DNA from: a bacterium
GTDB taxonomy: Bacteria > Patescibacteriota > Minisyncoccia > Phycocordibacterales > Zambryskibacteraceae
Assembly (NCBI GenBank): GCA_030649135.1
Contig: JAUSGI010000006.1
Location: 43,534 to 107,533 of the forward strand
DNA length: 64,000 bases
Reading direction: 5' to 3'
Below are positions 1-64,000 of this stretch, piece by piece. The number at the start of each line of letters is the position of its first letter. Position 1 is the stretch's first letter. The notes below the pieces were generated by a model that was given only the letters and a program-made list of their open reading frames with translations, had not been told where the DNA came from and made no database searches. Made by a program: the position numbers and the translations under genes.

Positions 1-1669
1 AAATCCTCAAACCGCTGGAACATCACCTCGGCAACTTCGTGCGTGGTATAGGTCTTATGCTTGATTTTCGTTTTCCATTGTGTCCGCACGCCGGTATCTG
101 CTTCCTCAAACTCAACTGTCATATCCTCCACAGGAAGTTCCGTTGAAAGATCAACATAACCCTTTTTGAATAACTGATATGGCTTCTCCATTTTGTAAGT
201 TTCGGTGCGCGGCTTCGGATCGTACTCAATGTTCAGCAGTTCAAAATTAAATTCGGACGAGGTAACTGGAAATGTTGGTATTCGTTTTTCAAATTCCAAA
301 ACTTCATGGACAAGGTGTCGTATGTCATCCGCCCATCTATCATGATTGAAAACAGTTACTTCCGGTTGCGCGCCTTTCCAGCCGTCCGGCACGCGTAAGC
401 CGCGCCCAAGCACTTGAGCGATAAGCAACTTACTTTCAAACGCTCTTTTTTCGTGGGGGACAATTTGAAAAACGCGTTTTACATCCCAACCCTCGTTGAG
501 CATGGAAACCGACAAAATCCACTCGACCTTACTGTTTGCGTTGTTTACGCTTGCGAGGCGCGGCAAATCTGGTGCGTCGCTATGAATAACAAGCACCTGT
601 TCGTCAATCTGCTCTCGGCTTTTGCCGGTCTCTTCTTTCAAAAACGCTTTGAATTTTTCTGCTACATCTTTACACCCACTAATATCTTTCGTAACGATAA
701 TTGTAAGCGGGCGCAATTTATGCGCTTTCAATTTGCGCCTTATTTCTTCGTGGTGATTAAGTACCAACTGCCACTTTTCTGTTTCCGGTTGTCTCGTCTG
801 CGGCATTTCGGCAACATACTGCACTTTCTTAACAAATTTTTCTTCCATTGCTTGCCGCAACGAGTAACGATAAATCACATCGGAAAAATACTCGTTGCCG
901 AGATAGCAAGTGCCAGAAACGCCAATGACATAACGAAAGCCGTAATCTGGATCGGTCAAAAATTCCTTCCACTTTTTCGCTTTGCTCGCCACTTCGTTTG
1001 CGACATGGTGCGTCTCGTCGTTCAAAATGAGTGTCCTGTCTCCTTTGCCCTGCAGGCTGTCGCGGATTGACGAGCGCACATGAGCGAGAATTGCGTGATA
1101 GTTTTCTATACAAATACTGCCAGATACAATGCTTTCGCTCGCGTTTATGACGTGCGGAGCGTTCACTGCTGCGTTTGCGGGTAAAAGGTCGCGCAAGTCG
1201 GCGTTTCCTGCCAGTAGCTCAAATTTTTCCAGCAATCCGGTCTCTATCGTCGTGGACGGACACAACACTAAAACTCTATCAACCGCGCCCTCGGCAAGCA
1301 TGATCGCCGCAATGCCATACATCACATAGCTTTTGCCCGTGCCGGTCGCCAAATCAAGCGAGGCGGCGAGTTGGTCCGGCAATTGCAAATACCGTTCCAG
1401 ATTTCCGATTGAGCCGTATTTATCGCGCAAAACTTCGTTATGCTCAAAATTCTTTCCAGCCAAATCGCGCAAATCCCGATACTCGCCGCCGAGTAAATAC
1501 CGCGTAGCGGCGCGGATTGCGTCTTTTTGATACTCACGAATGCCGCAAAGCTCATCAAGAAACGCCTCGTACTTATTTTCGTCCCATTTGCGACGATCAA
1601 CCGAAGTGCTGACATCAAGCACTAGGTCTTCATTATGAAATCGTTTTGTTCCGTTTGTTCTTCTTGGCA
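1..1669 (-). CDS. res: Type III restriction endonuclease Res subunit (helicase-like), partial; its C-terminus lies beyond the window start
   Basis: Manual reverse-complement translation from the ATG at 1667-1669 gives MPRRTNGTKRFHNEDLV...DLATGTGKSYVMYG (Walker A)...LILNDETHHVAN (DExH motif II)...SMLNEGWDV. The frame stays open to position 1. This ORF is missing from the six-frame track, which appears to omit edge-truncated ORFs; the + strand ORF 414..1070 is antisense noise. It sits 3 bp downstream of the Mod gene on the same strand. Confidence 0.8.
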
Positions 1670-1672
1670 TAA

Positions 1673-3544
1673 TTATTTTTTAGCTTTGGCACGAAGCACT
1701 TTTGGTGTAATGACAATGCGTGATTCGTTGCCGTAAATATCCAAAAATACGAGCATGACATCACCTTTAATTTCTTTGGTGGGTAGCTCTATTTTCCACT
1801 TGTTATCTTTTATCGCGCTCGCGTAAAACGCTTTATCCAAATCAAATACCTTTCCGTTGTAATCGTAATCTACCATCACCATTGAAAGCGCGTCGTGCTT
1901 GCTAATTTTATCCTCTCCGCGCAGTCGCGCCTTGCTCTCAAACTTCTTTATTTTAACAGACACGGCTTGTTTCTTTGCGGCAAGCTCAAGCTCAACTACC
2001 GGCGGCTGGATAAAATCAAAACCCACCGCCTCAACGGTTTCGTTGATAGCCATTTCGTCGTTTGGCTGAACGAGCGCGGAAAATTTACGTCGGTGCAGTT
2101 CGTTGATAAAAGAATACGGAATACGAAGCGCGTAATATCGCACACCGTCCATTTCGAGATAATCCTCTTGGAAAAGGAACGCGCCGCGCGGAGCAATAAT
2201 AAAGCAACGATCTCCAACGGCTTTTCCAATGCTTGCGTGCAAGTCTGCTATTGTCTGCTGGCTAATCTGTCCTTCCTTAAAATGATTGAAAACATGAACG
2301 CTTGAACCTTGTCGCTTGCCATCCATTTGGAAGCCATGAATTTTGTGTGGCTCGTCTTTGCACTCAAAAAGCTGGAGCGCAAAAAATCGCCAATCTTCCC
2401 ACGGCAAATTTCTCAAATTCTCAAAATCATACAAACCAGCGTTATAAAGTGTGAACGGCTTGGCGGCAAGCGACTCACCAGTATTGCTGATATTTTTGCG
2501 TAAAGTTAGCATTCGTTTTTGAATGGTATAAACTGCGAGCTTACTTACATCAATTGCAATCCAGCGTCGCTCTAACTTTTCGGCTGTCGCGGAAGTCGTT
2601 CCCGAACCCGCAAAAACATCCATAACAATATCACCTTTATTTGAGGAAGCTTCAATAATGCGCTTAATCAATGCCTCTGGTTTCTGTGTCGGAAAATCAA
2701 CTCGCTCTTTTGAATCCGCCTCTGTACCTAAAGGATAAATATCTTCCCAAACATCCCTACATACAGAATTGTGATACCACTTTTGTTTGTCTTTATCGAA
2801 AAATTCAGGATATTTTTCACTAAAGTTATATTTCTTTTGCTGATACGATTTGTAGTATTGTGTGTTAAAAAGAAAATTACCGTTTTTTGCGTAGTAATAA
2901 ATATTATCGTGTTTTCTGGCAAAGAAATTTTTACTTACACCACCAGTCCTATAACTCCAAATAATCTCATTTATAAAATTTTGTTCTCCAAAAATTTCAT
3001 CCATTAAAACTTTTATGTAATGGCCTTTCCTATAATCAAGATGCACATAAATTCCACCATCATTTGCGAGTAACTCTTTTAAAAGAATAAGCCTCTTTCG
3101 CATAAATTCTAAAAATGCGCTGCCAGCAATTTTATCTTGATATGCTTTTTGATCTTGGCTTCCTTTGAAATCTCGCCGTGTTGAAAATGGTGGATCAATG
3201 TAAATAAGCCGAACGCCCGGCGTGCCGTCGGCGTTCACCAGCTTTCCATCTGCTTTCATTTGCAAAAGCGTCTTTATAGCCTGCAAATTGTCGCCAAAAA
3301 TAAGTTTGTTGTGCCAATCAACCCCGTTCTGTCCAAAAGTGCTGACTTCTTGAAACGGCACAGCCATTGTGTCGGCGAGAATTTGCTCCTCGGTTTCTTT
3401 GCCGTTGTAGACAAGTTCGTACTCGCGGCGTTCGGGCGGAAAAAACTCTCGCGCCCACTCTGCCGGAAGTTCCTCGCCGGTTTCGGTCAGCTTGAGTCCT
3501 CGTTTTAGCAACTCGTATATCTTTTCTTGACGACGTTTGTCCAT
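1673..3544 (-). CDS. mod: Type III R-M Mod subunit (beta-class N6-adenine DNA methyltransferase)
   Basis: 623 aa ORF. Motif IV IYIDPPFS (DPPF) precedes motif I VMDVFAGSGTT (FxGxG), the beta-class order typical of Type III Mod proteins. Immediately upstream of the res-like gene on the same strand. Confidence 0.85.
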   Translation of the reverse strand: MDKRRQEKIYELLKRGLKLTETGEELPAEWAREFFPPERREYELVYNGKETEEQILADTMAVPFQEVSTFGQNGVDWHNKLIFGDNLQAIKTLLQMKADGKLVNADGTPGVRLIYIDPPFSTRRDFKGSQDQKAYQDKIAGSAFLEFMRKRLILLKELLANDGGIYVHLDYRKGHYIKVLMDEIFGEQNFINEIIWSYRTGGVSKNFFARKHDNIYYYAKNGNFLFNTQYYKSYQQKKYNFSEKYPEFFDKDKQKWYHNSVCRDVWEDIYPLGTEADSKERVDFPTQKPEALIKRIIEASSNKGDIVMDVFAGSGTTSATAEKLERRWIAIDVSKLAVYTIQKRMLTLRKNISNTGESLAAKPFTLYNAGLYDFENLRNLPWEDWRFFALQLFECKDEPHKIHGFQMDGKRQGSSVHVFNHFKEGQISQQTIADLHASIGKAVGDRCFIIAPRGAFLFQEDYLEMDGVRYYALRIPYSFINELHRRKFSALVQPNDEMAINETVEAVGFDFIQPPVVELELAAKKQAVSVKIKKFESKARLRGEDKISKHDALSMVMVDYDYNGKVFDLDKAFYASAIKDNKWKIELPTKEIKGDVMLVFLDIYGNESRIVITPKVLRAKAKK

Positions 3545-3792
3545 TCAATTCATCATACCCCAAAACATCTCTATTCGTCTTGCATTGCCAATATATGTAT
3601 TATCTATCCTCATACTGTCATTGTGGCTTGCTGTGGTCCTCTGGGGCGCGAGTTTTGTGCTATTTTGTAGTTACGCCTTGTTGGCCCGAAATCTCACTAT
3701 ATTGCCCTAAAGCACACGTTCTAACTTCGTTCAACATGCGGAGCCAGTCAGAATTTGGCAAGGTTTTGGGAAAAGAAAAACTTTGAACTACA

Positions 3793-4149
3793 ATGGACGA
3801 AAAAGCAGAAAATAAAAATGATAAGCCGATTCTGTCGAAGACGAAAAAGGTTATCATATTGGCTCTTGCCATAACTTTTTTTGTATTCTCCATATTCAAT
3901 GTATATTTAGAAATTCGCAGGCAATTTATGTGTAGTCAGATGGTACTTCTTAATGCACAAATCCCGCCCTCCGACATTGATAGTTACATCTTGAGAAAAG
4001 AGGCTTTTGAAAATGTTTGCCTTGAAAGAACTGGACTTGGAAGTTACTTTTGGGCATTCGCTAGTTTCTGGTTTCTCGGCTATGTGATAACTTTTTTCGG
4101 CAAACATCCAGAAAAAGTACAAGCTAAGGATAACGGCATTGCTTCTTGA
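3793..4149 (+). CDS. hypothetical small membrane protein
   Basis: 118 aa ORF with two hydrophobic segments; no recognised motif. Confidence 0.35.
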   Translation: MDEKAENKNDKPILSKTKKVIILALAITFFVFSIFNVYLEIRRQFMCSQMVLLNAQIPPSDIDSYILRKEAFENVCLERTGLGSYFWAFASFWFLGYVITFFGKHPEKVQAKDNGIAS

Positions 4150-4179
4150 CCTTTCATCTGATAAGCGTATCGTAAGTTT

Positions 4180-4626
4180 ATGAGAAAATATGTCTTTATT
4201 GCGCTTTTTACATATACATTCATCCCATTAGCAGTCAGTGCCCATCCTGGCAACACAGCTTCTGATGGATGCCACTATTGCAGGACAAATTGTGATAAAT
4301 GGGGTGTCGCATGGAATGAAAGGCATTGTCATGCTTCTAAGGGTGTCCCCCAACCTACGGAACCTATAAGAAGTATTCGGGGAGAGGTTAGAGGAACTGC
4401 GGTACCGGCACCTGAGTATCAGACCTATATACCTAAGGCTTCCATTCCTGTTAGTGAGCCAGCCAAAGCTTTAAAGGAGATTAAAACTCAGGTACAAAAG
4501 AAGACATCAGCACCAGTTAATAATCAAGTAGTGGGAACATCAACGTCGTCCAAAGATATTGTTCCAATATCTCAACCGAAGCCACAACAGAAGAAAAGCT
4601 TTTGGGCTAGATTCTTTGGCAGGTAG
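4180..4626 (+). CDS. hypothetical secreted protein
   Basis: N-terminal signal-peptide-like MRKYVFIALFTYTFIPLAVSAHPG, Cys-containing N-domain, Pro/Gln/Ser-rich low-complexity C-terminal half. Confidence 0.45.
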   Translation: MRKYVFIALFTYTFIPLAVSAHPGNTASDGCHYCRTNCDKWGVAWNERHCHASKGVPQPTEPIRSIRGEVRGTAVPAPEYQTYIPKASIPVSEPAKALKEIKTQVQKKTSAPVNNQVVGTSTSSKDIVPISQPKPQQKKSFWARFFGR

Positions 4627-4774
4627 TATATTTATCTACTGCTTGGGTTGAAATTCATTTTTTAGCTTTCCTTAAACTTTCTCAGCTTCTTCCACTTTTC
4701 TCATAGCTCTAATTAACATTAACCTTTGAGCCATTTGTTGCATATATTCTCGGTTTAAAAGGAGCGGTATATGA

Positions 4775-5200
4775 ATGCTATACTTGGGGAGCCCGAATAA
4801 AATGTCTTACCCTAGAGGATATATAAATAAGGAATTAGAGAAAGAGATCGATAGGTATGGTGATGAAAGTCCAAATAGTCATTTGGGACCTTCCTACTAC
4901 GCAAGAGCTTCACTTGGATTAACTGAATTAGAAAGAAGGAGCACAAAGAAAATAAATATGTTCTCTCTTTCTATAAGTACGCTTGCCTTAGTCTTTTCAT
5001 TTTTAGCAGTTAAATACTCGGCAGAGCAAGCTGAATATTCAAGAATTCAAAGCGGTCCAGAACAAGTAAATCTGGCTCGTGCCATAAAACAGGCATTAGA
5101 ATTTTGTAAGAACCAAAGAGAATGGGAACCTACAAGTCTGATGAATACCTCATCAGGAGAACAGATGACGTGTTCAGAAGTGTTAAAATCATATAAATAA
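4775..5200 (+). CDS. hypothetical protein with one predicted TM helix
   Basis: 141 aa ORF; its stop overlaps the next start (TAAATG). Confidence 0.35.
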   Translation: MLYLGSPNKMSYPRGYINKELEKEIDRYGDESPNSHLGPSYYARASLGLTELERRSTKKINMFSLSISTLALVFSFLAVKYSAEQAEYSRIQSGPEQVNLARAIKQALEFCKNQREWEPTSLMNTSSGEQMTCSEVLKSYK

Positions 5201-5584
5201 ATGAAGACAATCTTAGTTGATGCTGTAGATTGTTTCGTTTCAGATACAGGAGAGATTTATAATGAAATGCACGATCTTCTTGAGACCTACCCTAACAAGA
5301 AGATTATTCTTACTGGTGCAAATGATGAGCAATTTCAGAAATTCGGCTTAGACAAGATGCCTTATGAGGTATTTACCCTAAAGCATAGTCCTGAAAAAAC
5401 AGACCCTTCCTATTATGTAAAGATGCTTGAGAACTTTGGATTAGGTAAGGAAGAGGTTATCTACTTTGAACACAACCCTGAAGCAGTTAAGAGCGCTCAA
5501 TCTGCTGGAATAAAATCTTATTTCTTTGATTACGATAAGAAGGACTTGGCAAGCCTAAAAATATTCTTAGATAAAGACCTGTAG
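5201..5584 (+). CDS. HAD-superfamily-like small hydrolase (possibly degenerate)
   Basis: Pattern ILVDAVDCF...ILTGAND...YFEHNPEAVKSAQSAG resembles HAD motifs I-IV, with substitutions at the catalytic Asp positions. Confidence 0.35.
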   Translation: MKTILVDAVDCFVSDTGEIYNEMHDLLETYPNKKIILTGANDEQFQKFGLDKMPYEVFTLKHSPEKTDPSYYVKMLENFGLGKEEVIYFEHNPEAVKSAQSAGIKSYFFDYDKKDLASLKIFLDKDL

Positions 5585-5590
5585 ATAATA

Positions 5591-5893
5591 ATGGGATATC
5601 TAATTCTTATCTTTTTCTTTGGAATCATACCGTCTATATTGTTATTGTATTTCGCGAGAAATTATTTTAATTGGAAAGCATTCGGCATTACAGTCTTTAT
5701 AGTATTTGTAGCGGCTTTTATCAGTGACTATATCGGAATTGAGAAAGAACTGTGGACCTATGGCATCAGTGGTACACAAACAATTGGTAAAACCGTCTTT
5801 GGCGTCCCAATAGAAGATTTAATATTCTTCCTCACAATTCCCCCATGGATTATTGGTAGCTACGAGTTATTGAAAGCTAAGTTTTCAAGATAG
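5591..5893 (+). CDS. hypothetical membrane protein (3 TM)
   Basis: 100 aa hydrophobic ORF. Confidence 0.4.
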   Translation: MGYLILIFFFGIIPSILLLYFARNYFNWKAFGITVFIVFVAAFISDYIGIEKELWTYGISGTQTIGKTVFGVPIEDLIFFLTIPPWIIGSYELLKAKFSR

Positions 5894-5999
5894 ACAGGTT
5901 TAATAAATACCCTTGCATGGTAATCGAGACCCATGGTCGCTGATTAATTTGACTTAATTTTATAATGTGTTATCGTCTACCCTAGAAAGGGGTGTCCGA

Positions 6000-6368
6000 A
6001 TGCCTAAGTCAGCAGGTAGAGAAAAGAAGCTGGTAGTGTACGGGCAGACCTTGCAGAAAGCTCGACTCTCCTCAGGCATACTCAACCAAAAGCAAGCAGC
6101 CTCCCGCCTAACAGATGGTGGGCTACAGTGCTCTCAGCCTCTTATCGCTCAACACGAGACTGGCCGGATAGTGGATCCTTCGCTAAATTTTTTGAAGGCC
6201 ATTGCAGCTTTGTACGAAGTTGACTACCGAGACCTGGTCGCTGTACTCGTGATGGATAAGTACGGTGTCGATTTCACCTCTGGAGAGAAGCCTCGGAACT
6301 TGCTGATCCAGCTCGTGGAAAAAAATCTGGAGGAGTTGCAAAAGGAGCTTGCCAGGCTCAAGAAATGA
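6000..6368 (+). CDS. XRE-family helix-turn-helix transcriptional regulator
   Basis: MPKSAGREKKLVVYGQTLQKARLSSGILNQKQAASRL...SQPLIAQHETGR fits the HTH_XRE pattern. ATG at 6000 follows a purine-rich aaagggg. The track's longer ORF starts at GTG 5967. Confidence 0.6.
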   Translation: MPKSAGREKKLVVYGQTLQKARLSSGILNQKQAASRLTDGGLQCSQPLIAQHETGRIVDPSLNFLKAIAALYEVDYRDLVAVLVMDKYGVDFTSGEKPRNLLIQLVEKNLEELQKELARLKK

Positions 6369-6388
6369 GTGTGGATGGGAAAATAAAG

Positions 6389-6430
6389 AACCGCTTACCA
6401 CAAAACTGGGGAGGCGGTTTTGTGTTTTAT
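6389..6430 (+). terminator. rho-independent terminator after the XRE regulator gene
   Basis: aaccgc...gcggtt stem followed by ttttgtgttttat. Confidence 0.5.
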
Positions 6431-6574
6431 ACGGAACTAAACCTCATAAGCTCTAAGCCTCGCACTATATTAGGCAAATTAAGAGTCCTGAACTGCTCAA
6501 CTAGAGAGTTCTGAACCCCGCCTGCCAGGCCCGGCGGGCAGGTCGTCCAATCATCGGAGCCATGATGGGAGCAC

Positions 6575-7267
6575 TTGGGATATAATGGGAGCATGATCGA
6601 TCAGATTAAAAAATGGAACCAAAGTCATACTGAAATTCCTAAAGATAAAAGTGTTTCTCAATATGCTATTGAAAGAGAGAAAGATTTTACAAGAAACTCA
6701 TTTGTCTGTGAATTGGGAGGAGGAACGGGAGCTGATGCCATTTATTTTTTGCAACATGAGCATAAAGTGGCTTTAGTTGATATTTCAGACTATGCCTTAA
6801 AAATAGCTTTGGAAAAAGCAGAACAACTAAGTTTAAAGTTGGAAACTCACAGGGTAACCTTAGGAAAAGATGCAATACCGTTAGAAGATGAGAGTATAGA
6901 TGTCGTTTATTCTAGACTCGCCCTGCACTATTTTGATTGGCAAACTACAGTCAACATTTTTAAAGAAATTTATCGCATAATGAAAAACGGAGGAAGAGCT
7001 TACATTACGGTCAAATCCCCCGATGATTATGAAGAAATGAGTTTTCTAAGACAAACAGCGGTAGAAAAAGATAAAGGTATTTTTATGGATAAAGGCGATA
7101 TCAAGAGTAGGTTTACAATAGAACAACTCGAAGCAATTTTAAGAGAAGCAGAAATACGCTCATTTGAGGTCAAGTCTTACTCTGAAAATTTCGGTACCAG
7201 GGTGGATAAAGTTAAATCTGGTAATACCCAGACGATTCTCAATGAGATACAAATTTCAAAAGTTTGA
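6575..7267 (+). CDS. class I SAM-dependent methyltransferase
   Basis: Motif I VCELGGGTGADAIYF (GxGxG) and a downstream acidic motif LVDISDYAL. 230 aa. Start uncertain; an alternative ATG is at 6593. Confidence 0.7.
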   Translation: MGYNGSMIDQIKKWNQSHTEIPKDKSVSQYAIEREKDFTRNSFVCELGGGTGADAIYFLQHEHKVALVDISDYALKIALEKAEQLSLKLETHRVTLGKDAIPLEDESIDVVYSRLALHYFDWQTTVNIFKEIYRIMKNGGRAYITVKSPDDYEEMSFLRQTAVEKDKGIFMDKGDIKSRFTIEQLEAILREAEIRSFEVKSYSENFGTRVDKVKSGNTQTILNEIQISKV

Positions 7268-7421
7268 CTATAAAGAGAATTTTATGGTCGCGGAGCCAAG
7301 TATTGACTTTGGTATCCGATTGTGATTGAATGTTTGAAGAAAGCACGGGGGACCCGATTTCGTCGTGATGTTTCTGCTTCAAAGTGTACGCATTTAGAGG
7401 CGCTAAGGAGGGAAACTGCTC

Positions 7422-7670
7422 GTGACGAACAATAGACCGAACGACATACACTGGGGTGCGTATCCGAAGGACGCTGTGCAGTGCGACGGCTGCGGTGGCC
7501 ATGGATGTGACGTCTGCGGCAACAGGGGCTGGTTGCCTGCTGGCCACCCTCAAGGAAGGCGATGCCGACGGGAAGGATGCAGGGAGCCGATTGCGCCGCC
7601 GCATTTCGGTGTCTACTGCACTCAAACATGCGCCTTCTTAGACAAGTCACGGACTCAGGACAGAATGTGA
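7422..7670 (+). CDS. small Cys-rich zinc-finger protein with two CxxCxGxG repeats, in a GC-rich island
   Basis: GTG start at 7422, 9 nt after the RBS aaggaggg. Contains CDGCGGHG and CDVCGNRG (DnaJ CR-type finger pattern) plus further Cys pairs. Followed by a strong hairpin terminator. Local GC is much higher than the flanks. Confidence 0.45.
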   Translation: MTNNRPNDIHWGAYPKDAVQCDGCGGHGCDVCGNRGWLPAGHPQGRRCRREGCREPIAPPHFGVYCTQTCAFLDKSRTQDRM

Positions 7671-7678
7671 CCGCCACC

Positions 7679-7736
7679 GCCGCGGGACGCGAGAAAAACC
7701 TCTCGTCCCGCGGCAGAGGGGCGGCTTTTCTTTTTA
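7679..7736 (+). terminator. rho-independent terminator
   Basis: ccgcgggacgcgaga / tctcgtcccgcgg 13-15 bp GC stem followed by cttttcttttt. Confidence 0.6.
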
Positions 7737-8067
7737 TACATAGATTCGAACATCCTCAACCCAGCCAAGTGGTATGAACGACAAAAAAGCTATTGAAATA
7801 TTAATGGGGATAGACCACAGGTATAAATTAAGCGACAAAGAAAAAGATGCTATTTCTTCAGCCATTGGCATGCTCAGCTAGTCTTCACTGACTCAAAGCA
7901 GACTAGAATCCAAGAAAAGAAAGCGAGACTAAGAATCACTCAGGTGGTGCCAAGCTATTGAACCTATACGTAACTATTGACAGAATATATTATATATGCT
8001 AGACTAGATAAGTAGCCAAATTCCACGCTAATTTCAAGACCACTTGGGATAGCTAAGGAGAAGAGAG

Positions 8068-8535
8068 ATGGCACAGCTCTTTGTAGTTGATCAGAACGGG
8101 CACGTGCTCAATAACAACGTAGCCAGCATCATCAACCTCCGGGCGCTCGGTAAGAACATCGATGCCGAGAAGAACGGATGGGTGTACACGTGGCAGGAGG
8201 TATTCACCAGCGGGACGTACAACCTGCCGAAACCAATCTGCCCCGAGGTTCTCACTTTCGGCACGGCGCGGGCCTACCTCCACGCAAGCAATGGAATCGG
8301 AGGACTGCGGGTCACGGCCCGCATCGAGTGTACGGACCCTGCGGTGCTGGAGAAGGCAATCGAAATCGTGGTCAAGTACGTCGGTGGAAAGGTCAGCACG
8401 TTTGACCTCAACCAGCCGGCGCAGCCGAACTCCTTTGTCGATGGAGTTCGGAATGACCTCAAGCGTCTCTGGCACTGGGTTCGGTACAACGCCCTGCTCA
8501 TGAGACGGCGCATCCTGCTCCGCCTCAGCATCTAA
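8068..8535 (+). CDS. hypothetical protein in GC-rich island
   Basis: 155 aa ORF with a strong RBS (taaggagaagagag then ATG). Upstream AT-rich promoter-like ttgaca(17)tagact with a TG extension. Several overlapping ORFs in other frames were judged artefacts of the high GC. Confidence 0.5.
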   Translation: MAQLFVVDQNGHVLNNNVASIINLRALGKNIDAEKNGWVYTWQEVFTSGTYNLPKPICPEVLTFGTARAYLHASNGIGGLRVTARIECTDPAVLEKAIEIVVKYVGGKVSTFDLNQPAQPNSFVDGVRNDLKRLWHWVRYNALLMRRRILLRLSI

Positions 8536-8557
8536 TCTGGAACAACAAGTAGTATCC

Positions 8558-8620
8558 GGCTCCACAAACGATTGGCTCTATACAGCCCGCCGTGTGTGGA
8601 GCCTTTCGTTTTCATTTTTA
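8558..8620 (+). terminator. rho-independent terminator
   Basis: ggctccacaaacg...cgtgtgtggagcc stem (one mismatch) followed by tttcgttttcattttta. Confidence 0.5.
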
Positions 8621-8657
8621 TACAAATTATTTTTCTACTTCTGATATACTTTCTGCC

Positions 8658-9287
8658 ATGGAACATCTGACCAATCTGTTCAAGCTTATGGAGTTAACCA
8701 GGTCTCAACCACAGTATGGCTATGCTTTGGCTGGCATTCAACAAGACGAATTAAGTAACCTTGCGGAGCACCACTACTTAGTCACTTTTATAGCGTGGCA
8801 ACTAGCTTCGCAGGTCAAGAAAGCCGGTGCCAAGATTGATATACGGAAAGTCTTGGAATTTGGACTCATTCACGACCTTGGAGAATTATTTGGGGGCGAC
8901 ATATCGATGCCATATGCTCGCGCCAATCCAAAGGCAAGAGAATACGCCAAAGCATTCGAAGAAGAGAATCAGAAATTCTTATCAAAATTTTTCGGCAATC
9001 AGTCCGAATACTTTAAGGAACTTGGGCATGAGATATTGGACGCAAAATCTGATGAATCTCTCATTGCCAAGATAGCCGATTATATCGAAGCAACTCACTA
9101 TAAGCAGTACGTAAAAGTATTCTCCAAATTCGATACAGATTTAATAAAACCAAAACTTGCGTCAATGGTCGAGAAAATGACCGACCCCATCGCCAAGAAA
9201 GAGTTGGGTAAATTTATCAATGACTGGACCAGCGATATTACAAAGAAAGAAATTCCCGAAATTCTGTATGAAAATACCGAGAAGTAG
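8658..9287 (+). CDS. HD-domain phosphohydrolase (YfbR-like 5'-deoxynucleotidase family)
   Basis: H...HD metal-binding pattern: EHHYLVTF ... GLIHDLGELFGGD. Start taken at ATG 8658 (MEHLTNLF); the track ORF begins at 8592 inside the upstream terminator. Confidence 0.65.
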   Translation: MEHLTNLFKLMELTRSQPQYGYALAGIQQDELSNLAEHHYLVTFIAWQLASQVKKAGAKIDIRKVLEFGLIHDLGELFGGDISMPYARANPKAREYAKAFEEENQKFLSKFFGNQSEYFKELGHEILDAKSDESLIAKIADYIEATHYKQYVKVFSKFDTDLIKPKLASMVEKMTDPIAKKELGKFINDWTSDITKKEIPEILYENTEK

Positions 9288-9474
9288 CAATAAACAATGT
9301 GGTTGAATCGAGGTAGAGATCCCAGCATTGCCGTGCGCAGCCCTTATGCTTACGGTTTTGTAAAAAGCATATTTTTTTTCATATAATTCGACCCCCCTAA
9401 ATCGATGACGGTCAATCTGTTTATAAGTAGATTTACCCAAAAAAGATAGTGGTGTATACTGAAATTGAACAATT

Positions 9475-10209
9475 ATGATTTCGTCTATTAACTGGAGCGT
9501 AGAAAATTTCTTTGGTCTTTTCGCCCTTACCATGGGCTTACTTTGTAGTATCTACTTTTTCTATGAATGGGTCAGGCATTACAGAAAACAAAATTACCTC
9601 CTCTTGTGGTCCATTAGCTTAGCGCTTTTTTATGTATTTCTGATTCCGTTCATTCAAATAAAATTTAGCGAGATAATTATTCTTACTGATTGGACAAATT
9701 TTTTCATTCCAACAGTTCCCTTTATATTTTTGGGCTGGGTACTTATCTATTGGACCATAACTCAAATAAAATCGTCCGTAACGGATAGAAAATCAGCCAG
9801 ACTTAAGGTATTTCTTTTGTTTTGGGTCCTTGCATCTTTTATTTTTTATTTTTTCAGATTTTCTTCAACAGAAAACGGGAAGTTATTGTCAATTATCGGT
9901 CTTTTAATTTTCTTTATCACTATACATGTTTTCATTCTCTCAGCGTTATGGAAGTTATTTAAAACGGAACGTTGGCAAAAAAACATGCGGGTAAATGCTG
10001 GCATTATTTTTATAGCGAGCGCAATTATTATTTCTATCGTAAGATATCTGTTTCTTCTTAACAGCCTTATGAGACTTCCCGGAGATTTTTGGTTTTTGTC
10101 GATAGCATCGTTTGATTTCGTATTTATTTTAAGAAGTGTGGTTGTTATTCTATTAACTATTGGCTTTGTCCTGATACATAAGCACTATCTTCTCAAGTCT
10201 AGGATATAA
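9475..10209 (+). CDS. hypothetical polytopic membrane protein
   Basis: 244 aa with about 7 hydrophobic helices. Upstream extended -10-like tggtgtatact. Confidence 0.5.
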   Translation: MISSINWSVENFFGLFALTMGLLCSIYFFYEWVRHYRKQNYLLLWSISLALFYVFLIPFIQIKFSEIIILTDWTNFFIPTVPFIFLGWVLIYWTITQIKSSVTDRKSARLKVFLLFWVLASFIFYFFRFSSTENGKLLSIIGLLIFFITIHVFILSALWKLFKTERWQKNMRVNAGIIFIASAIIISIVRYLFLLNSLMRLPGDFWFLSIASFDFVFILRSVVVILLTIGFVLIHKHYLLKSRI

Positions 10210-10261
10210 ATATACTCCTTTTGTTTCTGTGTAATGGTTCTAACATCACTCACGGTGCGAA

Positions 10262-10489
10262 TTGGCTTTCAAACAACGTCTCAGGGAGAACTTGAGGGAC
10301 AAATTAGATGGAGACGAGGGTATGTATGAGCGTGAAACTGTAGTAAAAGATTTCGATGCTACTCGCGAGATACTTCTTAAAATTGGACCGATTGAAAATC
10401 AGATTTATCGTCTGAAAGGACTGGACGACAGAAATTACACTAAACTTACCTTCTCCGAACAAATAAAGCGCGCAGAAAACAAATTTTAA
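10262..10489 (+). CDS. hypothetical small protein
   Basis: 75 aa ORF, charged; no recognised motif. Confidence 0.3.
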   Translation: MAFKQRLRENLRDKLDGDEGMYERETVVKDFDATREILLKIGPIENQIYRLKGLDDRNYTKLTFSEQIKRAENKF

Positions 10490-10506
10490 TACAAAACAGT
10501 TGGCGG

Positions 10507-10543
10507 AATAGAAAAGGAAGTCGTAGAGTCACCTACGACTTCC
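10507..10543 (-). terminator. rho-independent terminator for minus-strand transcripts
   Basis: Perfect 11 bp stem ggaagtcgtag/ctacgacttcc with a 6 nt loop. On the minus strand it is followed by ttttctatt. Confidence 0.55.
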
Positions 10544-11289
10544 AAAAACAATGTCGGGCACATCACTACACTCTCGGGAGCCACCCGAGGAGGGATTGCA
10601 AACTCCATCCCATGTGAAAACTCACGAGCGAAATCGCTATCACGATGATTACGAAGACGATGGTCCAGTCATAACTGTAGCTAGGCTTAGGCGTCGCCTT
10701 CGGTCTCTCGACAATCCAGAGTAAGTTATGAAGGTCATCCCTCTTTCGCATTTGCTTTCTCCTACCGTGCCTAGCGCTTGGCACATCTGGTTGTGAGAAC
10801 AATCGCAGTGCCATCCCCATTGATGACAGCGGAGGAAGTAACTTGCTTGCATCCGGCGGTGATGTAGAGAGTCATTTCTTGTTCATTCAGCACCCTCTTA
10901 AAGTCTCTGGGCGCGAGATTCTCCGAAGTGCTGACCTTCCGGCTGATGACTTGCACCTCCTCTAGAGGGGGAGCATTAGCGCCTACAAATGACCATGCAG
11001 ACATCACCAGCAACACCGCCACTAGCACCTCTACCATCACGCCCTCCTTCGTTCTCTGCGTTTTGTTCGGTACGGAGAATTACGATTGAGAACGGCGCAC
11101 CACGCAGCGCCGTCCTTTCCCGCTTCTACATTTCCTGCGAGAAACACATGACCCCCAACGAGAATGTCTTCCGAACCTACGTCATCGACGGGATGTTTAT
11201 CACATCGCCTCGGACTCATCGTACGCGGATCGAAGTCATCGCCCAGACATACGGGGCACACTTCAGCAACCCCTGCCATGTCTACCATG

Positions 11290-11556
11290 TCAGACCTCCA
11301 TTGTCTCGAGAAGTGTGCTTCTATCCAACTCCTGACGATTAGCACAACGGCAGACCTTCTCACTTCCCGGTACCTTAAACTGCAACCACAAAGTGCTGTT
11401 GTACCAAACCCTGATCTCGTACCAGACGTACCAGCAGTGATACGGGACTCCATCTTCAGTAAAATGGTACAGTTCATCTTCCATCTTGCACCATCCATTT
11501 CTTGTATCGAAGAGCTCTCCTACCTTCATTGTACCCCTCATACAACCATCTTTCAC
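11290..11556 (-). CDS. hypothetical small protein with an aromatic Gly/Trp/Tyr-rich repeat-like segment
   Basis: Strong RBS (ctaaggagggg, 8 nt, ATG) on the minus strand. GWCKMEDELYHFTEDGVPYHCWYVWY is reminiscent of YG/cell-wall-binding repeats. Other overlapping ORFs in 10566..11500 are unresolved. Confidence 0.4.
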   Translation of the reverse strand: MKDGCMRGTMKVGELFDTRNGWCKMEDELYHFTEDGVPYHCWYVWYEIRVWYNSTLWLQFKVPGSEKVCRCANRQELDRSTLLETMEV

Positions 11557-11657
11557 TTTTGTTATCCCCTCCTTAGTACGCCCCCATTTTACGATATAAT
11601 TATAGGCAGAAACGATCTTAGTTCTAAATAAAATCGTCGGAGAGAGGGAGGGTTACC

Positions 11658-12401
11658 ATGTACTATCAGCTTCTCTTGGTGTTCGGTGTCGCAATGCTCT
11701 TGTCACAAGTGGCCGTGCTCGCGACGACCATCCAACTGCATCGTGCCGCAACACATGCAACGCTTGGAGGGCTCGTCCTCGATCCGAAGGTTGCATGGGC
11801 ATGCAATCTCATCCTGTGGATTACCACTGGTCAGAGGAGGAGGCAGTGGGTGGCCGTGCACCGCAAGCACCACGTCTTCACAGACAAGGTGGGTGACCCG
11901 CACAGCCCACGCGTGCTCGGCTTCTGGCATGTCCAACTCGGCAACGTCTTTTACTATGTGTGGGCGCTGAGGGAGAAAGATATCCTGGACAAGTACGCTC
12001 CCGATATCCAGGAAGACAAGTGGGACCGGTGGCTCTTCAACCACGGCAAGCTTGGTCTCCTGCTAGGAACGGTAGCACTCTGCTCGCTCATGGGCATGTG
12101 GTGGGGACTGCTCACGGCACTAATTCATGCCGTGACATACATCTTCGTCATCGCCTCCTCCATCAACGGCCTGTGCCACACCTACGGCTACAGGAACTTC
12201 GATAACACAGCGACTAATCTGCGTCTCCTCGCGTGGATCACCGGAGGCGAAGGGTTGCACAACAACCATCACGAATACCCAACTCGTGCGAAGTTCAGTT
12301 TCTTCCCGGGCGAGTGGGACCCAGGGTGGTCGATCATCAAGCTTTTGATCAGAGTCAACCTGGCCACCATGAAGAAGACCCTTTGGACAGTCCCGAGGTA
12401 A
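11658..12401 (+). CDS. membrane fatty-acid (acyl-lipid/acyl-CoA delta-9-type) desaturase
   Basis: Three histidine boxes in order: HRAATH, HRKHH, HNNHH, with hydrophobic N-terminal helices. 247 aa. Local GC is clearly higher than the flanks. Confidence 0.75.
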   Translation: MYYQLLLVFGVAMLLSQVAVLATTIQLHRAATHATLGGLVLDPKVAWACNLILWITTGQRRRQWVAVHRKHHVFTDKVGDPHSPRVLGFWHVQLGNVFYYVWALREKDILDKYAPDIQEDKWDRWLFNHGKLGLLLGTVALCSLMGMWWGLLTALIHAVTYIFVIASSINGLCHTYGYRNFDNTATNLRLLAWITGGEGLHNNHHEYPTRAKFSFFPGEWDPGWSIIKLLIRVNLATMKKTLWTVPR

Positions 12402-12435
12402 GGATAACGGAAGGGCAAAACCTTCCTTCGACCCA

Positions 12436-12471
12436 ACCCTGGGCGCATAGCGCCCAGGGTTGTTTTCATTC
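12436..12471 (+). terminator. rho-independent terminator after the desaturase gene
   Basis: Perfect 12 bp stem aaccctgggcgc / gcgcccagggtt with loop ata, then gttttcatt. Confidence 0.7.
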
Positions 12472-12552
12472 ACCACCAAGAGTTGTGCACATTCTGTCAA
12501 CAGGATATCCACCAACTTATTCTGATGACATTGTTGTGTTAGAATCACTCAC

Positions 12553-13098
12553 ATGAAGAAAGTGGTAGTCATCTTGGTTATCATCGGGGCGGTTGCACTT
12601 ATATACACCATGCGCAATGGTTCTGCCACAACAAGTAACGTTCCGACAGTAAGCGATAAGGGTATCTTCCGTCCCGACCCGTCGGGCGCCACTTTCACCT
12701 TCGACGACGAATCGGTTACTCTGTCGGCAGGACGAAATGAAACAACCATTACCCCGGGAAGTGCGCTAGTAGAAGAAACAGCCTTGTTGGACCAATTTGC
12801 CTACGGGGATATCAATGCGGACGGCAAAGAGGACACCGTCCTACTTTTGGCCCGTTATGGTGGCGGTTCAGGAACATTTATATATTTGGCGGCCTTTGTT
12901 TCCGGGCCAGTCACTTACCGCGGGTCGGAGGCCACTTTTATCGGAGATCGAGTGTCTCCCCAATCTCTTTCTATAAATAAAGGCGTTGTGACCATACAAT
13001 ATTTAGACCGTAAAGCGGATGAATCTTTTGCTGCCGAGCCGACCGTGCCGGTATCAAAGCAATTTGTTTACAAAGCCGGAGGATTTGAAGAAAGATAG
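12553..13098 (+). CDS. hypothetical membrane-anchored or secreted protein
   Basis: N-terminal TM/signal MKKVVVILVIIGAVALIY; 181 aa. Confidence 0.5.
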   Translation: MKKVVVILVIIGAVALIYTMRNGSATTSNVPTVSDKGIFRPDPSGATFTFDDESVTLSAGRNETTITPGSALVEETALLDQFAYGDINADGKEDTVLLLARYGGGSGTFIYLAAFVSGPVTYRGSEATFIGDRVSPQSLSINKGVVTIQYLDRKADESFAAEPTVPVSKQFVYKAGGFEER

Positions 13099-13121
13099 AA
13101 AATGTGTTTTAATAGCCACTT

Positions 13122-14909
13122 ATGGAAATAAGGAATATAGCTATTATCGCGCACGTCGACCACGGTAAAACCACTCTTACCGACGCTTTGATGCGAGAGA
13201 CGGGAATGACGGGGGAGGGGGTAACGATGGACTCAAACGCTCTAGAACTGGAACGTGGTATTACCATTTATGCCAAAAATACCTCCATTTTTTACAAAGA
13301 TACGAAGATAAATATTGTCGATACTCCCGGCCACTCTGACTTCGGCTCGGAAGTGGAACGCGTCTTGCGCTCCATAGATACAGTCCTTCTGGTTGTAGAC
13401 GCGCAGGAGGGACCGATGCCTCAAACTCGTTTCGTTCTGAAGAAGTCACTCGAGCTCGGTTTGAAACCAATCGTAGTGATAAATAAAATTGATAAGCCGG
13501 CGGCCCGGCCGGAAGTGGCACATGAATTGGTGCTTGAACTCTTCCTGGAGCTGGGTGCCAACAATGAGCAGATTGAATTCCCCACCGTTTTCGCTATCGG
13601 TAGAGAAGGTGTTGCAAAGAAAAAGTTGACCGACGAATCAAAAGACCTAACCCCCCTACTCGATACTATTCTCGAACACGTGCCGCCCGCCGAGCAGAAA
13701 CTTGATGCACCTGCCCGTTTACAACCCTTTAACCTCGCTTACGATAATTTCCTCGGGCGTCTTGCTATCGCACGTATTTACGAAGGCACGTTGAAAAACG
13801 GCCAAAAAGTTTTTGTGAAAAAGCCGGATGGAGAAACTTACGCGGGAAAGATAAGCAAACTCTACACTTTCGAAGGCCTGAAAAGGAAAGAAGTTGCTGA
13901 AGCCGTGGCTGGAGATATTTGTATGCTCGCAGGACTGCCACAAATTTATATCGGTGACACTATCACGGCAAGCGAGGATACTCCGGCTCTGCCGGCTATT
14001 TCGGTCGATGAACCAACTATTTCTCTTAATCTTGTGGTAAACGATTCCCCTTTCGCCGGTCGTGTCGGTAAATTCGTCACCGGTCGCCAGATCCGTGAGC
14101 GCCTTGAACGCGAACTGGAAGTTAACGTTGGACTCAAGATAGATTTTTCCTCCAGTGAATTCATGACCGTCTACGGTCGGGGCGAACTTCATCTTGCTAT
14201 CCTTCTTGAGAATATGCGCCGCGAAGGATTCGAACTCCAAGTTTCGCAGCCGCATGTTTTGGAAAAAACAGAAAACGGCAACAGACTTGAACCCTTCGAA
14301 GAGGTGCTGATAGATGTGCCGGAACAAATGTCGAGTGCTGTTATCTCCAAGCTAACGGAGCGACGCGCCAGTCTTATGGATATGAAGACGGAAAATGGAC
14401 AGACTCGTATTACCTTTGAGGCGCCTACCCGCGGACTATTGGGGTATCGTAATCAATTTATTATTGATACTAAAGGTTTGGGCATTCTTTCCTCTCGCTT
14501 TACCGCGTTTAAACCATATGCCGGAGAGATGAAACATGAGAAGGGTGGCTCAATGATATCTATGGAGAACGGCAAAGCGCTCGCTTTCTCGCTCGATAAT
14601 CTACAAGACAGAGGGGTATTATATATCAAGCCAGCGGAGGAGGTATATGAAGGACAGGTTATCGGTAATACCTCAAAGGGTGAAGACCTTTATGTTAATC
14701 CAACTAAAGGTAAACAGCTCACCAACATGCGCGCTTCTGGTTCTGACGAAGGTATTTATCTGACCCCCGCTTACAAACTTGATATAGAACGAGCCATGGA
14801 GATTATGGGTGACGATGAATATATAGAAATTACTCCGGATGATGTCCGTCTCCGAAAAATCCTTCTGACACAACAGGCACGTTCAAAGGCTCAAAGAAAG
14901 ACTGTATAA
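13122..14909 (+). CDS. typA: translational GTPase TypA/BipA
   Basis: [24 protein letters not shown] (G1), DTPGHSDF (G3), NKIDK (G4). 595 aa, the typical BipA length and domain order. Confidence 0.9.
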
Positions 14910-14916
14910 TATCCCT

Positions 14917-15681
14917 ATGGCAAAACTTGATACGGGACCCTACAAAGGCGTCAGGGATTTTTATCCCGAAGATATGGCTATCGAGAACCATATCTTCAAA
15001 ACTTGGCGAGAAGTCGTCGAGAAAGCAGGATACCAAGAATATAGCGCTTCTATCCTTGAACCTACCGAAATTTATACCGAGAAATCGGGCGTAGAGATAA
15101 TCAATGAACAGACCTTCACTTTCACGGATAGAGGCGACCGGTCAGTTACTTTACGTCCAGAGATGACCCCTACTCTTGCACGCATGATTGCCGCGCGTCG
15201 TAGAAATTTGAAATTTCCCCTACGTTGGTACTCGATTCCCAACCTCTTTCGTTACGAACGTCCCCAGCGCGGCAGAAAGCGCGAACATTGGCAATTAAAT
15301 TGCGACCTCTTGGGTATCACCGGCATTGAGGCAGATATAGAAATTATCTCCCTTGCTTATAAAATTATGAAAGAATTTGGAGCCAAGGATGAAAATTTTG
15401 AAATCAGAATCAATAATTCCAATACAGACGACTTGAAAGAAATCGGGCCAAACATAGTCTACGACCCTACTTTGGCCAGAGGACAAACTTACTACACAGG
15501 AATAGTCTTTGAAATCTTTGATACTAACAAAGAAAACGGGCGTTCTATAGCCGGTGGCGGTCGATATGACAACCTCCTGGAAATATTTGAGGTAGATCCT
15601 ATACCGGCAGTTGGTTTCGGTATGGGCGATATAACCATTAACGACTTCCTCGAGACACATAAGTTAGGTCCTTATGCGTAA
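14917..15681 (+). CDS. histidyl-tRNA synthetase catalytic core without anticodon-binding domain (HisZ-like architecture)
   Basis: N-terminus MAKLDTGPYKGVRDFYPED; motif 2 FRYERPQRGRKREHWQLNCDLLG; motif 3 AGGGRYDNLLEIF...PAVGFGMG. Ends at 254 aa right after motif 3. Confidence 0.7.
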   Translation: MAKLDTGPYKGVRDFYPEDMAIENHIFKTWREVVEKAGYQEYSASILEPTEIYTEKSGVEIINEQTFTFTDRGDRSVTLRPEMTPTLARMIAARRRNLKFPLRWYSIPNLFRYERPQRGRKREHWQLNCDLLGITGIEADIEIISLAYKIMKEFGAKDENFEIRINNSNTDDLKEIGPNIVYDPTLARGQTYYTGIVFEIFDTNKENGRSIAGGGRYDNLLEIFEVDPIPAVGFGMGDITINDFLETHKLGPYA

Positions 15682-16249
15682 AATAGTTTTTGATATAGAA
15701 ACAAAAAACTTCTTCCAGGAGGTCGGTAAAAATGACCCATCCCTCTTGGACCTCTCCTTGGTTGCTATCTATGATTCCCTGACTGACTCGTATTCTTCGT
15801 ACTTGGAAGAAGAGCTGGGAAAACTCTGGCCGATACTCGAGCGGGCCGACATGCTCATTGGTTTTAATTCAGACCATTTCGACATTCCCCTACTTAATAA
15901 ATACTACCCGGGAGATTTGACAAAAATAAAGAGTCTAGATATTTTAAAAGAAATCAAAGACTCTTACGGACGCCGGATGCGCCTCGACCAGTTGGCGGAA
16001 GGAACACTTGGTAAAAATAAATCAGGCCACGGCGCAGATGCTACGGACTGGTGGAAGGCAGGCGATGTGGAAAGAGTCCGCGCCTATTGCCTAGATGACG
16101 TCAAACTCACTAAGGGACTCTACGACTACGCTCTTGCCAACAACAAACTTATATTCAAAGAAGGAGGTGCCCTCAATGAAATTAAACTGGACACTTCCGG
16201 ATGGGAAAAAGCCAACGACCACAAACTCACTTTCTCTCTGCCATTTTGA
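15674..16249 (+). CDS. DnaQ-like DEDD 3'-5' exonuclease
   Basis: Exo I FDIET, Exo II GFNSDHFDIPLL, and a C-terminal H...D/Y...D segment. Start overlaps the previous gene by 8 nt. Confidence 0.65.
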   Translation: MRKIVFDIETKNFFQEVGKNDPSLLDLSLVAIYDSLTDSYSSYLEEELGKLWPILERADMLIGFNSDHFDIPLLNKYYPGDLTKIKSLDILKEIKDSYGRRMRLDQLAEGTLGKNKSGHGADATDWWKAGDVERVRAYCLDDVKLTKGLYDYALANNKLIFKEGGALNEIKLDTSGWEKANDHKLTFSLPF

Positions 16250-16278
16250 ATGCTATAATATTTACTTAATAAAAAACG

Positions 16279-16965
16279 ATGGAATCAACACCACAAAATA
16301 AATACCTTATCCCTTTAGCTATCATAGCCGCGGGCGGTTTGGTCGCAGTCGCCATTTACTTCGGCGGTTCGACAAGCTCACCGCAAGCGGTCGTAAATAA
16401 TACAGGCCCAGAAATTGACCTCCCTCCTGTCACAGAGAAGGACCACATCATCGGCAGCAGGAACGCCGACTTGGTGATAGTCGAGTATTCAGATACCGAA
16501 TGTCCTTTTTGTAAAACCTTCCACAACACTATGAAAGAGGTGGTACAAACTTACGAGGGAAAAGTGGCCTGGGTTTACAGACATTTCCCAATCGTCCAAT
16601 TACATTCCAAGGCGCCTAAAGAGGCGGAAGCCACAGAGTGCGCAGCAGAACTCGGAGGTAATCAGATTTTTTGGGACTACATCGATAAACTTTTGGAAAC
16701 TACCAAATCCAACGACTCACTTAACCCAAGCGAGTTGCCGAAAATAGCAACATCTGTAGGGCTTGATGCGACTGCATTCACTACATGTCTCTCAAGCGGT
16801 AAATATACCGAATTGGTACAAAAGAGTGTGGAAGAAGCAATTAAGGCCGGCGCCCTGGGGACACCTTACTCCATTATCGTCACCAAAGATGGTCAAAAAA
16901 TAGTGATAAACGGAGCCGAACCGCTTAGAGACGTTAAGCTGAAAATTGACGCCCTGCTTAAGTAA
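16279..16965 (+). CDS. DsbA-like thiol:disulfide oxidoreductase, membrane-anchored
   Basis: N-terminal TM helix followed by a thioredoxin-fold CxxC active site (YSDTECPFCKTFH). Confidence 0.7.
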   Translation: MESTPQNKYLIPLAIIAAGGLVAVAIYFGGSTSSPQAVVNNTGPEIDLPPVTEKDHIIGSRNADLVIVEYSDTECPFCKTFHNTMKEVVQTYEGKVAWVYRHFPIVQLHSKAPKEAEATECAAELGGNQIFWDYIDKLLETTKSNDSLNPSELPKIATSVGLDATAFTTCLSSGKYTELVQKSVEEAIKAGALGTPYSIIVTKDGQKIVINGAEPLRDVKLKIDALLK

Positions 16966-16968
16966 CTT

Positions 16969-18510
16969 CTAAACTCTTTCTTCAAGATACTTGAGGATAG
17001 CATACATCGCATAAGTATCTAAGCCGCAGTATTCTCGAAGATCATCCATTATTTTCTCTTTCTTATCCGAGTCTTTCCCGCGTAAAACAGTTTGCATCCA
17101 GACACGTTGTGCTTGCCCGCCTTCGGAAATATTGAGCTTTTTATAACTGAATTCCGGGAGAAGCGCCGGCAAGACCGACTTTATTGAAGCCTTGCCGAAG
17201 AAGTCTTTATCTACAAACCACCCTTTGGAAAATGGAATCATCAGGTCAACCATCCTTTCATTGACTCCCGCCAGAAACTTTTCATATTTGGGATGCATTT
17301 TCCCCATCTCTGTGTTTCTAGCTTTTTCAAAAGTCATGTACCAGGAAATGACAGAGCCTTTGGCATCCCGCCTGCTAGCGCCTGAGCTTAGCGATGGCGG
17401 GCAGGCAAAATCATTTTGGAGGTGTTCCAGGAGGGCCGGCACCGGGTCGGAATTATCCGTGTGCAAATACTCCTTCTGTCTCAGTTCCCCACCCGGTTTA
17501 TCCAGAATATGCAGAGAATATTGGAAAGGCACTTGCTGATATGGCCGATAACCATCAAAGGCCGGTATCACGCTTGCAAGAGTCTCATAATCCAAAAAAT
17601 ATAATGGGTACTCTAAATCGTTGAGAAAGGCTTTAATCTCTTCCTTGTTTATATGTTGTGTCCCGGACTTCATGGCTTCGACTTGCCGCAATTGTTTTTC
17701 CGTAAGAGGCCCATCAAGCGGAATGTCATCGAGAAGTTCTATGCCATTGTCTTCGAGCCACGCAATAGTCTTTACATCGGGACCGGCGAGTTTATAGATG
17801 CTGTACTTAGGAAACTCTCCTTTTATAGCTTGTACAATACTAAGCCACTCTTCTATCACGCCTGCATTCTGTTTGAGATGGCGCGGGGAGAGGTCAGGCA
17901 TCTTCTTTTCTTTCAATATCTCAAATGCTTTTTGGATATTCTCTTTTGTTTCCTCAATTATTTCTCGTACTTCCTCGGTCACATCTGTTTTTTCAGAAAT
18001 CAGAGCGGGATCAATCTCGCCCTGTCTTACATATTTATTATTGACATGCAGGACAAACATCTTGCGCACAGAAAGTCCCGCGCTCTCTAAAACGATAGTC
18101 TGGAACGCAAGGTCTGGGATATGTTCAGGTTTGACGCTGGTGGAAGATTTTATTTCGTAAAGGTCATAAGTTTTATCACCTGTTTTTTCCAAGACATCGA
18201 AAATAGAAGTAATATTATCGGCCTCTACCCTACCTTGTAGTATTACTTCCGTTCCCTTCTCAATTTCCTTAGCTGTAAGCTCCGGCAGAGCATAATACTT
18301 AGTGCCGCTGAATTCATTATCATTCTTGTAACCAAGCTTAGCCGCTTTAGGGAAAAGTTTTTCGGCATACTGTTCGAATAGAGACCCTTCGTCGAAAAGT
18401 GCCTGTAGACCCTCGTCCGGCACCGGCAACTTTTCTTTATCGAATTTCTTAAGCCACAACCACGCCGGGTGCTTCAGAAACATCATGAATTCTGATTTGG
18501 AGATAACCAT
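16969..18510 (-). CDS. protein with N-terminal PD-(D/E)xK-like and C-terminal DEDDy-like nuclease motifs (possibly DUF2779-like)
   Basis: N-terminal D...DLYEIKSST (D, ExK pattern). C-terminal YFLDYETL (DxE) and CGLDTYAMYAI (Yx3D). 513 aa. Confidence 0.5.
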   Translation of the reverse strand: MVISKSEFMMFLKHPAWLWLKKFDKEKLPVPDEGLQALFDEGSLFEQYAEKLFPKAAKLGYKNDNEFSGTKYYALPELTAKEIEKGTEVILQGRVEADNITSIFDVLEKTGDKTYDLYEIKSSTSVKPEHIPDLAFQTIVLESAGLSVRKMFVLHVNNKYVRQGEIDPALISEKTDVTEEVREIIEETKENIQKAFEILKEKKMPDLSPRHLKQNAGVIEEWLSIVQAIKGEFPKYSIYKLAGPDVKTIAWLEDNGIELLDDIPLDGPLTEKQLRQVEAMKSGTQHINKEEIKAFLNDLEYPLYFLDYETLASVIPAFDGYRPYQQVPFQYSLHILDKPGGELRQKEYLHTDNSDPVPALLEHLQNDFACPPSLSSGASRRDAKGSVISWYMTFEKARNTEMGKMHPKYEKFLAGVNERMVDLMIPFSKGWFVDKDFFGKASIKSVLPALLPEFSYKKLNISEGGQAQRVWMQTVLRGKDSDKKEKIMDDLREYCGLDTYAMYAILKYLEERV

Positions 18511-18511
18511 T

Positions 18512-19720
18512 CTAATACCCCCTTAGCCTGTTTATTTTTTCGTGCTGGCGGATTTTTTCGTGGGCTTTGGCTTCTATTTGGCGAATACGTTCACGAGTGA
18601 CGCCGAAAACTTTTCCCACTTCTTCGAGCGTGTGAGTATAACCGTCGACCAGCCCATGACGCATCTCCAAAATTTTCCTTTCCTTAGGAGGTAAGTCACC
18701 CAAGATTTCTTTCACCTGGTCAGAAACAATACGCCGTGAGGAGTCCTGGTCCGGGGACAGAATCTTGTCATCGGCCAAGAAATCCCCAAGCTTGCTCTTA
18801 TCGTCTTCGCCGTCATTGCCCACCGGACTCTCAAGTGATACCGTGGACTGGTCAATTTTTTCGATCTGATAAATTTTCTCAACATCCAAATTCATCTCCA
18901 GAGCAATTTCTTCCTGTAGCGGGTCTCGGCCGAGGTCCTGCGTCAGGCGCCTAACTACTTGTTTATATTTGGCGATAGTCTCCACCATGTGCACCGGTAC
19001 GCGGATAGTGCGAGACTGGTCTGCCAGAGCACGAGTGATGGCCTGTCTAATCCACCATGTCGCATAGGTTGAAAATTTAAATCCTTTGGTCCAGTCAAAC
19101 TTCTCTACCGCCTTATGCAACCCCAAATTTCCTTCCTGAATAAGGTCAAGCAGAGTAAGATCGGGACTACGATTGGCGTATTTTTTGGCAATTGAGACCA
19201 CCAGACGGAGATTGGCTTTCATTAAGAGGTTCTTGGCGTCCTCGTCTCCGCCTTCGATTCTTTTGGCCAGCTCTTTTTCCATCGCACCGGCAATGAGAGG
19301 ATACTGGCCGATTTCCCTAAGATACATTTGAATGGAATCGTAGGATGAGTCACCTCTTGAGTAGGCGTAGTGCTTACCGGTTTCTGCTTCCGGCATTTCC
19401 AACAACCCTCCCCCTTCAAGAATATCGACACCCATGACATGCAACTTTTCATACAACTCATCCAGAAACACAATATTGGTCTCAATATTCGGAAACTCTT
19501 TCAAAATTTCATCGTAGGTGACAAAACCACGGTCTTTGCCGCGCGAGATAAGACGTCCCATCTTGGAGGCCTCCTCCATGTTCTTTTTAGATATGGGCCT
19601 GGCTTTCGCTTTGCGCTTCTTTTTCGTCTTATGAGTCTTGGAGGCAACAGACCTTTTGTTGGGCTGTTTTTTACTCACCTTTTTGGATTTCTTAATTTTA
19701 TGTTTTTTATTTTTTTTCAT
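18512..19720 (-). CDS. rpoD: RNA polymerase sigma-70 factor RpoD
   Basis: Region 2 DLIQEGNLGLHKAVEKFD and YATWWIRQAITRA, plus region 4 HTH. Lysine-rich basic N-terminal tail of about 45 aa. Confidence 0.9.
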   Translation of the reverse strand: MKKNKKHKIKKSKKVSKKQPNKRSVASKTHKTKKKRKAKARPISKKNMEEASKMGRLISRGKDRGFVTYDEILKEFPNIETNIVFLDELYEKLHVMGVDILEGGGLLEMPEAETGKHYAYSRGDSSYDSIQMYLREIGQYPLIAGAMEKELAKRIEGGDEDAKNLLMKANLRLVVSIAKKYANRSPDLTLLDLIQEGNLGLHKAVEKFDWTKGFKFSTYATWWIRQAITRALADQSRTIRVPVHMVETIAKYKQVVRRLTQDLGRDPLQEEIALEMNLDVEKIYQIEKIDQSTVSLESPVGNDGEDDKSKLGDFLADDKILSPDQDSSRRIVSDQVKEILGDLPPKERKILEMRHGLVDGYTHTLEEVGKVFGVTRERIRQIEAKAHEKIRQHEKINRLRGY

Positions 19721-19781
19721 GGTTCGACTTTACTCACCATGACCCTGAGCTGTGTCGAAGGGTCATCAAATATGCCTTATC

Positions 19782-21398
19782 TTACAACATTTTCTTCTTT
19801 TCCTCGAGAGCCCTCATTTGACCGTGAACTTTTTGAATCCTCACGGTTAAGCTCGCAATCAATTTGCCGTCTTTGGACACCTCTGCCTGCGTAAGCTCGG
19901 AGAGCAGATGACTTAGATTATCGCGCAACACAATACCAGAGAGATTGTCCGAGAGTTCCGCCTCTTCTTTCTTAAGTACGACAAGCTCTGGAGCAGACTC
20001 CGGTAACTCTTTCTGCCAAAGTCTCATTTCAGCCAGGCGCTCTTCGATTTGCTCTCGATACGATGGCGGAAGTATTTTCTCGGCCTCGTCACCGAGAGCC
20101 AGCTTGGAGTCGGGCATCGGAGCGACATCAGCCCGTTTGGCTTTCTTCAAATCTTCCCAGAGTATTTCTTCCTTAATGCCTGTGCGCTTGGCAAGCATAG
20201 AAATAAAATAAGACTGTTCAATGGCACTTCCGATAATTTTTACCAGAGGCAAAATTCTTTTTTCGACCAATTTGCCGAGCTTTCTCGGGTTCTTTTCTTT
20301 CTCTTCAACTTTGTTGAAGAAGAACTCCACTGCCGGCAAAGATTGCCTAAGAATATCTCTCCATACAAGAGGGTCCTCTTGTGCTATTTCCGCCGGGTCA
20401 CGGCCCGATGGCACATTTGCCACTTTTACTTCAAGACCCAAGGCTATTCCAAGTATGCTTGCCTTCTCCGCCGCTTTTTCTCCCGCAGAATCACCATCAA
20501 AAGCAAGGATTATCCGAGCGGAAAGACGTTTGAGACGCTCCAGATGTGTGCGGGTAAAGGCAGTCCCGGAGGAGGCGACGGTGTTATCCACTCCGGCCTG
20601 ATGAGAAAGGACCAAATCCATCTGTCCTTCCACAAGCACCGTATAATCCTTCTTGCGTATATGGTCCTTGGCCTTATCCAAACCGTAGAGCACTTCGCTT
20701 TTGGTGAAGAGAATCGTATCAGGACTGTTGAGATATTTTGGTTCTGTCTCTTTCGCGAGAGCCCGACCGGAGAAAGCGATAATCCATCCGTTCGAATCGG
20801 CCATGGGGAAAATGATGCGGTCGCGGAAAACATCATAGGGTTCTTTAGTGGCATTGGCGTCGCTGGTCTTCGCCAGACCAGCCCTGGAGATAATTTGTCT
20901 GTCATGTCCAAGAGCCTCCAGATGGTTAAAAAGCACGCGCCATTCGGCTGGTGCATAACCGATACGCCATTTCTTGACGGTCTCATCGTTTATCCCTCTG
21001 GAAGCCAAGTAACTTTTAGCCGGTTCATTCCCGGCTAACTCCTTTTCAAAGAACTGTGTGGCATCTTCCAAAACTCCAAGAATTTTATCCTTCTCTGTTT
21101 TTGACTCACCACCACGATATTCAATCTCCACACCGGCTTTCTCCGCCAAGAGCTTCAAAGCTCCCCGAAAATCTAAACCCTCTACTGTCTCTACGAAAGT
21201 AAAGATGTCTCCCTTGGCCCCGCAACCAAAACAGTAGAAACTCTGGCGCACGGGTGACACGAAGAAAGACGGGGTCTTCTCGGTATGAAACGGGCAACGT
21301 GCTTTGAGACTAGTCCCCGCTTTCTCGAGTTTGACATATCCGGAGATAACTTCGGCTATGTCTAACCTTTCTTTGATTGTGTCAACATCGCCTCGCAT
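19782..21398 (-). CDS. dnaG: DNA primase DnaG
   Basis: CHC2 zinc finger CPFHTEKTPSF...CFGCGAKGD, then a TOPRIM region (EGQMDLV...DGDSAGEKA). Confidence 0.9.
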   Translation of the reverse strand: MRGDVDTIKERLDIAEVISGYVKLEKAGTSLKARCPFHTEKTPSFFVSPVRQSFYCFGCGAKGDIFTFVETVEGLDFRGALKLLAEKAGVEIEYRGGESKTEKDKILGVLEDATQFFEKELAGNEPAKSYLASRGINDETVKKWRIGYAPAEWRVLFNHLEALGHDRQIISRAGLAKTSDANATKEPYDVFRDRIIFPMADSNGWIIAFSGRALAKETEPKYLNSPDTILFTKSEVLYGLDKAKDHIRKKDYTVLVEGQMDLVLSHQAGVDNTVASSGTAFTRTHLERLKRLSARIILAFDGDSAGEKAAEKASILGIALGLEVKVANVPSGRDPAEIAQEDPLVWRDILRQSLPAVEFFFNKVEEKEKNPRKLGKLVEKRILPLVKIIGSAIEQSYFISMLAKRTGIKEEILWEDLKKAKRADVAPMPDSKLALGDEAEKILPPSYREQIEERLAEMRLWQKELPESAPELVVLKKEEAELSDNLSGIVLRDNLSHLLSELTQAEVSKDGKLIASLTVRIQKVHGQMRALEEKKKML

Positions 21399-24300
21399 AT
21401 CAATTTTTCTTTGAAGCCTCCTTTGAAGCTGGTACCGGCCGGGATAAGACGACCGATGATGACGTTTTCTTTTAATCCCACCAGATTATCTTTGGCGCCC
21501 CGAATAGCTGCCTGAATCAACACGCGAGGCGTATGCTGGAACGAAGCGGCGGAGAGGAAGCTCGAACGCGAGAGCGAAACCTCCGTAATACCCATGACAA
21601 CCGCATCGGCGACTGCCTCCTCTAAACCTCGCTCCTTCATGCGGTTATTGATTTCCGTTAGTTCGGAAACTTCCACAATATCTCCACGAGTCAAGTGGGT
21701 GTCTCCGGCATCTTTAATCTTACGACGGGCAAACATTTGGCGTACGATTAGTTCGATATGTTTGTGAGATACGGCGGCGCCTTGAAGCTCATAGAGTTTA
21801 GAGACTTCGTGAATAACGTAGTTTTCGGTTTTTTCTCGGCCGGCATAACGGAAGAGTTCATCGAGGTCCACCGAACCGTCCGTTATCACATCACCCTTTT
21901 TGACATTCTGCCCAACCTTCACCAGAAGCGTCCTGGAAGCTTGGACTGTGTACTCGTTGTCGAGTTTTTTCGTTTTCGTTTCGCCCGCATCAGGTGTGAC
22001 CACTATGAGCTTATCGTAACCAAGCACTTTCACTTCTGTCACCATCCCGTCAAGATGACTGATGACCGCGGGGCTTTTGGGTTTGCGTTTCTCGAATATT
22101 TCCTCAACACGTGGCAGACCGGCAGTAATGTCACCGCCAGCCGAAGCAATACCACCCGCGTGGAAGGTGCGCATGGTCAGCTGTGTTCCAGGCTCGCCGA
22201 TAGCTTGAGCAGCCACCGTACCGACCGCTTCTCCCAATTCGACCGGCTTGTTGTTACCAAGGTCAACACCATAGCACTTGATGCAGACACCATGTATAGA
22301 TTTGCAAGCCAGAGGCGAACGAACGTTTATAGACTCAATCGAAGTTTTGTCTACCGTTTCAGCGTCACTTTTGGTGATGAGATGCCCTCGTTTGAACAAG
22401 AGTACGCCCGCGCCATCGGATAGGTCACTAGCCAGAAATCTGCCTTTAATCTTTTTGGAGAGCGGAATCTCAATACCAGAGGCGGTTTTCTTATGGATAA
22501 ACGTGCCGTCCTTGGTACCACAATCTTCTTCGGTCACAATCTCGTCTTGTGCGACGTCAAAGAGGCGACGAGTCAGATAACCGGCCTTGGCGGTATTGAG
22601 AGCCGTATCGGTTAAACCCTTGCGACTGCCGTGAGTGGTGATGAAATATTCAAGGGGGGTGAGTCCTTCTTTGTAACATGACAAAATTGGAAACTCGAGA
22701 GATTCGCCTGAAATAGATGCGATGATACCCTTCATACCGGCCATTTGGTTAAGGTTACCGAGGGAACCTCTGGCCTCCGAATAGGTCATATCGTAAACGG
22801 AATCATTGATGCCTAAAGTACCCGGGATGAGCTTCTCAACCTCGGCTTTAATACCCTGCCATATTTCGACCGATTTAGTAATACGTTCATGTTCGGAGAG
22901 AAGACCTTCTCTGTATTGACCGACCACCTCACTCACGGCTGCGCGACCTTTATCAATAATAACTTTCTTGCCTGGAGGAATCTTGACATCTCCAAGCCCC
23001 CAAGTTACTCCGGAAATAGTGGCGTAGCGGAAGCCGAAATCTTTAATCTTGTCCATGATCGGGGGCAAGTTATCAATGCCGTAGCGTTCAATCAAATCGT
23101 CGACCAATTCCGACATCTTCTTGCGGCTCATTTCGTGATTTAGGAACGGATAGTCCTTGGGCAAGATACCGTTAAACAGAAGCCGTCCGACGGACGTTTC
23201 GAAGACTTTTCCTTCAAACTGTTTATATCTCTCCGTATTGGTCGGGAGAATAGAAATTTTAGCGCGTAGACTGACTGCCCCAAACTCATAAGCGGTCACG
23301 GCACTATTCGGACTGGAGTAATATCTGCCCTCTCCTTTCTCACCGACAAGTGTTCGGGTTACCCAGTAAGTACCGAGCACGATATCAAGGAGTTTTGCCG
23401 AAACTACCGGTTCACCGTTACCGGGCTTTAGAATATTTTTGTCTGCGGCCATAATCAGGCGAGCTTCAGCCTGAGCTTCTTCGGAGAGAGGCACATGGAC
23501 AGCCATCTGGTCACCATCAAAATCGGCGTTGAAAGCGGTGCAGACCAGCGGGTGAAGTTGGATAGCATTGCCCTCAATCAGTATTGGCTGGAAGGCTTGG
23601 ATACCCAAACGGTGTAACGTTGGAGCGCGGTTCAAGAGCACATACTTGCCACGAATAACTTCTTCAAGGATAGCCCAAACTTCCGGAATAGCATCTTCGA
23701 TAAGACGGCGAGCGCCGGGAATATTGAAGGAAAGTTCGCGTTTCAATAGTTCAGAAATAATGAATGGCTTGAAAAGTTCCAGAGCCATATGTTTCGGCAA
23801 ACCGCATTGATGAAGCTTCAATTCCGGACCAACCACAATTACCGAGCGACCGGAATAGTCCACGCGTTTCCCCAACAGATTTTGTCTGAAAAGACCCCTT
23901 TTGCCCTTGAGATTGTCGGAGAGTGATTTGAGCGGCCGGCGCTGAGATTGGTTGCCGGAGACACTCGAATGCCTGATGGTGTTGTCGATGAGGGCATCGA
24001 CCGCTTCTTGGAGAATTCTTTTCTCGTTACGTAAAATGACGTCTGGAGCGTTAATCTCTTTAAGTTTCTTGAGACGATTATTGCGATTAATAACGCGACG
24101 ATAGAGGTCATTAACATCAGAGGTGGCGTAGCGTCCGCCATCCAGAGGCACCATCGGTCTAATAGCCGGCGGAATAACCGGAATGCGTACCAGAAACATC
24201 CATTCCGGCCTATTACCGGAATTAATCATCCACTGGACAGTCGAGATACGTTTGTTCAGGCGGACAATCTCCGTCGAAGGCGCGTGCTCAAGTTCTATCG

Positions 24301-25018
24301 CAAGCTCCTTCAAAAGTTTCCCGAGGTCAAGACCTTTTAAAATATCGTAAATTGCTTCTGCCCCAATACCCGCCTCAAAAATAGTCGGATATTTAATGGA
24401 CGAGCGGTGATACTCGATTTCATTGAGCACTTGCCCGGGTACCAGAGACTCAATATCACGCCGGGTGCTAAGCGCCAGTTCCTTGAGCGCGAGTTTGCTT
24501 TTATCATCCTTTAGGGACTTGGTTTTAGCTTTAAATTCCGATTCTAAATCCTTGAGCACACGAGCCTTTTCCGATTCCGAAACACTAGTGACAATATAGC
24601 CGGCAAAGTAAATAACCTTTTCAAGTTCCGAGACAGGAATACCCATTACCAAAGAAATTCGCGATGGCACGTTTTTTAAAAACCAGATATGGGCTACCGG
24701 GGTGGCAAGCTCTATATGACCCATGCGATCGCGCCGCACAATAGAACGCGTGATTTCCACGCCGCACTTCTCGCAAACAATACCTTTGTATCGAATACCG
24801 CGGTATTTGCCGCAATAACACTCGAAATCCTTATCGGGCCCAAAAATCTTTTCGTCGAAGAGGCCGTTTCTCTCGCTCCTTTGCGTGCGGTAGTTAATAG
24901 TTTCCGGTTTGGTAACTTCGCCATGCGACCACTCCTTGATGCATTCCGGAGATGCCAGCCTAATGCTTATCGCATTAAATTGTTCCGCGTCGTTCACTTT
25001 TATTTTATAATTATGCAT
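21362..25018 (-). CDS. rpoC: DNA-directed RNA polymerase beta' subunit
   Basis: 1218 aa; catalytic NADFDGDQMAVHVP motif; zinc-binding Cys clusters at the N-terminus. Confidence 0.95.
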   Translation of the reverse strand: MHNYKIKVNDAEQFNAISIRLASPECIKEWSHGEVTKPETINYRTQRSERNGLFDEKIFGPDKDFECYCGKYRGIRYKGIVCEKCGVEITRSIVRRDRMGHIELATPVAHIWFLKNVPSRISLVMGIPVSELEKVIYFAGYIVTSVSESEKARVLKDLESEFKAKTKSLKDDKSKLALKELALSTRRDIESLVPGQVLNEIEYHRSSIKYPTIFEAGIGAEAIYDILKGLDLGKLLKELAIELEHAPSTEIVRLNKRISTVQWMINSGNRPEWMFLVRIPVIPPAIRPMVPLDGGRYATSDVNDLYRRVINRNNRLKKLKEINAPDVILRNEKRILQEAVDALIDNTIRHSSVSGNQSQRRPLKSLSDNLKGKRGLFRQNLLGKRVDYSGRSVIVVGPELKLHQCGLPKHMALELFKPFIISELLKRELSFNIPGARRLIEDAIPEVWAILEEVIRGKYVLLNRAPTLHRLGIQAFQPILIEGNAIQLHPLVCTAFNADFDGDQMAVHVPLSEEAQAEARLIMAADKNILKPGNGEPVVSAKLLDIVLGTYWVTRTLVGEKGEGRYYSSPNSAVTAYEFGAVSLRAKISILPTNTERYKQFEGKVFETSVGRLLFNGILPKDYPFLNHEMSRKKMSELVDDLIERYGIDNLPPIMDKIKDFGFRYATISGVTWGLGDVKIPPGKKVIIDKGRAAVSEVVGQYREGLLSEHERITKSVEIWQGIKAEVEKLIPGTLGINDSVYDMTYSEARGSLGNLNQMAGMKGIIASISGESLEFPILSCYKEGLTPLEYFITTHGSRKGLTDTALNTAKAGYLTRRLFDVAQDEIVTEEDCGTKDGTFIHKKTASGIEIPLSKKIKGRFLASDLSDGAGVLLFKRGHLITKSDAETVDKTSIESINVRSPLACKSIHGVCIKCYGVDLGNNKPVELGEAVGTVAAQAIGEPGTQLTMRTFHAGGIASAGGDITAGLPRVEEIFEKRKPKSPAVISHLDGMVTEVKVLGYDKLIVVTPDAGETKTKKLDNEYTVQASRTLLVKVGQNVKKGDVITDGSVDLDELFRYAGREKTENYVIHEVSKLYELQGAAVSHKHIELIVRQMFARRKIKDAGDTHLTRGDIVEVSELTEINNRMKERGLEEAVADAVVMGITEVSLSRSSFLSAASFQHTPRVLIQAAIRGAKDNLVGLKENVIIGRLIPAGTSFKGGFKEKLICEAMLTQSKKG

Positions 25019-28000
25019 TATTTTGAGGATTATCCGGTTTCTTCTTTAACTCCACATCAAGTGCCAGGCCGCGAAGGTTATTTAAAAGCACATTAAACGA
25101 GGCCGGCAGATGCGGTTCCGGAATCTGCTCTCCCTTAACTATTGCGTCAAAAGCCGCGCTGCGACCTAAAATGTCGTCAGACTTGATAGTCAGCATCTCG
25201 CGGAGAGTATAGCTTGCTCCGTGGCCGAGAAGCGCCCAGACTTCCATCTCCCCGAAACGCTGGCCACCATTCTGCGCTTTACCTCCCAGAGGCTGTTGAG
25301 TGATGAGGGAATACGGACCGATGGAACGCATATGTATTTTGTCTTCGACCATGTGGTGAAGTTTAAGAATATACATGTAGCCGATAGCAATCTCTTGATT
25401 GAACGACTCGCCGGTGCGACCGTCGAAAAGTTTAACTTTGCCGGATTCTTTAAAGTTTGCCTTAACGAGTTCCTCCTTAATCTCATCCTCGGTCGCACCG
25501 GCGAAGGGCGGTACAATCGCTTGATAGTTAAGGGTATGCGCCGCAAGGCCAAGATGCATCTCCAAAATCTGCCCGAGATTCATACGGGAAGGCACTCCGA
25601 GAGGGGTCAGAATCACATCGATAGGAGTACCATCGGCCATATAAGGCATATCTTCAACCGGTAGAATTCTGGAGATAACACCTTTATTGCCGTGGCGACC
25701 AGCCAGTTTGTCGCCTACCGAGACGTTTCTCAATTGCGCCACTTGAATATGAATTTGTTTCAGAATCCCCGAATCGAGCTTGTCCCCTTTCTCGCGGGTA
25801 AAGACTTGTACCGATATCACCCGGCCCCGCTTGCCTCCTTCCATGCGCTTGGAAGTATCTTTGACATCGCGGGCTTTCTCACCGAAAAGAGAACGGAGCA
25901 GACGTTCTTCCGGAGTCAGTTGGGACTCGCCCTTGGGAGTAATTTTACCTACCAAAATATCGCCGGAACGAACTTCGGCTCCAACTCTGATGATGCCATC
26001 TTCGGCCAAGTTTTTGAGCTTGGATTCTCCAACATTCGGGATATCGCAAGTGGTCATCTCCGGCCCCAATTTAGTATCTCTGACATTTACAGTAAACTCC
26101 TCGATATGAATAGAGGTAAATTTGCTTTTCTCAACCAGGCGCTCGGATATAATGATGGCATCTTCGTAATTAGCTCCGGACCATGACATGAATGCCACCA
26201 AAACATTCTGCCCAATGGACATCTGCCCATTGGATGAAGAAGACGTGTCGGCCAAAACGGACCCTTTCTTCACCTTCTGCCCCAACTCGACTGAAGGTCT
26301 TTGGTGAAAAGTGGTAAAACCATTGGTCATGGAGAAATTTACCAAAGGAAACTTGTGGCTATTCCCCTTGTTGTCTTTTACCACCACCAACTTGCCATCC
26401 ACATAAGACACTACGCCATCTACGTTTGAGAAAACAATACGGCCGGTATCACGAATCGCTATTTCCTCGATACCGGTGGCCACCAATGGCACCTCCGGGA
26501 CAATGCAGGGTGTTGCCTGCTTCTGCATATTTGAACCCATGAGCGCGCGATTGGCATCATCGTGATTGAGAAACGGAATCATCGAGGTTGCAATCGAGAA
26601 GGCCTGGTTGGTCGCCACGTCCATAAAGTCAACATCATCGCGAGAACGGGTCTGAGGAGTGCCTTTGACGCGCACTTCCACCATATCGCTCACTATTTTA
26701 TCCGCCTCGATGGGCGTAGCTGCATGGGCAATAATCGAGTTTTCTTCCTCTAGGGCATTGAGATATTTAATTTCTCCGGTAATCTTGCCCGCCGAGACTA
26801 CTGCATAGGGAGTCTCAATCATACCGAACTCGTTGATGCGGGCGTAAGCGGCTAAACGCAGGATGAGACCAATGTTTGGACCCTCCGGAGTCTGAATGGG
26901 GCAAAGGCGACCATAGTGCGACGGATGAACATCTCGTACTTCGTAACCGGCGCGAGCACGATTGAGACCACCCGGACCAAGAGCCGAAACGGTACGGAGA
27001 TGTTCGAGTTCTTCAAGTGCATTGGTCTGTTGCATGAACTGCGAAAGTTGGTTGGTGGTGAAAAACTCTTTCATCCTGGCCTGGAGTGGTTTGGGGGAGA
27101 TGAATTGCACGGGCAAGGTGACGTCGGTATCGATGGTAGACATCCGATTCTGAATATTGCGTTTAATCTGGGCCATACCGACACGAATCTTCTGTTGGAA
27201 AAGTTCTCCCACGAGACGCACTCTTCGGGAACCCAAGTGGTCGATGTCATCTTCCTTCACACCCGGGGTGACATTGAGATAAATAATATGCGAGATGATA
27301 GATACCATGTCAGAAAGGGAGAGCGTGCGGCGTTCAATCTCTTTGGCGGTTTCTTTGATACCGAAACGGTTATTGAATCGAAAACGACCAACGCGAGAAA
27401 GGTCATAACGCTCCTTGTCGAAGATGGAGCGGACGAACTCACGGGCATTTTCCGCTGCTGCCAAGTCACCATCGCGCAAACGTTTGTGGATTTCTATGGC
27501 GGCCTCGTCGATAGTGGTTGTGTGGTCCTTGGCCAAAGTCTTCTCAAGATGATGCTTGGCGCCGGCCACGCCTTCAAAGAGAGCTGCAATCTTGTCGTTT
27601 GAGGTCACACCGAAAGCGCGTAGAAGAATAGTAATGGGAAATTTTCTCTTGCGGTCAATACGAACATAGATGGTGCCGTCCAAGTCGGTTTCCAGCTCAA
27701 TCCAAGCGCCGCGACTTGGGATAATTTTGGCACCGAAAGTTTTTTTACCTTTCAACTCTTGAGCTGTAAAAGAAACTCCGGTTGAACGAGCAAGCTGTGG
27801 CACCACTACACGTTCAATACCGGAGATGATGAAGGTGCCGTGCGTTGTCATGAGCGGAAAATCCGCCATGAAAATTTCTTGCTCCTTCTCGGTACCCATA
27901 ATCAGATTCTTGAGCCGTACTCGCACTTTCAAAGGTGCCTCGTAAGAGAGCTTTCTATCCTTGGCTATGTACTCGTCAAATTTCGGCTCTGCCAATTCAA

Positions 28001-28229
28001 AACTAACAAAGTCCAGCTGAAATTTTTTCTCGGAAAAATCTTTAATGGATGAGAATTCTTCGAAAACTTCTTTGAGACCTTTTTCAATCAACCACTTGAA
28101 TGACTCCACCTGCGAGACTACCAGATTCGGTGTCTCGGCTAAGGGTTTCCTAAATCGACCGAAATATTTTTTCGGTCGTACGGTTGGATTGATTAAGTTG
28201 GCAGATTTTCCCGATGGGGGTGTATCCAT
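25011..28229 (-). CDS. rpoB: DNA-directed RNA polymerase beta subunit
   Basis: 1072 aa; conserved beta-subunit blocks (PKKYFGRFRKP N-terminus, GEMEVWALLGHGA, GGQRFGEME). Overlaps rpoC by 8 nt. Confidence 0.95.
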   Translation of the reverse strand: MDTPPSGKSANLINPTVRPKKYFGRFRKPLAETPNLVVSQVESFKWLIEKGLKEVFEEFSSIKDFSEKKFQLDFVSFELAEPKFDEYIAKDRKLSYEAPLKVRVRLKNLIMGTEKEQEIFMADFPLMTTHGTFIISGIERVVVPQLARSTGVSFTAQELKGKKTFGAKIIPSRGAWIELETDLDGTIYVRIDRKRKFPITILLRAFGVTSNDKIAALFEGVAGAKHHLEKTLAKDHTTTIDEAAIEIHKRLRDGDLAAAENAREFVRSIFDKERYDLSRVGRFRFNNRFGIKETAKEIERRTLSLSDMVSIISHIIYLNVTPGVKEDDIDHLGSRRVRLVGELFQQKIRVGMAQIKRNIQNRMSTIDTDVTLPVQFISPKPLQARMKEFFTTNQLSQFMQQTNALEELEHLRTVSALGPGGLNRARAGYEVRDVHPSHYGRLCPIQTPEGPNIGLILRLAAYARINEFGMIETPYAVVSAGKITGEIKYLNALEEENSIIAHAATPIEADKIVSDMVEVRVKGTPQTRSRDDVDFMDVATNQAFSIATSMIPFLNHDDANRALMGSNMQKQATPCIVPEVPLVATGIEEIAIRDTGRIVFSNVDGVVSYVDGKLVVVKDNKGNSHKFPLVNFSMTNGFTTFHQRPSVELGQKVKKGSVLADTSSSSNGQMSIGQNVLVAFMSWSGANYEDAIIISERLVEKSKFTSIHIEEFTVNVRDTKLGPEMTTCDIPNVGESKLKNLAEDGIIRVGAEVRSGDILVGKITPKGESQLTPEERLLRSLFGEKARDVKDTSKRMEGGKRGRVISVQVFTREKGDKLDSGILKQIHIQVAQLRNVSVGDKLAGRHGNKGVISRILPVEDMPYMADGTPIDVILTPLGVPSRMNLGQILEMHLGLAAHTLNYQAIVPPFAGATEDEIKEELVKANFKESGKVKLFDGRTGESFNQEIAIGYMYILKLHHMVEDKIHMRSIGPYSLITQQPLGGKAQNGGQRFGEMEVWALLGHGASYTLREMLTIKSDDILGRSAAFDAIVKGEQIPEPHLPASFNVLLNNLRGLALDVELKKKPDNPQNNA

Positions 28230-28235
28230 AAAGTA

Positions 28236-28270
28236 AAAAAATTCAAAGCACGCCGTGACTATCCGTGCTT
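28236..28270 (-). terminator. hairpin plus U-tract between trmD and rpoB (terminator or attenuator)
   Basis: aagcacg / cgtgctt stem. On the minus strand it is followed by gaattttttt, which sits immediately 5' of the rpoB ATG at 28229. Confidence 0.45.
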
Positions 28271-28331
28271 ACCAAAAAATGATTAATCTATACTGAAACT
28301 CTTTCTACTGGCCGTAACTCAATCGTTCGGG

Positions 28332-29006
28332 CTATCTTACTCCAGTACCCTGTTTCCTGTCAAGCCCCCGTCTACCTTTTTTCCACACATCTATCTTGGC
28401 ACGGTGGCCGGAGAGAAGAACCTTGGGCACACGATATGATTTACCTTTGTATTTGAAAACTTCTGGACGTGTATAGACTTCGCTAGATGATATGCGCCTC
28501 TCCTCAACAGAATCAAAATTGCCCAAGACGCCTGAGACCTGGCGACTCATAACATCTACAATAACCATCGCCGGCAGTTCTCCTCCCGTCAGTATAAAAG
28601 GTCCAACTGATATTTCATCCATCTTGAAAATTTTCTTCACCCGAGCATCAATACCTTCATAGCGCCCACATACAATAATCACATTTTTATACTTCTTAGC
28701 TACTTTGGCTGCGTAAGTATTAGTAAATTGTGTGCCACTCGGGCTCAAAAATATTATTTTAGGCTTACCTCCAGCTTTGGCGACGGCTGAAGCAATAGCT
28801 TTCACCACCGGCTCTGCTTGGATAACCATTCCTGGGCCGCCGGCATATGGAGGCCTGTCTATTCTCTTGTTTTTATCCTTAACAAAATCCCGCGGGTTGT
28901 AAAAAAAAACTTTAATTTTTTTATCTTCTATGGCGCGCTTCAAAATCGACTCGCCTAAATACGAGTCAAATGCTTTAGGAAAAAGGGTGATGATGTGGAA
29001 ATGCAT
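28332..29006 (-). CDS. trmD: tRNA (guanine37-N1)-methyltransferase TrmD
   Basis: MHFHIITLFPKAFDSYL N-terminus; SPOUT-class TrmD motifs; 224 aa. Confidence 0.9.
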   Translation of the reverse strand: MHFHIITLFPKAFDSYLGESILKRAIEDKKIKVFFYNPRDFVKDKNKRIDRPPYAGGPGMVIQAEPVVKAIASAVAKAGGKPKIIFLSPSGTQFTNTYAAKVAKKYKNVIIVCGRYEGIDARVKKIFKMDEISVGPFILTGGELPAMVIVDVMSRQVSGVLGNFDSVEERRISSSEVYTRPEVFKYKGKSYRVPKVLLSGHRAKIDVWKKGRRGLDRKQGTGVR

Positions 29007-29037
29007 GAGTTAGGTTCTAGGGACTTGGGACTAGGTA
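29007..29037. repeat. left imperfect inverted repeat flanking the two-gene cassette
   Basis: gttaggttctagggacttgggactagg matches the reverse complement of 30340..30370 (gctaggttctagtggctagggactag) at about 24/27 positions. Confidence 0.35.
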
Positions 29038-29403
29038 CTAGCTTTTAAGATCTAGTTTCTTTACTAGACCCATGGTCATCTTAGAGACTTCAGCAAGAAG
29101 CCCGTTGATTTCAATATACTTCTGTTCAGGAAGAAAAGAAAGCTCCTTAGCAATCTCAATCTGAGTTTCCAATTCTGATGCCGAACCTAAAGCAATGCTG
29201 AGAAAATGCAGAAAATCCTTGGTCGTATGTCTACTTCGACCTTCTGCTATATTCGAAGGGATGGAAACGGCGGAACGGCGTATTGGAGAAGTAATCCCAT
29301 AAATCTCTGATTTGGGAAAATTTTCAGTTACCTCATATACGGCCTTGCAGAGTTGAATTCCTTTCTGCCAAACTGTTAAATCTTTATGAGAATAAATTGG
29401 CAT
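29038..29403 (-). CDS. four-helix-bundle protein of the 23S rRNA intervening-sequence / DGR Avd-like family
   Basis: Hallmark SNIAEGRSRHTTKDFLHFLSIALGSASELETQIEIA. 121 aa. Confidence 0.8.
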   Translation of the reverse strand: MPIYSHKDLTVWQKGIQLCKAVYEVTENFPKSEIYGITSPIRRSAVSIPSNIAEGRSRHTTKDFLHFLSIALGSASELETQIEIAKELSFLPEQKYIEINGLLAEVSKMTMGLVKKLDLKS

Positions 29404-29407
29404 TTGG

Positions 29408-30337
29408 TTAAGCTAGATTTTCCGGTCTTTTAACCTTCACTCTCTGTTGACCGAAAAAAGGACTATAACTTGTTATCTCTTCTGATATAGAAAATCCCAG
29501 AGTTTTTACTATTTTTTCTATCTCATTAAGCGAATCGGCACTAGCGCTTATCTTCGCAGCTCTATCAAGCAACTGTAAATCAAGCTCAGGAAAATCATTC
29601 TCTGCTTTATCCGCAATGCCCCAGTAGTCCCAGGGTAAAGCTTCCCACTTATATAGGGCGGAGATATCACGAACTACGCTTCCTCGTACAAACCACTGAC
29701 CTTTAATATCAATACTTGAGACCCCAAACTTATCTGGATCAGTTCCATGACGAATCATTTTCCACGCTTCCCCCGCAACAATAAATTTATCATATGGGAT
29801 ATTTAGTGGGTTAAGAGTGATCTCATATTTCTTGACTACCGTTTCATCAAGATTAGCATCCACTAGAATCCATTTAGCCTGTTCACTGTCCCAATATTCA
29901 CAAAGCCAATGATCATCATAGAAGTCTTTTTTAATTCCAAAATATTGGTCAAAACCACATCTCAAACGTGCTGGAATATTTTTATGGCGAAGCATTGAAC
30001 AGAGCACTATCGCATAATCTCGGCAACTTCCTACAAAGCGATTACCTGGGTCCCTAATCTGATCGAGAGGTCGATTGTCTCTTGCCATAAGTCGTCCAAG
30101 AATAGTCTCAACATACCGCGTATCAACATCTTTCTGCTTTTCCTCATTTAATGTTTCGCCATAAAGTTCTAGGAAATCTTTATCAATAACAAGATCTTGA
30201 ACTATTTTCACAAGTTCTGGTATAGCATCCGGCAAAACAGCAAAAAGTTTGCCAAACTTACCTGGTTTAGTAACCAAGCTTTGGCTTAAATATATTTCTG
30301 GTATTTCCATGTTCTTCGAAATCAGAACCTGTCTCAA
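29408..30337 (-). CDS. transglutaminase-like cysteine-protease-fold protein
   Basis: Candidate Cys-His-Asp triad in the expected spacing: GSCRDYAIVLCSML ... DDHWLCEYW ... WILVDAN. 309 aa. Confidence 0.55.
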   Translation of the reverse strand: MRQVLISKNMEIPEIYLSQSLVTKPGKFGKLFAVLPDAIPELVKIVQDLVIDKDFLELYGETLNEEKQKDVDTRYVETILGRLMARDNRPLDQIRDPGNRFVGSCRDYAIVLCSMLRHKNIPARLRCGFDQYFGIKKDFYDDHWLCEYWDSEQAKWILVDANLDETVVKKYEITLNPLNIPYDKFIVAGEAWKMIRHGTDPDKFGVSSIDIKGQWFVRGSVVRDISALYKWEALPWDYWGIADKAENDFPELDLQLLDRAAKISASADSLNEIEKIVKTLGFSISEEITSYSPFFGQQRVKVKRPENLA

Positions 30338-30370
30338 GCTGGCTAGTCCCTAGCCACTAGAACCTAGCCA
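30338..30370. repeat. right imperfect inverted repeat flanking the two-gene cassette
   Basis: See the left repeat (29007..29037); the shared core is (a/c)taggttctag. Confidence 0.35.
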
Positions 30371-30721
30371 CTAGTCTAGATTCAAATCCTCCATAGCCTC
30401 ATCAAGGGTCTTGGAGGTATTAGGAGCAGGAGGAGCAATTGGTCCTCGCCTATCTTGCCAAGACTGTCCGCCCATACCGGCAGGTTCATTAATCTTGAGG
30501 TTGATGCGGGCATTATTTTTCATACCTACTACGCGTAGCAAAATCCTGATGGCTTTGGCGGTATTACCGGCTCGACCTATCACCTTACCCATATCGTCAG
30601 GATGAACGTCTAGGGACATGAGCACACCCATTTCATCGACAGTCCTTTTAATCTTAATGTCATCCGGATGTGACACTAATGCTTTCACAACATATTCAAG
30701 AAATTGAACATCATCAATCAT
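30371..30721 (-). CDS. KH-domain RNA-binding protein (KhpA/YlqC-like)
   Basis: KVIGRAGNTAKAIR (GxxG KH motif). Position between rpsP and trmD, as in the conserved rpsP-ylqC-(rimM)-trmD-rplS operon. Confidence 0.75.
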   Translation of the reverse strand: MIDDVQFLEYVVKALVSHPDDIKIKRTVDEMGVLMSLDVHPDDMGKVIGRAGNTAKAIRILLRVVGMKNNARINLKINEPAGMGGQSWQDRRGPIAPPAPNTSKTLDEAMEDLNLD

Positions 30722-30741
30722 GCTCTTTAGTTAAGGAATAA

Positions 30742-31104
30742 TCAGACGGCCTCTTCTGTAATCACAGGCTCTATTATATCATCCGCAACAGGTTTAACTT
30801 CTTCAACCACGGGTTTCTTGGTCTCGGGAGCTTTCTTGGACTTAGCCGAAACATTAATCTTTTTGGCACTGATGATTCTGTGTTTGACCAGAAGGTTGTG
30901 AATGGTGGGAGTTGGGCTAGCACCTTGAGAAAGCCAGTATTTAATGCGTTCAGTTTCCAGAGAATCCCTAGATTGACGAGGGTCATAAGAACCAAGAATT
31001 TCTTTAAAGCGACCACTCTTGGTGCTGTTCTTCGAGTCGGTCAAAACAAGTCGAAAGCTTGGTTCGTGCGTTCTCCCCACCCTCTGCAATCTGATTTTAA
31101 GCAT
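30742..31104 (-). CDS. rpsP: 30S ribosomal protein S16
   Basis: MLKIRLQRVGRTHEPSFRLVLTDS is the canonical S16 N-terminus. C-terminal Lys/Ala-rich extension. Confidence 0.9.
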   Translation of the reverse strand: MLKIRLQRVGRTHEPSFRLVLTDSKNSTKSGRFKEILGSYDPRQSRDSLETERIKYWLSQGASPTPTIHNLLVKHRIISAKKINVSAKSKKAPETKKPVVEEVKPVADDIIEPVITEEAV

Positions 31105-31140
31105 CTGAGCAGATTAACAAGAAAACACGCATCAGTCAAT
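31105..31140 (-). promoter_or_regulatory. putative sigma-70 promoter for the rpsP operon
   Basis: On the minus strand: TTGACT, 17 nt spacer, TAATCT, immediately upstream of the rpsP start. Confidence 0.3.
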
Positions 31141-31147
31141 TTAAAAG

Positions 31148-31173
31148 GAGGGGCGTCAGCTGACGCCCCTCCA
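31148..31173 (-). terminator. perfect 26-nt palindrome terminator after the GC-rich inserted gene
   Basis: ggaggggcgtcagctgacgcccctcc equals its own reverse complement. On the minus strand it is followed by ttttaaattg. Confidence 0.55.
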
Positions 31174-31197
31174 ACGCCAATCATCCCAGGCACCCAC

Positions 31198-31689
31198 CTA
31201 CGCAGAGACGACAGATAAGTCGCAGACACAGAGGAACACATCGTCCTCGTCCAGCTCGCGGTCGAAGCTTGCCAGATGGAAGCCGAAGCCTCCGCGCTCG
31301 AGAACGACGAGGTTGGGCACCTCGTACTTCAAGAGACGTTCCGGCTCGTCGAGGGAGGCATACCACCGGCCCTTACAGAGACTCTCCCTCCATTCTTCAA
31401 AGACGAGGGAGAGACCGGCAGATCCAATGAACACATTTCTTGCTTGCTTGCGACAGAACGCCACCCGCTCTGCGTACGTCGTCTTGCCTGGCATTACTTG
31501 CCCGAATACTCGAAACCACAGCTTGTCACCAGGCCTAGGAATGCGGGTGGGACGGAAATGCCGGTCAGACCTGGCTCTATCGTCGTAAACGAAGTAGCCA
31601 GCATTTTGCTTGCGGAGTGATGCTGGACGATAGTTCTCCGACACCGTGGTCACACCGAAATCATCCAGTAGGTCAAACTTAGTCATCAT
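31198..31689 (-). CDS. hypothetical protein encoded in a GC-rich insertion
   Basis: 163 aa ORF with distinctly higher GC than the flanks, Arg/Asp-rich, with its own terminator. Confidence 0.45.
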   Translation of the reverse strand: MMTKFDLLDDFGVTTVSENYRPASLRKQNAGYFVYDDRARSDRHFRPTRIPRPGDKLWFRVFGQVMPGKTTYAERVAFCRKQARNVFIGSAGLSLVFEEWRESLCKGRWYASLDEPERLLKYEVPNLVVLERGGFGFHLASFDRELDEDDVFLCVCDLSVVSA

Positions 31690-31744
31690 TTCGCCCTTTC
31701 TTGTTCAGGAAATTCTCGCTTGTCTGCCTAAATTATACACATCT

Positions 31745-32623
31745 CTAGAGAGATTGCTCGGCCTCAATAAATTCCTCTAAATTGCCGTTAAGAACTTTTT
31801 CGACATCGTGAACCTCAACATTGGTGCGATGGTCCTTGACCATCTTGTATGGATGAAGCACATAGGAGCGGATCTGGTTGCCCCATTCTATTTGAGTAGT
31901 TTTAGAAATATACATGCCCTTTTCTTTGGCCTTACGCTCGTCTTCGAGCAGTTTGTATAACTTCGCTTCAAGCAGAATTTGGGCTTTCTCTCTATTCTGC
32001 ACTTGAGAACGTTCGGATTCCACATGCACCGAGAGGTTAGTGGGTATGTGTACGAGACGTACTGCCGTTTCGCGTTTATTGACATTTTGCCCCCCGGGAC
32101 CGCTTGACTTCGAATACTCGGTCTTAATATCTTCCGGCGGAATTTTCACCTCGTCCGGTTTCTCAAATTTAGGAATAACCTCCACCATCGAAAACGAGGT
32201 GTGCCGAAGCGCTTTGGCGTTGAAAGGCGAGATACGCACCAGACGGTGAACGCCCGATTCATTCTTCAACGTGCCATAAACATTTTTGCCATTTATCTCC
32301 AGAGTGATATTTCTATAACCGCCATGGTCATTTTCATTTTTATGGATAATAGAGTATTGCCACTTTTGTTTATCAAAAAATTTCAAATACATTTCTAAAA
32401 GAATTTTGGAGAAATCCTCGGCGTCATCTCCCCCCGCGCCGGAGAAAATGGTCATGACAGCCCCACCCTTGTCATACTTTCCTGCTCCCATAAGTTCACT
32501 TTTCAGTGATTCATACTCACGGATAGTGGCTTGAGCCCTGTCTTTATCCGCCCAAAAGTCCGCCGAGCTCATCGCTTCCTCGATTGCTTCGATTTTTTGC
32601 TTTATTTCTTCCGGCTTGGACAT
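31745..32623 (-). CDS. prfB: peptide chain release factor 2, short form
   Basis: SPF tripeptide (RF2-type) and GGQ motif GPGGQNVNKRETAVRL. 292 aa. No programmed +1 frameshift is apparent; the start overlaps the upstream stop (TAATG). Confidence 0.85.
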   Translation of the reverse strand: MSKPEEIKQKIEAIEEAMSSADFWADKDRAQATIREYESLKSELMGAGKYDKGGAVMTIFSGAGGDDAEDFSKILLEMYLKFFDKQKWQYSIIHKNENDHGGYRNITLEINGKNVYGTLKNESGVHRLVRISPFNAKALRHTSFSMVEVIPKFEKPDEVKIPPEDIKTEYSKSSGPGGQNVNKRETAVRLVHIPTNLSVHVESERSQVQNREKAQILLEAKLYKLLEDERKAKEKGMYISKTTQIEWGNQIRSYVLHPYKMVKDHRTNVEVHDVEKVLNGNLEEFIEAEQSL

Positions 32624-33018
32624 TATTTAAACTGGATTTGAAAATTATACATCCCCATCGCGCAAAGTCCCTGTAGGGTCGAACCCGATTCTTGAGGGGG
32701 CAACTCTACCAAAGTCTCGCCTGACGGCGGCAAATTATTGCGGTAACCCAAACTTGGAATTACCAGTGCCGCCGAACAATCGAAGGTGCCCAGCGTATTG
32801 ATTTTGATAACCGTCGGTATGCCCGCTTCGGCGACCGTCATTTTAGGCGAATAGCCGCCCTTAGCACTAATTTCAATTATTTGTTTGCCGTCAGTCACAC
32901 TCACGTTATTAGCATCTTGTGGCGTAGTACCGTCTGAATCTTTGCGACTGCCAACAAGCATAATAGCTCCTCCAATAAGAACGACAGTAACCAGTATAGA
33001 TATAGCTGTTATTCTCAT
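32623..33018 (-). CDS. membrane-anchored cupredoxin-like small protein
   Basis: N-terminal TM helix. C-terminal beta-rich domain with Cys/Met/His residues (FDCSAAL...GLCAMGMYNF). Adjacent to the copper ATPase. Confidence 0.45.
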   Translation of the reverse strand: MRITAISILVTVVLIGGAIMLVGSRKDSDGTTPQDANNVSVTDGKQIIEISAKGGYSPKMTVAEAGIPTVIKINTLGTFDCSAALVIPSLGYRNNLPPSGETLVELPPQESGSTLQGLCAMGMYNFQIQFK

Positions 33019-33042
33019 AAGTTAGTACTTTAGCAATTTTAG

Positions 33043-34062
33043 TCAGAAATTAAAAATCGGCTGGATAATACCAGCGGCGGCCAAAACATTGACGAGGTTA
33101 AAGAGGCCGAAAAATATTACCACAAGACCTGCCGTTTTAAAGAATACCCCCGACTGCGCCTTCTTATGAATACCAAGCGAGCTGAAACTCAAGAGTGCCA
33201 ACACTGGCAGAGTACCCAACGCAAATGCCGACATAATCAACGCTCCGGCCATAAAACTTCCGGTTGTCAAAGTGTAAATCTGCATCGATTGGGTAAAGCC
33301 ACATGGCAAAAAGAATGTTACTGCGCCAATCAGGAGGGGGGTGAGGGTATGATTTAAGTTTTTGAGACCGTGAATATGTTTACCGACAAAACTTGGGAGA
33401 GTCGGCTGAAGTTTCTTGGCCCACGGGAAGACATCGAGGAGGTTAACGCCCAGAATTAACAAGACAAGCGCCACGGCCAAACTTAAAACTAAAGTGGCGG
33501 TCGCGCCAAGTTGAAATGCTGAGCCAAGCGCGCCGATTGCACCACCTAGCAGAAAGAAAGATACCAGTCGGCCGACATGGAACAAAACCTGCGGGCGCAC
33601 CTTGTCGCCCTCTTTGGCAAAATTCGTGGACATGGAAAGCACGAGACCTCCCACCACCGCCATACAAGTAGAGACGGAAGCAATGAGACCCACTACAAAC
33701 GCCGTGCCGTAACCAACCTCCGATGCCGTGATTAAATTCACAATGCCGAGCTTTTGTAAAATAATAAATAGAGCAATAAACGCTCCCGCGGCAGGAAGAG
33801 CAATCCGGAAATCAGACCACTTGACCGAGTGTCGCTGTTTTTCGACAGAAAGGGTGTAACCATGCGGTTTCAATATCACGCTCAAATCTCGCGCAATGTG
33901 TTCCGCTTCCTTGTCACCGAAGTCGCCGGTGACTTCAACATTAAAATGCTTAAGTGATGCTTTCACATTGGAAACTTCCGGTACCGCACCGAGTTCACTT
34001 TCTATAAGCACCGCGCATGAGTTGCAGTGCATACCGTTGACGTGAAATATACAGGTTTTCAT
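33043..34062 (-). CDS. heavy-metal-associated (HMA) domain fused to a polytopic CcdA/DsbD-like membrane protein
   Basis: N-terminal HMA fold with GMHCNSC. Multi-pass membrane domain with conserved Cys in TM helices (STCMA, LPCGF). 339 aa. Confidence 0.5.
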   Translation of the reverse strand: MKTCIFHVNGMHCNSCAVLIESELGAVPEVSNVKASLKHFNVEVTGDFGDKEAEHIARDLSVILKPHGYTLSVEKQRHSVKWSDFRIALPAAGAFIALFIILQKLGIVNLITASEVGYGTAFVVGLIASVSTCMAVVGGLVLSMSTNFAKEGDKVRPQVLFHVGRLVSFFLLGGAIGALGSAFQLGATATLVLSLAVALVLLILGVNLLDVFPWAKKLQPTLPSFVGKHIHGLKNLNHTLTPLLIGAVTFFLPCGFTQSMQIYTLTTGSFMAGALIMSAFALGTLPVLALLSFSSLGIHKKAQSGVFFKTAGLVVIFFGLFNLVNVLAAAGIIQPIFNF

Positions 34063-34066
34063 AGAG

Positions 34067-36358
34067 TTATAATGTTTTCGCTTTTATACGAAGTGAATTC
34101 GATACTACCGACACAGAGGACATCGCCATCGCAAACCCCGCAAAGACCGGTGAGAGAAGCCAACCAAAAATTGGGTAAAATAATCCTGCCGCCAACGGAA
34201 TTCCGACAATGTTGTAAATAAACGCCCAGAAAAGATTCTGTTTAATACCTCGCATAGTTAATTTGGATAACTTGACTGCTTTAACCAGTTTAGAGATATC
34301 TCCGCCAAGAAGTGTAATACCGGCGGTCTCAATCGCTACGTCAGTGCCAGTGCCCATGGCAATTCCCACGTCAGCTTGAGCCAGCGCCGGCGCATCGTTG
34401 ACGCCATCCCCCGCCATGGCCACCACTTTGCCTTGTGACTGTAAGTCTTTTATCTTTTCCAATTTATCCTGCGGCGAGACATGGGCGATGACATCGTCAA
34501 TACCGACCAGAGAAGCCATATGCTTTGCCGCTTTCTCGTCATCCCCCGTCAGCATGACGACCTTGATGCCCAGTTTATGAAGGTCGACAATCGCTTGTTT
34601 GGACTCTGTTTTAACTTCGTCCGCCACCATCACAAACCCGAGCACATTGTCTTGGGTTGCAAGAATGACAGGCGTTTTACCTTGCGCGGTGAACAAATCA
34701 ATTTTGGAAGCATCGAATGATACCCCGAGGTCTTTAATAAGTTTGGCATTACCGACATAATATGTCACACCATTGACTACTCCTTTCAGCCCTTTGCCTT
34801 GGATACTTTCGAAATCGGTGACACTTTCTGCATTTATATTTCTCTCCTGCGCATAATTCACGATTGCGTGCGCGATTGGATGTTCTGATTTTTTTTCAAG
34901 CGAAGCAAGAACTGATATGAGCTCGTCGCTCTTTAGGTTAGACATGTTTTGAATATCAACCAGAGTCGGCTTGCCGATAGTGATGGTGCCGGTTTTATCG
35001 ACGATAACCGTATCTACTTTATGGAGTTTCTCAAGAGTAGCCGCGTCTTTAATTAAAATACCTTCTTTGGCGCCCTTACCCACTCCCACGATAATCGCCG
35101 TTGGTGTCGCTAAACCAAGCGCGCAAGGGCAAGCGATGACGAGCACCCCCACAAATGACACCAGTCCGTAAGACAACGCCTGTGAGAATCCAAGCAAACC
35201 GGTACCGATAGAGAGCCAAGCCCCTAAGGTCAGAAAAGCGATGGCCAGAGTAATGGGTACGAAGACGCTTGAGATTTTATCGGCCAGAGCTTGAATCGGC
35301 GCCCTGCTTCCCTGTGCATCTTCCACCATCTGTATGATATGCGCGAGTAATGTTTCCGATCCGACCTTGGTAGCTTTAAATATAAACGACCCGCTGGTAT
35401 TTATCGTTGCGGCAACCACAGTATCTCCAACCTTCTTTTGAACTGGCATTGATTCACCCGTGACCATAGATTCGTCGATAAACGAAGAACCCTCCGCAAC
35501 GACACCATCAACCGGAATCTTTGCCCCCGGTTTGATAATAATAAGATCGCCATGCTTGACCTCACCTACGCCAACTTCTACTTCTTTTCCATCGCGCATT
35601 ACCAAAGCAGTCTTGGCTTGTAGATTCAGAAGCTTTTCGATAGCATCGCCAGTTTTTAATTTCGACCGGGCTTCCAAATATTTTCCAAGCGCGATAAAAG
35701 TAATGACGATAATGGTGACGTCATAATATGTCACACTAACGTCTATGAAAGGTTTGAGCACCTCCTCAAACGCAGTCACTGCCAAACTGTACAAGTATGC
35801 AGTCAGGGTACCGATACCAATAAGCGTATCCATATTGGCTTTGCCATAGCGGAGGAAACGATAGAAGCCGAGTAGGTATGGTTTTCCCACTACAAAAAGT
35901 GTATACGTCGCCATTAAAGGCAAAAGGTGATGAAAAAATTCACTAGTTACTTCACCCATTACCGGTGCTGCATTATATCGGGCCAGGATATCCCAGCTCA
36001 TGATAAAAATACTGACTGCAGCAAGCGGTATGGCCGACACCACTTTCGACCGCATATCCACCACTTCCGCAAGCTTTTCTTTCTTTGACTGATTAACGCC
36101 TAAGTGCGCGGCGTGTTCGTCTACCGACATCCCCATTTCTCGAGCAGTGGGTACGAGTAGAGAATATCCAAGCGGTTCAATCTGTCGGGAAAGAGCTTCG
36201 GGATTTGTCTTGGATGGGTCAAAAGAGACTTTGGCTTTTTCCGTGCCATAATTAACCTTAACAGACTCGACTCCCTCAACTTTTTTAAAAGTCTTTTCAA
36301 TCGTTGACGAACATGAGGCGCAATGCATTCCTTTCACCTGATAAGTCTCGGTGCGCAT
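34067..36358 (-). CDS. copA: copper-translocating P1B-type ATPase
   Basis: N-terminal HMA GMHCASC; CPC motif [12 protein letters not shown]; DKTGTIT phosphorylation site; [10 protein letters not shown] hinge. 763 aa. Confidence 0.9.
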
Positions 36359-36359
36359 A

Positions 36360-36635
36360 TTACTTTCTTTTAAGTTTATACACCTTGAGAATCTCCTCTG
36401 TCGCTTTGTGTGTCTGTCCGGACTTCACTTGGCGTAAGATGCAACTTTCCAAATGATTACCCAACAGTAAATCCTCAACATTCGAAAGACCTTGTTTAAC
36501 CGCCGATGTCTGGGTTATGACATTTATGCAATAGGTATCCTTTTCCACCATTTCTTGAAGTCCTCGGATTTGACCTTCCAGAATCTTGAGCCGGCGGACA
36601 ATCCGATGCTTACTTTTGCTTTCCATATATTTCAT
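36360..36635 (-). CDS. csoR: CsoR/RcnR-family metal-sensing transcriptional repressor
   Basis: Start taken at [29 protein letters not shown]. Conserved Cys...His...Cys ligand positions (CINVI...H...ESC). The track ORF extends to 36689. Confidence 0.65.
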
Positions 36636-36700
36636 GCAGGAATAGTATATACCCCCATGGGGTATAGTCAAGCCTCTACCTGTGGACAATACGCCCAGAC

Positions 36701-36776
36701 TGGAGCCGGAGGCGAGATTCGAACTCGCGACTTACCCCTTACGAAGGGGTTACTCTACCAACTGAGTTACTCCGGC
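36701..36776 (-). tRNA. tRNA-Thr (anticodon CGU), CCA encoded
   Basis: Manual cloverleaf: GCCGGAG/CTCCGGC acceptor, D-loop AGTTGGTA, anticodon loop TTCGTAA, T-loop TTCGAAT, then TCCA. Confidence 0.85.
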
Positions 36777-36826
36777 TTACTGCTCTACTTCACCCCGCCT
36801 AGCCCGGGCGGGGCAAGCTGAGCTAA
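36777..36826. repeat. about 50 bp element immediately 5' of tRNA-Thr(CGU), copy A
   Basis: ttactgctctacttcaccccgcctagcccgggcggggcaagctgagcta shares about 85% identity with 36940..36990 and contains the hairpin ccccgcc/ggcgggg. Confidence 0.6.
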
Positions 36827-36863
36827 GGTGGCACTACTTCGCCTAGGCTACGAAGTGCGAAGC

Positions 36864-36939
36864 TGGAGCCAGAGGGGAGAATCGGACTCCCGACCTCTTT
36901 CTTACCATGAAAGCGTTCTACCACTGAACTACTCTGGCT
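36864..36939 (-). tRNA. tRNA-Thr (anticodon GGU), CCA encoded
   Basis: Manual cloverleaf: GCCAGAG/CTCTGGC acceptor, D-loop AGTGGTA, anticodon loop ATGGTAA, T-stem GGGAG/CTCCC, T-loop TCCGATT. Confidence 0.8.
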
Positions 36940-36990
36940 TATTGTGCTCTACTTCACCCCACCTAAGTCAGGCGGGGCAAGCTGAGCTAT
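36940..36990. repeat. about 50 bp element immediately 5' of tRNA-Thr(GGU), copy B
   Basis: ttattgtgctctacttcaccccacctaagtcaggcggggcaagctgagcta. Confidence 0.6.
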
Positions 36991-37067
36991 CTTGGCAAAC
37001 AAAAGAATGGCTCTAATCTTATAGAGTTTAAAGCCCTTTTGCAAAATAGCGTCCGGATGACTGGTCG

Positions 37068-37952
37068 CTAATCGTCATCCTCCTCTCCTTCCTCATCTTC
37101 CTGCTTATCAAGCTTGTCTTCTACTTCCTCCAGACTTTTATCCGCCTGCTTCGCTAGTTGTTTGGCCCCTTGGTAATTTTCCTTTTGAAATAACTCTTTG
37201 GCTTGGGCCAGGAGTCTGTCAAATTTGGTAAAGAAACCCTGGGTCAGAACAACGCCATTCTTTTCAGCGTCGGCCAATAATTTTTGTTTCTCTGCCTCTG
37301 CTTCTCTGATGGCTTGTTCCGCGTCATCTTTCTTATCCAGTTCTTTCTCAATTTTGTCTTCTTCCTGTTCCATAGCTTTTTTCTGTTCGTCTTTTTGGAG
37401 TTCCAACGCCTTCTTCTGGCTATCTATATCAAGCAATTCTTTGGTTAAGGACTCCACCAGAGCGGTGTTGCCAGCTTGCCGAGCCTCTTGGATTTGATCT
37501 TTGAGTTCTTCCTTCCTGATTTTCAAAACTCGCTTCTGGTCTTTAAAAGACTGGTCAAGGGCACTTCGGGAAGCTTCAAATTGGTCATCAAGCTCTTTGG
37601 CAAGCTTACTGACATCTTTACCTTCGGTTTTTTCTTTCGTGATTATGTCGGAAACCCTGGCAAGGTGCGCGTCCATTCTGCTTTGGGCAACCTCAAGACC
37701 TTTGGCATCTATGCCGTCTGTTTCCAAGAGAATTTTAATCTCGGCAATACGTTCGGAAGCAAAACTAATCTGCAGACGAGCTTTTGCCTCTGGACTGAAA
37801 GCCAGAAACTCTTGTAAAGCCTCACCCAATTTGTCCAAGAAATAAAAAGAGTTTAGCGGAGTCAGTCCGGCATTCGGCAACTCTGGCTCGGCCTGGGCCA
37901 GCGAGATAAACGGAACCAGCAACAAAACCGCAAGATATTTTTTGGTCTTCAT
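37068..37952 (-). CDS. secreted coiled-coil protein with acidic C-terminus
   Basis: Signal peptide MKTKKYLAVLLLVPFISLAQA; long Lys/Glu/Ala/Leu heptad-like region; C-terminal EDEEGEEDDD. Confidence 0.5.
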   Translation of the reverse strand: MKTKKYLAVLLLVPFISLAQAEPELPNAGLTPLNSFYFLDKLGEALQEFLAFSPEAKARLQISFASERIAEIKILLETDGIDAKGLEVAQSRMDAHLARVSDIITKEKTEGKDVSKLAKELDDQFEASRSALDQSFKDQKRVLKIRKEELKDQIQEARQAGNTALVESLTKELLDIDSQKKALELQKDEQKKAMEQEEDKIEKELDKKDDAEQAIREAEAEKQKLLADAEKNGVVLTQGFFTKFDRLLAQAKELFQKENYQGAKQLAKQADKSLEEVEDKLDKQEDEEGEEDDD

Positions 37953-38026
37953 GAATAAGCCTAAAATATTAATACTTAGATTATACCATGGTGCGCTGGG
38001 TAGTGGACCGCGGAACTAGGATTATG

Positions 38027-38257
38027 CTATCTCCTTTCTATCACAATTCCAATACATGCGTTTCCCCCACCAGCATCAGGGCAAGAGCGGCCATCGGGTG
38101 TTTTGCAAGAATTATCGATTTTAATTCCTAAACAGTCACACTCCCTGTGGATATACCCCCACGCGTAATTCGTATAATCGCAAGATTTGGGATAAATAAC
38201 ATAACCAATAAGGACAAGCCCTGTTATTATTAAAATAATTTGAATAGTTCTTTTCAT
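38027..38257 (-). CDS. small secreted Cys-rich protein
   Basis: 76 aa, N-terminal TM/signal, 8 Cys. Confidence 0.4.
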   Translation of the reverse strand: MKRTIQIILIITGLVLIGYVIYPKSCDYTNYAWGYIHRECDCLGIKIDNSCKTPDGRSCPDAGGGNACIGIVIERR

Positions 38258-38259
38258 AG

Positions 38260-38333
38260 CGCGGTCAACCGGACTTGAACCGGCAACCTCTCCCGTGACA
38301 GGGGAGTGCTCTAACCAGTTGAGCTATGACCGC
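38260..38333 (-). tRNA. tRNA-Asp (anticodon GUC)
   Basis: GCGGTCA/TGACCGC acceptor, anticodon loop CTGTCAC, T-loop TTCAAGT, discriminator G. CCA not encoded. Confidence 0.85.
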
Positions 38334-38375
38334 AATGGATTACAAATTAGCAGATTTTCGCCACTAATTCAATTG

Positions 38376-38446
38376 TGCCGGTGAATGGAATCGGACCATT
38401 GTTTGAGGCTTATGAGTCCTCTGTTCTGCCATTGAACTACACCGGC
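38376..38446 (-). tRNA. tRNA-Met (anticodon CAU; initiator, elongator or Ile2/lysidine not distinguishable)
   Basis: GCCGGTG/CACCGGC acceptor, short D-loop AATGGCA, anticodon loop CTCATAA with an A-G at the 31-39 pair, T-loop TCCGATT. 71 nt, no CCA. Confidence 0.65.
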
Positions 38447-38584
38447 AATAGCCTTGATACTATATTATGAAATCTTGATTTTCTCAATAAAAAGCGTATG
38501 ATGGGCGGGACAGCGGGTTGGAGGAGTAGTACCTCGACAGGCTCATAACCTGTAGGCATCCGTGCAAATCGGGTACCCGCAACA

Positions 38585-39262
38585 CTAAATTACCTGGAAT
38601 TCTTTAAAGACCTTCTCGAAGAGAGCAACAACTCGTTTGGTTTCGCGTTCGCTTAATTGAAAGTCTCCCCCAGAATGTGCGATGGCATTTCTGACTTTGT
38701 GCGCCTCCCAAGCATCGTCAATGGTCAGAAATTCATTTTTATCGGCCGACTTGAGCATATCGCCTACAGATTCCCCCAGGTAGCCAATGGTGCGTAAAAG
38801 CGATTCAAGCATCACATCTGCCTCGATGACAGCCAGACGCCAGTCCGAAGCATTATTGGAATTTGCATACTTCAGAACTTGCTCCCATTTCTCGTTTTTC
38901 GGCTCTTTGACGGCATCTCCGTCCGAGACAGAGGTTTCGGGAAGAGGATTATAAATTTTATTTTCTTCAATATTGATAGCTCGCAGTTTCCAAGAATTAT
39001 AAATAATACCAGCGATGGCAAGCAAACTCACAATAGCCGCCACAATCTTCCAAATTGGCCAGATATATCGGAGGAAGTAATCCACTATACGGGCCCAGAT
39101 ATCATTAATATTGCCCGCCCCCAAACTTTCGAGATAGTCAACTAGGGCGGCAACTATCGCTGCGAGGAGGAGAAGTCCCGCCAATAGAAAGATGATGCGT
39201 TCAACAGTTTTTCTGTCGCTGTTATCTCCCGTGACTTTTATTGGTTTTTTCTCTTCTGCCAT
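38585..39262 (-). CDS. membrane-anchored protein with C-terminal HEPN-like Rx4H motif
   Basis: Two N-terminal TM helices. C-terminal helical domain with WEAHKVRNAIAHSGGD (R-x4-H). Confidence 0.4.
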   Translation of the reverse strand: MAEEKKPIKVTGDNSDRKTVERIIFLLAGLLLLAAIVAALVDYLESLGAGNINDIWARIVDYFLRYIWPIWKIVAAIVSLLAIAGIIYNSWKLRAINIEENKIYNPLPETSVSDGDAVKEPKNEKWEQVLKYANSNNASDWRLAVIEADVMLESLLRTIGYLGESVGDMLKSADKNEFLTIDDAWEAHKVRNAIAHSGGDFQLSERETKRVVALFEKVFKEFQVI

Positions 39263-39271
39263 AGCTATATC

Positions 39272-40708
39272 TTATTCCCCCAGAAATTCTTTACCAGCGA
39301 CAAATAAATTATCTTCTCGTCCCAGACCGGCAGTCAGTTCGATACCAAGCGGTAGGGCATGGTCAAAACCGGACGGAATAGACATGGACGGCAGTCCGGC
39401 AATGTTGGCTGGTACGGTAAAAATGTCGGCTAAGTACATGGCGAGCGGGTCCGCTGTTTTTTCTCCGAGTTTAAATGCCGGAGTGGGCGTGGTGGGAGTT
39501 AAAATGAAATCAATTTCTTCAAATGCACGGTTCAATTCCGCCGTAATCAATGCCTTCATCTTTAGAGCGCTTCCGTAGTATTCATCATAATAACCGGAGG
39601 AAAGCACATAAGTGCCCAGGATAATTCTTCTGCGCACTTCCCTGCCAAAACCTTCGCCACGGGTTTGGAAATAATCTTCTATCACATCCTTACCATCTTT
39701 ATGAAAACCGTATTTCACACCATCAAAGCGTGCCAGGTTGGAAGAAGCCTCAGCCGGCATAATGATGTAGTACGTCGCCAGAGCATATTTAATATGTGAC
39801 AGTTCAACATCTTTAATTTCATATCCCAACGATTTAAATTTGTCCAACGCTTCTTTAAAATTATTCCTGATGCTCTCATCTATGCCTTCGCCGTCTACAA
39901 ACGCCTGTGGAATCCCTATGACCCGGGAGAACTTCTTCCCAGAAGCATACGTTTCTTCTGTTATTGTCGTACTATCAAGAGCATCCCTACCCTTCAATAC
40001 ATCATATAGGATTTCAGCGTCACCAACTGTCTTTGTAAATGGACCAATTTGATCAAGTGAGGAGGCGAGTGCAATAAGACCAGAACGCGATACCCTGCCA
40101 TAAGTGGGTTTGAGACCGACAACACCACAGAAAGCTGCCGGCTGCCTGATTGAACCGCCGGTATCGGAACCGAGAGCGGCCAGCGCAAGGTTAGCCGCCA
40201 CAGCCGCCGCCGAGCCTCCGGAAGAACCGCCGGGCACCAGAGATAAGTCATGAGGATTTTTGGTTACGCCATATGCCGAACTTTCGGTGGAACTCCCCAT
40301 AGCAAACTCATCCATATTGGTGCGCCCCAGGATAATAGCGCCGGCGTCTTTAAGTTTTTTGACTGCAGTGCTGTCATAAGGAGACACAAAGCCTTCGAGA
40401 ATTTTGGAGCCGGCAGTAGCACGCTTGCCATCCATGAGCATATTATCTTTAATCGCGACGGGAATACCGAGGAGCGGAAGGTTTTCCCCATTGGCTATTT
40501 TTTTGTCGGCTAGCTCCGCTTGTTCTGAAGCGTCCCCGAAGACTTCAAGAAAAGCGTGAATGCCTGCCCGTCCCTGTCCGGAGGGCGGGTCACCATCTTT
40601 CTCTCTGATAGCATCTAAATAAGTCTGGGTCAAGTCGTGAGCTGAAAACTCTTTTTTCTCTAAAGCATTCCGCGCGCTTTTTATGGAGAGTTTGGAAATA
40701 TTAGGCAT
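39272..40708 (-). CDS. gatA: Glu-tRNA(Gln)/Asp-tRNA(Asn) amidotransferase subunit A
   Basis: Amidase signature GGSSGGSAAAVA and the Ser-cisSer-Lys context. 478 aa. Confidence 0.9.
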   Translation of the reverse strand: MPNISKLSIKSARNALEKKEFSAHDLTQTYLDAIREKDGDPPSGQGRAGIHAFLEVFGDASEQAELADKKIANGENLPLLGIPVAIKDNMLMDGKRATAGSKILEGFVSPYDSTAVKKLKDAGAIILGRTNMDEFAMGSSTESSAYGVTKNPHDLSLVPGGSSGGSAAAVAANLALAALGSDTGGSIRQPAAFCGVVGLKPTYGRVSRSGLIALASSLDQIGPFTKTVGDAEILYDVLKGRDALDSTTITEETYASGKKFSRVIGIPQAFVDGEGIDESIRNNFKEALDKFKSLGYEIKDVELSHIKYALATYYIIMPAEASSNLARFDGVKYGFHKDGKDVIEDYFQTRGEGFGREVRRRIILGTYVLSSGYYDEYYGSALKMKALITAELNRAFEEIDFILTPTTPTPAFKLGEKTADPLAMYLADIFTVPANIAGLPSMSIPSGFDHALPLGIELTAGLGREDNLFVAGKEFLGE

Positions 40709-40992
40709 CAGAGAATTTTCTTTACCTTAATATGGCCACCTTCCCTCGCCGGAGCTTGCGCTAGAATCTTCTCGGTATAGAGACCGGACTGGTGGGGCTC
40801 TCCGTCCTCCCTAAAAACATTAGACAAACCGACATTCTCCAGTTTGTTGGTTTGTTGGTCACCTGTCGCAGCCTTGACCTCGCCGACATAATCGAGGATA
40901 GCGCTAAACTCACGAGTCAGGTTCTCTGCCTCCTCGTCTTTTAACTCAATCCTCGCTAGTTTGGCTAGACTTAGTACTTTTTCCTTATCCAT
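40708..40992 (-). CDS. gatC: amidotransferase subunit C
   Basis: 94 aa with the GatC-like pattern LAKLARIELKDEEAENL, directly upstream of gatA with a stop/start overlap. Confidence 0.8.
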   Translation of the reverse strand: MDKEKVLSLAKLARIELKDEEAENLTREFSAILDYVGEVKAATGDQQTNKLENVGLSNVFREDGEPHQSGLYTEKILAQAPAREGGHIKVKKIL

Positions 40993-40996
40993 GTCT

Positions 40997-43021
<2,025 letters not shown>

Positions 43022-43465
43022 TTAATATGTAACGCGCAAGGCACGCTCCACTCGTCGAGGGCTCAATAGACTACAGGTATTATAACCCTTTGATTCAATT
43101 CTGGTGGTACCGGTGGGCCCTTTGTTAACCGTCACAACGACACAAAATGGGTCCGGACTGAAGTCGAAAGTAAATGTGGACGTGGCAGAACCGCCGACCG
43201 GTATGTTGTTCTGATTGTTGCAACTTATCCTAGAGCCGGTCGAGGCGGAGAAGGCACTTGAGCCACTAGGATTTTGAACGTCCCAAAAGAGAGCGCATTC
43301 CACGCCGGAGTCTGCCGCGTAAAATGCCTGCTGTGATTCTCGGCCAGAAGTGGATACGAGCGCCTGTCTGACCGCCAGACTTACTATCCCTGTAGCAATT
43401 AGAAGGAGCGTTCCCGCCACAATCATCGCTATGAAAAGTGTGAAGCCTTTGTTTTTCATTGCCAA
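43022..43465 (-). CDS. type IV minor pilin / pseudopilin
   Basis: Prepilin-type N-terminus MKNKGFTLFIAMIVAGTLLL (G|FTLxE-like cleavage/methylation motif). Confidence 0.6.
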   Translation of the reverse strand: MAMKNKGFTLFIAMIVAGTLLLIATGIVSLAVRQALVSTSGRESQQAFYAADSGVECALFWDVQNPSGSSAFSASTGSRISCNNQNNIPVGGSATSTFTFDFSPDPFCVVVTVNKGPTGTTRIESKGYNTCSLLSPRRVERALRVTY

Positions 43466-43983
43466 TTTAAAATATTTTCTCTAGCCATGAACTGTCTGTT
43501 CACGATACCCTTTGACCAATCAACTGTCACCTTAACCGATATTTCATTCGCATTTATCTGTGTCAGGACAACTTCCCTCCTGAAAACGGTGGCCGGCCAA
43601 GTAGAATCGTAGCCGAAGAACCCTGTGGTTGCATTCTGCCGAAGCATCGGGCAATTCCCCGGTCCGCCACCGCAACGAGCAGGAACCGGGCTCGCTACGG
43701 GGTCGACAACACAGGCATTGCCGAAGTAACAGGGGTCACTTGAATTGAGAGACAATCCAGTGAGCCAATTTTGACTCTTTAAACCGTTTTCGTCGCGAAT
43801 ATTTCGCACCTGCTCGAATCCTTCTTGAGCGAGATAGAAAGCAATCACTTGGTCCTTCGAGAAAATGTATGACGAAATGCCTGACTGTACGGCACTTGCC
43901 ACACCGGTAATCACAAGTACCAGGATGGCAATCGAGACAAGACTTTCTATCATGGTAAATCCTTTGTTCATGTTATATATCAA
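43456..43983 (-). CDS. type IV minor pilin / pseudopilin
   Basis: Prepilin-type N-terminus MNKGFTMIESLVSIAILVLV. Confidence 0.6.
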   Translation of the reverse strand: MIYNMNKGFTMIESLVSIAILVLVITGVASAVQSGISSYIFSKDQVIAFYLAQEGFEQVRNIRDENGLKSQNWLTGLSLNSSDPCYFGNACVVDPVASPVPARCGGGPGNCPMLRQNATTGFFGYDSTWPATVFRREVVLTQINANEISVKVTVDWSKGIVNRQFMARENILNWQ

Positions 43984-44494
43984 AAGTCCGCTGGGATACG
44001 AGGGTCTCTAAGGTAAAGTCCGACCGACTTTTACCCGCACCGACATGGCTCTTGATTCTGACAATTACCTTGGGTTGCAAGGTGTCGCCAGTAGCTGCGC
44101 CTAGAGTGTAGAAAATAAGGTCATCGATAATAATCTCCGGCGCGGTTACCGCTATGTAGCCGCCACTACCGATTCGTTTTTGCATCGTCTCCCCATTCAG
44201 ACGATAGGTAATCTGCGCGTTATCACTCGAGAGAAAACTCATGAGCGTACCACCAGTGTTGCAATTTTGCGGTACGGTGACATTGCCGGCACCGCAGTGA
44301 TAATTGGTACCAAAACGCATTTCTTTTGACATGCTCTCCATGGCCAGATTGAGGTTGTTGAGCACGGTTTTTAGAGACCTGGATTTGCGATTGGCATCAA
44401 AGACACCAACAATCGAACCCATGGAGATAGTCATCACAATGATAAAAATGGATATGGCGACCATCAATTCAATTAAGGTAAATCCCTTTTTCAT
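43973..44494 (-). CDS. type IV minor pilin / pseudopilin
   Basis: Prepilin-type N-terminus [20 protein letters not shown]. Confidence 0.6.
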   Translation of the reverse strand: MKKGFTLIELMVAISIFIIVMTISMGSIVGVFDANRKSRSLKTVLNNLNLAMESMSKEMRFGTNYHCGAGNVTVPQNCNTGGTLMSFLSSDNAQITYRLNGETMQKRIGSGGYIAVTAPEIIIDDLIFYTLGAATGDTLQPKVIVRIKSHVGAGKSRSDFTLETLVSQRTFDI

Positions 44495-45156
44495 TGGACT
44501 GATATTTGACCAGTACTGTAGACAGTAACAGACCTGGTTGACCCACCTGGGCTCTGAAGCACTATCTTAGCCCCAATCATGTTCGGCGGATTAAATTGTC
44601 CCCCGCTAGTATTAAAGAAAATAAGTTGAGTCTCGGTATCTGGACGAGCAAAACTAATGTCCACTCGTCGAGCGACACTGCAGTTATCTGCACCAGAGCT
44701 TCGGACGACACAGAGTGATTCTATGTAGTTACCGCGAGAAATATCCACTTTTCCCAAACACTCTGAAGAGCCGCCTACAGGACACGACCAGTCCCCGTCG
44801 TAGCTTTGATTGGGAAGTGCCGGACCTATTGGGTCACGGTCGGCAAAAGAAAGATAGGCAGTATTGGAATCGGAACTAAGGAGACTAAACGCGAGACCAT
44901 AGGAAGCGTCGAACTCGCCTGAACCGGGAGAGAATTCTTTTACCCCTATGCCATACGCCTGTGCTTGAGAAACCGACGAACTGATTTCATCAGCTAATCC
45001 CATAAGAGCGGCCCCGTCGGTATAAGTAGACTGATTTGAGACCACGACGGTAAGTATCACAGACACTATGGCAAGAGAGACCATGAGCTCAACGAGAGTA
45101 AACCCCGCCACAGGATCGGCGGGCAGGCCACGATTGTTTCTAAAATAATGCAACAT
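44491..45156 (-). CDS. type IV minor pilin / pseudopilin (longer leader)
   Basis: PADPVAGFTLVELMVSLAIVSV. Start taken at MLHYF; the track ORF extends to 45228, overlapping pilD. Confidence 0.5.
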   Translation of the reverse strand: MLHYFRNNRGLPADPVAGFTLVELMVSLAIVSVILTVVVSNQSTYTDGAALMGLADEISSSVSQAQAYGIGVKEFSPGSGEFDASYGLAFSLLSSDSNTAYLSFADRDPIGPALPNQSYDGDWSCPVGGSSECLGKVDISRGNYIESLCVVRSSGADNCSVARRVDISFARPDTETQLIFFNTSGGQFNPPNMIGAKIVLQSPGGSTRSVTVYSTGQISVQ

Positions 45157-45889
45157 GAAGAATATCGAGATGAAACACCAAAGACATCCAAGCGCCCAAG
45201 ATGATAGCCGGCGCAAATGGCACCTCACTCTTCATTGTAAGCTTTTTAGCATCTTTAAGAAAGCCCGACTTATTTAAAAACAGATAAGTTAGCGAACCGA
45301 ATGACCCAATCCAAAAGGCAAGGACAATAGCAGAGAAGCCCAACGGAGCGCCCAAGAGTAATCCGACAGAGAGTCCAAGCTTGGCATCGCCGAAACCCAT
45401 AGCCCGACCACGGCTTACAAGCCAAATTAGTCCAAAGAAGATAAACAAAACGGGCCCCGCCAGCCAGTCCAACAGACTGCCACCGGAAAAAAGTTTCAAA
45501 ACCAGAGCCAGCAAAATACTCGTATAGACCAAAGTGTCCGGAATAATCTTATGTCTGAAATCGTAGATAGTGATAACTACATAGATACAAAATACGGGTA
45601 TAAAAATATATGGAACAGTAGCAAATAAGAGACCAGTCCAAAGTTCAATCAGAGGATACTGCCAAGAGATTTTTGCCTGGCATCCTCGGCACCTCGCCCT
45701 AAGCAAGAAGAAGCTTACAATCGGCACCAGTTCTTGCCACCGGAGAACTTTTCCACAGGAAGGACATGCCGACCGACCGCCTAGATTAGAAAGAACCCCG
45801 CCACGGCGGGGCAGGTCCCAACGCAAGCCAACCACATTGAGAAAACTGCCGACAATGGCGCCTAAAACAAAAAGGATGACCGTAGTCAT
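45140..45889 (-). CDS. pilD: prepilin peptidase (A24 family)
   Basis: N-terminal CxxC...CxxC zinc-binding cytoplasmic loop (CPSCGK...CRGCQAK); polytopic membrane domain with conserved Asp positions. Confidence 0.8.
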   Translation of the reverse strand: MTTVILFVLGAIVGSFLNVVGLRWDLPRRGGVLSNLGGRSACPSCGKVLRWQELVPIVSFFLLRARCRGCQAKISWQYPLIELWTGLLFATVPYIFIPVFCIYVVITIYDFRHKIIPDTLVYTSILLALVLKLFSGGSLLDWLAGPVLFIFFGLIWLVSRGRAMGFGDAKLGLSVGLLLGAPLGFSAIVLAFWIGSFGSLTYLFLNKSGFLKDAKKLTMKSEVPFAPAIILGAWMSLVFHLDILHVALF

Positions 45890-45930
45890 CCTTTAAGTAT
45901 AGCAAACCCACAAATTTGCTCTTTGTTGTT

Positions 45931-47883
45931 TTATCGCGCCATATCTTTCAATATGACCTGCATCTGGTCCAGTACTGCTTTCATACTCTCGAGTGCTACG
46001 GCATATTGTTGAGTTGTCGCCTGAACACTGCCTCCACTACCACCCCCGGATGCTCCTTCCACTATACTAAACGGCGCATCACTTTGATCTGATTTCCCCG
46101 TTTTAGAATCAGTGAACACGACTACATATTGACCAGCTGGAATGGGGCTCCCATTCATATCATAACCAACTTTCCACAGGAAAGAACTCTTACCGAGTGG
46201 TATCTTTTTGACAGGCTCTAGGGTATACAGAATACTCGGCATCATGGGACACATCTGGGTTTTTGTATCGCAGGGCTGAATCCAATTTGTAAGTGTAATA
46301 TCACCATAGGTCATAATATCAGACGGCGAAGAAAACAAGTCAATGGCTCTGTGAGTATCTTTCTCCCACACTTCTCCTCCATTCGGCGAAAGAATAGTGA
46401 CGAGAGGAGGAGCGCTGACTGTAAACATGAAGGAGTTACTCATGCCACCTGAGTTTATGACGGAAACGGGATGAGAGCCTGGCACTACCTGCCAGCGCAA
46501 GAGAGACAGGATACACATGCGGTCAGGAGGACAAGTGTTTAAATCGCTAGGAAGTGTAAAAGTTATGGTTGTCCCATTTGAACTAAGCCCATGCAGATAC
46601 CCTGCGCCAAATGCAACGCTGTTATTGGTAGAAGTAAAGTTACTGCCAGTGATGGTAACGTTCGTACCGACCATGCCCGAGACAGGCTTGAGGGCGGTGA
46701 TGGAAGGAGGCGCAACAACAGAACTGCCTACGGGTACACTAAGCGTATGCTCCGCGCTTCCGCCACGGCAGTCATTGGCCGTCGCCTTCACGGTGTATGT
46801 TCCTGATGCCGCCCATGCGTGAGACCGCGTGAAATTCCAGTTTTGCTTGTTTTGCTGATGTGGAATCGAGCACGGTCCCACCGCTCCGGGTCCGTCTCCC
46901 CACGATATGTCCCATGCAAGATCGTCGCCATCGGCATCGGTTGCCGCCCAGCTGAATGAGACAATCTGACCAACTTTGATGTCCGCGGGAACTGCGGGAA
47001 ATCCGTTGATGACAGGATAAATATTCGGACCAGCCCAACCCACTATTTTGAATTCTCTGTCGCTTGAATCGCAGATGCTTGTGCCGGACTGGCAGACTTG
47101 AATAGTATAATAATCACCATGGTAGGGAATATCGTAGCCCAGTCCGTACTTACCTACCTCCCAGCTATACGAAGAACTAGACACACCGTTGGCAATCTGA
47201 TACGAGTCATGACGCGGGGTACAAGTATAGATGGACGGTTCGCAGTAGTCGGCTGCTATTCTGATGTCGTACAGCCGTGACGGGCAAGGTAGACCGATTT
47301 GGCATGTAGTGGTCATGTTGTCCTGCCACTTAATCGTCTGCTTCGTCTCTTTACTCCACGTCTCTCCCCCATTCGGCGAAAGTACTGTAATGGAACCGAT
47401 GATTTCCGATGGCGGAGTATGGCAGGCCGTAATAATCCTTGCGCGTGTCTGTGACCCCACCACGCCATATCCTGTTGTCACCGGACTCCCCGAAGAAACG
47501 ATGCCCTGTTTCGCCTGCCAGCGCTGTACCGCTCTTTCAGTAGCTACGCCGTAGTAACCGGTGATTAACCCTTCCGGATAGACCGTTGGGTCGACGGCCA
47601 AGATTTGCTGTAATTTAGTCACTTCTCCCTCTGATGCCGCATCATTTATGCCGCGGGAGAGGGTGTGTGTGAATACAGGACACACCGAAGGAACTTGGGT
47701 TGGCCGCGATACAGGTTGCAGTTCAGTCTGACTTAAGTTGATTAATTGTTGTTGCAGTACCTGAATCTGCTCTTTGATTGCATTAATTTGCGCCTGAACC
47801 TCTGCACTTGTAGCAGCGAAACTCAAACTAGGTACGGCAAGTAGAACTAGCGACAGGGAAAGTAACGTGTATTTTTTAAACAT
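45931..47883 (-). CDS. large secreted protein with peptidoglycan-binding domain and beta-rich (Ig/PKD-like) repeats, embedded in the pilus locus
   Basis: Signal peptide MFKKYTLLSLSLVLLAVPSLSFA; PG_binding_1-like segment LQQILAVDPTVYPEGLITGYYGVATERAVQRWQ; Gly-rich linker GGGSGGS. Start taken at 47883; the track ORF extends to 48030. Confidence 0.55.
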   Translation of the reverse strand: MFKKYTLLSLSLVLLAVPSLSFAATSAEVQAQINAIKEQIQVLQQQLINLSQTELQPVSRPTQVPSVCPVFTHTLSRGINDAASEGEVTKLQQILAVDPTVYPEGLITGYYGVATERAVQRWQAKQGIVSSGSPVTTGYGVVGSQTRARIITACHTPPSEIIGSITVLSPNGGETWSKETKQTIKWQDNMTTTCQIGLPCPSRLYDIRIAADYCEPSIYTCTPRHDSYQIANGVSSSSYSWEVGKYGLGYDIPYHGDYYTIQVCQSGTSICDSSDREFKIVGWAGPNIYPVINGFPAVPADIKVGQIVSFSWAATDADGDDLAWDISWGDGPGAVGPCSIPHQQNKQNWNFTRSHAWAASGTYTVKATANDCRGGSAEHTLSVPVGSSVVAPPSITALKPVSGMVGTNVTITGSNFTSTNNSVAFGAGYLHGLSSNGTTITFTLPSDLNTCPPDRMCILSLLRWQVVPGSHPVSVINSGGMSNSFMFTVSAPPLVTILSPNGGEVWEKDTHRAIDLFSSPSDIMTYGDITLTNWIQPCDTKTQMCPMMPSILYTLEPVKKIPLGKSSFLWKVGYDMNGSPIPAGQYVVVFTDSKTGKSDQSDAPFSIVEGASGGGSGGSVQATTQQYAVALESMKAVLDQMQVILKDMAR

Positions 47884-47888
47884 ATTGT

Positions 47889-48329
47889 TTACGGGCAGGA
47901 AATCGCTCCAAGAGCAAGATTGGCCGGAATCAGTTTGGAAGCACCGGTACTGTCTACACACCATGCTTCTCCAGTAGTGGATGTTAATAGTAACGCCGAC
48001 ACCGCGTAGGCAGTACCATCTGTGTGGCATGAGAGATCAGCACCAGTTGGGTAGTTAGCAGGGTCGGTATATTGAACCATACTAGAATCAGCATCCGTGA
48101 AGAAAGCATCGGAACATACATCTGCGACAGCAGCGCCATAATTACTATTAGAATCGAAGTAGACTTCGGCGGCAGCTCGAAGGCCGGAAAGTTGCGCCTT
48201 AACCTTAGCATCATTGCCCTTGCCTCGCGCAGTATTGAGGGATGCCAGCACCACCGATGAGAGAATGCCGATAATAGCGATAACTACCAGAAGTTCGATG
48301 AGGGTGAAGCCTCTTTCTTTTCTAACCAT
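47889..48329 (-). CDS. pilA: type IV major pilin (PilA-like), copy 1
   Basis: [47 protein letters not shown]; two C-terminal Cys. Confidence 0.75.
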   Translation of the reverse strand: MVRKERGFTLIELLVVIAIIGILSSVVLASLNTARGKGNDAKVKAQLSGLRAAAEVYFDSNSNYGAAVADVCSDAFFTDADSSMVQYTDPANYPTGADLSCHTDGTAYAVSALLLTSTTGEAWCVDSTGASKLIPANLALGAISCP

Positions 48330-48352
48330 ATATTCTTTAGGAAATTTAACTA

Positions 48353-48784
48353 TTAACAGCTAGTGGTAGTAATGGCTGTAGTCCTAGTTTTCGAACTACC
48401 GAGACTATCAACACACCAAGAATTTGTGCCTCCAACTCCTGGCAAGAGGGCAGAAACGGCATAAGCCGAAACGGATGACCGGCAAGTGAGAGTAGCATTT
48501 GTCGGGTAATTTCCTTGAGTGGTGTACTGCACCATGCCGGAAAGTGTGTCATTAAACATGCCCGCACCACAGCCTGGGTTGGAAGCCGGGCCGTAATTTC
48601 CGACAGTGTCGAAATAAATTTCTGCCGATGCTCGCAGGCCGGAAAGTTGAGCCTTAATCTTGGCATCATTGCCCTTACCTCGCGCGGTATTGAGGGATGC
48701 CAGCACCACCGAAGAGAGAATGCCGATAATAGCGATAACCACCAGAAGCTCGATGAGGGTGAAACCCTTTGTTCTTTTGTTCAT
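48353..48784 (-). CDS. pilA: type IV major pilin (PilA-like), copy 2 (tandem paralog)
   Basis: [47 protein letters not shown]. The N-terminal roughly 50 aa are nearly identical to copy 1; the C-terminal half has diverged. Confidence 0.75.
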
Positions 48785-48850
48785 AATAACTTTAACAATT
48801 TTATCTATAACTTATAAATCACCTATTTTGAGTGATAAGCCCATTATACC

Positions 48851-50059
48851 CTATAAGCCGGCGGAATTGGCAATGTCGTATATGGGGATAAGCACGGAAG
48901 CCAAAAGGACACCGACCCCAAGACCCAAAAGGACAATCATTACCGGCTCGATTAAGCTTACCAGAGTATCGACGGCATTTATCACTTCTCTCTGGTAAAA
49001 GTGAGCCATAGTGCCGAGGATTGAGCCAAGTTCACCGGATTCCTCACCCACCTTTATCATCTGGACAAGCATGCCCGGGATTTCCTCATATTGAGACAGC
49101 GACTGGGAAAACGAGCTCCCGCCTTTTACAGCTAGGAGGCTCTCCTCCAGAATCTGCCTATAAACGTCGTTACCAACTACGGAGGCGGTTACTTCGATCG
49201 ATTTAACCATAGGAATACCGGAGAGCACCATCGTGTTCATGTTGTCTGCAATGATGGAAAGATAGAGTTTCTTATAAAGAGAGCCGACATAAGGTACGGA
49301 GAGCTTGAAGCGGGCCAAAGCCGACCTGCCCTCGGCTGTGCGCGTGTAGCGCACGACGAAAAATCCGAAAATCACTAGAGCTACCGGTATGACAATGCCG
49401 TAGCTGATAAAAAAGTTACTGACAGCGAAAACGATTTTAGTATAGAACGGTATCGTCTGACCAGACTCGAGAATAATGAGACTGATTTTCGGAATAATCA
49501 CCGTAAACATCAGCACCATCACCGCGATAAAGACGGTGATAACGAAAGCCGGATAAATCAAGGCATTCTGGGCCTTGGAAACCACCTCGTAGTTGCGGTC
49601 CAGGTAATCGGCCAGATGATTGAAAGTCTCGTTTAATTTGCCGGTCTCTTCGCCGGAGCGAACCATGTTGACATAGAACTCGGAGAAGACAGCCGGATGT
49701 TTGGCAAGCGCCTTGGAAATACTGCTACCGGACTGGAGGTCATCCGCGACTTGGATTAAACTTTTCTTTAAAGTTTTATTTTCCATCTCGCTCGACAGGA
49801 GAGTAAATATCTTCAGGGCGGAAACTTGCGCCTCGAACAGGGTGGCCATCTGCCGCGAGAGTATCACCACTTCCTTATGCGAAACCCCCGAACCAAAGTG
49901 CATATTGGAGAACCACGACTCTTTCTCGTCCGGTGATATCTCGGAAATGATGAGTCCGCGCCTCTGGAGCGAACCGACAGCCACGTCAAGAGATACCGCT
50001 TCAATCGAACCGGCTACGCGTTTCCCAGAATTTTCCAGAGCTTTGTAGTTGAAAAGCAT
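48851..50059 (-). CDS. pilC: type IV pilus inner-membrane platform protein (GspF/PilC family)
   Basis: 402 aa, two GspF-like repeats, 3 TM segments. Confidence 0.85.
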   Translation of the reverse strand: MLFNYKALENSGKRVAGSIEAVSLDVAVGSLQRRGLIISEISPDEKESWFSNMHFGSGVSHKEVVILSRQMATLFEAQVSALKIFTLLSSEMENKTLKKSLIQVADDLQSGSSISKALAKHPAVFSEFYVNMVRSGEETGKLNETFNHLADYLDRNYEVVSKAQNALIYPAFVITVFIAVMVLMFTVIIPKISLIILESGQTIPFYTKIVFAVSNFFISYGIVIPVALVIFGFFVVRYTRTAEGRSALARFKLSVPYVGSLYKKLYLSIIADNMNTMVLSGIPMVKSIEVTASVVGNDVYRQILEESLLAVKGGSSFSQSLSQYEEIPGMLVQMIKVGEESGELGSILGTMAHFYQREVINAVDTLVSLIEPVMIVLLGLGVGVLLASVLIPIYDIANSAGL

Positions 50060-50064
50060 TTTGG

Positions 50065-51132
50065 TTACACCATACGCTCAAGCGTCTTGGGGTTAGAGGA
50101 GAATTGGAAAGCATTTTCCACCGTCACTTCTCCCTTTCTCACCAATTCAGCCAGACATCTGTTCAAATCAATCATCCCGTCCTCCGAACTGGTCTCAATG
50201 ACAGAACCGATTTCGTGGGTGCGTTTTTCGCGAATCAGATTGGCGGTAGCGTTATTATTAATGAGAAGTTCAAAGGCCGGAATCAATCCGCCGGAGATGC
50301 GAGGCAAGAGACGCTGGGAAAAGATACCCAAGAGACTGCTTGCCAATTGGATACGGATTTGGGTTTGCTGGTCAGACGGGAAGGAGTCGATAATACGGTC
50401 CACCGTCTGACCAGCCGTATTGGTATGGAGAGTCGATAAGACGAGATGCCCGGTTTCCGCGGCAGTCACCGCGGTAGAGATAGTTTCCGGGTCACGCATC
50501 TCACCAATCATCACAATATCGGCGTCCTGACGAAAGACTCCCTGCAGTGCAGTATGGAAATCTGGGGTATCAAGCTTGACCTCGCGCTGGTCGATAATCG
50601 CTTTCTTGGGTTCGAAAATGTATTCCACCGGGTCCTCGATGGTAATGATGTGTTCGAGCCGCTCCAGGTTGATGGTCTCCACCATAGTGGCAAGCGTAGT
50701 GGATTTACCCACCCCTACCGGACCCACTACCAAGAAAAATCCCTGCTGGCGCTTGGCAAACGTTTCAAGAATCGGCGGCAGATTGAGCTCTTCGAAACTT
50801 TTTACTTTGGTCGGCACCAACCTCATAGCTACGTTAAATCTGCCTAGTGAGAAGAAGGCGTTACAGCGGAAACGCAGTTTACCGACATGACTGTAAGCAA
50901 AGTTAGTCTCCTTGCGGGCCACAAATTCTTTGTTTGCTTCCGGAGAAAGAAAGACGGCGAGAAATCCCTCCATGTCCGCGCGCGTAAGTACGGGCATCTT
51001 CATCAGAGGAATCAAGAAATTAGAAACTCGAATGACTGGTGGCCGGCCTTCCGAAAGGTGGAGATCGGAAGCGCCCTCCTTGACCACCGTGTCCACAAGT
51101 TCACTTAAAAGTTTTTCCGGTGTGGCAGACAT
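50065..51132 (-). CDS. pilT: type IV pilus retraction ATPase
   Basis: Walker A GPVGVGKST, Asp box, Walker B and His box; 355 aa, typical PilT length. Confidence 0.85.
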   Translation of the reverse strand: MSATPEKLLSELVDTVVKEGASDLHLSEGRPPVIRVSNFLIPLMKMPVLTRADMEGFLAVFLSPEANKEFVARKETNFAYSHVGKLRFRCNAFFSLGRFNVAMRLVPTKVKSFEELNLPPILETFAKRQQGFFLVVGPVGVGKSTTLATMVETINLERLEHIITIEDPVEYIFEPKKAIIDQREVKLDTPDFHTALQGVFRQDADIVMIGEMRDPETISTAVTAAETGHLVLSTLHTNTAGQTVDRIIDSFPSDQQTQIRIQLASSLLGIFSQRLLPRISGGLIPAFELLINNNATANLIREKRTHEIGSVIETSSEDGMIDLNRCLAELVRKGEVTVENAFQFSSNPKTLERMV

Positions 51133-51133
51133 A

Positions 51134-51523
51134 TTATTTATTTTCCAAATTAGCGATTTTTAGGGCCTCCTCGACTACTTCCGAAGGGATAGTTGTCGCC
51201 TTAACGATATAGCCATTGATGCCGAGCGCTTTGGCCTGCTCGATCTTGTCCCGATCGCTTTCATTAGTGAGCATAATGACCACGGCATTGGGAACGAGTT
51301 TCTCTTTACGAATAATTTCCAGAAGTTCGATACCGTCGATGTCCGGCATGATGATATCGAGAATGAGGATGTCCGGTTTGGCGCCGCCGCGCAGTTTGAT
51401 AAGCGCATACTCGGAACCGACCACCACATCCACGACGGCACCTTCACTTTCAAACTTCTTGCGATACATGTCCAAGAGAAACTTGTCGTCATCCACTATG
51501 AGTACCGTGTATTTTTTCCCCAT
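51134..51523 (-). CDS. stand-alone CheY-like receiver-domain response regulator within the pilus locus
   Basis: YTVLIVDDDKFL, ILILDIIMPDIDG (phospho-acceptor Asp), conserved Thr/Lys downstream. Start taken at MGKKY. Confidence 0.7.
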   Translation of the reverse strand: MGKKYTVLIVDDDKFLLDMYRKKFESEGAVVDVVVGSEYALIKLRGGAKPDILILDIIMPDIDGIELLEIIRKEKLVPNAVVIMLTNESDRDKIEQAKALGINGYIVKATTIPSEVVEEALKIANLENK

Positions 51524-51530
51524 CACTCTA

Positions 51531-53120
51531 TTATAGCGTATTAATTTCCTCAAATGGAATGATTCGTTGGAAGGCCTTGAGGACGGCGTCCTCTTTCATA
51601 GAGAGCATCCCTTTGGCCCGCGCCACCTTGTGAATCTCGGTTTCGGTCGGATTTTTGAGAATGACCGCCTCGATATTCTTATCCATTTCAAGCACCTCTA
51701 TTACCGCCACCCGCCCGGAGGTGCCTTTGAGACATTCCGGCGTTTGTTCAATCTCGTAAACTTCTTTACCGAAAGCAATTTTCTTTCTGAATTCCGGGGG
51801 TAAATCTTCGAATTGCTTGTCAAGCATCAACTTGATGGAATCTTCGACAGCAATCGGTTTACCGCTATTAGGACAGAGCTTCCTAACCAGCCGCTGGGCC
51901 ATGGTTAGAATTAATGTCGGGGCTATGAGGTAGGGGTCTACGCCCATGTCTATCAGTCGCGGGATGGCGCCGATGGCGTTATTGGTGTGAAGAGTTGAGA
52001 ACACGAGATGTCCGGTCAGTGCGGCTTGGATAGCAAGCTGGGCTGTCTCCTTGTCCCGAATCTCCCCCACCATAATCACGTCTGGGTCCTGACGCAAAGT
52101 GGTGCGCAGACCGGTAGCGAAGGTGTAGTCTATCTCCGGATGAATTTGAGACTGCGAGACACCGTCTATCGAGTACTCCACAGGGTCCTCAAGCGAAAGG
52201 ACGTTCATGTGGTCCTTATCCACTTCATTAAGCATCGCGTAAAGAGTGGTTGACTTACCGGACCCTGTCGGGCCGGTGACGAGAATCAGACCATACGGAC
52301 GTTTGAAAGCTTTTCTTAGCAATGCCAGATTAGTTTCCGAGAAACCCATATCGTCGAGAGTCCTTAAACCTTGCGACTGGTCGAGAATACGCATGACCAC
52401 TTTCTCGCCATAATAGGTGGGGAAAGTCGAAACACGAAAGTCAATCTTTCTGTCACCCACTCTGGCGGAGAAACGGCCGTCTTGAGGTTTGCGCTTCTCA
52501 TCCAAACGCATATTCGAGAGAATTTTAATACGAGCCACCACCGCCGAGTGAACTTTGATAGGTAAAATAAGCGAGGTGTTAAGCTGGCCATCGACACGGA
52601 AACGGACGCGAATATTTTCATTCGTCGGCTCTATGTGAATGTCGGAAGCCTTGCCCTCGGAAGCATAGCTCAAAATAGTGGCCACGATTTTGGTCACCGG
52701 AGCATCTTCCACTATCTTGGCCTCGGAGAGCCCTTTTACCTCCTCACCCTTGGCTTCTTTGGGAATACTGACGGAAAGTTCCGATTCCAGTTCGGAAAGC
52801 GCTTTAGTCACCGTGCCGGAAAGTCCTTTATACTTTCCCAATATCAAAGCGAAGTCGTTCTCGCTGATGAGAAAAAGTTTATAAGGCATGCCGATGCGCG
52901 CGGAGATGAAGTTGAGCGCGTCGCGAGCCTCCAAATCATTCGGGTCTATGGCGCCCACTTCGAGCACGCCGTCTTTCACACCGATGGGCACCACCCGATA
53001 GTGTTCGGCCGATTCTTGCGGTATGTACTCGAGTATCTCGCCGGAGACTTCTATATCTTTGATACCTCTGGTCGGAATACCGGGTAGGGACCCCTTGCTA
53101 TTGGCAGGACTGGCCATCAC
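51531..53120 (-). CDS. pilB: type IV pilus assembly ATPase (GspE/PilB family)
   Basis: Walker A GPTGSGKST, tetracysteine-like region, GspE N-terminal domain. 529 aa. Confidence 0.9.
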   Translation of the reverse strand: MMASPANSKGSLPGIPTRGIKDIEVSGEILEYIPQESAEHYRVVPIGVKDGVLEVGAIDPNDLEARDALNFISARIGMPYKLFLISENDFALILGKYKGLSGTVTKALSELESELSVSIPKEAKGEEVKGLSEAKIVEDAPVTKIVATILSYASEGKASDIHIEPTNENIRVRFRVDGQLNTSLILPIKVHSAVVARIKILSNMRLDEKRKPQDGRFSARVGDRKIDFRVSTFPTYYGEKVVMRILDQSQGLRTLDDMGFSETNLALLRKAFKRPYGLILVTGPTGSGKSTTLYAMLNEVDKDHMNVLSLEDPVEYSIDGVSQSQIHPEIDYTFATGLRTTLRQDPDVIMVGEIRDKETAQLAIQAALTGHLVFSTLHTNNAIGAIPRLIDMGVDPYLIAPTLILTMAQRLVRKLCPNSGKPIAVEDSIKLMLDKQFEDLPPEFRKKIAFGKEVYEIEQTPECLKGTSGRVAVIEVLEMDKNIEAVILKNPTETEIHKVARAKGMLSMKEDAVLKAFQRIIPFEEINTL

Positions 53121-53122
53121 TT

Positions 53123-53416
53123 TTAATCTCGACCAATAATGTCGAATGGATTAGGTCTGCCGACCGTCTGTAGCGGGATAGTCACGCCAAAATCGGTTAA
53201 CAATAGGTAGCCTGCGGAAGAGAATACCGCCCGGTCCAAGGTTACCGCCTGCAGTTCGTCATATATTTTAAGAAGGTCGTCTCCAATGCTTGAAGCCGAT
53301 AATTCGGCAGGTTCGGAGGTAGTATCCGATTTCCAGAAAAGATTGTAGAGAAACATGGCTGCGATAAAGACCGCGATGATGGCCAGGATGCCTTTGTTTT
53401 TGGTAAGTGTTTGCAT
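53123..53416 (-). CDS. small pilus-locus membrane-anchored protein
   Basis: 97 aa, one N-terminal TM helix. Confidence 0.35.
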   Translation of the reverse strand: MQTLTKNKGILAIIAVFIAAMFLYNLFWKSDTTSEPAELSASSIGDDLLKIYDELQAVTLDRAVFSSAGYLLLTDFGVTIPLQTVGRPNPFDIIGRD

Positions 53417-53417
53417 A

Positions 53418-53960
53418 TTATTTGAGCCAGTATGTTTCGGCTACTATTTTATAGTCATAGAGATTAGACTCGCCTACCCGAAACGAGATAGATTTGATAT
53501 CCATAATGCGCAAACTTCTTTCTATGTCGGCGAGTAGTCGCGTGAAGTTCGCGTAGGTGGCGATAAAGCCGAAGGAGACCGTCACTTTCTCGTAGACATT
53601 CTCGTTTCCCGGCAAGACGATGAGAGTGGCGTCTTCACTTGTGCCGGTGACCGCCTGAATATCTTTGATAGAGATGCCGTAGCGGGCGGCCATGCCGTCG
53701 AGGTCAAGCGCCAACCGCACGGTATCGATATTATCCGGTAAAGATTTATTGATACGTTCGATTTCTGTCTTGGGAAACGTTTCGTACGTGACGAGTAAAC
53801 GGTCTCTTAACTCGGTAATGGCGGATACGTTTTGCAAAACATTTTGATACTCATTGGACAGAGCATACATTTTTTTCACGTCTTGGTATTGGGCGTTGGT
53901 AAAGGTATAGAAAATCCCCACGGACAGGAGTAGCAAAACGATGGCGGTGTTGTGTTTCAT
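53418..53960 (-). CDS. PilO-like pilus assembly protein
   Basis: N-terminal TM helix then a coiled-coil/periplasmic domain; position between the PilN-like gene and pilB. Start taken at MKHNTAIV. Confidence 0.45.
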   Translation of the reverse strand: MKHNTAIVLLLLSVGIFYTFTNAQYQDVKKMYALSNEYQNVLQNVSAITELRDRLLVTYETFPKTEIERINKSLPDNIDTVRLALDLDGMAARYGISIKDIQAVTGTSEDATLIVLPGNENVYEKVTVSFGFIATYANFTRLLADIERSLRIMDIKSISFRVGESNLYDYKIVAETYWLK

Positions 53961-53967
53961 TTTGGTT

Positions 53968-54627
53968 CTAGGTTGAGGTGGCCGTACTGGTGGCGGTAGG
54001 TCCCGCTGTCGGCACAATCACAGGCGCGCCGAGACGTTCCACCTCCCTCTTGTATGACACCAGAGACGAATCGACCACCGCCTTGAAAGAAAAATTGACA
54101 TCCCCCTTGGCATTTAAATTCAAGTCGGAGAAAATGGCGTTTTTAAAATACTGACTCTTGCTGAACATATCGGCAAGGAAAGCGAGCGCCGCGTACCCGC
54201 GTGCTTCGCCTCTCAATGTAAACTCCAGACCTTGTTCGGTTCTTACATAACTAAAGTCGTTGAAACGCACCGTCTTGGGAGTAGAGACCTCCAGAAACTC
54301 AAACAAGGGGGTGAGGATACTGTGAGCCGCGATTAAATCTTTGGTCGAGATAATACGGTTGTCCAGACGAGTCAATTCACGAATAGTGCCCGGCGACAGG
54401 GTGGCGCGGGCCGCTTCCAAGGCCACACCCATCTGGTCAATGCTGTATTTGAGATAAAACTTATAGCCGAACACTCCCGCCGCCGCGACAATAGAGACAA
54501 TAAAAACGGCTAAAGCCAAAACAGCCAGTAAACTTGTATCTTTGGTCTTGGGTCCCATGGATACGCCGGGGACAGGAGCTGCGAAGGGACCTTTGGGGAT
54601 AAAAGACGATTGAAATTTCGGATCCAT
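53968..54627 (-). CDS. PilN-like pilus assembly protein
   Basis: N-terminal cytoplasmic segment, single TM helix, periplasmic domain; directly downstream of pilM. Confidence 0.5.
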   Translation of the reverse strand: MDPKFQSSFIPKGPFAAPVPGVSMGPKTKDTSLLAVLALAVFIVSIVAAAGVFGYKFYLKYSIDQMGVALEAARATLSPGTIRELTRLDNRIISTKDLIAAHSILTPLFEFLEVSTPKTVRFNDFSYVRTEQGLEFTLRGEARGYAALAFLADMFSKSQYFKNAIFSDLNLNAKGDVNFSFKAVVDSSLVSYKREVERLGAPVIVPTAGPTATSTATST

Positions 54628-54686
54628 TTAGTTGCATTATACAACGGAAAGCAATTTACTGACACACAAAGAGTGTTTATAACTAT

Positions 54687-55832
54687 TTATTCCCCTTCCG
54701 CGAGTTTACGCAGAGCAAGACCGATGGCCACGGCAAATTCCGGACCGGTTTCCCTAAGAATATTTTCAAGAAAGGCCGGGGCGGAAACTTTGTTGAATGG
54801 GTTGGCGATGACCACATCTGTTTTGAAATTATCTTTGGCTAGGTCCGCAAGTCCTTTGAGCGCGGAGCCGCCACCGACCAGAATCACCTTGGAAATAGTC
54901 TTGTTGTGCTTCTTCTCGAAGGCCAGAATGGCGTTATTGACCTCGGCAAAGATGTGGTCAAGGTTTAAAACGATGAGGTCGGTCAAATTTTTATCCTCAC
55001 CCGTTGCTCCCACTTGCCGTTTCATCACTTCCGCGCGTTCGAGAGTAAGTCCGAGTGATTTCGAGATGGTGGCGGTGAGGTCTTGGGAACCGCGATTGAC
55101 CGTATGCGAAGAACGGATAACTCCGCGCTCGACGACATAGAGTTTGGTCGAGGCGGCACCCATATCTATAATCATCACCGGTCGCAGCGCTTCGTCGAGC
55201 ACGGCGCGCATGGTACTGAATATCTCGATTTCGAAAAAGCCGGCCTCCAGTCCGCTTTTGGCCACAATCTCCTGATATCGAGCAATCGTTTCATTGTGTA
55301 TCGCCACAATCAGCACATCAACTTTGGCAAGCAGAGACGGCACCCCGGCTCCTTGCTCATTTGAAGGCCGTTCGTCCGGCGCGACATATTCCGAAGTATC
55401 TTCCGCCTTGACTTCACTTTTGGGAATAACAGACCAGTCAATCATCACTTCCGAAATAGGCACCGGGATATATTTACGCGCCTCAAGTGGCACCATGACC
55501 GCCAGTTGTTTGGGGCTAACATCAGGCATTTCAATCACCGACATGAGAGAGGAAGCAAACGGGATGGAGATACCGCATTTCTTTGTGGTGATGTTGACCT
55601 CCTTCTCTTTCATTAAGTCCGCGAGCGCTTGGGCAATTTTGTCCGGCGCAAGCGCCACCGCCTGACCCACACCGAGACCGGCATAAGGACCGAGGGCCAA
55701 TTCGCCATATGTCTCAAGTACGGCTTGGCTGTTTTTCTTTTTTATTTGCACTACTTTGATGGCCGAGGAACCGATGTCCACACCCAATGCCGAGGATTCG
55801 GCCTGATTGAAAAATTTAGAAAAGAATGCCAT
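54687..55832 (-). CDS. pilM: type IV pilus assembly protein PilM (actin-like ATPase fold)
   Basis: ALGVDIGSSAIKVVQIKKKN phosphate-1-like motif; 381 aa. Confidence 0.8.
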   Translation of the reverse strand: MAFFSKFFNQAESSALGVDIGSSAIKVVQIKKKNSQAVLETYGELALGPYAGLGVGQAVALAPDKIAQALADLMKEKEVNITTKKCGISIPFASSLMSVIEMPDVSPKQLAVMVPLEARKYIPVPISEVMIDWSVIPKSEVKAEDTSEYVAPDERPSNEQGAGVPSLLAKVDVLIVAIHNETIARYQEIVAKSGLEAGFFEIEIFSTMRAVLDEALRPVMIIDMGAASTKLYVVERGVIRSSHTVNRGSQDLTATISKSLGLTLERAEVMKRQVGATGEDKNLTDLIVLNLDHIFAEVNNAILAFEKKHNKTISKVILVGGGSALKGLADLAKDNFKTDVVIANPFNKVSAPAFLENILRETGPEFAVAIGLALRKLAEGE

Positions 55833-55858
55833 GTGTCTTATAATATCATAATCTTTCC

Positions 55859-56554
55859 ATGCACTTTCTCTCCCGTATTAGAGATTTGTTTACCGACTTT
55901 CTTTTCCCGCGAAGTCAGAAGGTGTTGGCACTGGAGGCGCTTTCCGCCGGAGCGCTCGTTGACATTTTGCCGCCTGCCGAACATTCGGAAGACCCGCCTG
56001 CTCCCGACGCAGGAGGGCGGGCAGGCAAAAATGTCCTGGCGCTCTTCGATTACAGTCACCCGCTTGTCAAGGAAATTATTTGGGAACTGAAATATGGCGG
56101 TAACGTGCGCATAGCGGATAAGCTCGGAGAAATTCTCTACGACCACATACAGCACGAACTCCAGGACCTTACCTATTTTGAAAAATGGAGTAAACCAATA
56201 TTATTAATGCCCATACCCATTTCAGGTAAACGGCGGTTTGAGCGCGGCTGGAATCAATCCGAACTCCTAGCTGAAGCGATTATGAAGCGTGATAGCCAAA
56301 ATTTATTTAGATACTTACCAAGGCAACTCGTCAAAGCGCGAGAGACCGAGAGTCAGACCAAGACTGCGTCGAGAACCGAGCGTTTGGGAAATATTACGAA
56401 TTCGATGAAAGTTTTGAATGCAGAGTCGGTCGGGGGAGAGTGCGTGATCGTTTTAGACGATGTGACTACCACCGGTTCCACTTTCGCCGAAGCACGAAGA
56501 GTACTCCGCGCCGCCGGCGCGAAAAAAATTTTATGCGTAGCAGTCGCGCATTAA
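55859..56554 (+). CDS. comFC: ComF-family competence protein (phosphoribosyltransferase-like)
   Basis: C-terminal PRTase motif CVIVLDDVTTTGSTF; divergent from pilM. Confidence 0.75.
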   Translation: MHFLSRIRDLFTDFLFPRSQKVLALEALSAGALVDILPPAEHSEDPPAPDAGGRAGKNVLALFDYSHPLVKEIIWELKYGGNVRIADKLGEILYDHIQHELQDLTYFEKWSKPILLMPIPISGKRRFERGWNQSELLAEAIMKRDSQNLFRYLPRQLVKARETESQTKTASRTERLGNITNSMKVLNAESVGGECVIVLDDVTTTGSTFAEARRVLRAAGAKKILCVAVAH

Positions 56555-56556
56555 CC

Positions 56557-56973
56557 CTAACGAGTACGCAGTAGAGTATTTACCAACACCACACCCATAA
56601 TATCGTAGTCGGCCCACTCCGGCACCGGCACCGCGCTGTCCGGTTTAATGGTCCCCGTCACAGCGATAGTATCTTCCGCCTTGAGATCAGAATTGACATC
56701 TTGGATGCGGCTGATATCGAGAGCGTAATGGAGGCCGTCGCGGCTTTTGACACCGAGCGTGCATGTTTCAAGAGCAGGCGTTTCGATTCCATCTTTGAGC
56801 GGCAGACAGCTGAATTTGCCGGTAATGGTAACCATGCTGTCAATCTCGTCATTAACAATCTTGTCCCAACCCTTGAACAAGAGGAAACCGAAGACCGCAA
56901 GCGCGACCAGCACAACTAGCCAGATGGCATTACTGCGAAAAAAGCCTCTTTCATCAAAATTTCTCATATACAT
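56557..56973 (-). CDS. hypothetical membrane-anchored protein
   Basis: 138 aa with an N-terminal TM helix. Confidence 0.4.
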   Translation of the reverse strand: MYMRNFDERGFFRSNAIWLVVLVALAVFGFLLFKGWDKIVNDEIDSMVTITGKFSCLPLKDGIETPALETCTLGVKSRDGLHYALDISRIQDVNSDLKAEDTIAVTGTIKPDSAVPVPEWADYDIMGVVLVNTLLRTR

Positions 56974-57020
56974 GAATTATATCAGTACCCCAACTTTTGG
57001 CAAATACCAGAGATATTGCC

Positions 57021-57161
57021 TTATTTGCCCCGGATGAAACGCAGAAGAATCACAATAACAGCCACCACAAGTAGGATGTGAATGAGGACACCTGCAACAG
57101 GAAAAATGATAAACCCAAAGAGCCACAACACCAAAAGCACAATTCCAATAGTTACTAGCAT
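57021..57161 (-). CDS. small (46 aa) hydrophobic membrane protein resembling the lmo0937-type family
   Basis: Manual translation MLVTIGIVLLVLWLFGFIIFPVAGVLIHILLVVAVIVILLRFIRGK. Below the track's length cutoff. Confidence 0.45.
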   Translation of the reverse strand: MLVTIGIVLLVLWLFGFIIFPVAGVLIHILLVVAVIVILLRFIRGK

Positions 57162-57216
57162 GATTTTTATTAATTAATATTTACAGCTTCCATTATACCT
57201 TCTTTACAGTTAAAAA

Positions 57217-57834
57217 CTAACGAGGATTAATATACTTCTGATAATGTGGATCATCCTTACTCATGTGTTTAGCAATGATGTCTCTGATAAATTCTGATTT
57301 GTTCATTTTGTAGTAAAAACTCGCCCAATCTAAATAATTTTCTATTGCTTTACTGAATATAATATTGAATTTAACAGTAGGGCTAGCGCTTTTGCTTAGA
57401 AAATGTGCAAGTATTCGCTTAATATCTTCTTTACTAGAATATCTTGCTATGGTGAGAAGTGGTGATTTTATTCCATTTATAAAAGAGTTTTGTAGTTTAT
57501 TCTTCTTGTCTGACCCGTCATTATAAAGAAGTACCAGTACCGGCTTATTTTTACTTAAGGCCAAAGTCATTTGATGTCCAATGCTAAAACTTGATACCGT
57601 TCCTTCTATTATAACGACGTCCGACGCCAATATAGACTCGATGGCTTTATTGTAGATTGCTACTCTGTCGATTTTGATTTTCCCCTTTTTATAGTCGCCC
57701 AAAGTTGCAACGGCGTTATCAATCCAATCCCTTGTTATGGTATGGCCCGTATCCCTAACAAGATTACATATATCCACGTAATTTTTGCCATATACCTCTA
57801 GCTCAGAAGTAGAGCATGCAAAATGTATCTTCAT
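57217..57834 (-). CDS. Rcl/nucleoside 2-deoxyribosyltransferase-fold domain fused to a C-terminal ribbon-helix-helix-like domain
   Basis: KIHFACS (compare KIYFxGS) and SDVVIIEGTVSSFSIGHQMTLALSKNKPVLVL (compare Rcl ADVVVAEVTQPSLGVGYELGRAVAFNKRILCL). The expected catalytic Glu aligns to Gln. C-terminal KFNIIFSKAIENYLDWASFYYKMNKSEFIRDIIAKHMSK has a beta-alpha-alpha RHH pattern. Confidence 0.45.
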   Translation of the reverse strand: MKIHFACSTSELEVYGKNYVDICNLVRDTGHTITRDWIDNAVATLGDYKKGKIKIDRVAIYNKAIESILASDVVIIEGTVSSFSIGHQMTLALSKNKPVLVLLYNDGSDKKNKLQNSFINGIKSPLLTIARYSSKEDIKRILAHFLSKSASPTVKFNIIFSKAIENYLDWASFYYKMNKSEFIRDIIAKHMSKDDPHYQKYINPR

Positions 57835-57884
57835 AGGTATAACGATACTATAATTTGCGTATTTTGTAAATGTCTCATTTCTAC

Positions 57885-57923
57885 TTGACTTCTATGTATG
57901 GCATATGTAAATATGTATGGTAT
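57885..57923 (+). promoter_or_regulatory. promoter TTGACT(17)TAAATA overlapped by a tandem direct repeat (putative operator)
   Basis: TTGACT at 57885..57890 and TAAATA at 57908..57913. Repeats TATGTATGGCATA (57893..57905) and TATGTATGGTATA (57911..57923), 18 bp period, overlap the spacer and the -10. Confidence 0.4.
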
Positions 57924-57962
57924 ACATACAACATTACAAATATCACAAATCGCCAACTAATT

Positions 57963-58718
57963 ATGTACACAAAAATTGAACCATTTGGATATGCTGTGTA
58001 CGGCGAATTAATTGGAAGCACATGGCTAAGTCTTGTCGAGGCTGTGGTTAAAAATGGCCAAATAACAACGGACGAGGGTAGAAAAAGATACTCTCTTCAA
58101 AATATACGAGTAAGATCAGCCACTTCGGCTAGAACAGATCCGCTAATAGCTAAATATGCAAACCAGCAAAATATTGCGGAGATAGTGAAACTCACTTTTA
58201 ACAAAGATCTTATGTATGACATAGACGTAACTCCGTCATTTACTCCTGGGGCGCAAAGTTATTACGCCAGAATTAAAAATTGGAAAATGCTTGATTTCAT
58301 TGTGGGCAGGCTCACAGAAATACCGGAATCAAAAAAGGCGGTAATGTCTTTTATCAGAGAGGAAGATTATATTAAGGTTTTAAAAAACCCAAAAGATGAC
58401 TATTTGCCATGCATTACAACCATACAGTTTAGATTATTAAAAATAGATAATGAAAAAGGGTACCATATGAATATCATTTTTAGTGCCAGATCTATGGATG
58501 CCTACCAAAAATCTATCGGTAACTTGGTAGCCATTGCCATACTGGGGGAAGAAGTGGCAAAACGACTGAAAAAAAATCTGGGGGTTCCCGTCTGGGAAGG
58601 AAGCATCGATGGACTAATAACTGATGCGCATATTTACGACAACACAATAGACGAAGCCAGAAAACTATTAGAATCCTACAAAAAAATAGAGAGCAATGAG
58701 TCACATGAAAAAGCGTAA
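57963..58718 (+). CDS. thymidylate synthase (ThyA)-fold enzyme, divergent (thymidylate synthase or a pyrimidine-deoxynucleotide hydroxymethylase)
   Basis: Aligns to ThyA blocks: YLPCITTIQFRL (compare LAPCHAFFQFYV, catalytic Cys kept, His replaced by Ile); IFSARSMDAYQKSIGNLVAIAIL (compare [21 protein letters not shown]); ITDAHIYDNTIDEA (compare GDTHLYSNHMDQT). N-terminal folate/dUMP-binding blocks are poorly conserved. 252 aa from ATG 57963. Confidence 0.65.
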   Translation: MYTKIEPFGYAVYGELIGSTWLSLVEAVVKNGQITTDEGRKRYSLQNIRVRSATSARTDPLIAKYANQQNIAEIVKLTFNKDLMYDIDVTPSFTPGAQSYYARIKNWKMLDFIVGRLTEIPESKKAVMSFIREEDYIKVLKNPKDDYLPCITTIQFRLLKIDNEKGYHMNIIFSARSMDAYQKSIGNLVAIAILGEEVAKRLKKNLGVPVWEGSIDGLITDAHIYDNTIDEARKLLESYKKIESNESHEKA

Positions 58719-59283
58719 GAAAGTAGTAGTATTTGAAGGAATTGATGGTTCGGGAAAATCGACCCAAGCTCGCTTGCTATATTTTGCTCTTAAAAAAAGA
58801 AATATTTCTGCAGACTTATACCACTTCCCATCGGAGGGTATCATAGGAAAATTTGTTAGGAGTCTTTTGGAGAAGGAAGAATTTGACACTTTGGATTCAA
58901 AATCCCGTGCACTACTTACTGCTTCAGACTTTTACAGCCAATATCACAGGAGCAATAATGATTCGGATATGATTATATTTGACAGATATTTTCATTCCAG
59001 TTATGCATCTAACGATGCCTTAGACGAAGAGTGGATTAAGGCAATACATCAATATGCGCCAGACCCGGATATTGTTTTCTTTTTGGACGGAGAACCGAAA
59101 TCAATCAAAGAAAGGGATGGCATTGATTCCGGTGCAAAAAATGAAGCGAGGCAAAAAATGCTCAGCATTAGATATAAAAAGATATTTGAGAATATACCCA
59201 ATATCACCATCAATGCCAACAAAGATATTGAAACAACGCATCAAGAGGTGCTACAGACCGTTATTAAAAAATTAAATATATGA
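58696..59283 (+). CDS. tmk: thymidylate kinase-family (d)NMP kinase
   Basis: P-loop VVFEGIDGSGKST; FPSEG...IGKFVRSLL (compare TREPGGT...LAEKLRSLL); DRY motif IFDRYFHSSYA; LID-like region. Overlaps the upstream gene by 23 nt. Confidence 0.8.
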   Translation: MSHMKKRKKVVVFEGIDGSGKSTQARLLYFALKKRNISADLYHFPSEGIIGKFVRSLLEKEEFDTLDSKSRALLTASDFYSQYHRSNNDSDMIIFDRYFHSSYASNDALDEEWIKAIHQYAPDPDIVFFLDGEPKSIKERDGIDSGAKNEARQKMLSIRYKKIFENIPNITINANKDIETTHQEVLQTVIKKLNI

Positions 59284-60161
59284 TAAACATAGAAGGAGAA
59301 CTAAAAATGGAAGACAAGGTAAATGAGGACATGGATTTATTAAAATCCCTTGATGACTTGTTTACTGTAAAAAGAGGCTTTGTGATAAAAATGCCGCCAA
59401 AGGGAGAATCGGTAGCTGCTTGTTTATCTGGTGGTATGGACTCGGTTACCAATATAGCAATGCTCATGAAAGAATATGGTTTAAAAGTGTATCCATTTTT
59501 TATTAACAGGGGACAATCCAATTATGTTTACGAAAAAAAGGCGGCCGATTATTTTAATTCCTTTTTTAAAGAAAAGTTTCCCGACCTATACAATGATTAT
59601 CTTGAAATTACAGTAATGACTCCCGGGGAAGAATATAAAGACTTGCTTCGCGATGCCAAGAGGCTGGTTGACCCCTTACCATTGCGCCACAATGTATCTT
59701 ACCCATCAAGAAACCCTATAATATTCTTAACAGGGATGGAGTATGCTTATTCCTTAAAAGCAAAGGGGGTTGAAATTAAAACAATGTTCGCATCTTATGT
59801 CTCTTCCGACTCATCTTATCACTGTGGTTTAACAAATACTCGTTTGATGAATGTGCTGATGTGTCAGATACTAAACGATTGGAATTGGCAATTTATTTCC
59901 ATCCCAATAGAGCGCGAACTGGGAAACTTTTTCGACAAAGACGTGTATGTCAAATGGGGTTACGAGAACAATATTCCCCTCCACTTTTCAAGGACATGCG
60001 TTAAACACTTTGATGTCGAGTGCGGAGACTGCCCGACCTGCTGGGACAGAAGAAGGGGTTATAAAGAAGCCGGTATTGATGATCCGACCCCATATAAATA
60101 TGAGATGTCCTCAGAATTCCCAACCTATTACGACCATGAAAAAGAAGAGCAGATGCAATAA
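59280..60161 (+). CDS. QueC-family PP-loop ATP pyrophosphatase with about 45 aa N-terminal extension
   Basis: PP-loop LSGGMDSVT; FINRGQS (compare FDYGQR); PSRNPIIFLTGMEYAYS (compare PGRNILFLTLASIYAYQ); C-terminal Zn motif CGDCPTCWDRRRG (compare CGxCxxCxxR). Start overlaps the tmk stop (ATGA). Confidence 0.7.
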   Translation: MINIEGELKMEDKVNEDMDLLKSLDDLFTVKRGFVIKMPPKGESVAACLSGGMDSVTNIAMLMKEYGLKVYPFFINRGQSNYVYEKKAADYFNSFFKEKFPDLYNDYLEITVMTPGEEYKDLLRDAKRLVDPLPLRHNVSYPSRNPIIFLTGMEYAYSLKAKGVEIKTMFASYVSSDSSYHCGLTNTRLMNVLMCQILNDWNWQFISIPIERELGNFFDKDVYVKWGYENNIPLHFSRTCVKHFDVECGDCPTCWDRRRGYKEAGIDDPTPYKYEMSSEFPTYYDHEKEEQMQ

Positions 60162-60165
60162 TAAT

Positions 60166-60729
60166 ATGAAAATAGAAACAGAAATTAAATTAGCAATAGA
60201 AGAATCCTCAATAAAAGACGTCATTGCTAGAATCGAACAAGAGTTCGATTGTAAAAAATCTGACCCTTTCCTCCAGACTACGCATCAATTCTTTTTCGAA
60301 GATCATACAAAACAAAAGGCCTTCCCAAGAATCCGTAACGAAGAGAACGGGAGCATTACTTTAACTGTAAAAGCCAAACTAAAAGAAACTAGTGAATTCT
60401 TTAAACGAATAGAGTTGGAAACGACTATTACTAATGCCGAGAAGGTTATCGACATGATGCCATTTTTTGGCTTCCCTAAAAAAATCTCCTGGGAGAAAAA
60501 GCGTCATTCTTTTTTAATGAACGGCGATACTGATGTATGTTTTTTCCTGGATGAGACTCCTATGGGTTGGTTTTTAGAAATTGAGGCGGAGGAAAGTAAA
60601 ATAGAAGAAGCTATTACTAAACTTGGACTACAAGAAGCCCAAAGAATTAATGGGGCTTATCTGGGTCTATGGGAGAAATATAAAAAAGAGCACAATATTT
60701 CTAGGGATAATATGATGTTTGGTGCGTAG
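60166..60729 (+). CDS. CYTH-domain (triphosphate tunnel metalloenzyme) protein
   Basis: N-terminal ExExK signature (MKIETEIKL) and an alternating charged beta-strand pattern. 187 aa from ATG 60166, 4 nt after the QueC-like stop. The track's longer ORF 59947..60729 overlaps the previous gene. Confidence 0.55.
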   Translation: MKIETEIKLAIEESSIKDVIARIEQEFDCKKSDPFLQTTHQFFFEDHTKQKAFPRIRNEENGSITLTVKAKLKETSEFFKRIELETTITNAEKVIDMMPFFGFPKKISWEKKRHSFLMNGDTDVCFFLDETPMGWFLEIEAEESKIEEAITKLGLQEAQRINGAYLGLWEKYKKEHNISRDNMMFGA

Positions 60730-60760
60730 TAGTTTTTGATAGGCACTACCATCGCACTCT

Positions 60761-61990
60761 TCACTTCTTTTTCGACTTAAAGTATTCTTTACCTTTTATT
60801 TTCTCGGGCAACAAGTCCTCTTTAGTATACTCTCCCGCCTGCCCTCCCGATTGGTCGGGAGCGGGCAGGTCGTACCCTTCGCCGTAGCCAAGGTCCTTCA
60901 TCAGTTTGGTCGGGGCATTGCGGATTTTAAGAGGAATGGGGAGATTGCCGTGTTCTTTAGCATCAGACATGGCTGCGAGATAGGCGTAGTAGCCACTCCT
61001 ATCTTTCGGCGCGAGCGATAGATAAATCACTCCGTGAGAAAGGTTGATGCCTGCTTCAGGATAGCCGATGGTTTCCACCGCCCGGAAAACAGCGTTGGCC
61101 AGAGGCAACGCATGAGAATCTGCCATACCAATATCTTCGCTGGCAAAAATTACCATTCGCCTCGCGATAAATTTAGGGTCTTCGCCAGAATCAATCATCC
61201 GCGCTAGATAGTAGAGCGCGGCATCTGGTTGGCTGGCGCGCATGCTCTTGATAAAAGCGCTAATAGTATTGAAGTGTTCATCTCCCTTTTTATCGTACCG
61301 AAGATGTTTTGATTGGAGCGTGTTCTTCAAGTTTTCTATAGTCACGTCGCCATAGAGTCTCTCGGTATTCTCAAGCATCGCGATGGCTTGCCTCGCGTCC
61401 CCTCCTGCCATACCAATGAGCCAGTCTCTGGCATCTTGGTCCATTGAAAATTTCGTGCGTTCGATAATCTCTGCCATTTCCGTATCGGACAATTCGTTTA
61501 AAACGAAAACGCGACAGCGTGATAAAAGAGCCGGGATAACTTCGAAGCTTGGATTCTCGGTCGTAGCACCGATGAGAGTCAATTTGCCTGACTCGACATA
61601 AGGCAGGAGAAAATCTTGTTGGGCTTTATTGAATCGGTGAATCTCGTCGAGGAATAAAACTTTAGGCCCCGCCTTCGCCAAGGCTTCGGCGGGTAAGGCA
61701 AAAAGAGTATTACCTGCTTTAGATTTCTTCTGTACATCTTCAACTATTTCTCGAATATCTTCTTTGCCCGCAGAGACTGCGGAGAGTTCGTGGTACTGGG
61801 CATTGAGAGCCTCGGCATAAATTTTGGCCAAAGTAGTTTTGCCAACCCCAGGCGGCCCCCAGAGGATGAAGGAGAATAAATGCTTTTTAGACACGGCAAT
61901 TTCCAAGGGTTTCCCCTTCCCCACCAAGTGTTTCTGGCCGATAAATTCCTTTAAATTTTTAGGCCTAATTTTAAACGCCAGCGGTTCCAT
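60761..61990 (-). CDS. rarA: replication-associated recombination protein A (AAA+ ATPase RarA/MgsA)
   Basis: Walker [10 protein letters not shown], Walker [11 protein letters not shown], sensor and MgsA C-terminal domains. 409 aa. Confidence 0.85.
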
Positions 61991-62116
61991 CCCTAAATTA
62001 TACTCCTAAGTTAATGTGTGGGCGGTGATCTCGGGTTAAGTGCCTCACGAGTGAGGCTTTGTAAGCGTATTCTAGCATCTTTAGAATCTCTAGATTGAGG
62101 TACTCGGGTCGGGGGT

Positions 62117-62386
62117 CTAATTTTTGCGATAGAGAAAATATTGGACGAGCGTTATGCCCCACATAATAATTCCCACTGCAAAGGAAACCGATGGTAGATA
62201 GGCACCAGTTGCAAGAAAGAAAGCGATTTGCGAAGCATAGAAACCAAGAGCAATAAGTATGGTGAGGATGGGTTGCCCCGAGCGTCTCTCGCGATAATTT
62301 TTTACTATTTGAGCAGGAATTCCGATAAGCACCAAAGCGAGTGAAAAAATACTAACCAAAATACTAAGAGTAAATACTATGTCCAT
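62117..62386 (-). CDS. small 3-TM membrane protein (PQ-loop/SemiSWEET-like?)
   Basis: 89 aa; GIPAQIVKNYRERRSGQ after TM1 resembles a PQ-loop motif. Confidence 0.35.
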   Translation of the reverse strand: MDIVFTLSILVSIFSLALVLIGIPAQIVKNYRERRSGQPILTILIALGFYASQIAFFLATGAYLPSVSFAVGIIMWGITLVQYFLYRKN

Positions 62387-62609
62387 ATATCTATTATATC
62401 TTTTGGCGGTGACGATGTCCGGAAGTTTGAACCGAAAACATGGCTCAAATTCAAGGATATTGATGAAAGTATACGTGAATTAAGGGCAATCTACAAAGTT
62501 CATCCCCAATGGTTTGAAGTACCAAAGCCAAAGTCAGATAAGGGACGAAATGCAGTAGATTATTCTGTCTAGCTTAAAATATGCAGGCTACTCAGGTTGG
62601 TTCACTATT

Positions 62610-63605
62610 CTATTCTGCGGTAAACATTGTATATGGCCCCGATTCGCTAATAGATATACCGCGGGACTTTCTATGGTCTTTATAATTGAAGTTCTTTGTC
62701 AGCTTTTCCAAGTGTATCTTATCCTTTGCTATTGCACATTGGTGGCTATTTGAGAGTATCAATGAATTTATATTCCTGACCTGTCCCTTATCCAATTTCA
62801 TGTAATACTCTGCTTTTGATTTCATGCTCGGTTTTATGTAAAGACAGATATCTGGTCTCAAAGGAAAATATACCGTTGAGTGAGGAGATAAAAGACCATT
62901 AAATTTTGATGTCGATACTGTAAAACAAGGACTATCTGAAGTGATGAAAGAACTACCTTCAGGAGCTACAAGAAATAACCATTGCATTTCAAATATCTTC
63001 TCGGCGTGTCGATCTACTTTGAGAAGGCCTTTTGAGTGACCTGTCTTTGTAAGACCGATTCTGACCGTATCACCATGTATCGCCTCAAAAATCTGCGAGT
63101 TTATTTCTTCCTGCGTCATTTTACTTATCACATCCAGAGCATCACTCTCCATTTTATTCTGTGGGTTATGTTCGAGTATTTTCTCTTTGGACATATGCAC
63201 CTTATCTGGTGATGGAAGGTCTTTTCTCATAAAATGTCGGGTAGTGGCTTCGATCAATTTGTTTGTTTCCTCTCTGTGTCGCGGGGTTCTTGTGTACTGC
63301 AATGCCGTATAAAAAGCCACACAACTCCTGTCCATACCTGATAATAATTCTTCGCTTGCAGTATTTATTTTCCTGATAACTTCAATACCCTTTGTATCAA
63401 TAATTGCTGTAATTTCCTCTGGGAGGTAGGACTTCTCACCGTCATCTTCAAGGACATTAAAATCATCTCTCCAAAAACCCTTCCATCCCGGTCCTCTTTC
63501 TATAATCTGGTTTTCTTCAATAACATAAATATTGAGCTGATTTTCTGTTCCGCTTTTTCTCCATTGAGTAAGATATTTGTCTTGAACGATGTGATGCTTT
63601 GCCAT
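62610..63605 (-). CDS. DUF4238-like protein
   Basis: N-terminus MAKHHIVQDKYLTQW matches the HH(I/V)PQ.YL..W start I recall for DUF4238 family members. 331 aa. No other recognised motif. Confidence 0.4.
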   Translation of the reverse strand: MAKHHIVQDKYLTQWRKSGTENQLNIYVIEENQIIERGPGWKGFWRDDFNVLEDDGEKSYLPEEITAIIDTKGIEVIRKINTASEELLSGMDRSCVAFYTALQYTRTPRHREETNKLIEATTRHFMRKDLPSPDKVHMSKEKILEHNPQNKMESDALDVISKMTQEEINSQIFEAIHGDTVRIGLTKTGHSKGLLKVDRHAEKIFEMQWLFLVAPEGSSFITSDSPCFTVSTSKFNGLLSPHSTVYFPLRPDICLYIKPSMKSKAEYYMKLDKGQVRNINSLILSNSHQCAIAKDKIHLEKLTKNFNYKDHRKSRGISISESGPYTMFTAE

Positions 63606-63661
63606 GACCTTGTGGATAACTTTATTTGTATACTTTCTATTTATTTTCTATACTAACATAT

Positions 63662-64000
63662 ATGCTTACAAAAAAACAAACACAAGTCCTCGATTTTATA
63701 AAAATATATATGGTAAAGCACAGCTACGCCCCCTCCCTAGAGGAGATCAAGCGCAAATTTAAGCTTGCTTCTGTTTCTACCGCCCATTATTATTTAAAAA
63801 AACTACAAGAAGCCGGGCAACTCAAAAAGGAATTTAATCAGCCGCGCGCTGTTTCTACAATAGAGGCAAAACAAACCATCGAAATTCCCATTCTGGGAGC
63901 AATAGCTGCTGGACAACCGATTGAGGCGATAGAAATTCCAGACGAAACTATCACGATTACAAGAGATGAAATTGGAAAGCAGGGCAAACACTATGCTTTG
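63662..64000 (+). CDS. lexA: LexA repressor, N-terminal part (continues beyond window end)
   Basis: Manual translation MLTKKQTQVLDFIKIYMVKHSYAPSLEEIKRKFKLASVSTAHYYLKKLQEAGQLKK is the LexA winged-helix DNA-binding domain. Not in the ORF track because it is edge-truncated. Confidence 0.7.
   Translation, partial: MLTKKQTQVLDFIKIYMVKHSYAPSLEEIKRKFKLASVSTAHYYLKKLQEAGQLKKEFNQPRAVSTIEAKQTIEIPILGAIAAGQPIEAIEIPDETITITRDEIGKQGKHYAL

Follow-up and report, generated by a model that had tools for sequence, protein, structure and literature searches.

The rpsP-KH-trmD operon of this Patescibacteria genome raises the question of what kind of element has come to lie between its KH-domain gene and trmD. The preliminary description had placed a 1.36-kb block exactly between the KH stop codon and the trmD start codon, co-oriented with the operon, and both points are confirmed. 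Positions 29007-30370 (1,364 nt) of the window, that is, of the whole 64-kb stretch of DNA that was analyzed, are the exact gap between these two codons, and the genes, which are all encoded on the minus strand, follow the order rpsP, KH, transglutaminase-like gene, four-helix-bundle (4HB) gene, and trmD. A strong intrinsic terminator ahead of rpsP delimits the rpsP-KH-element-trmD transcription unit at its 5' end, and terminator prediction found none comparable inside the block. The operon is composed of the following features:

31147-31172, minus strand: strong intrinsic terminator upstream of rpsP (11-bp stem, 9 GC pairs, T tail)
30742-31104, minus strand: rpsP (Pfam)
30371-30721, minus strand: KH-domain gene (KhpA-type), upstream host cistron (Pfam)
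30311-30338, minus strand: leader of the transglutaminase-like gene, 28 nt, CTTGAGACAGGTTCTGATTTCGAAGAAC, including an alternative TTG start at 30337
29408-30310, minus strand: transglutaminase-fold cysteine enzyme gene, 300 amino acids from the ATG at 30310, PF01841 (Transglut_core)
29404-29407, minus strand: spacer CCAA, 4 nt, from the transglutaminase stop to the 4HB start
29038-29403, minus strand: 4HB protein gene, 121 amino acids, 23S rRNA IVS protein family, PF05635 (23S_rRNA_IVP), E value of 1.8e-39
28332-29006, minus strand: trmD, downstream host cistron (Pfam)
25011-28229, minus strand: rpoB, after trmD

The transglutaminase-like and 4HB genes are the only ones identified by Pfam inside the block. 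The window contains no rRNA gene and no paralogue of either gene, and a motif search of the 64 kb found no rnc gene. Neither protein of the block matched a PADLOC defense-system model, and phage records gave a single weak match.

The 4HB protein is assigned to the 23S rRNA intervening sequence (IVS) protein family by PF05635 and also, with 127.4 bits (cutoff of 24), by TIGR02436. It is a helical bundle without a nuclease or recombinase domain, and its gene is under strong purifying selection, with dN/dS values of 0.03 to 0.07 against orthologues at dS values of 0.8 to 2.8. It belongs to the same four-helix-bundle superfamily as Avd of diversity-generating retroelements (DGRs) but reaches 38.2 bits against a cutoff of 40 with the bAvd-like family PF22296 (E value of 2.2e-9) and 34.7 bits against a cutoff of 80 with the DGR Avd equivalog NF033474. 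A DGR was rejected, in agreement with the preliminary description, on this subthreshold score, the lack of a template/variable repeat-like pair, and the lack of a neighboring reverse transcriptase in syntenic relatives, where no RVT domain occurs among the Pfam-annotated neighbors; the window-wide check for a reverse transcriptase consisted of a motif search only. The window has a single long direct repeat, a 225-nt pair at 48.1 to 48.8 kb, which was likewise rejected as a DGR repeat because it consists of two pilin-like paralogues without adenine-specific mismatches. The PF05635 family has at least 7,969 members among the matches listed, and we know of no role for it outside DGRs.

Inverted heptamer arrays at the ends of the block

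The block is bounded by two arms, as follows:

30339-30373, minus strand: left (5') arm, five tandem heptamers, TAGTGGC TAGGTTC TAGTGGC TAGGGAC TAGCCAG
29007-29040, minus strand: right (3') arm, TAGTACC TAGTCCC AAGTCCC TAGAACC TAACTC
30343-30366 and 29011-29034: inverted-repeat cores in the left and right arm, respectively, 24 nt, 21/24 complementary

Imperfect inverted repeats of about 27 bp with about 24 matches had been described at these positions. The repeat is real, but its size is 24 nt, with 21 matches, and an inverted repeat of such quality was found in none of 100 dinucleotide shuffles of the window. The heptamer structure of the arms was not part of that description. The left arm follows the pattern (TAGNNNN)5, with its first TAG serving as the KH stop codon; the right array opens with the TAG that ends the 4HB gene and runs up to the trmD ATG. 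The TAGs of the left arm cover all three reading frames, and this arm also holds a local 14-nt palindrome. CTAG is rare in the window (97 observed against 246 expected from composition), and the two arms of ~35 nt hold eight copies despite this depletion. Joined via a short loop, the arms fold with an energy of −40.9 kcal/mol (z = −5.4). A plain stem leaves the 7-nt periodicity unaccounted for.

No target-site duplication is visible at either the KH|arm or the arm|trmD junction. Further copies of the repeats, a possibility raised earlier, are absent from the rest of the 64 kb, but similar arms are present at the boundaries of other 4HB genes. A transposon, insertion sequence, or MITE was rejected because no transposase, target-site duplication, or second copy is found in the 64-kb window. 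The arms are inverted tandem-heptamer arrays like those of the Coxiella 23S rRNA IVS and not classical transposon terminal repeats.

The KH-trmD junction in relatives

Compared with the KH-trmD junctions of close relatives, the block is, as suggested earlier, an insertion. The junction is empty in six relatives (L100, L102, L104, L106, L111, and L112), with a gap of −1 or 0 nt between the KH stop and the trmD start, and nearly empty in L113 (1 nt) and L105 (3 nt). It is filled, with homologous arms, in L007, L011, L017, L162, and L165. The element of L007 (436 nt) has the 4HB gene alone between its arms, that of L017 (1014 nt) also contains an FtsJ methyltransferase gene, and that of L011 (625 nt) contains an insert that aligns with the 3'-terminal part of ftsJ from L017. 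All six of the 4HB proteins with at least 73% identity that were looked up are encoded at KH|trmD between homologous arms. The core of the element entered the tight junction between the KH stop and the trmD start in an ancestor of the Patescibacteria subclade to which this genome belongs and has been passed down ever since. The cargo accepted in the slot that follows the left arm and precedes the 4HB start differs between lineages: FtsJ in L017, a remnant of it in L011, none in L007, and the transglutaminase-like gene here. The element is an old, largely vertically inherited resident.

A tree of KH, trmD, and 520 amino acids of rpoB recovers the clade with a bootstrap of 82%, and its inner nodes have values of 27 to 62%, so that one gain followed by losses is inseparable from other histories. 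L013, which resembled an element-bearing twin of the empty L112, was discarded: its sequence, at 1.9x coverage, is L011-like in some parts and L112-like in others, and it is either recombinant or the product of a chimeric assembly. The KH|trmD junction of L148 is occupied by an ORF-less version of 143 nt that forms one long hairpin (−60.8 kcal/mol, z = −9.3).

The left arm is conserved in L007 and L011, with two to three differences in 29 nt, although the neighboring 4HB gene has dS values of 0.8 to 2.8. L007 presents a complementary double change, with CTAG replaced by TCAG in the left arm and by CTGA in the right arm. Stem-forming inverted repeats likewise surround the ORF in L007, L017, and L019. 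Among nine elements of the CTAG-type family, pairing of an element's own arms is only slightly stronger than pairing across elements (−35.4 versus −31.2 kcal/mol; permutation p = 0.02), a signal that is weak because all CTAG-type elements share the motif.

Intervening-sequence architecture and the proposed action of the arms

The IVSs of Coxiella and Leptospira 23S rRNA present the same arrangement of a PF05635 ORF inside terminal inverted repeats, with a stem of ~24 to 30 bp. The Coxiella IVS is 428 nt long, with a 28-bp terminal stem and three tandem heptamers (GACAGAT) upstream of its PF05635 ORF, and is excised by RNase III, which cuts at the first heptamer repeat (PMC4990558). The element here shares the tandem heptamers in the arm upstream of the ORF, and the unit size in the relative L007 is 436 nt, against 428 nt in Coxiella. 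It differs in its location: rRNA IVSs occupy helix 9, 25, or 45 of 23S rRNA, whereas the element here has protein-coding cistrons on both sides, in an mRNA operon. Furthermore, the ORF of the Coxiella IVS is apparently decaying and unexpressed, whereas the 4HB ORF here is under strong purifying selection, and the element carries an extra cargo gene.

By analogy with these IVSs, the block is, on a narrow balance of probability, an element of the IVS type that resides in an mRNA operon and whose arms, once transcribed, pair to form a substrate of RNase III. Its core is the PF05635 4HB gene between two inverted arrays of tandem 7-nt repeats. With no promoter or terminator of its own, it would be transcribed together with rpsP-KH-trmD, and both arms would pair into a stem of ~30 bp around the cargo and 4HB cistrons. 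RNase III would then cut this stem as in 23S rRNA IVSs, freeing the mRNA of the element, so that the KH message ends, and the trmD message begins, in stem remnants. Such release would explain why an essential operon can bear the insertion. In this genome, 1.3 kb and two translated ORFs separate the arms, a kinetic obstacle to pairing that is smaller in the 436-nt form. Avd is a pentamer that recognizes stem-loops of RNA in DGRs, binding structured RNA beside a long-range duplex (bioRxiv 10.1101/2023.10.23.563531). In an analogous manner, a pentamer of the 4HB protein may bind the heptamer arrays.

Arrays of this kind are also found near 4HB genes in a survey of 80 such genes, a taxonomically broad sample from many phyla and not of the closest relatives. 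A heptamer array and/or an inverted repeat is present at 79% of these 80 loci, versus 13% of other ORFs at the same loci. The best lag-7 periodicity has a mean of 0.64, versus 0.41 to 0.45 in controls, and inverted-repeat scores of at least 12 occur at 57% of the 4HB loci, versus 0 to 3% of controls and 1% of mismatched arm pairs. The 4HB genes are co-oriented with both neighbors in 56 of 70 cases, the intervening gaps having medians of 62 and 45 nt, and none of the 40 loci checked lies inside an rRNA gene. In the plasmids of Nostoc PCC 7120, a heptamer array adjoins 4HB genes. A literature search, which was not exhaustive, retrieved no link of non-rRNA 4HB genes to heptamer or inverted repeats.

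These observations allow the tentative proposal, which goes beyond the locus described here, that PF05635 genes with inverted heptamer arrays possibly form a widespread, undescribed class of cassettes, with rRNA IVSs as the first-noticed minority. Such cassettes would settle at tight operon junctions in many phyla, capture cargo in a fixed slot, and leave ORF-less hairpin derivatives. Their processing or copying would depend on a 4HB pentamer that recognizes the arrays in either RNA or DNA form, and copies could be made via RNA, given the role of the family as the reverse transcriptase cofactor Avd. The origin and function of rRNA IVSs and the role of their conserved ORF have been a long-standing question since the early 1990s. 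Should this module occur in ordinary operons, under purifying selection and with variable cargo, IVSs would be a special case of a general element. This would account for 4HB genes scattered in conserved operons, including cas operons (PMC3936711), and would provide annotators with a simple DNA signature for the element. In the minimal genomes of Patescibacteria, even the rpsP-trmD-rpoB core tolerates a passenger.

Correia/NEMIS elements of Neisseria are small, intergenic, and cotranscribed, with terminal inverted repeats, and their hairpins are cut by RNase III, altering mRNA fate. This is the behavior proposed for the element here, and the ORF-less 143-nt form of L148 closely resembles them. 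Correia elements are ORF-less, have hundreds of near-identical copies, and lack heptamer arrays, unlike the present element, which has an ORF, heptamer arrays, an unrelated sequence, and one copy in 64 kb. The STRR sequences of cyanobacteria are heptamer tandem repeats. The TAACTGA repeats of Beggiatoaceae (PMC4679880) are intergenic tandem 7-nt units near start codons. The arrays described here resemble both in being tandem 7-nt units that are intergenic and near start codons, but both are described as direct repeats that occur genome-wide. PMC4679880 mentions neither IVSs nor four-helix-bundle proteins, nor a gene enclosed by paired inverted arrays. Integron cassettes share promoterless co-oriented genes, imperfect palindromic sites, and variable cargo at one fixed slot, but no integrase was seen here, and the arms, inspected by eye, are tandem heptamer arrays and lack the R/L boxes and GTTRRRY cores of attC sites.

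An alternative is that the arms act as DNA, as inverted arrays of 7-bp binding sites comparable to IR/DR transposon ends or iterons. Binding by the 4HB pentamer, or else by a host factor, would serve the movement, copying, or maintenance of the cassette, and the complementarity of the arms would be a by-product of one recognition motif shared by both ends or of gene conversion between them. This is rather unlikely, even though the strict tandem period of the heptamers is unexplained by the requirement for a stem. The mismatches between arms across 46 loci comprise 33 G:U and 33 A:C pairs, an equality that gives no sense-strand RNA signature and means that a DNA-level process could keep the complementarity; as a test of selection on the RNA, it is uninformative or slightly unfavorable. 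The sole experimental data on this architecture, however, concern RNA processing by RNase III (PMC4990558). The ORF-less inverted arrays near 4HB genes (L047, L053, and L095) and at the junction of L148 resemble nonautonomous mobile derivatives, but the element here has neither a target-site duplication nor a second copy in 64 kb, and the 121-amino-acid bundle has no nuclease or recombinase domain. Arms do travel with the ORF in L018 and L019, which have proteins with 75% identity and 20 flanking 7-mers in common in different gene contexts, and other lineages have heptamer types unrelated to this one at KH|trmD, as seen in L142 and L134 and in the solo arrays of L110 and L131. In contrast, all looked-up relatives of the 4HB protein with at least 73% identity share one site, which gives no sign of recent movement.

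It is improbable that the arms are translation or mRNA stability signals, in which TAG in successive frames stops ribosomes, purine-rich units serve as ribosome-binding sites, and CTAG-rich arms form local hairpins that protect mRNA ends. The left arm, with TAG in all three frames and its local palindrome, and the KH and 4HB stops within the arrays fit such a role, but arrays without a stop codon are frequent in other phyla, e.g., the GGGACAAG and CAGTGGA types. Upstream arms are somewhat purine rich (mean of 0.60; above 0.5 in 30 of 46), and L110, L131, and L115 contain solo arrays that lack a partner, whereas the reverse-complement arrays downstream of the gene (57% of loci versus 1% of mismatched pairs) are left unexplained.

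The transglutaminase-like cargo gene

The preliminary description had taken the block for one mobile cassette of two genes that was inserted in a single piece together with its terminal inverted repeats, and this is very improbable: the block is bounded by repeats, absent from several close relatives, and low in GC3, but the same arms enclose the 4HB gene alone or with FtsJ in relatives, homologues of the transglutaminase-like protein (at most 60% identity) are encoded in unrelated contexts, standing alone without arms or a 4HB gene, and the insert carries a junction scar. The two genes are not at this site in all relatives, nor is this kind of arm confined to it. The transglutaminase-like gene is missing from all relatives examined and specific to this genome, and its GC3 is 0.29, versus 0.41 to 0.53 in its neighbors. 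The protein has five additional C-terminal residues (PENLA) compared with its homologues, and the pentamer CTAGC is present at both cargo junctions, left and right, which points to a scar of cargo insertion. At the left junction, the leader directly follows ...GGGACTAGC. The gene is lineage-specific, later cargo and looks foreign.

The longest ORF of this gene begins at the TTG at 30337 (29408-30337), and alignment with homologues makes the ATG at 30310 the most likely start. The protein matches PF01841 with 31.8 bits (cutoff of 23), and Cys105, His143, and Asp160 are invariant in its homologues. The AlphaFold model (pLDDT of 83.7) has its best PDB match in 3ISR, a putative cysteine protease, and the fold also matches transglutaminase cores.

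Anatomy of the element between KH and trmD

The operon that holds the element is read from the minus strand, and Pfam supports all five genes, rpsP through trmD. The features are as follows:

31172-31147, minus strand, strong intrinsic terminator 5' of rpsP (terminator prediction)
31104-30742, minus strand, rpsP (Pfam)
30721-30371, minus strand, KH-domain gene of the KhpA type, KH (Pfam)
30337 or 30310 to 29408, minus strand, transglutaminase-like gene (Pfam)
29403-29038, minus strand, four-helix-bundle gene, 4HB (Pfam PF05635, TIGR02436)
29006-28332, minus strand, trmD (Pfam)
28229-25011, minus strand, rpoB, downstream of trmD

A preliminary description had placed an inserted two-gene cassette at 29007-30370, co-oriented with the operon. 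This block fits the gap between the KH stop codon and the trmD start exactly, and all genes lie on the minus strand. The family assignment also holds, as PF05635 (E value of 1.8e-39) and TIGR02436 (127 bits, cut-off 24) clearly recognize the 4HB protein; its score of 34.7 with the equivalog for Avd of diversity-generating retroelements (DGRs) is under the cut-off of 80.

The element is bracketed by an inverted repeat, in which 29011-29034 and 30343-30366 are complementary at 21 of 24 positions, a match whose quality was equaled in none of 100 shuffles. Repeats of about 27 bp with about 24/27 matches had been proposed; their presence is upheld and their size is revised. Joined via a short artificial loop, the two arms are predicted to fold into a near-continuous stem of ∼30 bp (−40.9 kcal/mol, z = −5.4). 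Both arms consist of tandem 7-nt units. On the coding strand the left arm reads TAGTGGC TAGGTTC TAGTGGC TAGGGAC TAGCCAG, its first TAG being the KH stop codon, and the right arm reads TAGTACC TAGTCCC AAGTCCC TAGAACC TAACTC, its first TAG being the 4HB stop codon, and is followed directly by the ATG of trmD. The two 35-nt arm stretches contain eight copies of CTAG, despite the depletion of this motif in the window (97 observed versus 246 expected from composition). A scan of the window for lag-7 periodicity flagged the right arm and a T-rich low-complexity stretch (9827-9861), with the left arm slightly under the threshold applied, and flagged nothing in ten shuffles.

The usual bacterial operon order is rpsP-rimM-trmD-rplS. 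At 25011-31104 the order is rpsP-KH-trmD-rpoB-rpoC, without rimM and without rplS 3' of trmD, and the relatives are alike. Between a release-factor gene and rpsP lies a 163-amino-acid open reading frame (ORF) (31198-31689) with a strong terminator on its 3' side and no match in Pfam or NCBIfam; its position is kept in relatives, and its GC3 of 0.65 is unusually high against ∼0.45 in its neighbors. A repeat at 48129-48808 (minus strand; 225 nt at 80% identity) was considered as a DGR template/variable pair and rejected, as it represents two tandem paralogues with type IV pilin-like N termini. A 53-nt direct repeat, 85% identical, stands beside each of two tRNA-Thr genes (36781-36997).

Layered history of the insertion

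The genomic context was checked for six 4HB proteins that are 73 to 91% identical to that of the window, and all six are encoded at the KH|trmD junction, as in the window. Among the compared loci (L numbers), 4HB stands alone at this junction in L007 to L010, as a unit of 436 nt, and in L162 and L165. It is preceded by a 190-nt stretch in L011 to L016 and by an FtsJ-like methyltransferase gene in L017. The stretch in L011 is what is left of such an ftsJ, as shown by its alignment to the 3' end of the L017 gene. The arms are homologous across all of these junction elements; the left arm presents 2 to 3 differences in 29 positions among the window, L007, and L011, and L007 displays two changes that complement each other, CTAG being replaced by TCAG in the left arm and by CTGA in the right. 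Both arms are conserved, and they evolve in concert.

A scan of metagenome contigs for trmD gave 60 loci. The gap from the KH stop to the trmD start is −1 or 0 nt at the empty sites (L100, L102, L104, L106, L111, and L112) and 1 and 3 nt at the near-empty sites L113 and L105, respectively; the KH and trmD proteins of these eight loci are 78 to 91% and 74 to 84% identical, respectively, to those of the window. Since KH and trmD are separated by only −1 to 3 nt in these relatives, the 4HB unit is an insertion into the operon, as had been proposed. The junction itself is tight and probably translationally coupled. A neighbor-joining tree of KH, trmD, and 520 rpoB residues groups filled with empty loci in a single clade (82% bootstrap), with weak inner nodes (27 to 62%); the simplest history would be one gain and subsequent losses. 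The dN/dS ratio of 4HB (0.03 to 0.07) indicates strong purifying selection, at dS values of 0.8 to 2.8, where synonymous sites are near saturation. Locus L013 (1.9× coverage) is a mosaic. It matches L011 at 97 to 99% identity from rpsP through KH and the element to about nt 140 of trmD, and beyond that point it matches L112, which has an empty site, at 99.4%; recombination or chimeric assembly could account for this.

The idea of one two-gene cassette is not borne out, as relatives carry 4HB alone or with FtsJ, and the transglutaminase gene was found in none of them. Its homologues are at most 60% identical and occur in unrelated contexts, without a 4HB gene and without heptamer arrays. The gene has a GC3 of 0.29, compared with 0.34 for 4HB and 0.41 to 0.53 for the neighbors, and encodes five extra C-terminal residues (PENLA) absent from homologues; the insert has a CTAGC pentamer at both ends, and AAAATCTAGC, upstream of the 4HB start in the window, also occurs where the ftsJ remnant of L011 ends. 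These features identify the transglutaminase gene as later cargo. In the order of events that we infer, the cargo would have come into the slot that separates the 4HB start from the left arm, or displaced ftsJ from it. The protein retains a Cys-His-Asp triad (C105, H143, and D160) and has no match in NCBIfam or PADLOC. Its structure model is confident (pLDDT of 83.7, pTM of 0.87), and the solved fold closest to this predicted structure is 3ISR, a putative cysteine protease of Cytophaga, followed by transglutaminase cores.

The preliminary observation is thus confirmed and its interpretation partly right. The element is best described as a 4HB element of the type found as intervening sequence (IVS) in 23S rRNA, flanked by inverted arrays of heptamers, that has long resided in the rpsP-KH-trmD operon within a subclade of Patescibacteria whose nearest named relatives, among the matches listed, are Candidatus Zambryskibacteria; in the genome of the window, it carries a captured transglutaminase-fold gene. 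The IVS of Coxiella burnetii spans 428 nt in helix 45 of 23S rRNA and features terminal inverted repeats that form a 28-bp stem, a PF05635 ORF, and three tandem GACAGAT heptamers 5' of this ORF (PMC4990558). The L007-type unit matches it point for point except for the location, and the element of the window corresponds to such a unit plus cargo.

Generality of the architecture

Other lineages have other occupants at the same junction. Locus L148, from a more distant lineage (trmD 57% identical), contains an ORF-less version (1019-1161), in which CTAG-type arms, complementary at 30 of 34 positions, enclose 70 nt with only a terminator-like hairpin; the complete element is predicted to fold at −60.8 kcal/mol (z = −9.3) and shares the 11-mer TAGGTTCTAGT with the left arm of the window. 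Heptamer inverted repeats enclose a 113-amino-acid ORF other than 4HB in L142 (1566-2112; 21/24) and, more weakly, a DapB-like ORF in L134 (1485-2489; 15/18), while L127 has a true dapB with a heptamer array on the trmD side only. Solo arrays of ∼26 to 30 nt, without inverted partner, fill the KH-trmD gap in L110 (GTAGTAG GAAGTAG GTAGTAA ...), L131 (ATAGTAA ATAGTAG ...), and L115 (units of roughly 8 nt), and may represent footprints that elements left or their precursors. Such elements have repeatedly occupied the junction.

A one-genome-per-species scan provided 80 4HB loci among the matches listed, from Patescibacteria, Bacteroidota, Proteobacteria, Acidobacteriota, Firmicutes, Planctomycetota, Cyanobacteria, and others, as the sample for flank statistics. 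Most present, by eye, G/A-rich tandem repeats of ∼7 nt 5' of 4HB and the reverse complement 3', with a unit that varies from lineage to lineage. The best lag-7 periodicity (upstream/downstream) is 0.64/0.62 for 4HB, versus 0.41/0.40 at random positions and 0.45/0.45 for other ORFs; other lags show no comparable excess, with a small one at lag 8. An upstream-downstream complementarity score of at least 12 is reached by 57% of the sampled 4HB genes, compared with 0% of random positions, 3% of other ORFs, and 1% of pairings between arms of different loci. An array, an inverted repeat, or both accompany 79% of these genes versus 13% of other ORFs, and the density of arrays in the 120 nt next to the 4HB gene is ∼22 times that of the remainder of these loci. 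Where two neighbors could be called, 56 of 70 4HB genes are co-oriented with both (median gaps of 62 and 45 nt), and a check of 40 loci for overlap with rRNA genes found none. Further inverted-repeat copies, by which the cassette was to be checked, are absent from the 64 kb, and similar arms do occur at other 4HB loci. The arms travel with the ORF, since L018 and L019, with 4HB proteins 75% identical, differ in gene context and yet have similar arms of the CTAG type.

PF05635 genes have been reported within cas operons (PMC3936711) and, for CPR bacteria, within insertions in rRNA (PMC11270868), and a paper on TAACTGA heptamer repeats leaves PF05635 proteins unmentioned (PMC4679880). We found no literature tying non-rRNA PF05635 copies to heptamer or inverted repeats, in a search of incomplete coverage that makes a prior description possible; if indeed undescribed, the wider pattern is the more interesting result.

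Back-to-back inverted arrays with no ORF between them occur near 4HB genes in L047 (760-885), L053 (394-496), L095 (1891-1971), and L064 (1639-1752), with the heptamer of the adjacent 4HB element. Arrays of the neighboring element's type also surround a gene for a 601-amino-acid chemoreceptor-like protein in L047 and a CheY-like gene in L095. Nostoc sp. PCC 7120 encodes an identical 4HB protein (WP_010994075.1) on plasmids gamma (L160, 1504-1920) and alpha (L161), beside transposase genes. On pCC7120gamma, the array CTTCTGC CTTCTGC CCTCTGC CCTCTGC lies 3' of the gene, and the upstream arm, perhaps disrupted by an ISL3 element, is not complementary to it. In L073, a 133-amino-acid ORF (1149-1550) 1.4 kb from the 4HB gene, whose product resembles a GxxExxY/PD-(D/E)xK-type protein, is surrounded by a 29-nt inverted repeat lacking heptamer periodicity and may belong to another small gene family that is flanked by inverted repeats.

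Possible roles of the arrays

Because no terminator is predicted inside the element and promoter-like matches within it are at background level, the element is likely transcribed as part of the operon. The left and right arms could pair in the transcript and RNase III might cut the stem; as a result, KH and trmD would be expressed unharmed by the insertion. Three findings weaken this proposal: G:U and A:C mismatches in the arms are equally frequent (33:33), a plain stem does not explain the 7-nt periodicity, and own-arm and cross-arm pairing differ only slightly in the CTAG family. The main rival is a role at the DNA level, with the arrays as sites to which a host factor or the 4HB pentamer would bind. 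That the 4HB protein binds the arrays is plausible under either proposal, since Avd, its DGR relative, binds RNA stem-loops beside a long-range duplex (bioRxiv 10.1101/2023.10.23.563531).

Follow-up and report, generated by a model that had tools for sequence, protein, structure and literature searches.

A patescibacterial gene block built around a conserved ThyA-like/QueC-like pair may act on pyrimidine nucleotides

Results

Gene layout

Five open reading frames occupy positions 57217-60729 of the window, the 64,000-nucleotide stretch of DNA analysed here (Table 1). The four plus-strand genes are as tightly packed as the first-pass annotation had described: the ThyA-like stop (58718) and the Tmk-like ATG (58696) overlap by 23 nt, the Tmk-like stop (59283) and the QueC-like ATG (59280) share a 4-nt ATGA, and a 4-nt spacer separates the QueC-like stop (60161) from the CYTH ATG (60166). 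The ThyA-like start at 57963 is almost certainly real, because the homologues all begin MY(V/T)K and the NCBI product (P0121) has 251 residues; a start at 57870 was rejected. A longer CYTH reading frame from 59947 was likewise rejected in favour of the gene in Table 1, whose N-terminal ETEIK corresponds to ExExK.

Table 1. Features of the gene block in window coordinates
Feature	Position	Strand	Length	Description
Divergent regulator gene	57217..57834	(-)	205 aa	
Probable operator	57890..57931	.		inside divergent control region 57835-57962 (128 nt)
ThyA-like gene	57963..58718	(+)	251 aa	short, archaeal-type thymidylate-synthase fold
Tmk-like gene	58696..59283	(+)	195 aa	dTMP-kinase-family P-loop kinase
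QueC-like gene	59280..60161	(+)	293 aa	QueC-family PP-loop ATP pyrophosphatase
CYTH gene	60166..60729	(+)	187 aa	CYTH / triphosphate-tunnel metalloenzyme

The ThyA-like and QueC-like enzymes

The ThyA-like protein matches Pfam Thymidylat_synt at 31.4 bits with the C-terminal half alone covered. Its best NCBIfam match is the methanogen-type short thymidylate synthase model TIGR03283 (46.6 bits against a cut-off of 174.55), to which it aligns end to end (profile positions 6-200 of 201), and from which it differs in being about 45 residues longer, bacterial, and free of MtrA-like or pterin-binding partner domains. Alignment to solved ThyA places the catalytic Cys150 in LPCI and shows equivalents of E. 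coli R166, S167, D169, N177, H207 and Y209; dUMP contacts and the uracil-specifying Asn (N177) are retained, with KK at R126/R127 and Tyr at L143 (E. coli numbering). For the specificity rules attached to N177 and L143 we follow PMC13326640. The folate-contacting Trp residues could be aligned neither in the family alignment nor against solved ThyA, and so give no indication of the one-carbon donor. Among 1.84 billion representatives, a profile of the family matched 138 at E<=1e-3, and the relatives that came next in that search were short ThyA-likes scoring 56-140 bits on TIGR03283. By these comparisons the protein belongs to a short, archaeal-type branch and forms a tight family distant from canonical ThyA. 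Some relatives carry donor-type domains, either MtrA with PterinBD-DUF4346 (P0389, P0431) or a SAM methyltransferase (P0386, L052-54), and one, P0337, is fused to a NUDIX domain.

The QueC-like protein scores 41.8 bits against PF06508 and 27.8 bits against TIGR00364 (cut-off 150.3). It keeps the PP-loop, a VPxRN-like motif and the Zn site C240-x7-C248-x2-C251-x2-C254. The substrate motifs are altered: Arg (R77) replaces the essential Tyr35, Asn replaces His39, and there is no YPDC. Compared with QueC and its repurposed relatives Cap9 and QatC, it has about 110 extra residues and lacks any queD/queE, CD-NTase/Cap10 or QatABD context. Its structural neighbours include YcfA, LarE, ThiI and GMP synthase, enzymes that activate a nucleobase or ring carbonyl, or a carboxylate, on mononucleotides. 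Similarity to the GMP synthase ATP-PPase domain, YcfA (6-thioguanine biosynthesis) and LarE is confined to the PP-loop, and we know of none of these three acting on a pyrimidine nucleotide or paired with a ThyA-fold enzyme.

Both proteins miss every curated equivalog cut-off widely, and neither is, as judged from sequence, an ordinary enzyme. The divergence proposed in the first-pass annotation is thus upheld by scores and altered motifs alike, and so are its finer points, namely PCI instead of PCH and weak N-terminal blocks in the ThyA-like protein, and a long N-terminal extension (about 45 residues ahead of the SGGxDS loop, here SGGMDS) in the QueC-like one. The profile searches recovered all four expected families; the ThyA-like and QueC-like proteins fell below the TIGR03283 and TIGR00364 cut-offs, and only the kinase passed its own, TIGR00041.

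Exchangeable kinases and hydrolases

The Tmk-like protein scores 92 bits on PF02223 and 91 bits on TIGR00041, above the cut-off of 83.25. A Tmk gene sits at the same position, between the ThyA-like and QueC-like genes, in no locus but L001, L009 and L010; elsewhere there is an adenylate-kinase-like AAA_17 protein, another Tmk or a dNK-like kinase, and the common kinase resembles archaeal adenylate kinase. Tmk is outside the conserved core, a lineage-specific insertion for which other kinase folds substitute elsewhere. One ThyA-like protein is fused to Tmk (P0144), on a single 3-kb contig where the fusion may be a frameshift. The CYTH protein matches PF01928 at 27.3 bits and the CyaB model TIGR00318 at 28 bits, under its cut-off. 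Across loci the hydrolase is CYTH in about 19 and Ham1 in at least five, with a QueC-like+Ham1 fusion in P0070/L027 and the ThyA-like+NUDIX fusion in P0337, and Ham1/ITPase takes the operon position of CYTH. The Ham1-like proteins score near the threshold for XTP/dITP (purine) diphosphatases (PRK14821, 128-177 bits). The NTP-hydrolase and kinase functions are conserved while the folds swap.

Conservation, distribution and mobility of the gene pair

In 26 of 30 related loci the distance from the ThyA-like stop to the QueC-like start is -26 to +7 nt, and in the remaining four, this window included, the Tmk gene alone is inserted between them. The two ThyA-like homologues picked regardless of QueC showed the same arrangement, and we saw no ThyA-like gene of this family without its QueC-like partner in 32 loci. 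This adjacency is far beyond chance. All 30 related loci are from Patescibacteria, the ultra-small bacteria also called CPR, and adjacency and overlap hold across classes. Together with the QueC-like+Ham1 and ThyA-like+NUDIX fusions, this supports the earlier proposal that the four plus-strand genes form one functional unit. As for gene order, the ThyA-like/QueC-like pair is kept; Tmk proves to be a lineage insertion and CYTH alternates with Ham1 or NUDIX. No queD, queE, folE or tgt occurs in any locus examined and the QueC substrate motifs are lost, so the link to 7-deazaguanine once entertained for this operon falls away.

The module has a GC content of 0.375 against 0.465 in its flanks, about 9% lower, and the block is therefore mobile. 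About half of the loci show lower GC in the module than around it. The flanks share no synteny, with integrases, IS605 TnpB, T4SS and R-M genes nearby, and the five-gene block is horizontally acquired and recurs across the phylum. Conservation of the gene pair is in part common descent of one cassette. Only one contig in IMG/VR carries the module, which is cellular and Patescibacteria-specific and not phage-like in origin.

A putative regulator and its operator

The N-terminal domain of the divergent protein resembles nucleoside 2-deoxyribosyltransferase, Rcl-DNPH1 and MilB, and the best structural match is MilB (hmCMP hydrolase). Where DNPH1/Rcl (hm-dUMP / dNMP N-hydrolase) and MilB use a nucleophilic Glu, the divergent protein has an invariant Gln88 (GYE becomes GHQ), the same change carried by an engineered DNPH1 chain in PDB 8qhq. 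Unlike DNPH1 and MilB, its domain is fused to a predicted DNA-binding tail, some 50 C-terminal residues that are ribbon-helix-helix-like (a KFNI strand plus two helices). The putative operator comprises two copies of TATGTATGG(C/T)ATA (57893-57905 and 57912-57924, at 19-nt spacing) with the palindrome TGTATG-GTATA-CATACA. The exact 12-mer ATGTATGGTATA occurs only three times in 805 kb of fetched DNA (window 57913, L052 6931, L054 5979), each time just upstream of a regulator homologue. Likewise, the palindrome GTATGTAT-N(0-12)-ATACA(T/C) occurs four times, against 0.27 expected, and every occurrence adjoins a regulator gene (L001, L052, L053, L054). These sites probably represent a conserved palindromic operator next to the regulator gene. 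Given the Glu to Gln change, the DNA-binding-like tail and the conserved operator, the protein appears to be a sensor and not a glycosidase, in keeping with the nucleotide-binding regulator first proposed.

Sister operons share this regulator family (50-57% identity) and have CYTH at their head in all four loci looked up. Their ThyA-like proteins have Asp at 177 (cytosine type) and are fused to a SAM methyltransferase (4/4).

Discussion

The first reading had recognised no known pathway in this gene combination, and we too found no description of it in the literature searched, including a 2026 QueC-family survey; that survey's text and the supplement consulted mention no ThyA-linked cluster. 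An NTPase, a ThyA homologue and a dNMP kinase together constitute the logic of pre-replicative pyrimidine modification in phages (PMC13326640), as in T4 (gp56 dCTPase/dUTPase, gp42 dCMP hydroxymethylase and gp1 dNMP kinase), in RB69/DLP3 (5-hydroxy-dCMP synthase and dNMP kinase) and with the XP12 dCMP methylase. The likeness lies in an NTP hydrolase yielding the monophosphate, a ThyA-fold enzyme acting at C5 and a dedicated NMP kinase. The present module departs from those of phages in several ways: its ThyA-like protein, a short archaeal-type one, shares only about 24% identity with any ThyA homologue of phages; CYTH, Ham1 or NUDIX serves as the NTPase in place of a dUTPase- or MazG-type enzyme; and it includes a QueC-family PP-loop enzyme as an obligatory member and a ligand-sensing repressor of its own.

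Synthesis or recycling of a pyrimidine nucleotide, by a hitherto undescribed route, is the most likely task of the module. We think the chances about even that it is a self-contained, laterally mobile operon whose enzymes handle a pyrimidine mononucleotide, with each enzyme's substrate inferred from residues and context. CYTH (elsewhere Ham1 or NUDIX) would cut a pyrimidine (d)NTP back to its monophosphate. Using its cysteine, the ThyA-like enzyme would then attack C6 of a uracil nucleotide and place a one-carbon unit on C5; the Tyr that occupies the 'water-excluding' position would favour methyl over hydroxymethyl. The translationally coupled QueC-like enzyme would adenylate an oxygen on the same nucleotide and swap in nitrogen. 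The simplest target would be the C4 carbonyl, converting a 5-substituted dUMP to 5-methyl- or 5-hydroxymethyl-dCMP, so that our best guess at the overall product is one of these, made from dUMP; alternatively, the 5-CH2OH group may be activated. Phosphorylation by the kinase to the diphosphate would let the product enter the (d)NTP pool. The divergent gene's product would be a repressor: its DNPH1/MilB-like domain, catalytically dead, would sense a (d)NMP, and its RHH-like tail would bind the palindromic operator between both promoters. Some observations speak against this pathway. The Tmk score above the dTMP-kinase threshold and the ThyA-like+Tmk fusion suggest direct phosphorylation of a thymine-like product of the ThyA-like enzyme, leaving the QueC-like step unplaced, and both the Ham1-like scores and the adenylate-kinase-like kinase point to purines more than to pyrimidines.

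It is possible, if rather unlikely, that the operon instead recycles deaminated nucleotides through two parallel branches, which would be useful where de novo nucleotide synthesis is absent. Ham1, CYTH or NUDIX would hydrolyse dUTP and dITP/dXTP, and the ThyA-like enzyme would convert dUMP to dTMP for Tmk; in the purine branch the QueC-like enzyme, as an NH3-dependent GMP synthase or IMP aminase, would convert (d)XMP/(d)IMP to (d)GMP/(d)AMP for an adenylate-kinase-like kinase. Asn177 and Tyr143 are as in true thymidylate synthase and Tmk exceeds its cut-off, and the scores of the Ham1-like proteins (one fused to a QueC-like protein) and the adenylate-kinase-like kinase are easier to reconcile with a purine branch than with a pyrimidine one. 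The QueC fold, moreover, evolved around a guanine-shaped base (PMC13329287). Its structural relatives GMP synthase and YcfA activate purine carbonyls. Independent branches should nevertheless sometimes part, and the translationally coupled pair stays unsplit; nor would recycling explain the cytosine-type ThyA-like::methyltransferase operons with the common regulator and CYTH. Genes of basic salvage would hardly be expected to be so patchily spread, low in GC and mobile, and the Ham1-like proteins lack what we take to be the canonical SHR motif of their family, which also counts against recycling. A longer shot is that the short ThyA-like protein is a C5-activating module only, the attached group being supplied by a partner: MtrA-like and pterin-binding domains in archaea, the fused SAM methyltransferase in the sister operons and the QueC-like enzyme here, which would either hand over a carboxylate activated as the adenylate or work on a pterin-like C1 carrier. 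Folate-independent thymidylate or 5-acyl/5-carboxamido-dUMP would result. The varied donor-type domains of ThyA-like relatives and the unrecognisable folate-contacting Trp residues agree with this, and, since the ThyA-like and QueC-like genes overlap, their products may form a 1:1 complex. However, no PP-loop enzyme is known to us to form a C-C bond; members of the QueC family, as far as their chemistry is known, make amides or nitriles or conjugate proteins, and the canonical motifs facing 7-deazaguanine or pterin are lost.

Very unlikely, in our estimate, is a free-base or antimetabolite pathway like those of mildiomycin, blasticidin and bacimethrin, with the ThyA-like protein as hydroxymethylase and the NDT-like protein as an N-glycosidase freeing 5-hydroxymethylpyrimidine for tailoring. 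The sister operons' NDT-like protein, cytosine-type ThyA-like protein and methyltransferase presumably equal the BcmA/B/C set, which favours such a pathway, as does the match of the divergent protein to MilB. The essential MilB nucleophile, E103, is nevertheless the invariant Gln in the regulator, which also has the predicted DNA-binding tail and conserved operator, and NMP kinases and NTP hydrolases indicate nucleotide products (for MilA/MilB and bacimethrin chemistry, see PMC4081090 and PMC5175136). We give equally little credence to anti-phage defence, in which the QueC-like enzyme would act like Cap9 and QatC and modify a partner protein, or the operon would make a chain-terminating or poisonous nucleotide on infection. 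PADLOC returned no system-level match, no locus has a CD-NTase/Cap10 or QatA/B/D partner, there is no 7-carboxy-7-deazaguanine source nearby, the QueC base-binding motifs are lost, and the 60-70% sequence conservation across classes is unusual for defence genes. Scarcely credible is the mundane view that these are a normal thyA-tmk, a normal queC for queuosine and a CYTH gene with no connection to them. Public annotation does name the two proteins 'thymidylate synthase' and '7-cyano-7-deazaguanine synthase', and Tmk passes its curated threshold, yet the pairing is obligatory over about 30 loci, adjacency in all 30 related loci refuting the idea of unrelated neighbours. Fusions tie NTPases to both enzymes, the equivalog scores fall far short, the queuosine genes are missing from every locus, and with so few profile matches almost no canonical ThyA can be among them.

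As to biological role, the proposed pyrimidine pathway could serve to modify the cell's own DNA, to economise on nucleotides, or in conflicts with phages or hosts. To our knowledge a cell rewriting a base genome-wide would be unprecedented, and we therefore give that role a low prior. The sister operons offer a further comparison: a uracil-type enzyme with an aminating partner here, and a cytosine-type enzyme with a methyl donor there, could converge on one 5-methyl-cytosine nucleotide.

Conservation and spread of the cassette

ORF listing and family scans confirmed the five genes that the first-pass annotation had placed at 57217-60729, together with the tight packing it described for the plus-strand genes: at the three successive junctions the genes overlap by 23 nt, overlap at ATGA and lie 4 nt apart, respectively. 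The start of the ThyA-like gene is 57963 rather than 57870; every homologue, and the identical NCBI product P0121, has the corresponding start. Profile searches in Pfam and NCBIfam matched the family assigned to each enzyme (Thymidylat_synt, TIGR00041, PF06508 and PF01928).

Coordinates and family matches of the cassette genes and other features discussed; positions are those of the window unless a locus is named
Feature	Location	Strand	Length	Family match or content
Divergent gene	57217-57834	-	205 aa	No family match in Pfam, NCBIfam, PADLOC
ThyA-like	57963-58718	+	251 aa	Pfam Thymidylat_synt ~31 bits, C-half only; TIGR03283 46.6 against cut-off 174.55
Tmk-like	58696-59283	+	195 aa	TIGR00041 91 against 83.25
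QueC-like	59280-60161	+	293 aa	PF06508 ~42 bits; TIGR00364 27.8 against 150.3
CYTH	60166-60729	+	187 aa	PF01928 27.3 bits
Sister operon	L052 7001-9411			Regulator homologue, cytosine-type ThyA-like::SAM methyltransferase, CYTH
Sister operon	L053 7001-9438			As for L052
Sister operon	L054 6001-7862			As for L052
Expanded cassette	L047 1299-8328
Second QueC paralogue	L023 3409-4152		247 aa	PF06508 66.7 bits
Second QueC paralogue	L025 9403-10146		247 aa	PF06508 66.7 bits
Low-GC stretch	62117-63605	-		GC 0.38-0.40; DUF4238 protein (331 aa, Pfam 102 bits), 89-aa membrane protein
Small-gene run	3793-5893	+		GC 0.33-0.37
Small-gene run	6593-7267	+		GC 0.33-0.37
Small-gene run	9475-10209	+		GC 0.33-0.37
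ORF	7239-8535			GC 0.52-0.58
ORF	10566-12401			GC 0.52-0.58
tRNA cluster	36701-38583			Thr-CGT, Thr-GGT, Asp-GTC, two Met-CAT
Fifth tRNA of cluster (Met)	38512-38583	+		ARAGORN only

Our gene-order set, drawn from 26 loci of species-representative genomes and several metagenome contigs, shows that the genes of the cassette form an obligatory unit. In 26 of the 30 loci the distance from the ThyA-like stop to the QueC-like start is -26 to +7 nt, and the remaining four (the window, L001, L009 and L010) differ only by a Tmk gene between the two, so that the pair adjoins or is separated by Tmk in every locus. The same pairing was found for P0181 and P0174, two ThyA-like homologues chosen without regard to QueC. 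The ThyA-like and QueC-like genes are therefore the invariant core of the cassette, and this obligatory pairing refutes the mundane alternative of a thyA-tmk pair with unrelated neighbours. The four-gene order seen in the window is conserved in part: the core pair is kept, and the position of Tmk and the CYTH fold vary. In about 19 loci the third gene encodes a CYTH protein; at least five have a Ham1/ITPase instead. P0070 (locus L027) joins Ham1 and the QueC-like protein in one chain, and P0337 likewise combines a NUDIX domain with a ThyA-like protein of the cassette family. A P-loop kinase stands before or after; it is of the AAA_17 archaeal-adenylate-kinase-like type in 14 loci, and elsewhere it is dNK/Tmk-like or one of two kinds of Tmk. 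The third and fourth functions of the cassette are thus kept while the folds change. Gene-order conservation partly reflects common descent of one cassette. A ThyA-like+Tmk fusion (P0144) occurs on one 3-kb contig only and may be a frameshift, and the 486-aa P0087 was rejected as a fusion because it joins a QueC-like N-terminus to an unrelated tail.

The cassette is cellular, restricted to one phylum and laterally mobile. In protein searches the ThyA-like, QueC-like and 205-aa proteins each form a tight family found only in Patescibacteria/CPR metagenome-assembled genomes (in the genome-collection scan a single QueC-like sequence matched nothing, and an alignment query was effective). A single IMG/VR contig carries the module, and PHROGs and a phage database returned only remote ThyA and QueC matches of 24-27% identity. 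Flanking genes are not conserved between loci and include integrases, IS605 TnpB, T4SS, toxin-antitoxin and R-M system genes; the GC content of the module lies below that of its flanks in about half of the loci. In the window, the block has a GC content of 0.35-0.39 against 0.48-0.51 in the adjoining housekeeping genes, namely RarA/MgsA to one side and pilM with a ComF-like gene to the other, so that it looks like a recently acquired island. No tRNA flanks the block, and none lies within 50000-64000.

Around the operon, an Rfam scan found no riboswitch or other RNA element, and consensus promoter and terminator scans gave nothing above chance. The first residues of the ORFs called elsewhere in the 64-kb window revealed no further nucleotide-metabolism genes. 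The Tmk-like protein passes the dTMP kinase cut-off and carries the P-loop GIDGSGKST and the motif FDRYFHS. The CYTH protein begins with the ExExK motif (M-K-I-E-T-E-I-K, residues 1-8), passes the PF01928 threshold of 23.2, and falls short of the class IV adenylate cyclase equivalog (28-30 against 57.95).

A ThyA-like enzyme with a probable uracil-type pocket

The ThyA-like protein does have the catalytic Cys with PCI in place of PCH that had been noted, LPC150I aligning with the PPCH of solved ThyA, and its divergence from canonical ThyA is borne out by NF002495 (36.8 against 327) and by scores of at most 17 bits on other ThyA equivalogs. The one threshold it passes is that of the Pfam domain (31.4 against 24.3), where half of the model is covered; on the methanogen-type model TIGR03283 the alignment is full length and the score below cut-off. 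A family profile searched against 1.84 billion representatives gave 138 matches at E<=1e-3 and essentially did not reach canonical ThyA. The next relatives are short proteins of 200-255 aa, scoring 56-140 bits on the methanogen-type model, and domain fusions among the relatives involve MtrA-like plus PterinBD-DUF4346, SAM methyltransferase and NUDIX domains. Two proteins from the representative library, P0389 and P0431, are archaeal-type fusions of MtrA-like, short ThyA-like and PterinBD-DUF4346 domains, which suggests that separate donor modules may supply short ThyA-likes with the one-carbon unit.

Alignment to solved ThyA and within the ThyA-like family defined the residue equivalences. In 25 homologues the Cys and Pro are invariant and the His is replaced by Ile; Cys150 corresponds to E. 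coli Cys146. R176, S177, D179, N187, H223 and Y225 are invariant and in register with E. coli R166, S167, D169, N177, H207 and Y209. E. coli R126/R127 are K124/K125, the counterpart of R21 is uncertain in the alignment, and the tryptophans that contact folate (Trp80/Trp83) could not be aligned. An Asn at position 177 confers specificity for uracil, and methyl is preferred to hydroxymethyl when residue 143 is bulky and non-acidic; in the dCMP/CMP hydroxymethylases the N177 position is occupied by Asp and the L143 position by an acidic residue (PMC13326640). The Asp/acidic pair of T4 gp42 and MilA is absent from the cassette enzyme, which has Asn187 and, at the L143 position, Tyr147. By these rules its substrate is probably dUMP, the deoxy sugar being inferred, and its product may well be dTMP. 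ThyA homologues can also be flavin-dependent hydroxylases (PMC13326640), which calls for caution in assigning a chemistry.

A QueC-like enzyme that is not a preQ0 synthase

The PP-loop (S50-GG-M-D54-S) and the Zn site (C240, C248, C251, C254) of the QueC-like protein are invariant, and the PxRN motif is kept. The experimentally defined QueC signature comprises YxQxHxxE and YPDC, with Tyr35 and Tyr131 essential (PMC13329287). In the cassette protein the first substrate motif reads R77-G-Q-S-N-Y-x-Y-E, so that Arg77 takes the place of the essential Tyr35 and an Asn that of His39; YPDC is missing, and the region reads S-D-S-S-Y-H-C/S. The score on the curated QueC model TIGR00364 is below cut-off. 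Since the substrate motifs are changed or lost, and since none of queD, queE, folE and tgt was found among the called neighbours in about 30 loci, a role as preQ0 synthase is ruled out. Whatever the product, the public labels that these genes carry, '7-cyano-7-deazaguanine synthase' and 'thymidylate synthase', probably mislead; such labels would inflate reconstructions of queuosine synthesis in Patescibacteria, and possibly those of dTMP synthesis.

A putative ligand-sensing repressor and a sister operon

The divergent 205-aa protein has the flavodoxin-like NDT fold of NDT, Rcl-DNPH1 and MilB. An invariant Gln88 aligns with the nucleophilic Glu (MilB E103; the Glu of the Rcl G-Y-E motif), and the MilB E103A mutant is inactive (PMC4081090). 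Its C-terminal region has no Pfam match and in a model forms helices 162-175 and 179-193 after a conserved K155-F-N-I; the last ~50 residues look like a ribbon-helix-helix. The 128-nt control region holds TATGTATGG(C/T)ATA twice as well as a palindrome. Within 805 kb of fetched DNA there are only three exact copies of the 12-mer ATGTATGGTATA, each directly upstream of a regulator homologue (the window, L052 and L054). The palindrome GTATGTAT-N(0-12)-ATACA(T/C) was observed four times against 0.27 expected, each time beside the regulator gene (L001, L052, L053 and L054), and the conserved palindrome adjoins that gene in five loci. These counts indicate a motif specific to the regulator and are good evidence for a predicted, conserved operator. 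The divergent gene probably encodes a ligand-sensing repressor with a dead glycosidase fold; the Glu-to-Gln replacement and the operator evidence led us to reject an active N-glycosidase of a bacimethrin- or mildiomycin-like route. The predicted combination of a dead DNPH1/MilB-like sensor, a ribbon-helix-helix tail and a defined operator would offer a compact ligand-responsive switch.

Regulator-family members of 50-57% identity do not stand beside QueC-like genes. In all four loci looked up the homologue is the first gene of an operon and overlaps the next, and this sister operon encodes a ThyA-like::SAM methyltransferase fusion and, in most cases, a CYTH protein after it. The fusions have Asp, the cytosine-type residue, at the N177 position. 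The composition of the sister operon, of which we found no prior description in the literature searched, points to a deeper conserved set of regulator, short ThyA-like protein and CYTH. The second enzyme is QueC-like where the ThyA-like protein is of uracil type, and a methyltransferase where it is of cytosine type. One economical reading is that both routes would reach one kind of 5-substituted cytosine nucleotide, sensed by the shared regulator. Additional genes are present at L052 (a divergent Tmk-like kinase, a second CYTH, a GFO/IDH/MocA-like oxidoreductase) and at L053 (divergent AMP-binding, PEP-utilising, amidohydrolase and aminotransferase genes).

A possible pyrimidine nucleotide pathway and its alternatives

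We give roughly even chances to a general scheme in which CYTH would hydrolyse a pyrimidine (d)NTP and so yield the (d)NMP, the ThyA-like enzyme would transfer a one-carbon unit to C5 of a uracil nucleotide, the QueC-like enzyme would use ATP to aminate C4 (C4=O to C4-NH2) or to make a related substitution, the kinase would re-phosphorylate the product, and the nucleotide-sensing repressor would provide feedback control. Substrates were assigned from residue conservation and context, and any specific product is at best unlikely. YcfA performs a same-fold reaction on a free mononucleotide. In the wider fold a carboxylate or lactam oxygen is adenylated and then replaced by N or S, and GMP synthase and LarE act on free mononucleotides (PMC13329287). 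The cassette is alike in logic to the pre-replicative pyrimidine modification of phages, but differs in its cellular CPR host, its ThyA lineage, its obligatory PP-loop partner and its dedicated regulator. If such a pathway operates, the QueC/PP-loop family would acquire a new reaction in which a pyrimidine mononucleotide is aminated or substituted, a defined partner would be known for the short ThyA-like branch, itself poorly understood, and phage-style nucleotide-modification logic would circulate among cellular, ultra-small episymbiotic bacteria dependent on scavenged nucleotides. We found no description of a ThyA-like, QueC-like and CYTH module in the literature searched, including that on CPR thymidylate synthase and PP-loop hypermodification; nor is a ThyA-linked cluster mentioned in the text or the accessible supplement of a 2026 QueC-family survey. 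A bolder and quite improbable version is that some Patescibacteria make a non-canonical pyrimidine deoxynucleotide, perhaps dUMP-derived 5-methyl- or 5-hydroxymethyl-cytosine, and build it into their chromosomal DNA, either ahead of replication or in the course of it; the trait would pass between lineages as a regulated cassette. The ThyA-like step on dUMP would then be followed by a new PP-loop amination of uracil to cytosine; we know of no such reaction at the mononucleotide level. If true, base replacement as known from phages would have its first cellular counterpart, and the QueC family a new activity.

The main rival, a two-branch module recycling deaminated nucleotides, seems unlikely. 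It would suit the Ham1-like proteins, which score near genuine XTP/dITP diphosphatases, the adenylate-kinase-like character of the common kinase and a Tmk above the dTMP-kinase cut-off, but the ThyA-like and QueC-like genes are never found apart, and recycling does not account for the sister operon. The remaining readings are less likely still: that the QueC-like partner supplies an electrophile, that the cassette serves a free-base antimetabolite route, against which the dead glycosidase fold of the putative regulator counts, and that the genes are ordinary ones, against which the obligatory pairing speaks. A Cap9-like defence function is likewise less likely: PADLOC matched only the generic QueC domain and found no defence system, and no Cap9/QatC partners (CD-NTase with Cap10, or QatA/B/D) were present in any locus.

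Variant cassettes and further islands in the window

In two Ham1-type loci a second, shorter QueC paralogue, nearer to canonical QueC, lies within the cassette, which suggests that some lineages may use two successive PP-loop steps. The JGI contigs with P0110 (L047-L049) carry an expanded cassette with a regulator homologue, two full QueC-like copies, a Ham1 fragment, an AAA_17 kinase, a ThyA-like gene and an intact Ham1, along with a 491-aa protein (an uncharacterised N-domain fused to a Ppx/GppA phosphatase) and proteins of 121 and 202 aa; an NDK-like assignment for the 202-aa protein of L047 lacked family support and was rejected.

Just past RarA, the window holds a second low-GC stretch, which may be another accessory or defence-type insertion. 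Three small-gene runs lie amid genes with a GC content of 0.44-0.58, and these additional low-GC runs suggest that there are several islands in the 64 kb. Rfam found no RNA gene over the low-GC runs (3793-10209) or over the two GC-rich ORFs near them. A cluster of five tRNA genes, the last of them below the gathering threshold for an Rfam report, lies farther along the window.

Follow-up and report, generated by a model that had tools for sequence, protein, structure and literature searches.

What does a short, aberrant member of the thymidylate synthase (ThyA) fold do in an ultra-small bacterium: does it simply supply thymidylate, or does it open a route to some other pyrimidine nucleotide? 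The question is raised by a gene at positions 57,963–58,718 (forward strand) of the window, the 64,000-nucleotide stretch of DNA that we analyzed. The open reading frame was listed as 57,870–58,718 (+), and we set the start at the ATG at 57,963, homologues all beginning with MY[VIT]K; the resulting protein has 251 residues, with Cys150 as the catalytic cysteine. We call it ThyL, our own name for what proved to be a distinct clade of short ThyA-fold enzymes. The initial annotation had described a ThyA fold with Ile instead of His after the nucleophilic Cys and without recognizable N-terminal blocks, and had taken this as a sign of neofunctionalization, with a leaning toward the deoxypyrimidine hydroxymethylases.

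At the sequence level, the resemblance of ThyL to ThyA is weak yet above chance. Pfam PF00303 matched residues 107–238 only, with 31.9 bits (cut-off 24.3; E = 9.4e-8), and the C-terminal blocks named earlier (Cys, RSxD and DxHxYxN) could be read as P149-C150-I151, R176-S177-M178-D179 and D221-A-H223-I-Y225-D-N227, confirming both the fold and the replacement of His by Ile. An hhalign alignment to E. coli ThyA extended over residues 110–231 only and left the RTGTGT and WxxW blocks unaligned, in agreement with their having been called unrecognizable. ThyL failed all the canonical NCBIfam ThyA equivalogs (TIGR03284/PRK01827; at best 37.2 bits, against a cut-off of 327), and scored 47.1 bits over the full length of the TIGR03283 equivalog, whose cut-off is 174.55. 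Searches of PDB sequences with phmmer and with the family profile returned matches of E = 0.3–0.5 at best, which is too weak, and we therefore resorted to structure prediction. The AF2 model of ThyL is poor at residues 81–107 and 131–150, near the active site; the solved structure most similar to it is the 5-hydroxy-dCMP synthase 9iqc, at a sequence identity of just 14%, and MilA is also among the top structural matches.

The profile alignment recovered the core dUMP-binding residues of ThyA, but not Arg126/Arg127, RTGTGT, WxxW or the C-terminal lid. Arg166, Ser167, Asn177, His207, Tyr209 and Tyr94 of the E. coli enzyme correspond to Arg176, Ser177, Asn187, His223, Tyr225 and Tyr100 of ThyL, and Cys150 aligns with the catalytic Cys. 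The dUMP-binding set and this Cys are invariant across the ThyL family except at position 187; in the 37 family members, Cys150, Arg176, Ser177, Asp179, Tyr100, His223, Tyr225 and Lys124/Lys125 are among the invariant residues. The Lys pair replaces the phosphate clamp that Arg126/Arg127 of the partner subunit form in ThyA (PESKK for PDSRR), a replacement on which three independent alignments concur. The Arg21 (RTGTGT) loop could not be aligned, and its topological place is filled by an invariant hairpin, D37-E-G-R40-x-R42 (DEGRKR in ThyL). In ThyA, the folate site is made up of Asp169, a wall formed by Trp80 and Trp83, and a C-terminal lid of about 45 residues. In ThyL, Asp179 (equivalent to Asp169) is invariant, the WxxW block is missing and the chain stops about 25 residues past DxHxY.

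The nearest relatives, by profile search, belong to a short archaeal/methanogen-type ThyA clade, whose members carry PCV or PCI, PESK and RSxDxxxKxxxN, have no C-terminal folate lid, and bear the name of thymidylate synthase in the NCBI equivalog model TIGR03283. Because this whole clade shares them, the Ile after Cys, the absent N-terminal blocks and the absent lid are clade traits; PCI and the missing blocks, to which the initial annotation had appealed, are thus no marks of neofunctionalization. Besides the short, lid-less architecture, ThyL and the TIGR03283 type (MJ0757-like) have in common the motifs PC[VIL], PESK, RSxDxxxKxxxN, SYxxR and [SD]xHIY. ThyL differs from that type in an extra N-terminal β-hairpin, in the invariant motifs KK, DEGRxR, MxDxDxxPSF and [DN]DYLPC, and in a base-selecting position that alternates between D and N. 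The ThyL clade is small, distinct and centered on Patescibacteria/CPR. It was matched by 158 of 1.84 billion cluster representatives at E ≤ 1e-3 (16 at E ≤ 1e-30) and by 61 of 185,579 species-representative genomes, and it comprises 453 clusters at 90% identity. A family so rare and isolated is a poor fit for a housekeeping enzyme.

Position 187 of ThyL corresponds to N177 of the E. coli enzyme and to D179 of T4 dCH, the residue that selects between uracil and cytosine (hhalign; PMC13326640). It covaries with position 145: among 37 nonredundant loci, the pair was Asp145/Asn187 in 23 and Asn145/Asp187 in 14, and was never mixed. By published active-site rules, dUMP is the expected substrate when the N177 position is Asn, and Asp there selects cytosine (PMC13326640); judged by these residues, Asp145/Asn187 proteins such as ThyL are of a uracil type and Asn145/Asp187 proteins of a cytosine type, and the latter cannot be thymidylate synthases.

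The same rules hold that the pyrimidine hydroxymethylases are marked by an acidic side chain three residues before the Cys (the L143 position), where it lets water in, and that D169N, together with N177D and L143E, is the signature of flavin-dependent 5-hydroxy-dCMP synthases (PMC13326640). ThyL carries none of these features. Its Asn187 stands where the dCMP/CMP hydroxymethylases have Asp, the L143 position (Cys150 minus 3) is occupied by an invariant, bulky and non-acidic Tyr147, and Asp179 is invariant. Taken alone, Asn187, Tyr147 and Asp179 would predict dUMP methylation by the rules of PMC13326640, and the hydroxymethylase leaning of the initial annotation was not upheld by them. Invariant Asp146 and Asp/Asn145 directly precede Tyr147, such that a shifted acidic equivalent is possible; the model has low confidence here.

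These residues also bear on the possibility that ThyL is a flavin-dependent C5 hydroxylase of the phage 5-hydroxy-dCMP synthase type, with a partner methyltransferase or QueC-like enzyme (see below) then working on the 5-hydroxyl. Like 5-hydroxy-dCMP synthase, ThyL is short and devoid of the folate-lid C-terminus, and O-methylation of a 5-hydroxyl by a SAM-dependent methyltransferase would presumably be simple chemistry. Compared with the known enzymes of this kind (RB69 gp48, DLP3 gp80 and the HY126 enzyme; PDB 9iqc), however, ThyL shows 14% identity to 9iqc and lacks N177D, L143E and the diagnostic D169N (PMC13326640), Asp179 being invariant in 37 of 37 members. Since Parcubacteria are, moreover, reported to be without FAD synthase (PMC4508563), we consider a hydroxylase highly improbable.

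ThyL is encoded in a GC-poor island of 3.7 kb (57,000–60,750) that covers exactly five genes; in 400-nt windows, the GC content is 0.32–0.40 within the island, against 0.45–0.52 on both flanks. A matching five-gene cassette is found in a Paceibacterota MAG (L005), with 50–71% protein identity and other flanking genes. The cassette is a small, horizontally acquired operon that occurs in scattered ultra-small (CPR) bacteria. A phage origin is unsupported, as we found no close relative of ThyL among IMG/VR viral contigs, and the matches in GenBank phages were to ThyA homologues only, at 24–25% identity. A defense system is likewise unsupported: in PADLOC, ThyL had no match, and the two partners described below, a kinase and a QueC-like protein, had only weak generic ones. 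No polymerase, glycosyltransferase or nuclease hinting at DNA modification is encoded in the island.

The intergenic region between ThyL and the divergent gene upstream (57,835–57,962) is, from our reading of it, a candidate control region. It contains a candidate promoter, consisting of a sigma-70-like TTGACT (57,885–57,890), a 17-nt spacer and TAAATA (57,908–57,913), and a candidate operator, namely two copies of TATGTATGG[C/T]ATA (57,893–57,905 and 57,912–57,924; families D1 and I1 of the repeat finder) with partial dyad symmetry. A promoter scan of the control region scored no higher than the shuffled expectation, nor did a terminator scan, and a search of Rfam for a riboswitch or other RNA element upstream returned nothing credible.

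Downstream, a Tmk-like P-loop kinase is encoded at 58,696–59,283 (+), with a 23-nt overlap at the ThyL stop codon. The kinase matched PF02223 with 92 bits and TIGR00041 with 91 bits, above the cut-off of 83.25. Relative to E. coli TMPK, the thymine contacts Phe70/Arg74 (Phe72/Arg76 in the human enzyme) are replaced by Thr/Phe, and in an alignment with the E. coli and human enzymes, ALLTASDF stands for LLFSANR in all four in-operon Tmk copies; a neighboring divergent Tmk in the locus L008 is canonical.

One explanation for the association of ThyL with this kinase would be true thymidylate synthesis, with ThyL converting dUMP to dTMP as an archaeal-type enzyme and the island serving as an acquired dTTP-supply cassette. 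The Tmk-like protein would then be a dTMP kinase, the CYTH protein encoded further downstream would release pyrophosphate from dUTP or dCTP, and the QueC-like protein would be an accessory that, for example, makes or handles a non-folate pterin carrier for the lid-less enzyme. Parcubacteria are reported often to be without tmk and nucleotide biosynthesis (PMC4508563), which makes such a cassette a reasonable alternative. Other findings in accord with dTTP supply are the kinase score above the NCBI dTMP-kinase cut-off, the TIGR03283-type closest relatives, and the core dUMP-binding residues kept together with Asn187, Asp179 and Tyr147, for which the rules of PMC13326640 give dUMP methylation. 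Furthermore, no second thyA or thyX was found in the 64-kb window or in 65 related loci (about 900 kb), a share of any one genome that is too small to decide the matter; the search covered the ThyX motif RHRxxS, a second ThyA-like ORF and, by tblastn, the queries FolA, T. maritima ThyX and E. coli ThyA, none of which gave a match. Finally, a true methanogen-type ThyA, P0171 (194 bits to TIGR03283), is fused to a pterin-binding domain, showing that short ThyAs can depend on accessory pterin modules. P0171 adjoins a dCMP deaminase gene and has no QueC-like neighbor, whereas the neighbors of ThyL are QueC-like or methyltransferase, pyrophosphatase and kinase genes.

The QueC-like partner is a PP-loop ATPase of type A (293 residues), encoded at 59,280–60,161 (+), whose start overlaps the Tmk stop (ATGA). 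Canonical QueC enzymes show the motifs SGGxDS, YxQxHxxE, VPxRN, YPDC and C(x)8CxxCxxC (PMC13329287). The partner keeps SGGMDS, YPSRN and a Cx7CxxCxxC zinc motif, but its substrate motifs are altered: FDYGQRHxxE is changed to FINRGQSNYVYE and YPDC to SSYHCG, and in place of YxQxHxxE we read RGQSNYVYE, the essential Tyr35 becoming Arg. It matched PF06508 with 41.8 bits, but with TIGR00364 it reached just 27.8 of the 150.3 bits required; this score and the changed motifs rule out a true queuosine QueC. The top PDB sequence match is Cap9 (E = 0.0026), and the family counts 131 members, one QueC–Ham1 fusion included. The partner thus shares SGGxDS, a VPxRN-like YPSRN and the C-terminal Cys4 zinc motif with canonical QueC, Cap9 and QatC (PMC13329287), and is set apart from QueC and QatC by scores far under both cut-offs, by a conserved 45-residue N-terminal extension and by its linkage to a ThyA-fold gene. 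A 2026 survey of the QueC family contains no description of such an association, and in the searchable literature on ThyA–QueC association, CPR thymidylate synthases and TIGR03283/MJ0757 the cassette is undescribed.

The operon ends with a CYTH protein (triphosphate tunnel metalloenzyme), encoded at 60,166–60,729 (+) and starting 4 nt past the QueC-like stop codon (start codon checked). On the basis of its matches to PF01928 (28.6 bits) and to the sequence of the Sulfolobus TTM Saci_0718 (E = 4.8e-5), it is the presumed NTP-cleaving member of the cassette; other loci have a Nudix or Ham1 enzyme in this place.

A census of partner genes within 4 kb covered the 37 nonredundant related loci. A QueC-like gene was present in 26 loci and a SAM-dependent methyltransferase gene in 5, one or the other occurring in 31 (84%). 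Some NTP pyrophosphatase was also found in 31 of the 37 (84%), be it CYTH (13), Nudix (12) or Ham1 (13). NMP-kinase-like genes occurred in about half of the loci (19/37), NDK or NDK-like genes in 3 and DNPH1-like genes in 5. Several partners are fused, as ThyL–Tmk (P0024), ThyL–Nudix (P0122), QueC–Ham1 (P0340) and Ham1–methyltransferase, and a ThyA-like–methyltransferase fusion lies between a DNPH1-like gene and a CYTH gene. The Asp187-type sisters have the same kinds of partner genes as the uracil type. Amination of U to C as the only role of the QueC-like enzyme is ruled out, given that the cytosine-type subfamily also has QueC-like partners.

Much of this is hard to reconcile with dTTP supply, which leaves unexplained the near-obligate QueC-like or methyltransferase partner, the mutual replacement of these two and the fusions to Ham1 or to a ThyA-like domain. 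The Asp187 sisters, by the base-selector rule, cannot make dTMP, though the logic of their cassettes matches, and the in-operon kinase is without the thymine-contact residues. ThyL scores far under every thymidylate synthase equivalog cut-off, and the family is rare, patchy and, here, located in a GC-poor island. Overall, we regard dTTP supply as the main rival reading, though less likely than not. ThyL is probably no housekeeping ThyA; in this respect the initial annotation stands, albeit on other grounds (the acquired island, the conserved partners, the gene fusions and the sisters whose base selector is Asp) than the clade traits that it had invoked.

The fifth gene, divergently transcribed from ThyL (57,217–57,834, −), encodes a 205-residue protein for which Pfam gave no match. 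With its AF2 model (pLDDT 81) as a query, the best 50 Foldseek matches in the PDB were all DNPH1 (TMt 0.69–0.84), including the DNPH1–hmdUMP complex 8qhq. In this model, the N-terminal domain has the fold of 2'-deoxynucleoside 5'-phosphate N-hydrolase (DNPH1, or Rcl), with the equivalent of the catalytic Glu, Glu77 of an IEGT motif, being invariant. The C-terminal tail, from its sequence and helix pattern, reads as ribbon–helix–helix (RHH)-like and putatively DNA-binding. The protein is probably a nucleotide-sensing regulator and/or the dNMP N-glycosidase of the cassette. Its homologues (95) likewise adjoin ThyA-like genes, and the physiological substrate of DNPH1 is 5-hydroxymethyl-dUMP (PMC10603095, PMC10483697).

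The pairing of a ThyA-fold enzyme with a DNPH1-like protein recalls MilA/MilB of the mildiomycin pathway and BcmA/BcmB/BcmC of the bacimethrin pathway, where a ThyA-fold hydroxymethylase is accompanied by an N-glycosidase of the NDT/DNPH1 superfamily and, for bacimethrin, also by a SAM-dependent methyltransferase (PMC5175136, PMC4081090). In the same style, the cassette might release a modified pyrimidine, as the free base or nucleoside, for use as a secondary metabolite or antimetabolite: ThyL would hydroxymethylate the nucleotide, the DNPH1-like protein would cut the glycosidic bond, and ring tailoring would be left to the QueC-like enzyme or the methyltransferase. The invariant catalytic-Glu equivalent agrees with this precedent, as do a triad of ThyA-like, NDT/DNPH1-superfamily N-glycosidase-like and SAM-dependent methyltransferase genes in two loci (L070, L071) and a LOG-like protein encoded after a related ThyA-like gene in another (L066). 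However, the hydroxymethylases of those pathways use CMP, with Asp occupying the N177 position as well as L143, and the pathways end at a free base without NMP/NDP kinases or NTP pyrophosphatases, whereas the NMP-kinase-like, Tmk-like, NDK or NDK-like and NTP pyrophosphatase genes found here indicate a triphosphate end product. Here, the glycosidase-like protein is encoded in a minority of loci (5/37) and has a putatively DNA-binding, RHH-like tail, which suggests regulation, and genes for a ThiD/PfkB-type kinase, an exporter or self-resistance are absent from the island. A free-base product therefore seems unlikely to us.

The interpretation that we favor, and to which we would give an even chance, is that ThyL is a dUMP C5 one-carbon transferase opening a cassette-encoded route to a modified pyrimidine dNTP. 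It is the cassette setting that suggests an uncommon pyrimidine building block for DNA as the goal, and not simply thymidylate. The analysis establishes the fold with its conserved residues, the island, and the linkage and fusion of the genes; from there we infer the substrate, the order of steps, the product and its fate. A pyrimidine dNTP would be cut to the dNMP substrate by CYTH (by Nudix or Ham1 in other loci), and C5 modification of this dNMP by ThyL would be the first committed step of the five-gene cassette. The phosphate of dUMP would be held by Arg176, Ser177, the Lys124/Lys125 pair and Arg40/Arg42, the base by Asn187 and the 3'-OH by His223 and Tyr225. Cys150 would attack C6, and C5 would receive a one-carbon unit from a reduced methylene-pterin bound at Asp179, giving dTMP or 5-hydroxymethyl-dUMP, the latter being slightly favored. 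A second, ATP-dependent modification might then be carried out by the QueC-like ATPase (a SAM-dependent methyltransferase elsewhere), and the product would be re-phosphorylated by the Tmk-like kinase with its remodeled thymine pocket; some loci continue with NDK or NDK-like genes. Sensing or hydrolysis of the 5-substituted dNMP, and regulation of the operon, would fall to the DNPH1-like/RHH protein. The final product might be incorporated into DNA or serve as a nucleotide analogue.

Some observations count against such a pathway, namely the predicted dUMP methylation, the annotation of the relatives as archaeal thymidylate synthases and the kinase score above the dTMP-kinase cut-off, and also the lack of DNA-modification genes in the island, the lack of an IMG/VR relative and the weakness of the AF2 model near the active site. 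In addition, we know of no chemistry that joins a ThyA product to a QueC-type enzyme, because QueC enzymes adenylate carboxylates. A bolder form of the pathway reading is offered as a tentative proposal, less likely than not. The cassette would be a mobile one, existing in uracil and cytosine versions and scattered among CPR and a few other ultra-small prokaryotes, in which ThyL and then a QueC-family ATPase with previously unknown pyrimidine-nucleotide chemistry yield a doubly modified dNTP, destined for the cell's own DNA or used as an antiviral or anti-host analogue.

To our knowledge, C5 modification of pyrimidine nucleotides by ThyA-fold enzymes is the entry to nearly all known pre-replicative DNA hypermodifications, and has so far been a phage speciality. 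The logic of the phage pathways (dCTPase gp56, dCMP hydroxymethylase gp42 and dNMP kinase gp1 of T4; the dUMP hydroxymethylase of SPO1; the dCMP methylase of XP12) is that of the cassette, with an NTP pyrophosphatase providing the dNMP, a ThyA-fold enzyme modifying C5 and dedicated kinases restoring the triphosphate. In both, the N177 position distinguishes uracil types (Asn) from cytosine types (Asp) (PMC13326640). By contrast with the phage systems, the cassette is cellular (CPR), with none in IMG/VR; its ThyA-fold enzyme comes from another clade and has Tyr for the acidic residue at the L143 position; it adds a QueC-like or SAM-dependent methyltransferase gene that has no phage counterpart; and it uses CYTH, Nudix or Ham1 enzymes for those of the dCTPase/dUTPase type. 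If our favored interpretation is correct, pre-replicative hypermodification biology would extend to CPR bacteria, and, should the modified dNTP enter the cell's own DNA, no cellular organism would previously have been known to possess a pre-replicative route to a hypermodified base. The covarying Asn/Asp and Asp/Asn pairs would also offer a natural switch for studying the selection of U versus C in the ThyA fold. Even as a plain thymidylate synthase, ThyL would still show a lid-less archaeal-type enzyme working with a PP-loop partner.

If the pathway reading holds, the QueC family would gain a function outside 7-deazapurines, and annotations would need to be corrected, as the labels that these genes carry at present, 'thymidylate synthase' and '7-cyano-7-deazaguanine synthase', would mislead on dTMP and queuosine metabolism in minimal genomes. 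As regards queuosine, a tgt gene adjoins the loci of oral Saccharibacteria, a single lineage, and we take this to be a coincidence.

The ORF list contained a real gene at 57870–58718 on the plus strand, and we placed the start of ThyL, the 251-residue ThyA-fold protein that it encodes, at the ATG at 57963, because MY[VIT]K opens all homologues. The initial annotation had described recognizable C-terminal catalytic blocks, an Ile following the nucleophilic Cys, and unrecognizable N-terminal blocks, and this description was borne out: the motifs P149-C150-I151, R176-S177-M-D179, and D221-A-H223-I-Y225-D-N227 are all present, and the N-terminal half could not be aligned with E. coli ThyA by hhalign. 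At the sequence level, kinship with ThyA is weak. PF00303 scored 31.9 bits (Pfam cut-off 24.3) over residues 107–238 only, the best NCBIfam model (methanogen-type TIGR03283) gave 47 bits vs a cut-off of 174.55, canonical thymidylate synthase equivalogs gave at most 37 bits vs 327, and the best E-value against PDB sequences was only 0.3–0.5.

With hhalign, ThyL residues 110–231 paired with residues 112–215 of E. coli ThyA (a hand-entered reference sequence, as were those used for T. maritima ThyX, human TMPK, and the E. coli proteins Ndk, Tmk, and QueC), and HMMER alignments with T4 dCH and E. faecalis TS yielded the same equivalences. Thus Cys150, Ile151, Tyr147, Arg176, Ser177, Asp179, Lys183, Asn187, His223, Tyr225, and Lys124/Lys125 of ThyL correspond, respectively, to Cys146, His147, Leu143, Arg166, Ser167, Asp169, Gly173, Asn177, His207, Tyr209, and Arg126/Arg127 of E. 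coli ThyA; Tyr100 was equated with Tyr94, since its SYxxR motif matches VYGKQWR. The predicted model, weak around the active-site loops, suggests that the place of the Arg21 loop is taken by an invariant DEGRKR hairpin. ThyL has no C-terminal lid, as the chain stops about 25 residues past DxHxY.

A ThyL profile searched exhaustively against 1.84 billion cluster representatives matched just 158 of them at E ≤ 1e-3 and 16 at E ≤ 1e-30, and the nearest proteins outside the family were short (~210 residues), TIGR03283-like enzymes with the motifs PC[VIL], PESK, RSxDxxxKxxxN, and [SN]xHIY. The Ile after Cys and the absent blocks, which the initial annotation had taken to point to neofunctionalization, and likewise the absent lid, are traits of this clade and therefore by themselves no sign of a new function. 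In phage ThyA homologues, a 2026 study found that the N177 position picks U (Asn) or C (Asp), that enzymes with an acidic L143 position tend to give hydroxymethyl products, and that D169N marks flavin-dependent 5-hydroxy-dCMP synthases (PMC13326640); by these rules ThyL, with Asn, Tyr, and Asp, looks like a dUMP methylase, the opposite of what had been proposed. The family comprises 453 clusters at 90% identity. Among 185,579 species-representative genomes it was matched in 61, a minimum count given that two exact peptide patterns served as the query; most were Patescibacteria, with single matches labelled Nanoarchaeota, Omnitrophota, and Clostridia. No relatives were found in IMG/VR viral contigs.

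Alignment of 37 family members revealed two subfamilies, distinguished by a perfectly covarying pair at positions 145 and 187: 23 members, including the window protein, have Asp145 and Asn187 (uracil type), and 14, mainly from Saccharibacteria, have Asn145 and Asp187 (cytosine type), with no mixed combination among the 37. Position 187 is the U/C selector; Asp187 therefore predicts a cytosine nucleotide substrate and makes a thymidylate synthase role impossible. Uracil-type loci contain QueC type A, CYTH, and Tmk-like or P-loop kinases, and cytosine-type ThyL has the same kinds of partners (QueC type B, Nudix, and NDK-like proteins, or Ham1-MTase and a P-loop kinase). Since a QueC-like or MTase partner occurs with both types, plain U-to-C amination is an unlikely role for it; more likely its target is a feature common to both bases, either the substituent at C5 or the carbonyl at C2.

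GC content is 0.32–0.40 exactly across 57000–60750, vs 0.45–0.52 in both flanks, and five genes are packed closely together in this island. Besides ThyL, these are a divergent 205-residue gene (57217–57834, minus strand) and, on the plus strand, a Tmk-like kinase (58696–59283, sharing 23 nt with ThyL), a QueC-like PP-loop ATPase (59280–60161, its start overlapping the Tmk-like stop in ATGA), and a CYTH protein (60166–60729). A Paceibacterota MAG (L005) carries all five, at 50–71% protein identity, among other neighbours.

The 205-residue protein had no Pfam match. The best 50 Foldseek hits of its predicted model (pLDDT 81) were all DNPH1, hmdUMP-bound DNPH1 included; the equivalent of the catalytic Glu is invariant, and the C-terminus reads as a putative ribbon-helix-helix (RHH)-like domain. 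None of its 95 homologues is annotated; in the loci checked, they adjoin ThyA-like genes. The physiological substrate of DNPH1 is 5-hydroxymethyl-dUMP (PMC10603095, PMC10483697). The 128-nt region between the divergent genes has a sigma-70-like promoter-like site (TTGACT-17-TAAATA), with which TATGTATGG[C/T]ATA, present twice and partly dyad-symmetric, overlaps (57885–57924 in all); the RHH-like protein may use this repeat as its operator.

The Tmk-like kinase scored past the NCBIfam dTMP-kinase cut-off. Where the E. coli and human TMPKs have their thymine-stacking Phe/O4-binding Arg, however, it has Thr/Phe; all four in-operon copies read ALLTASDF for LLFSANR. At one related locus (L008), a neighbouring divergent Tmk is canonical at the thymine-contact positions. 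The QueC-like protein retains SGGMDS, YPSRN, and the Cys4 zinc motif, but the experimentally defined QueC substrate motifs are altered (the essential Tyr35 is Arg) and it scored far under the QueC and QatC cut-offs. Its top solved relative by sequence is Cap9, and no ThyA-linked group figures in a 2026 survey of PF06508.

For comparison, ORFs were called in all loci and clustered, neighbours were typed by tblastn and Pfam, and partners were counted within 4 kb of ThyL in 37 non-redundant loci with sufficient flank. QueC-like genes occurred in 26 loci and SAM-methyltransferases, usually Ham1-fused, in 5 (either, 31/37, 84%). CYTH (13), Nudix (12), and Ham1 (13) likewise placed some NTP pyrophosphatase in 31/37 (84%); NMP-kinase-like genes (Tmk-like or any of three P-loop families) were found in 19, NDK or divergent NDK-like genes in 3, and DNPH1-like genes in 5. 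Gene fusions link the cassette parts: ThyL-Tmk (P0024), ThyL-Nudix (P0122), QueC-Ham1 (P0340), Ham1-MTase, and a ThyA-like-MTase (L070, L071) with a DNPH1-like gene and CYTH on either side.

In its logic the cassette resembles pre-replicative base modification in phages (NTP to NMP, a ThyA-fold C5 step, kinases), and on this ground we give about even odds to ThyL being a dUMP C5 one-carbon transferase that opens a route to a non-canonical pyrimidine dNTP. An NTP would be cut down to an NMP, ThyL would alter its C5, a QueC-like enzyme or MTase would act next, and kinases would restore the triphosphate; this second tailoring enzyme, and a regulator that may sense or hydrolyse the nucleotide, go beyond the phage pathways. 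The Tyr147 rule favours a methyl product; we lean slightly towards hydroxymethyl because one partner is DNPH1-like, because the pocket of the kinase is remodelled, and because the MTase/QueC step would need a chemical handle.

A less probable explanation is that ThyL really is a thymidylate synthase of archaeal type and that the cassette was acquired to supply dTTP; the QueC-like protein would then be an accessory, perhaps pterin-carrier-related. That tmk is reported to be scarce in Parcubacteria (PMC4508563) favours this explanation. We regard as improbable a pathway to a free-base secondary metabolite, like those of bacimethrin and mildiomycin. Full-text searches of an incomplete collection found no description of the cassette.

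The pairing with QueC extends outside the family: P0157, a more distant short ThyA, lies in a Ham1-ThyA-QueC arrangement. A true methanogen-type ThyA (P0171), by contrast, adjoins a dCMP deaminase, and no QueC-like gene neighbours it. Among further distant short ThyA-like genes, P0136 (L066) comes after a methyltransferase and an ABC ATPase and before a LOG-like gene, and P0160 (L069) is followed by a purine DNA glycosylase gene; several distinct pathways for nucleotides or bases seem to have drawn on the short clade. In a complete Saccharibacteria chromosome (L064, OX335598.1) the ThyL gene is in fragments, and at L065 an N-terminal ThyL fragment continues into a QueC-like ORF, which suggests cassette decay in some lineages. 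In oral Saccharibacteria (L037–L050), a divergent tRNA-guanine transglycosylase-like gene (~412 aa) lies upstream of the ThyL/QueC-like pair, reminiscent of the Cap9/Cap10 and Dpd systems; these loci form a single closely related lineage, and we treated the proximity as coincidence.

The island is immediately preceded (54687–56554) by genes for a PilM-like protein, of the type IV pilus, and a ComF-like protein, with a phosphoribosyltransferase domain, which fits a DNA-uptaking CPR genome. A RarA/MgsA gene (60761–61990, minus strand) lies near or adjoins the cassette, as it does at L017, L018, and L026, and its vicinity may be an insertion hot spot; at L017 and L026 a 221–233-residue protein, read as HTH plus homing-endonuclease-like, lies between RarA and ThyL.

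Elsewhere in the window, two tRNA-Met (CAT) genes on opposite strands, 65 nt apart (38375–38583), cluster with a tRNA-Asp and two tRNA-Thr genes; the plus-strand copy was called by ARAGORN and not reported at the Rfam gathering threshold. A 623-residue ORF (1673–3544, minus strand), which contains IYIDPPF, resembles a DNA N6-adenine or N4-cytosine methyltransferase and adjoins a GC-poor stretch (~3.5–6.5 kb, GC 0.38) with small ORFs only.
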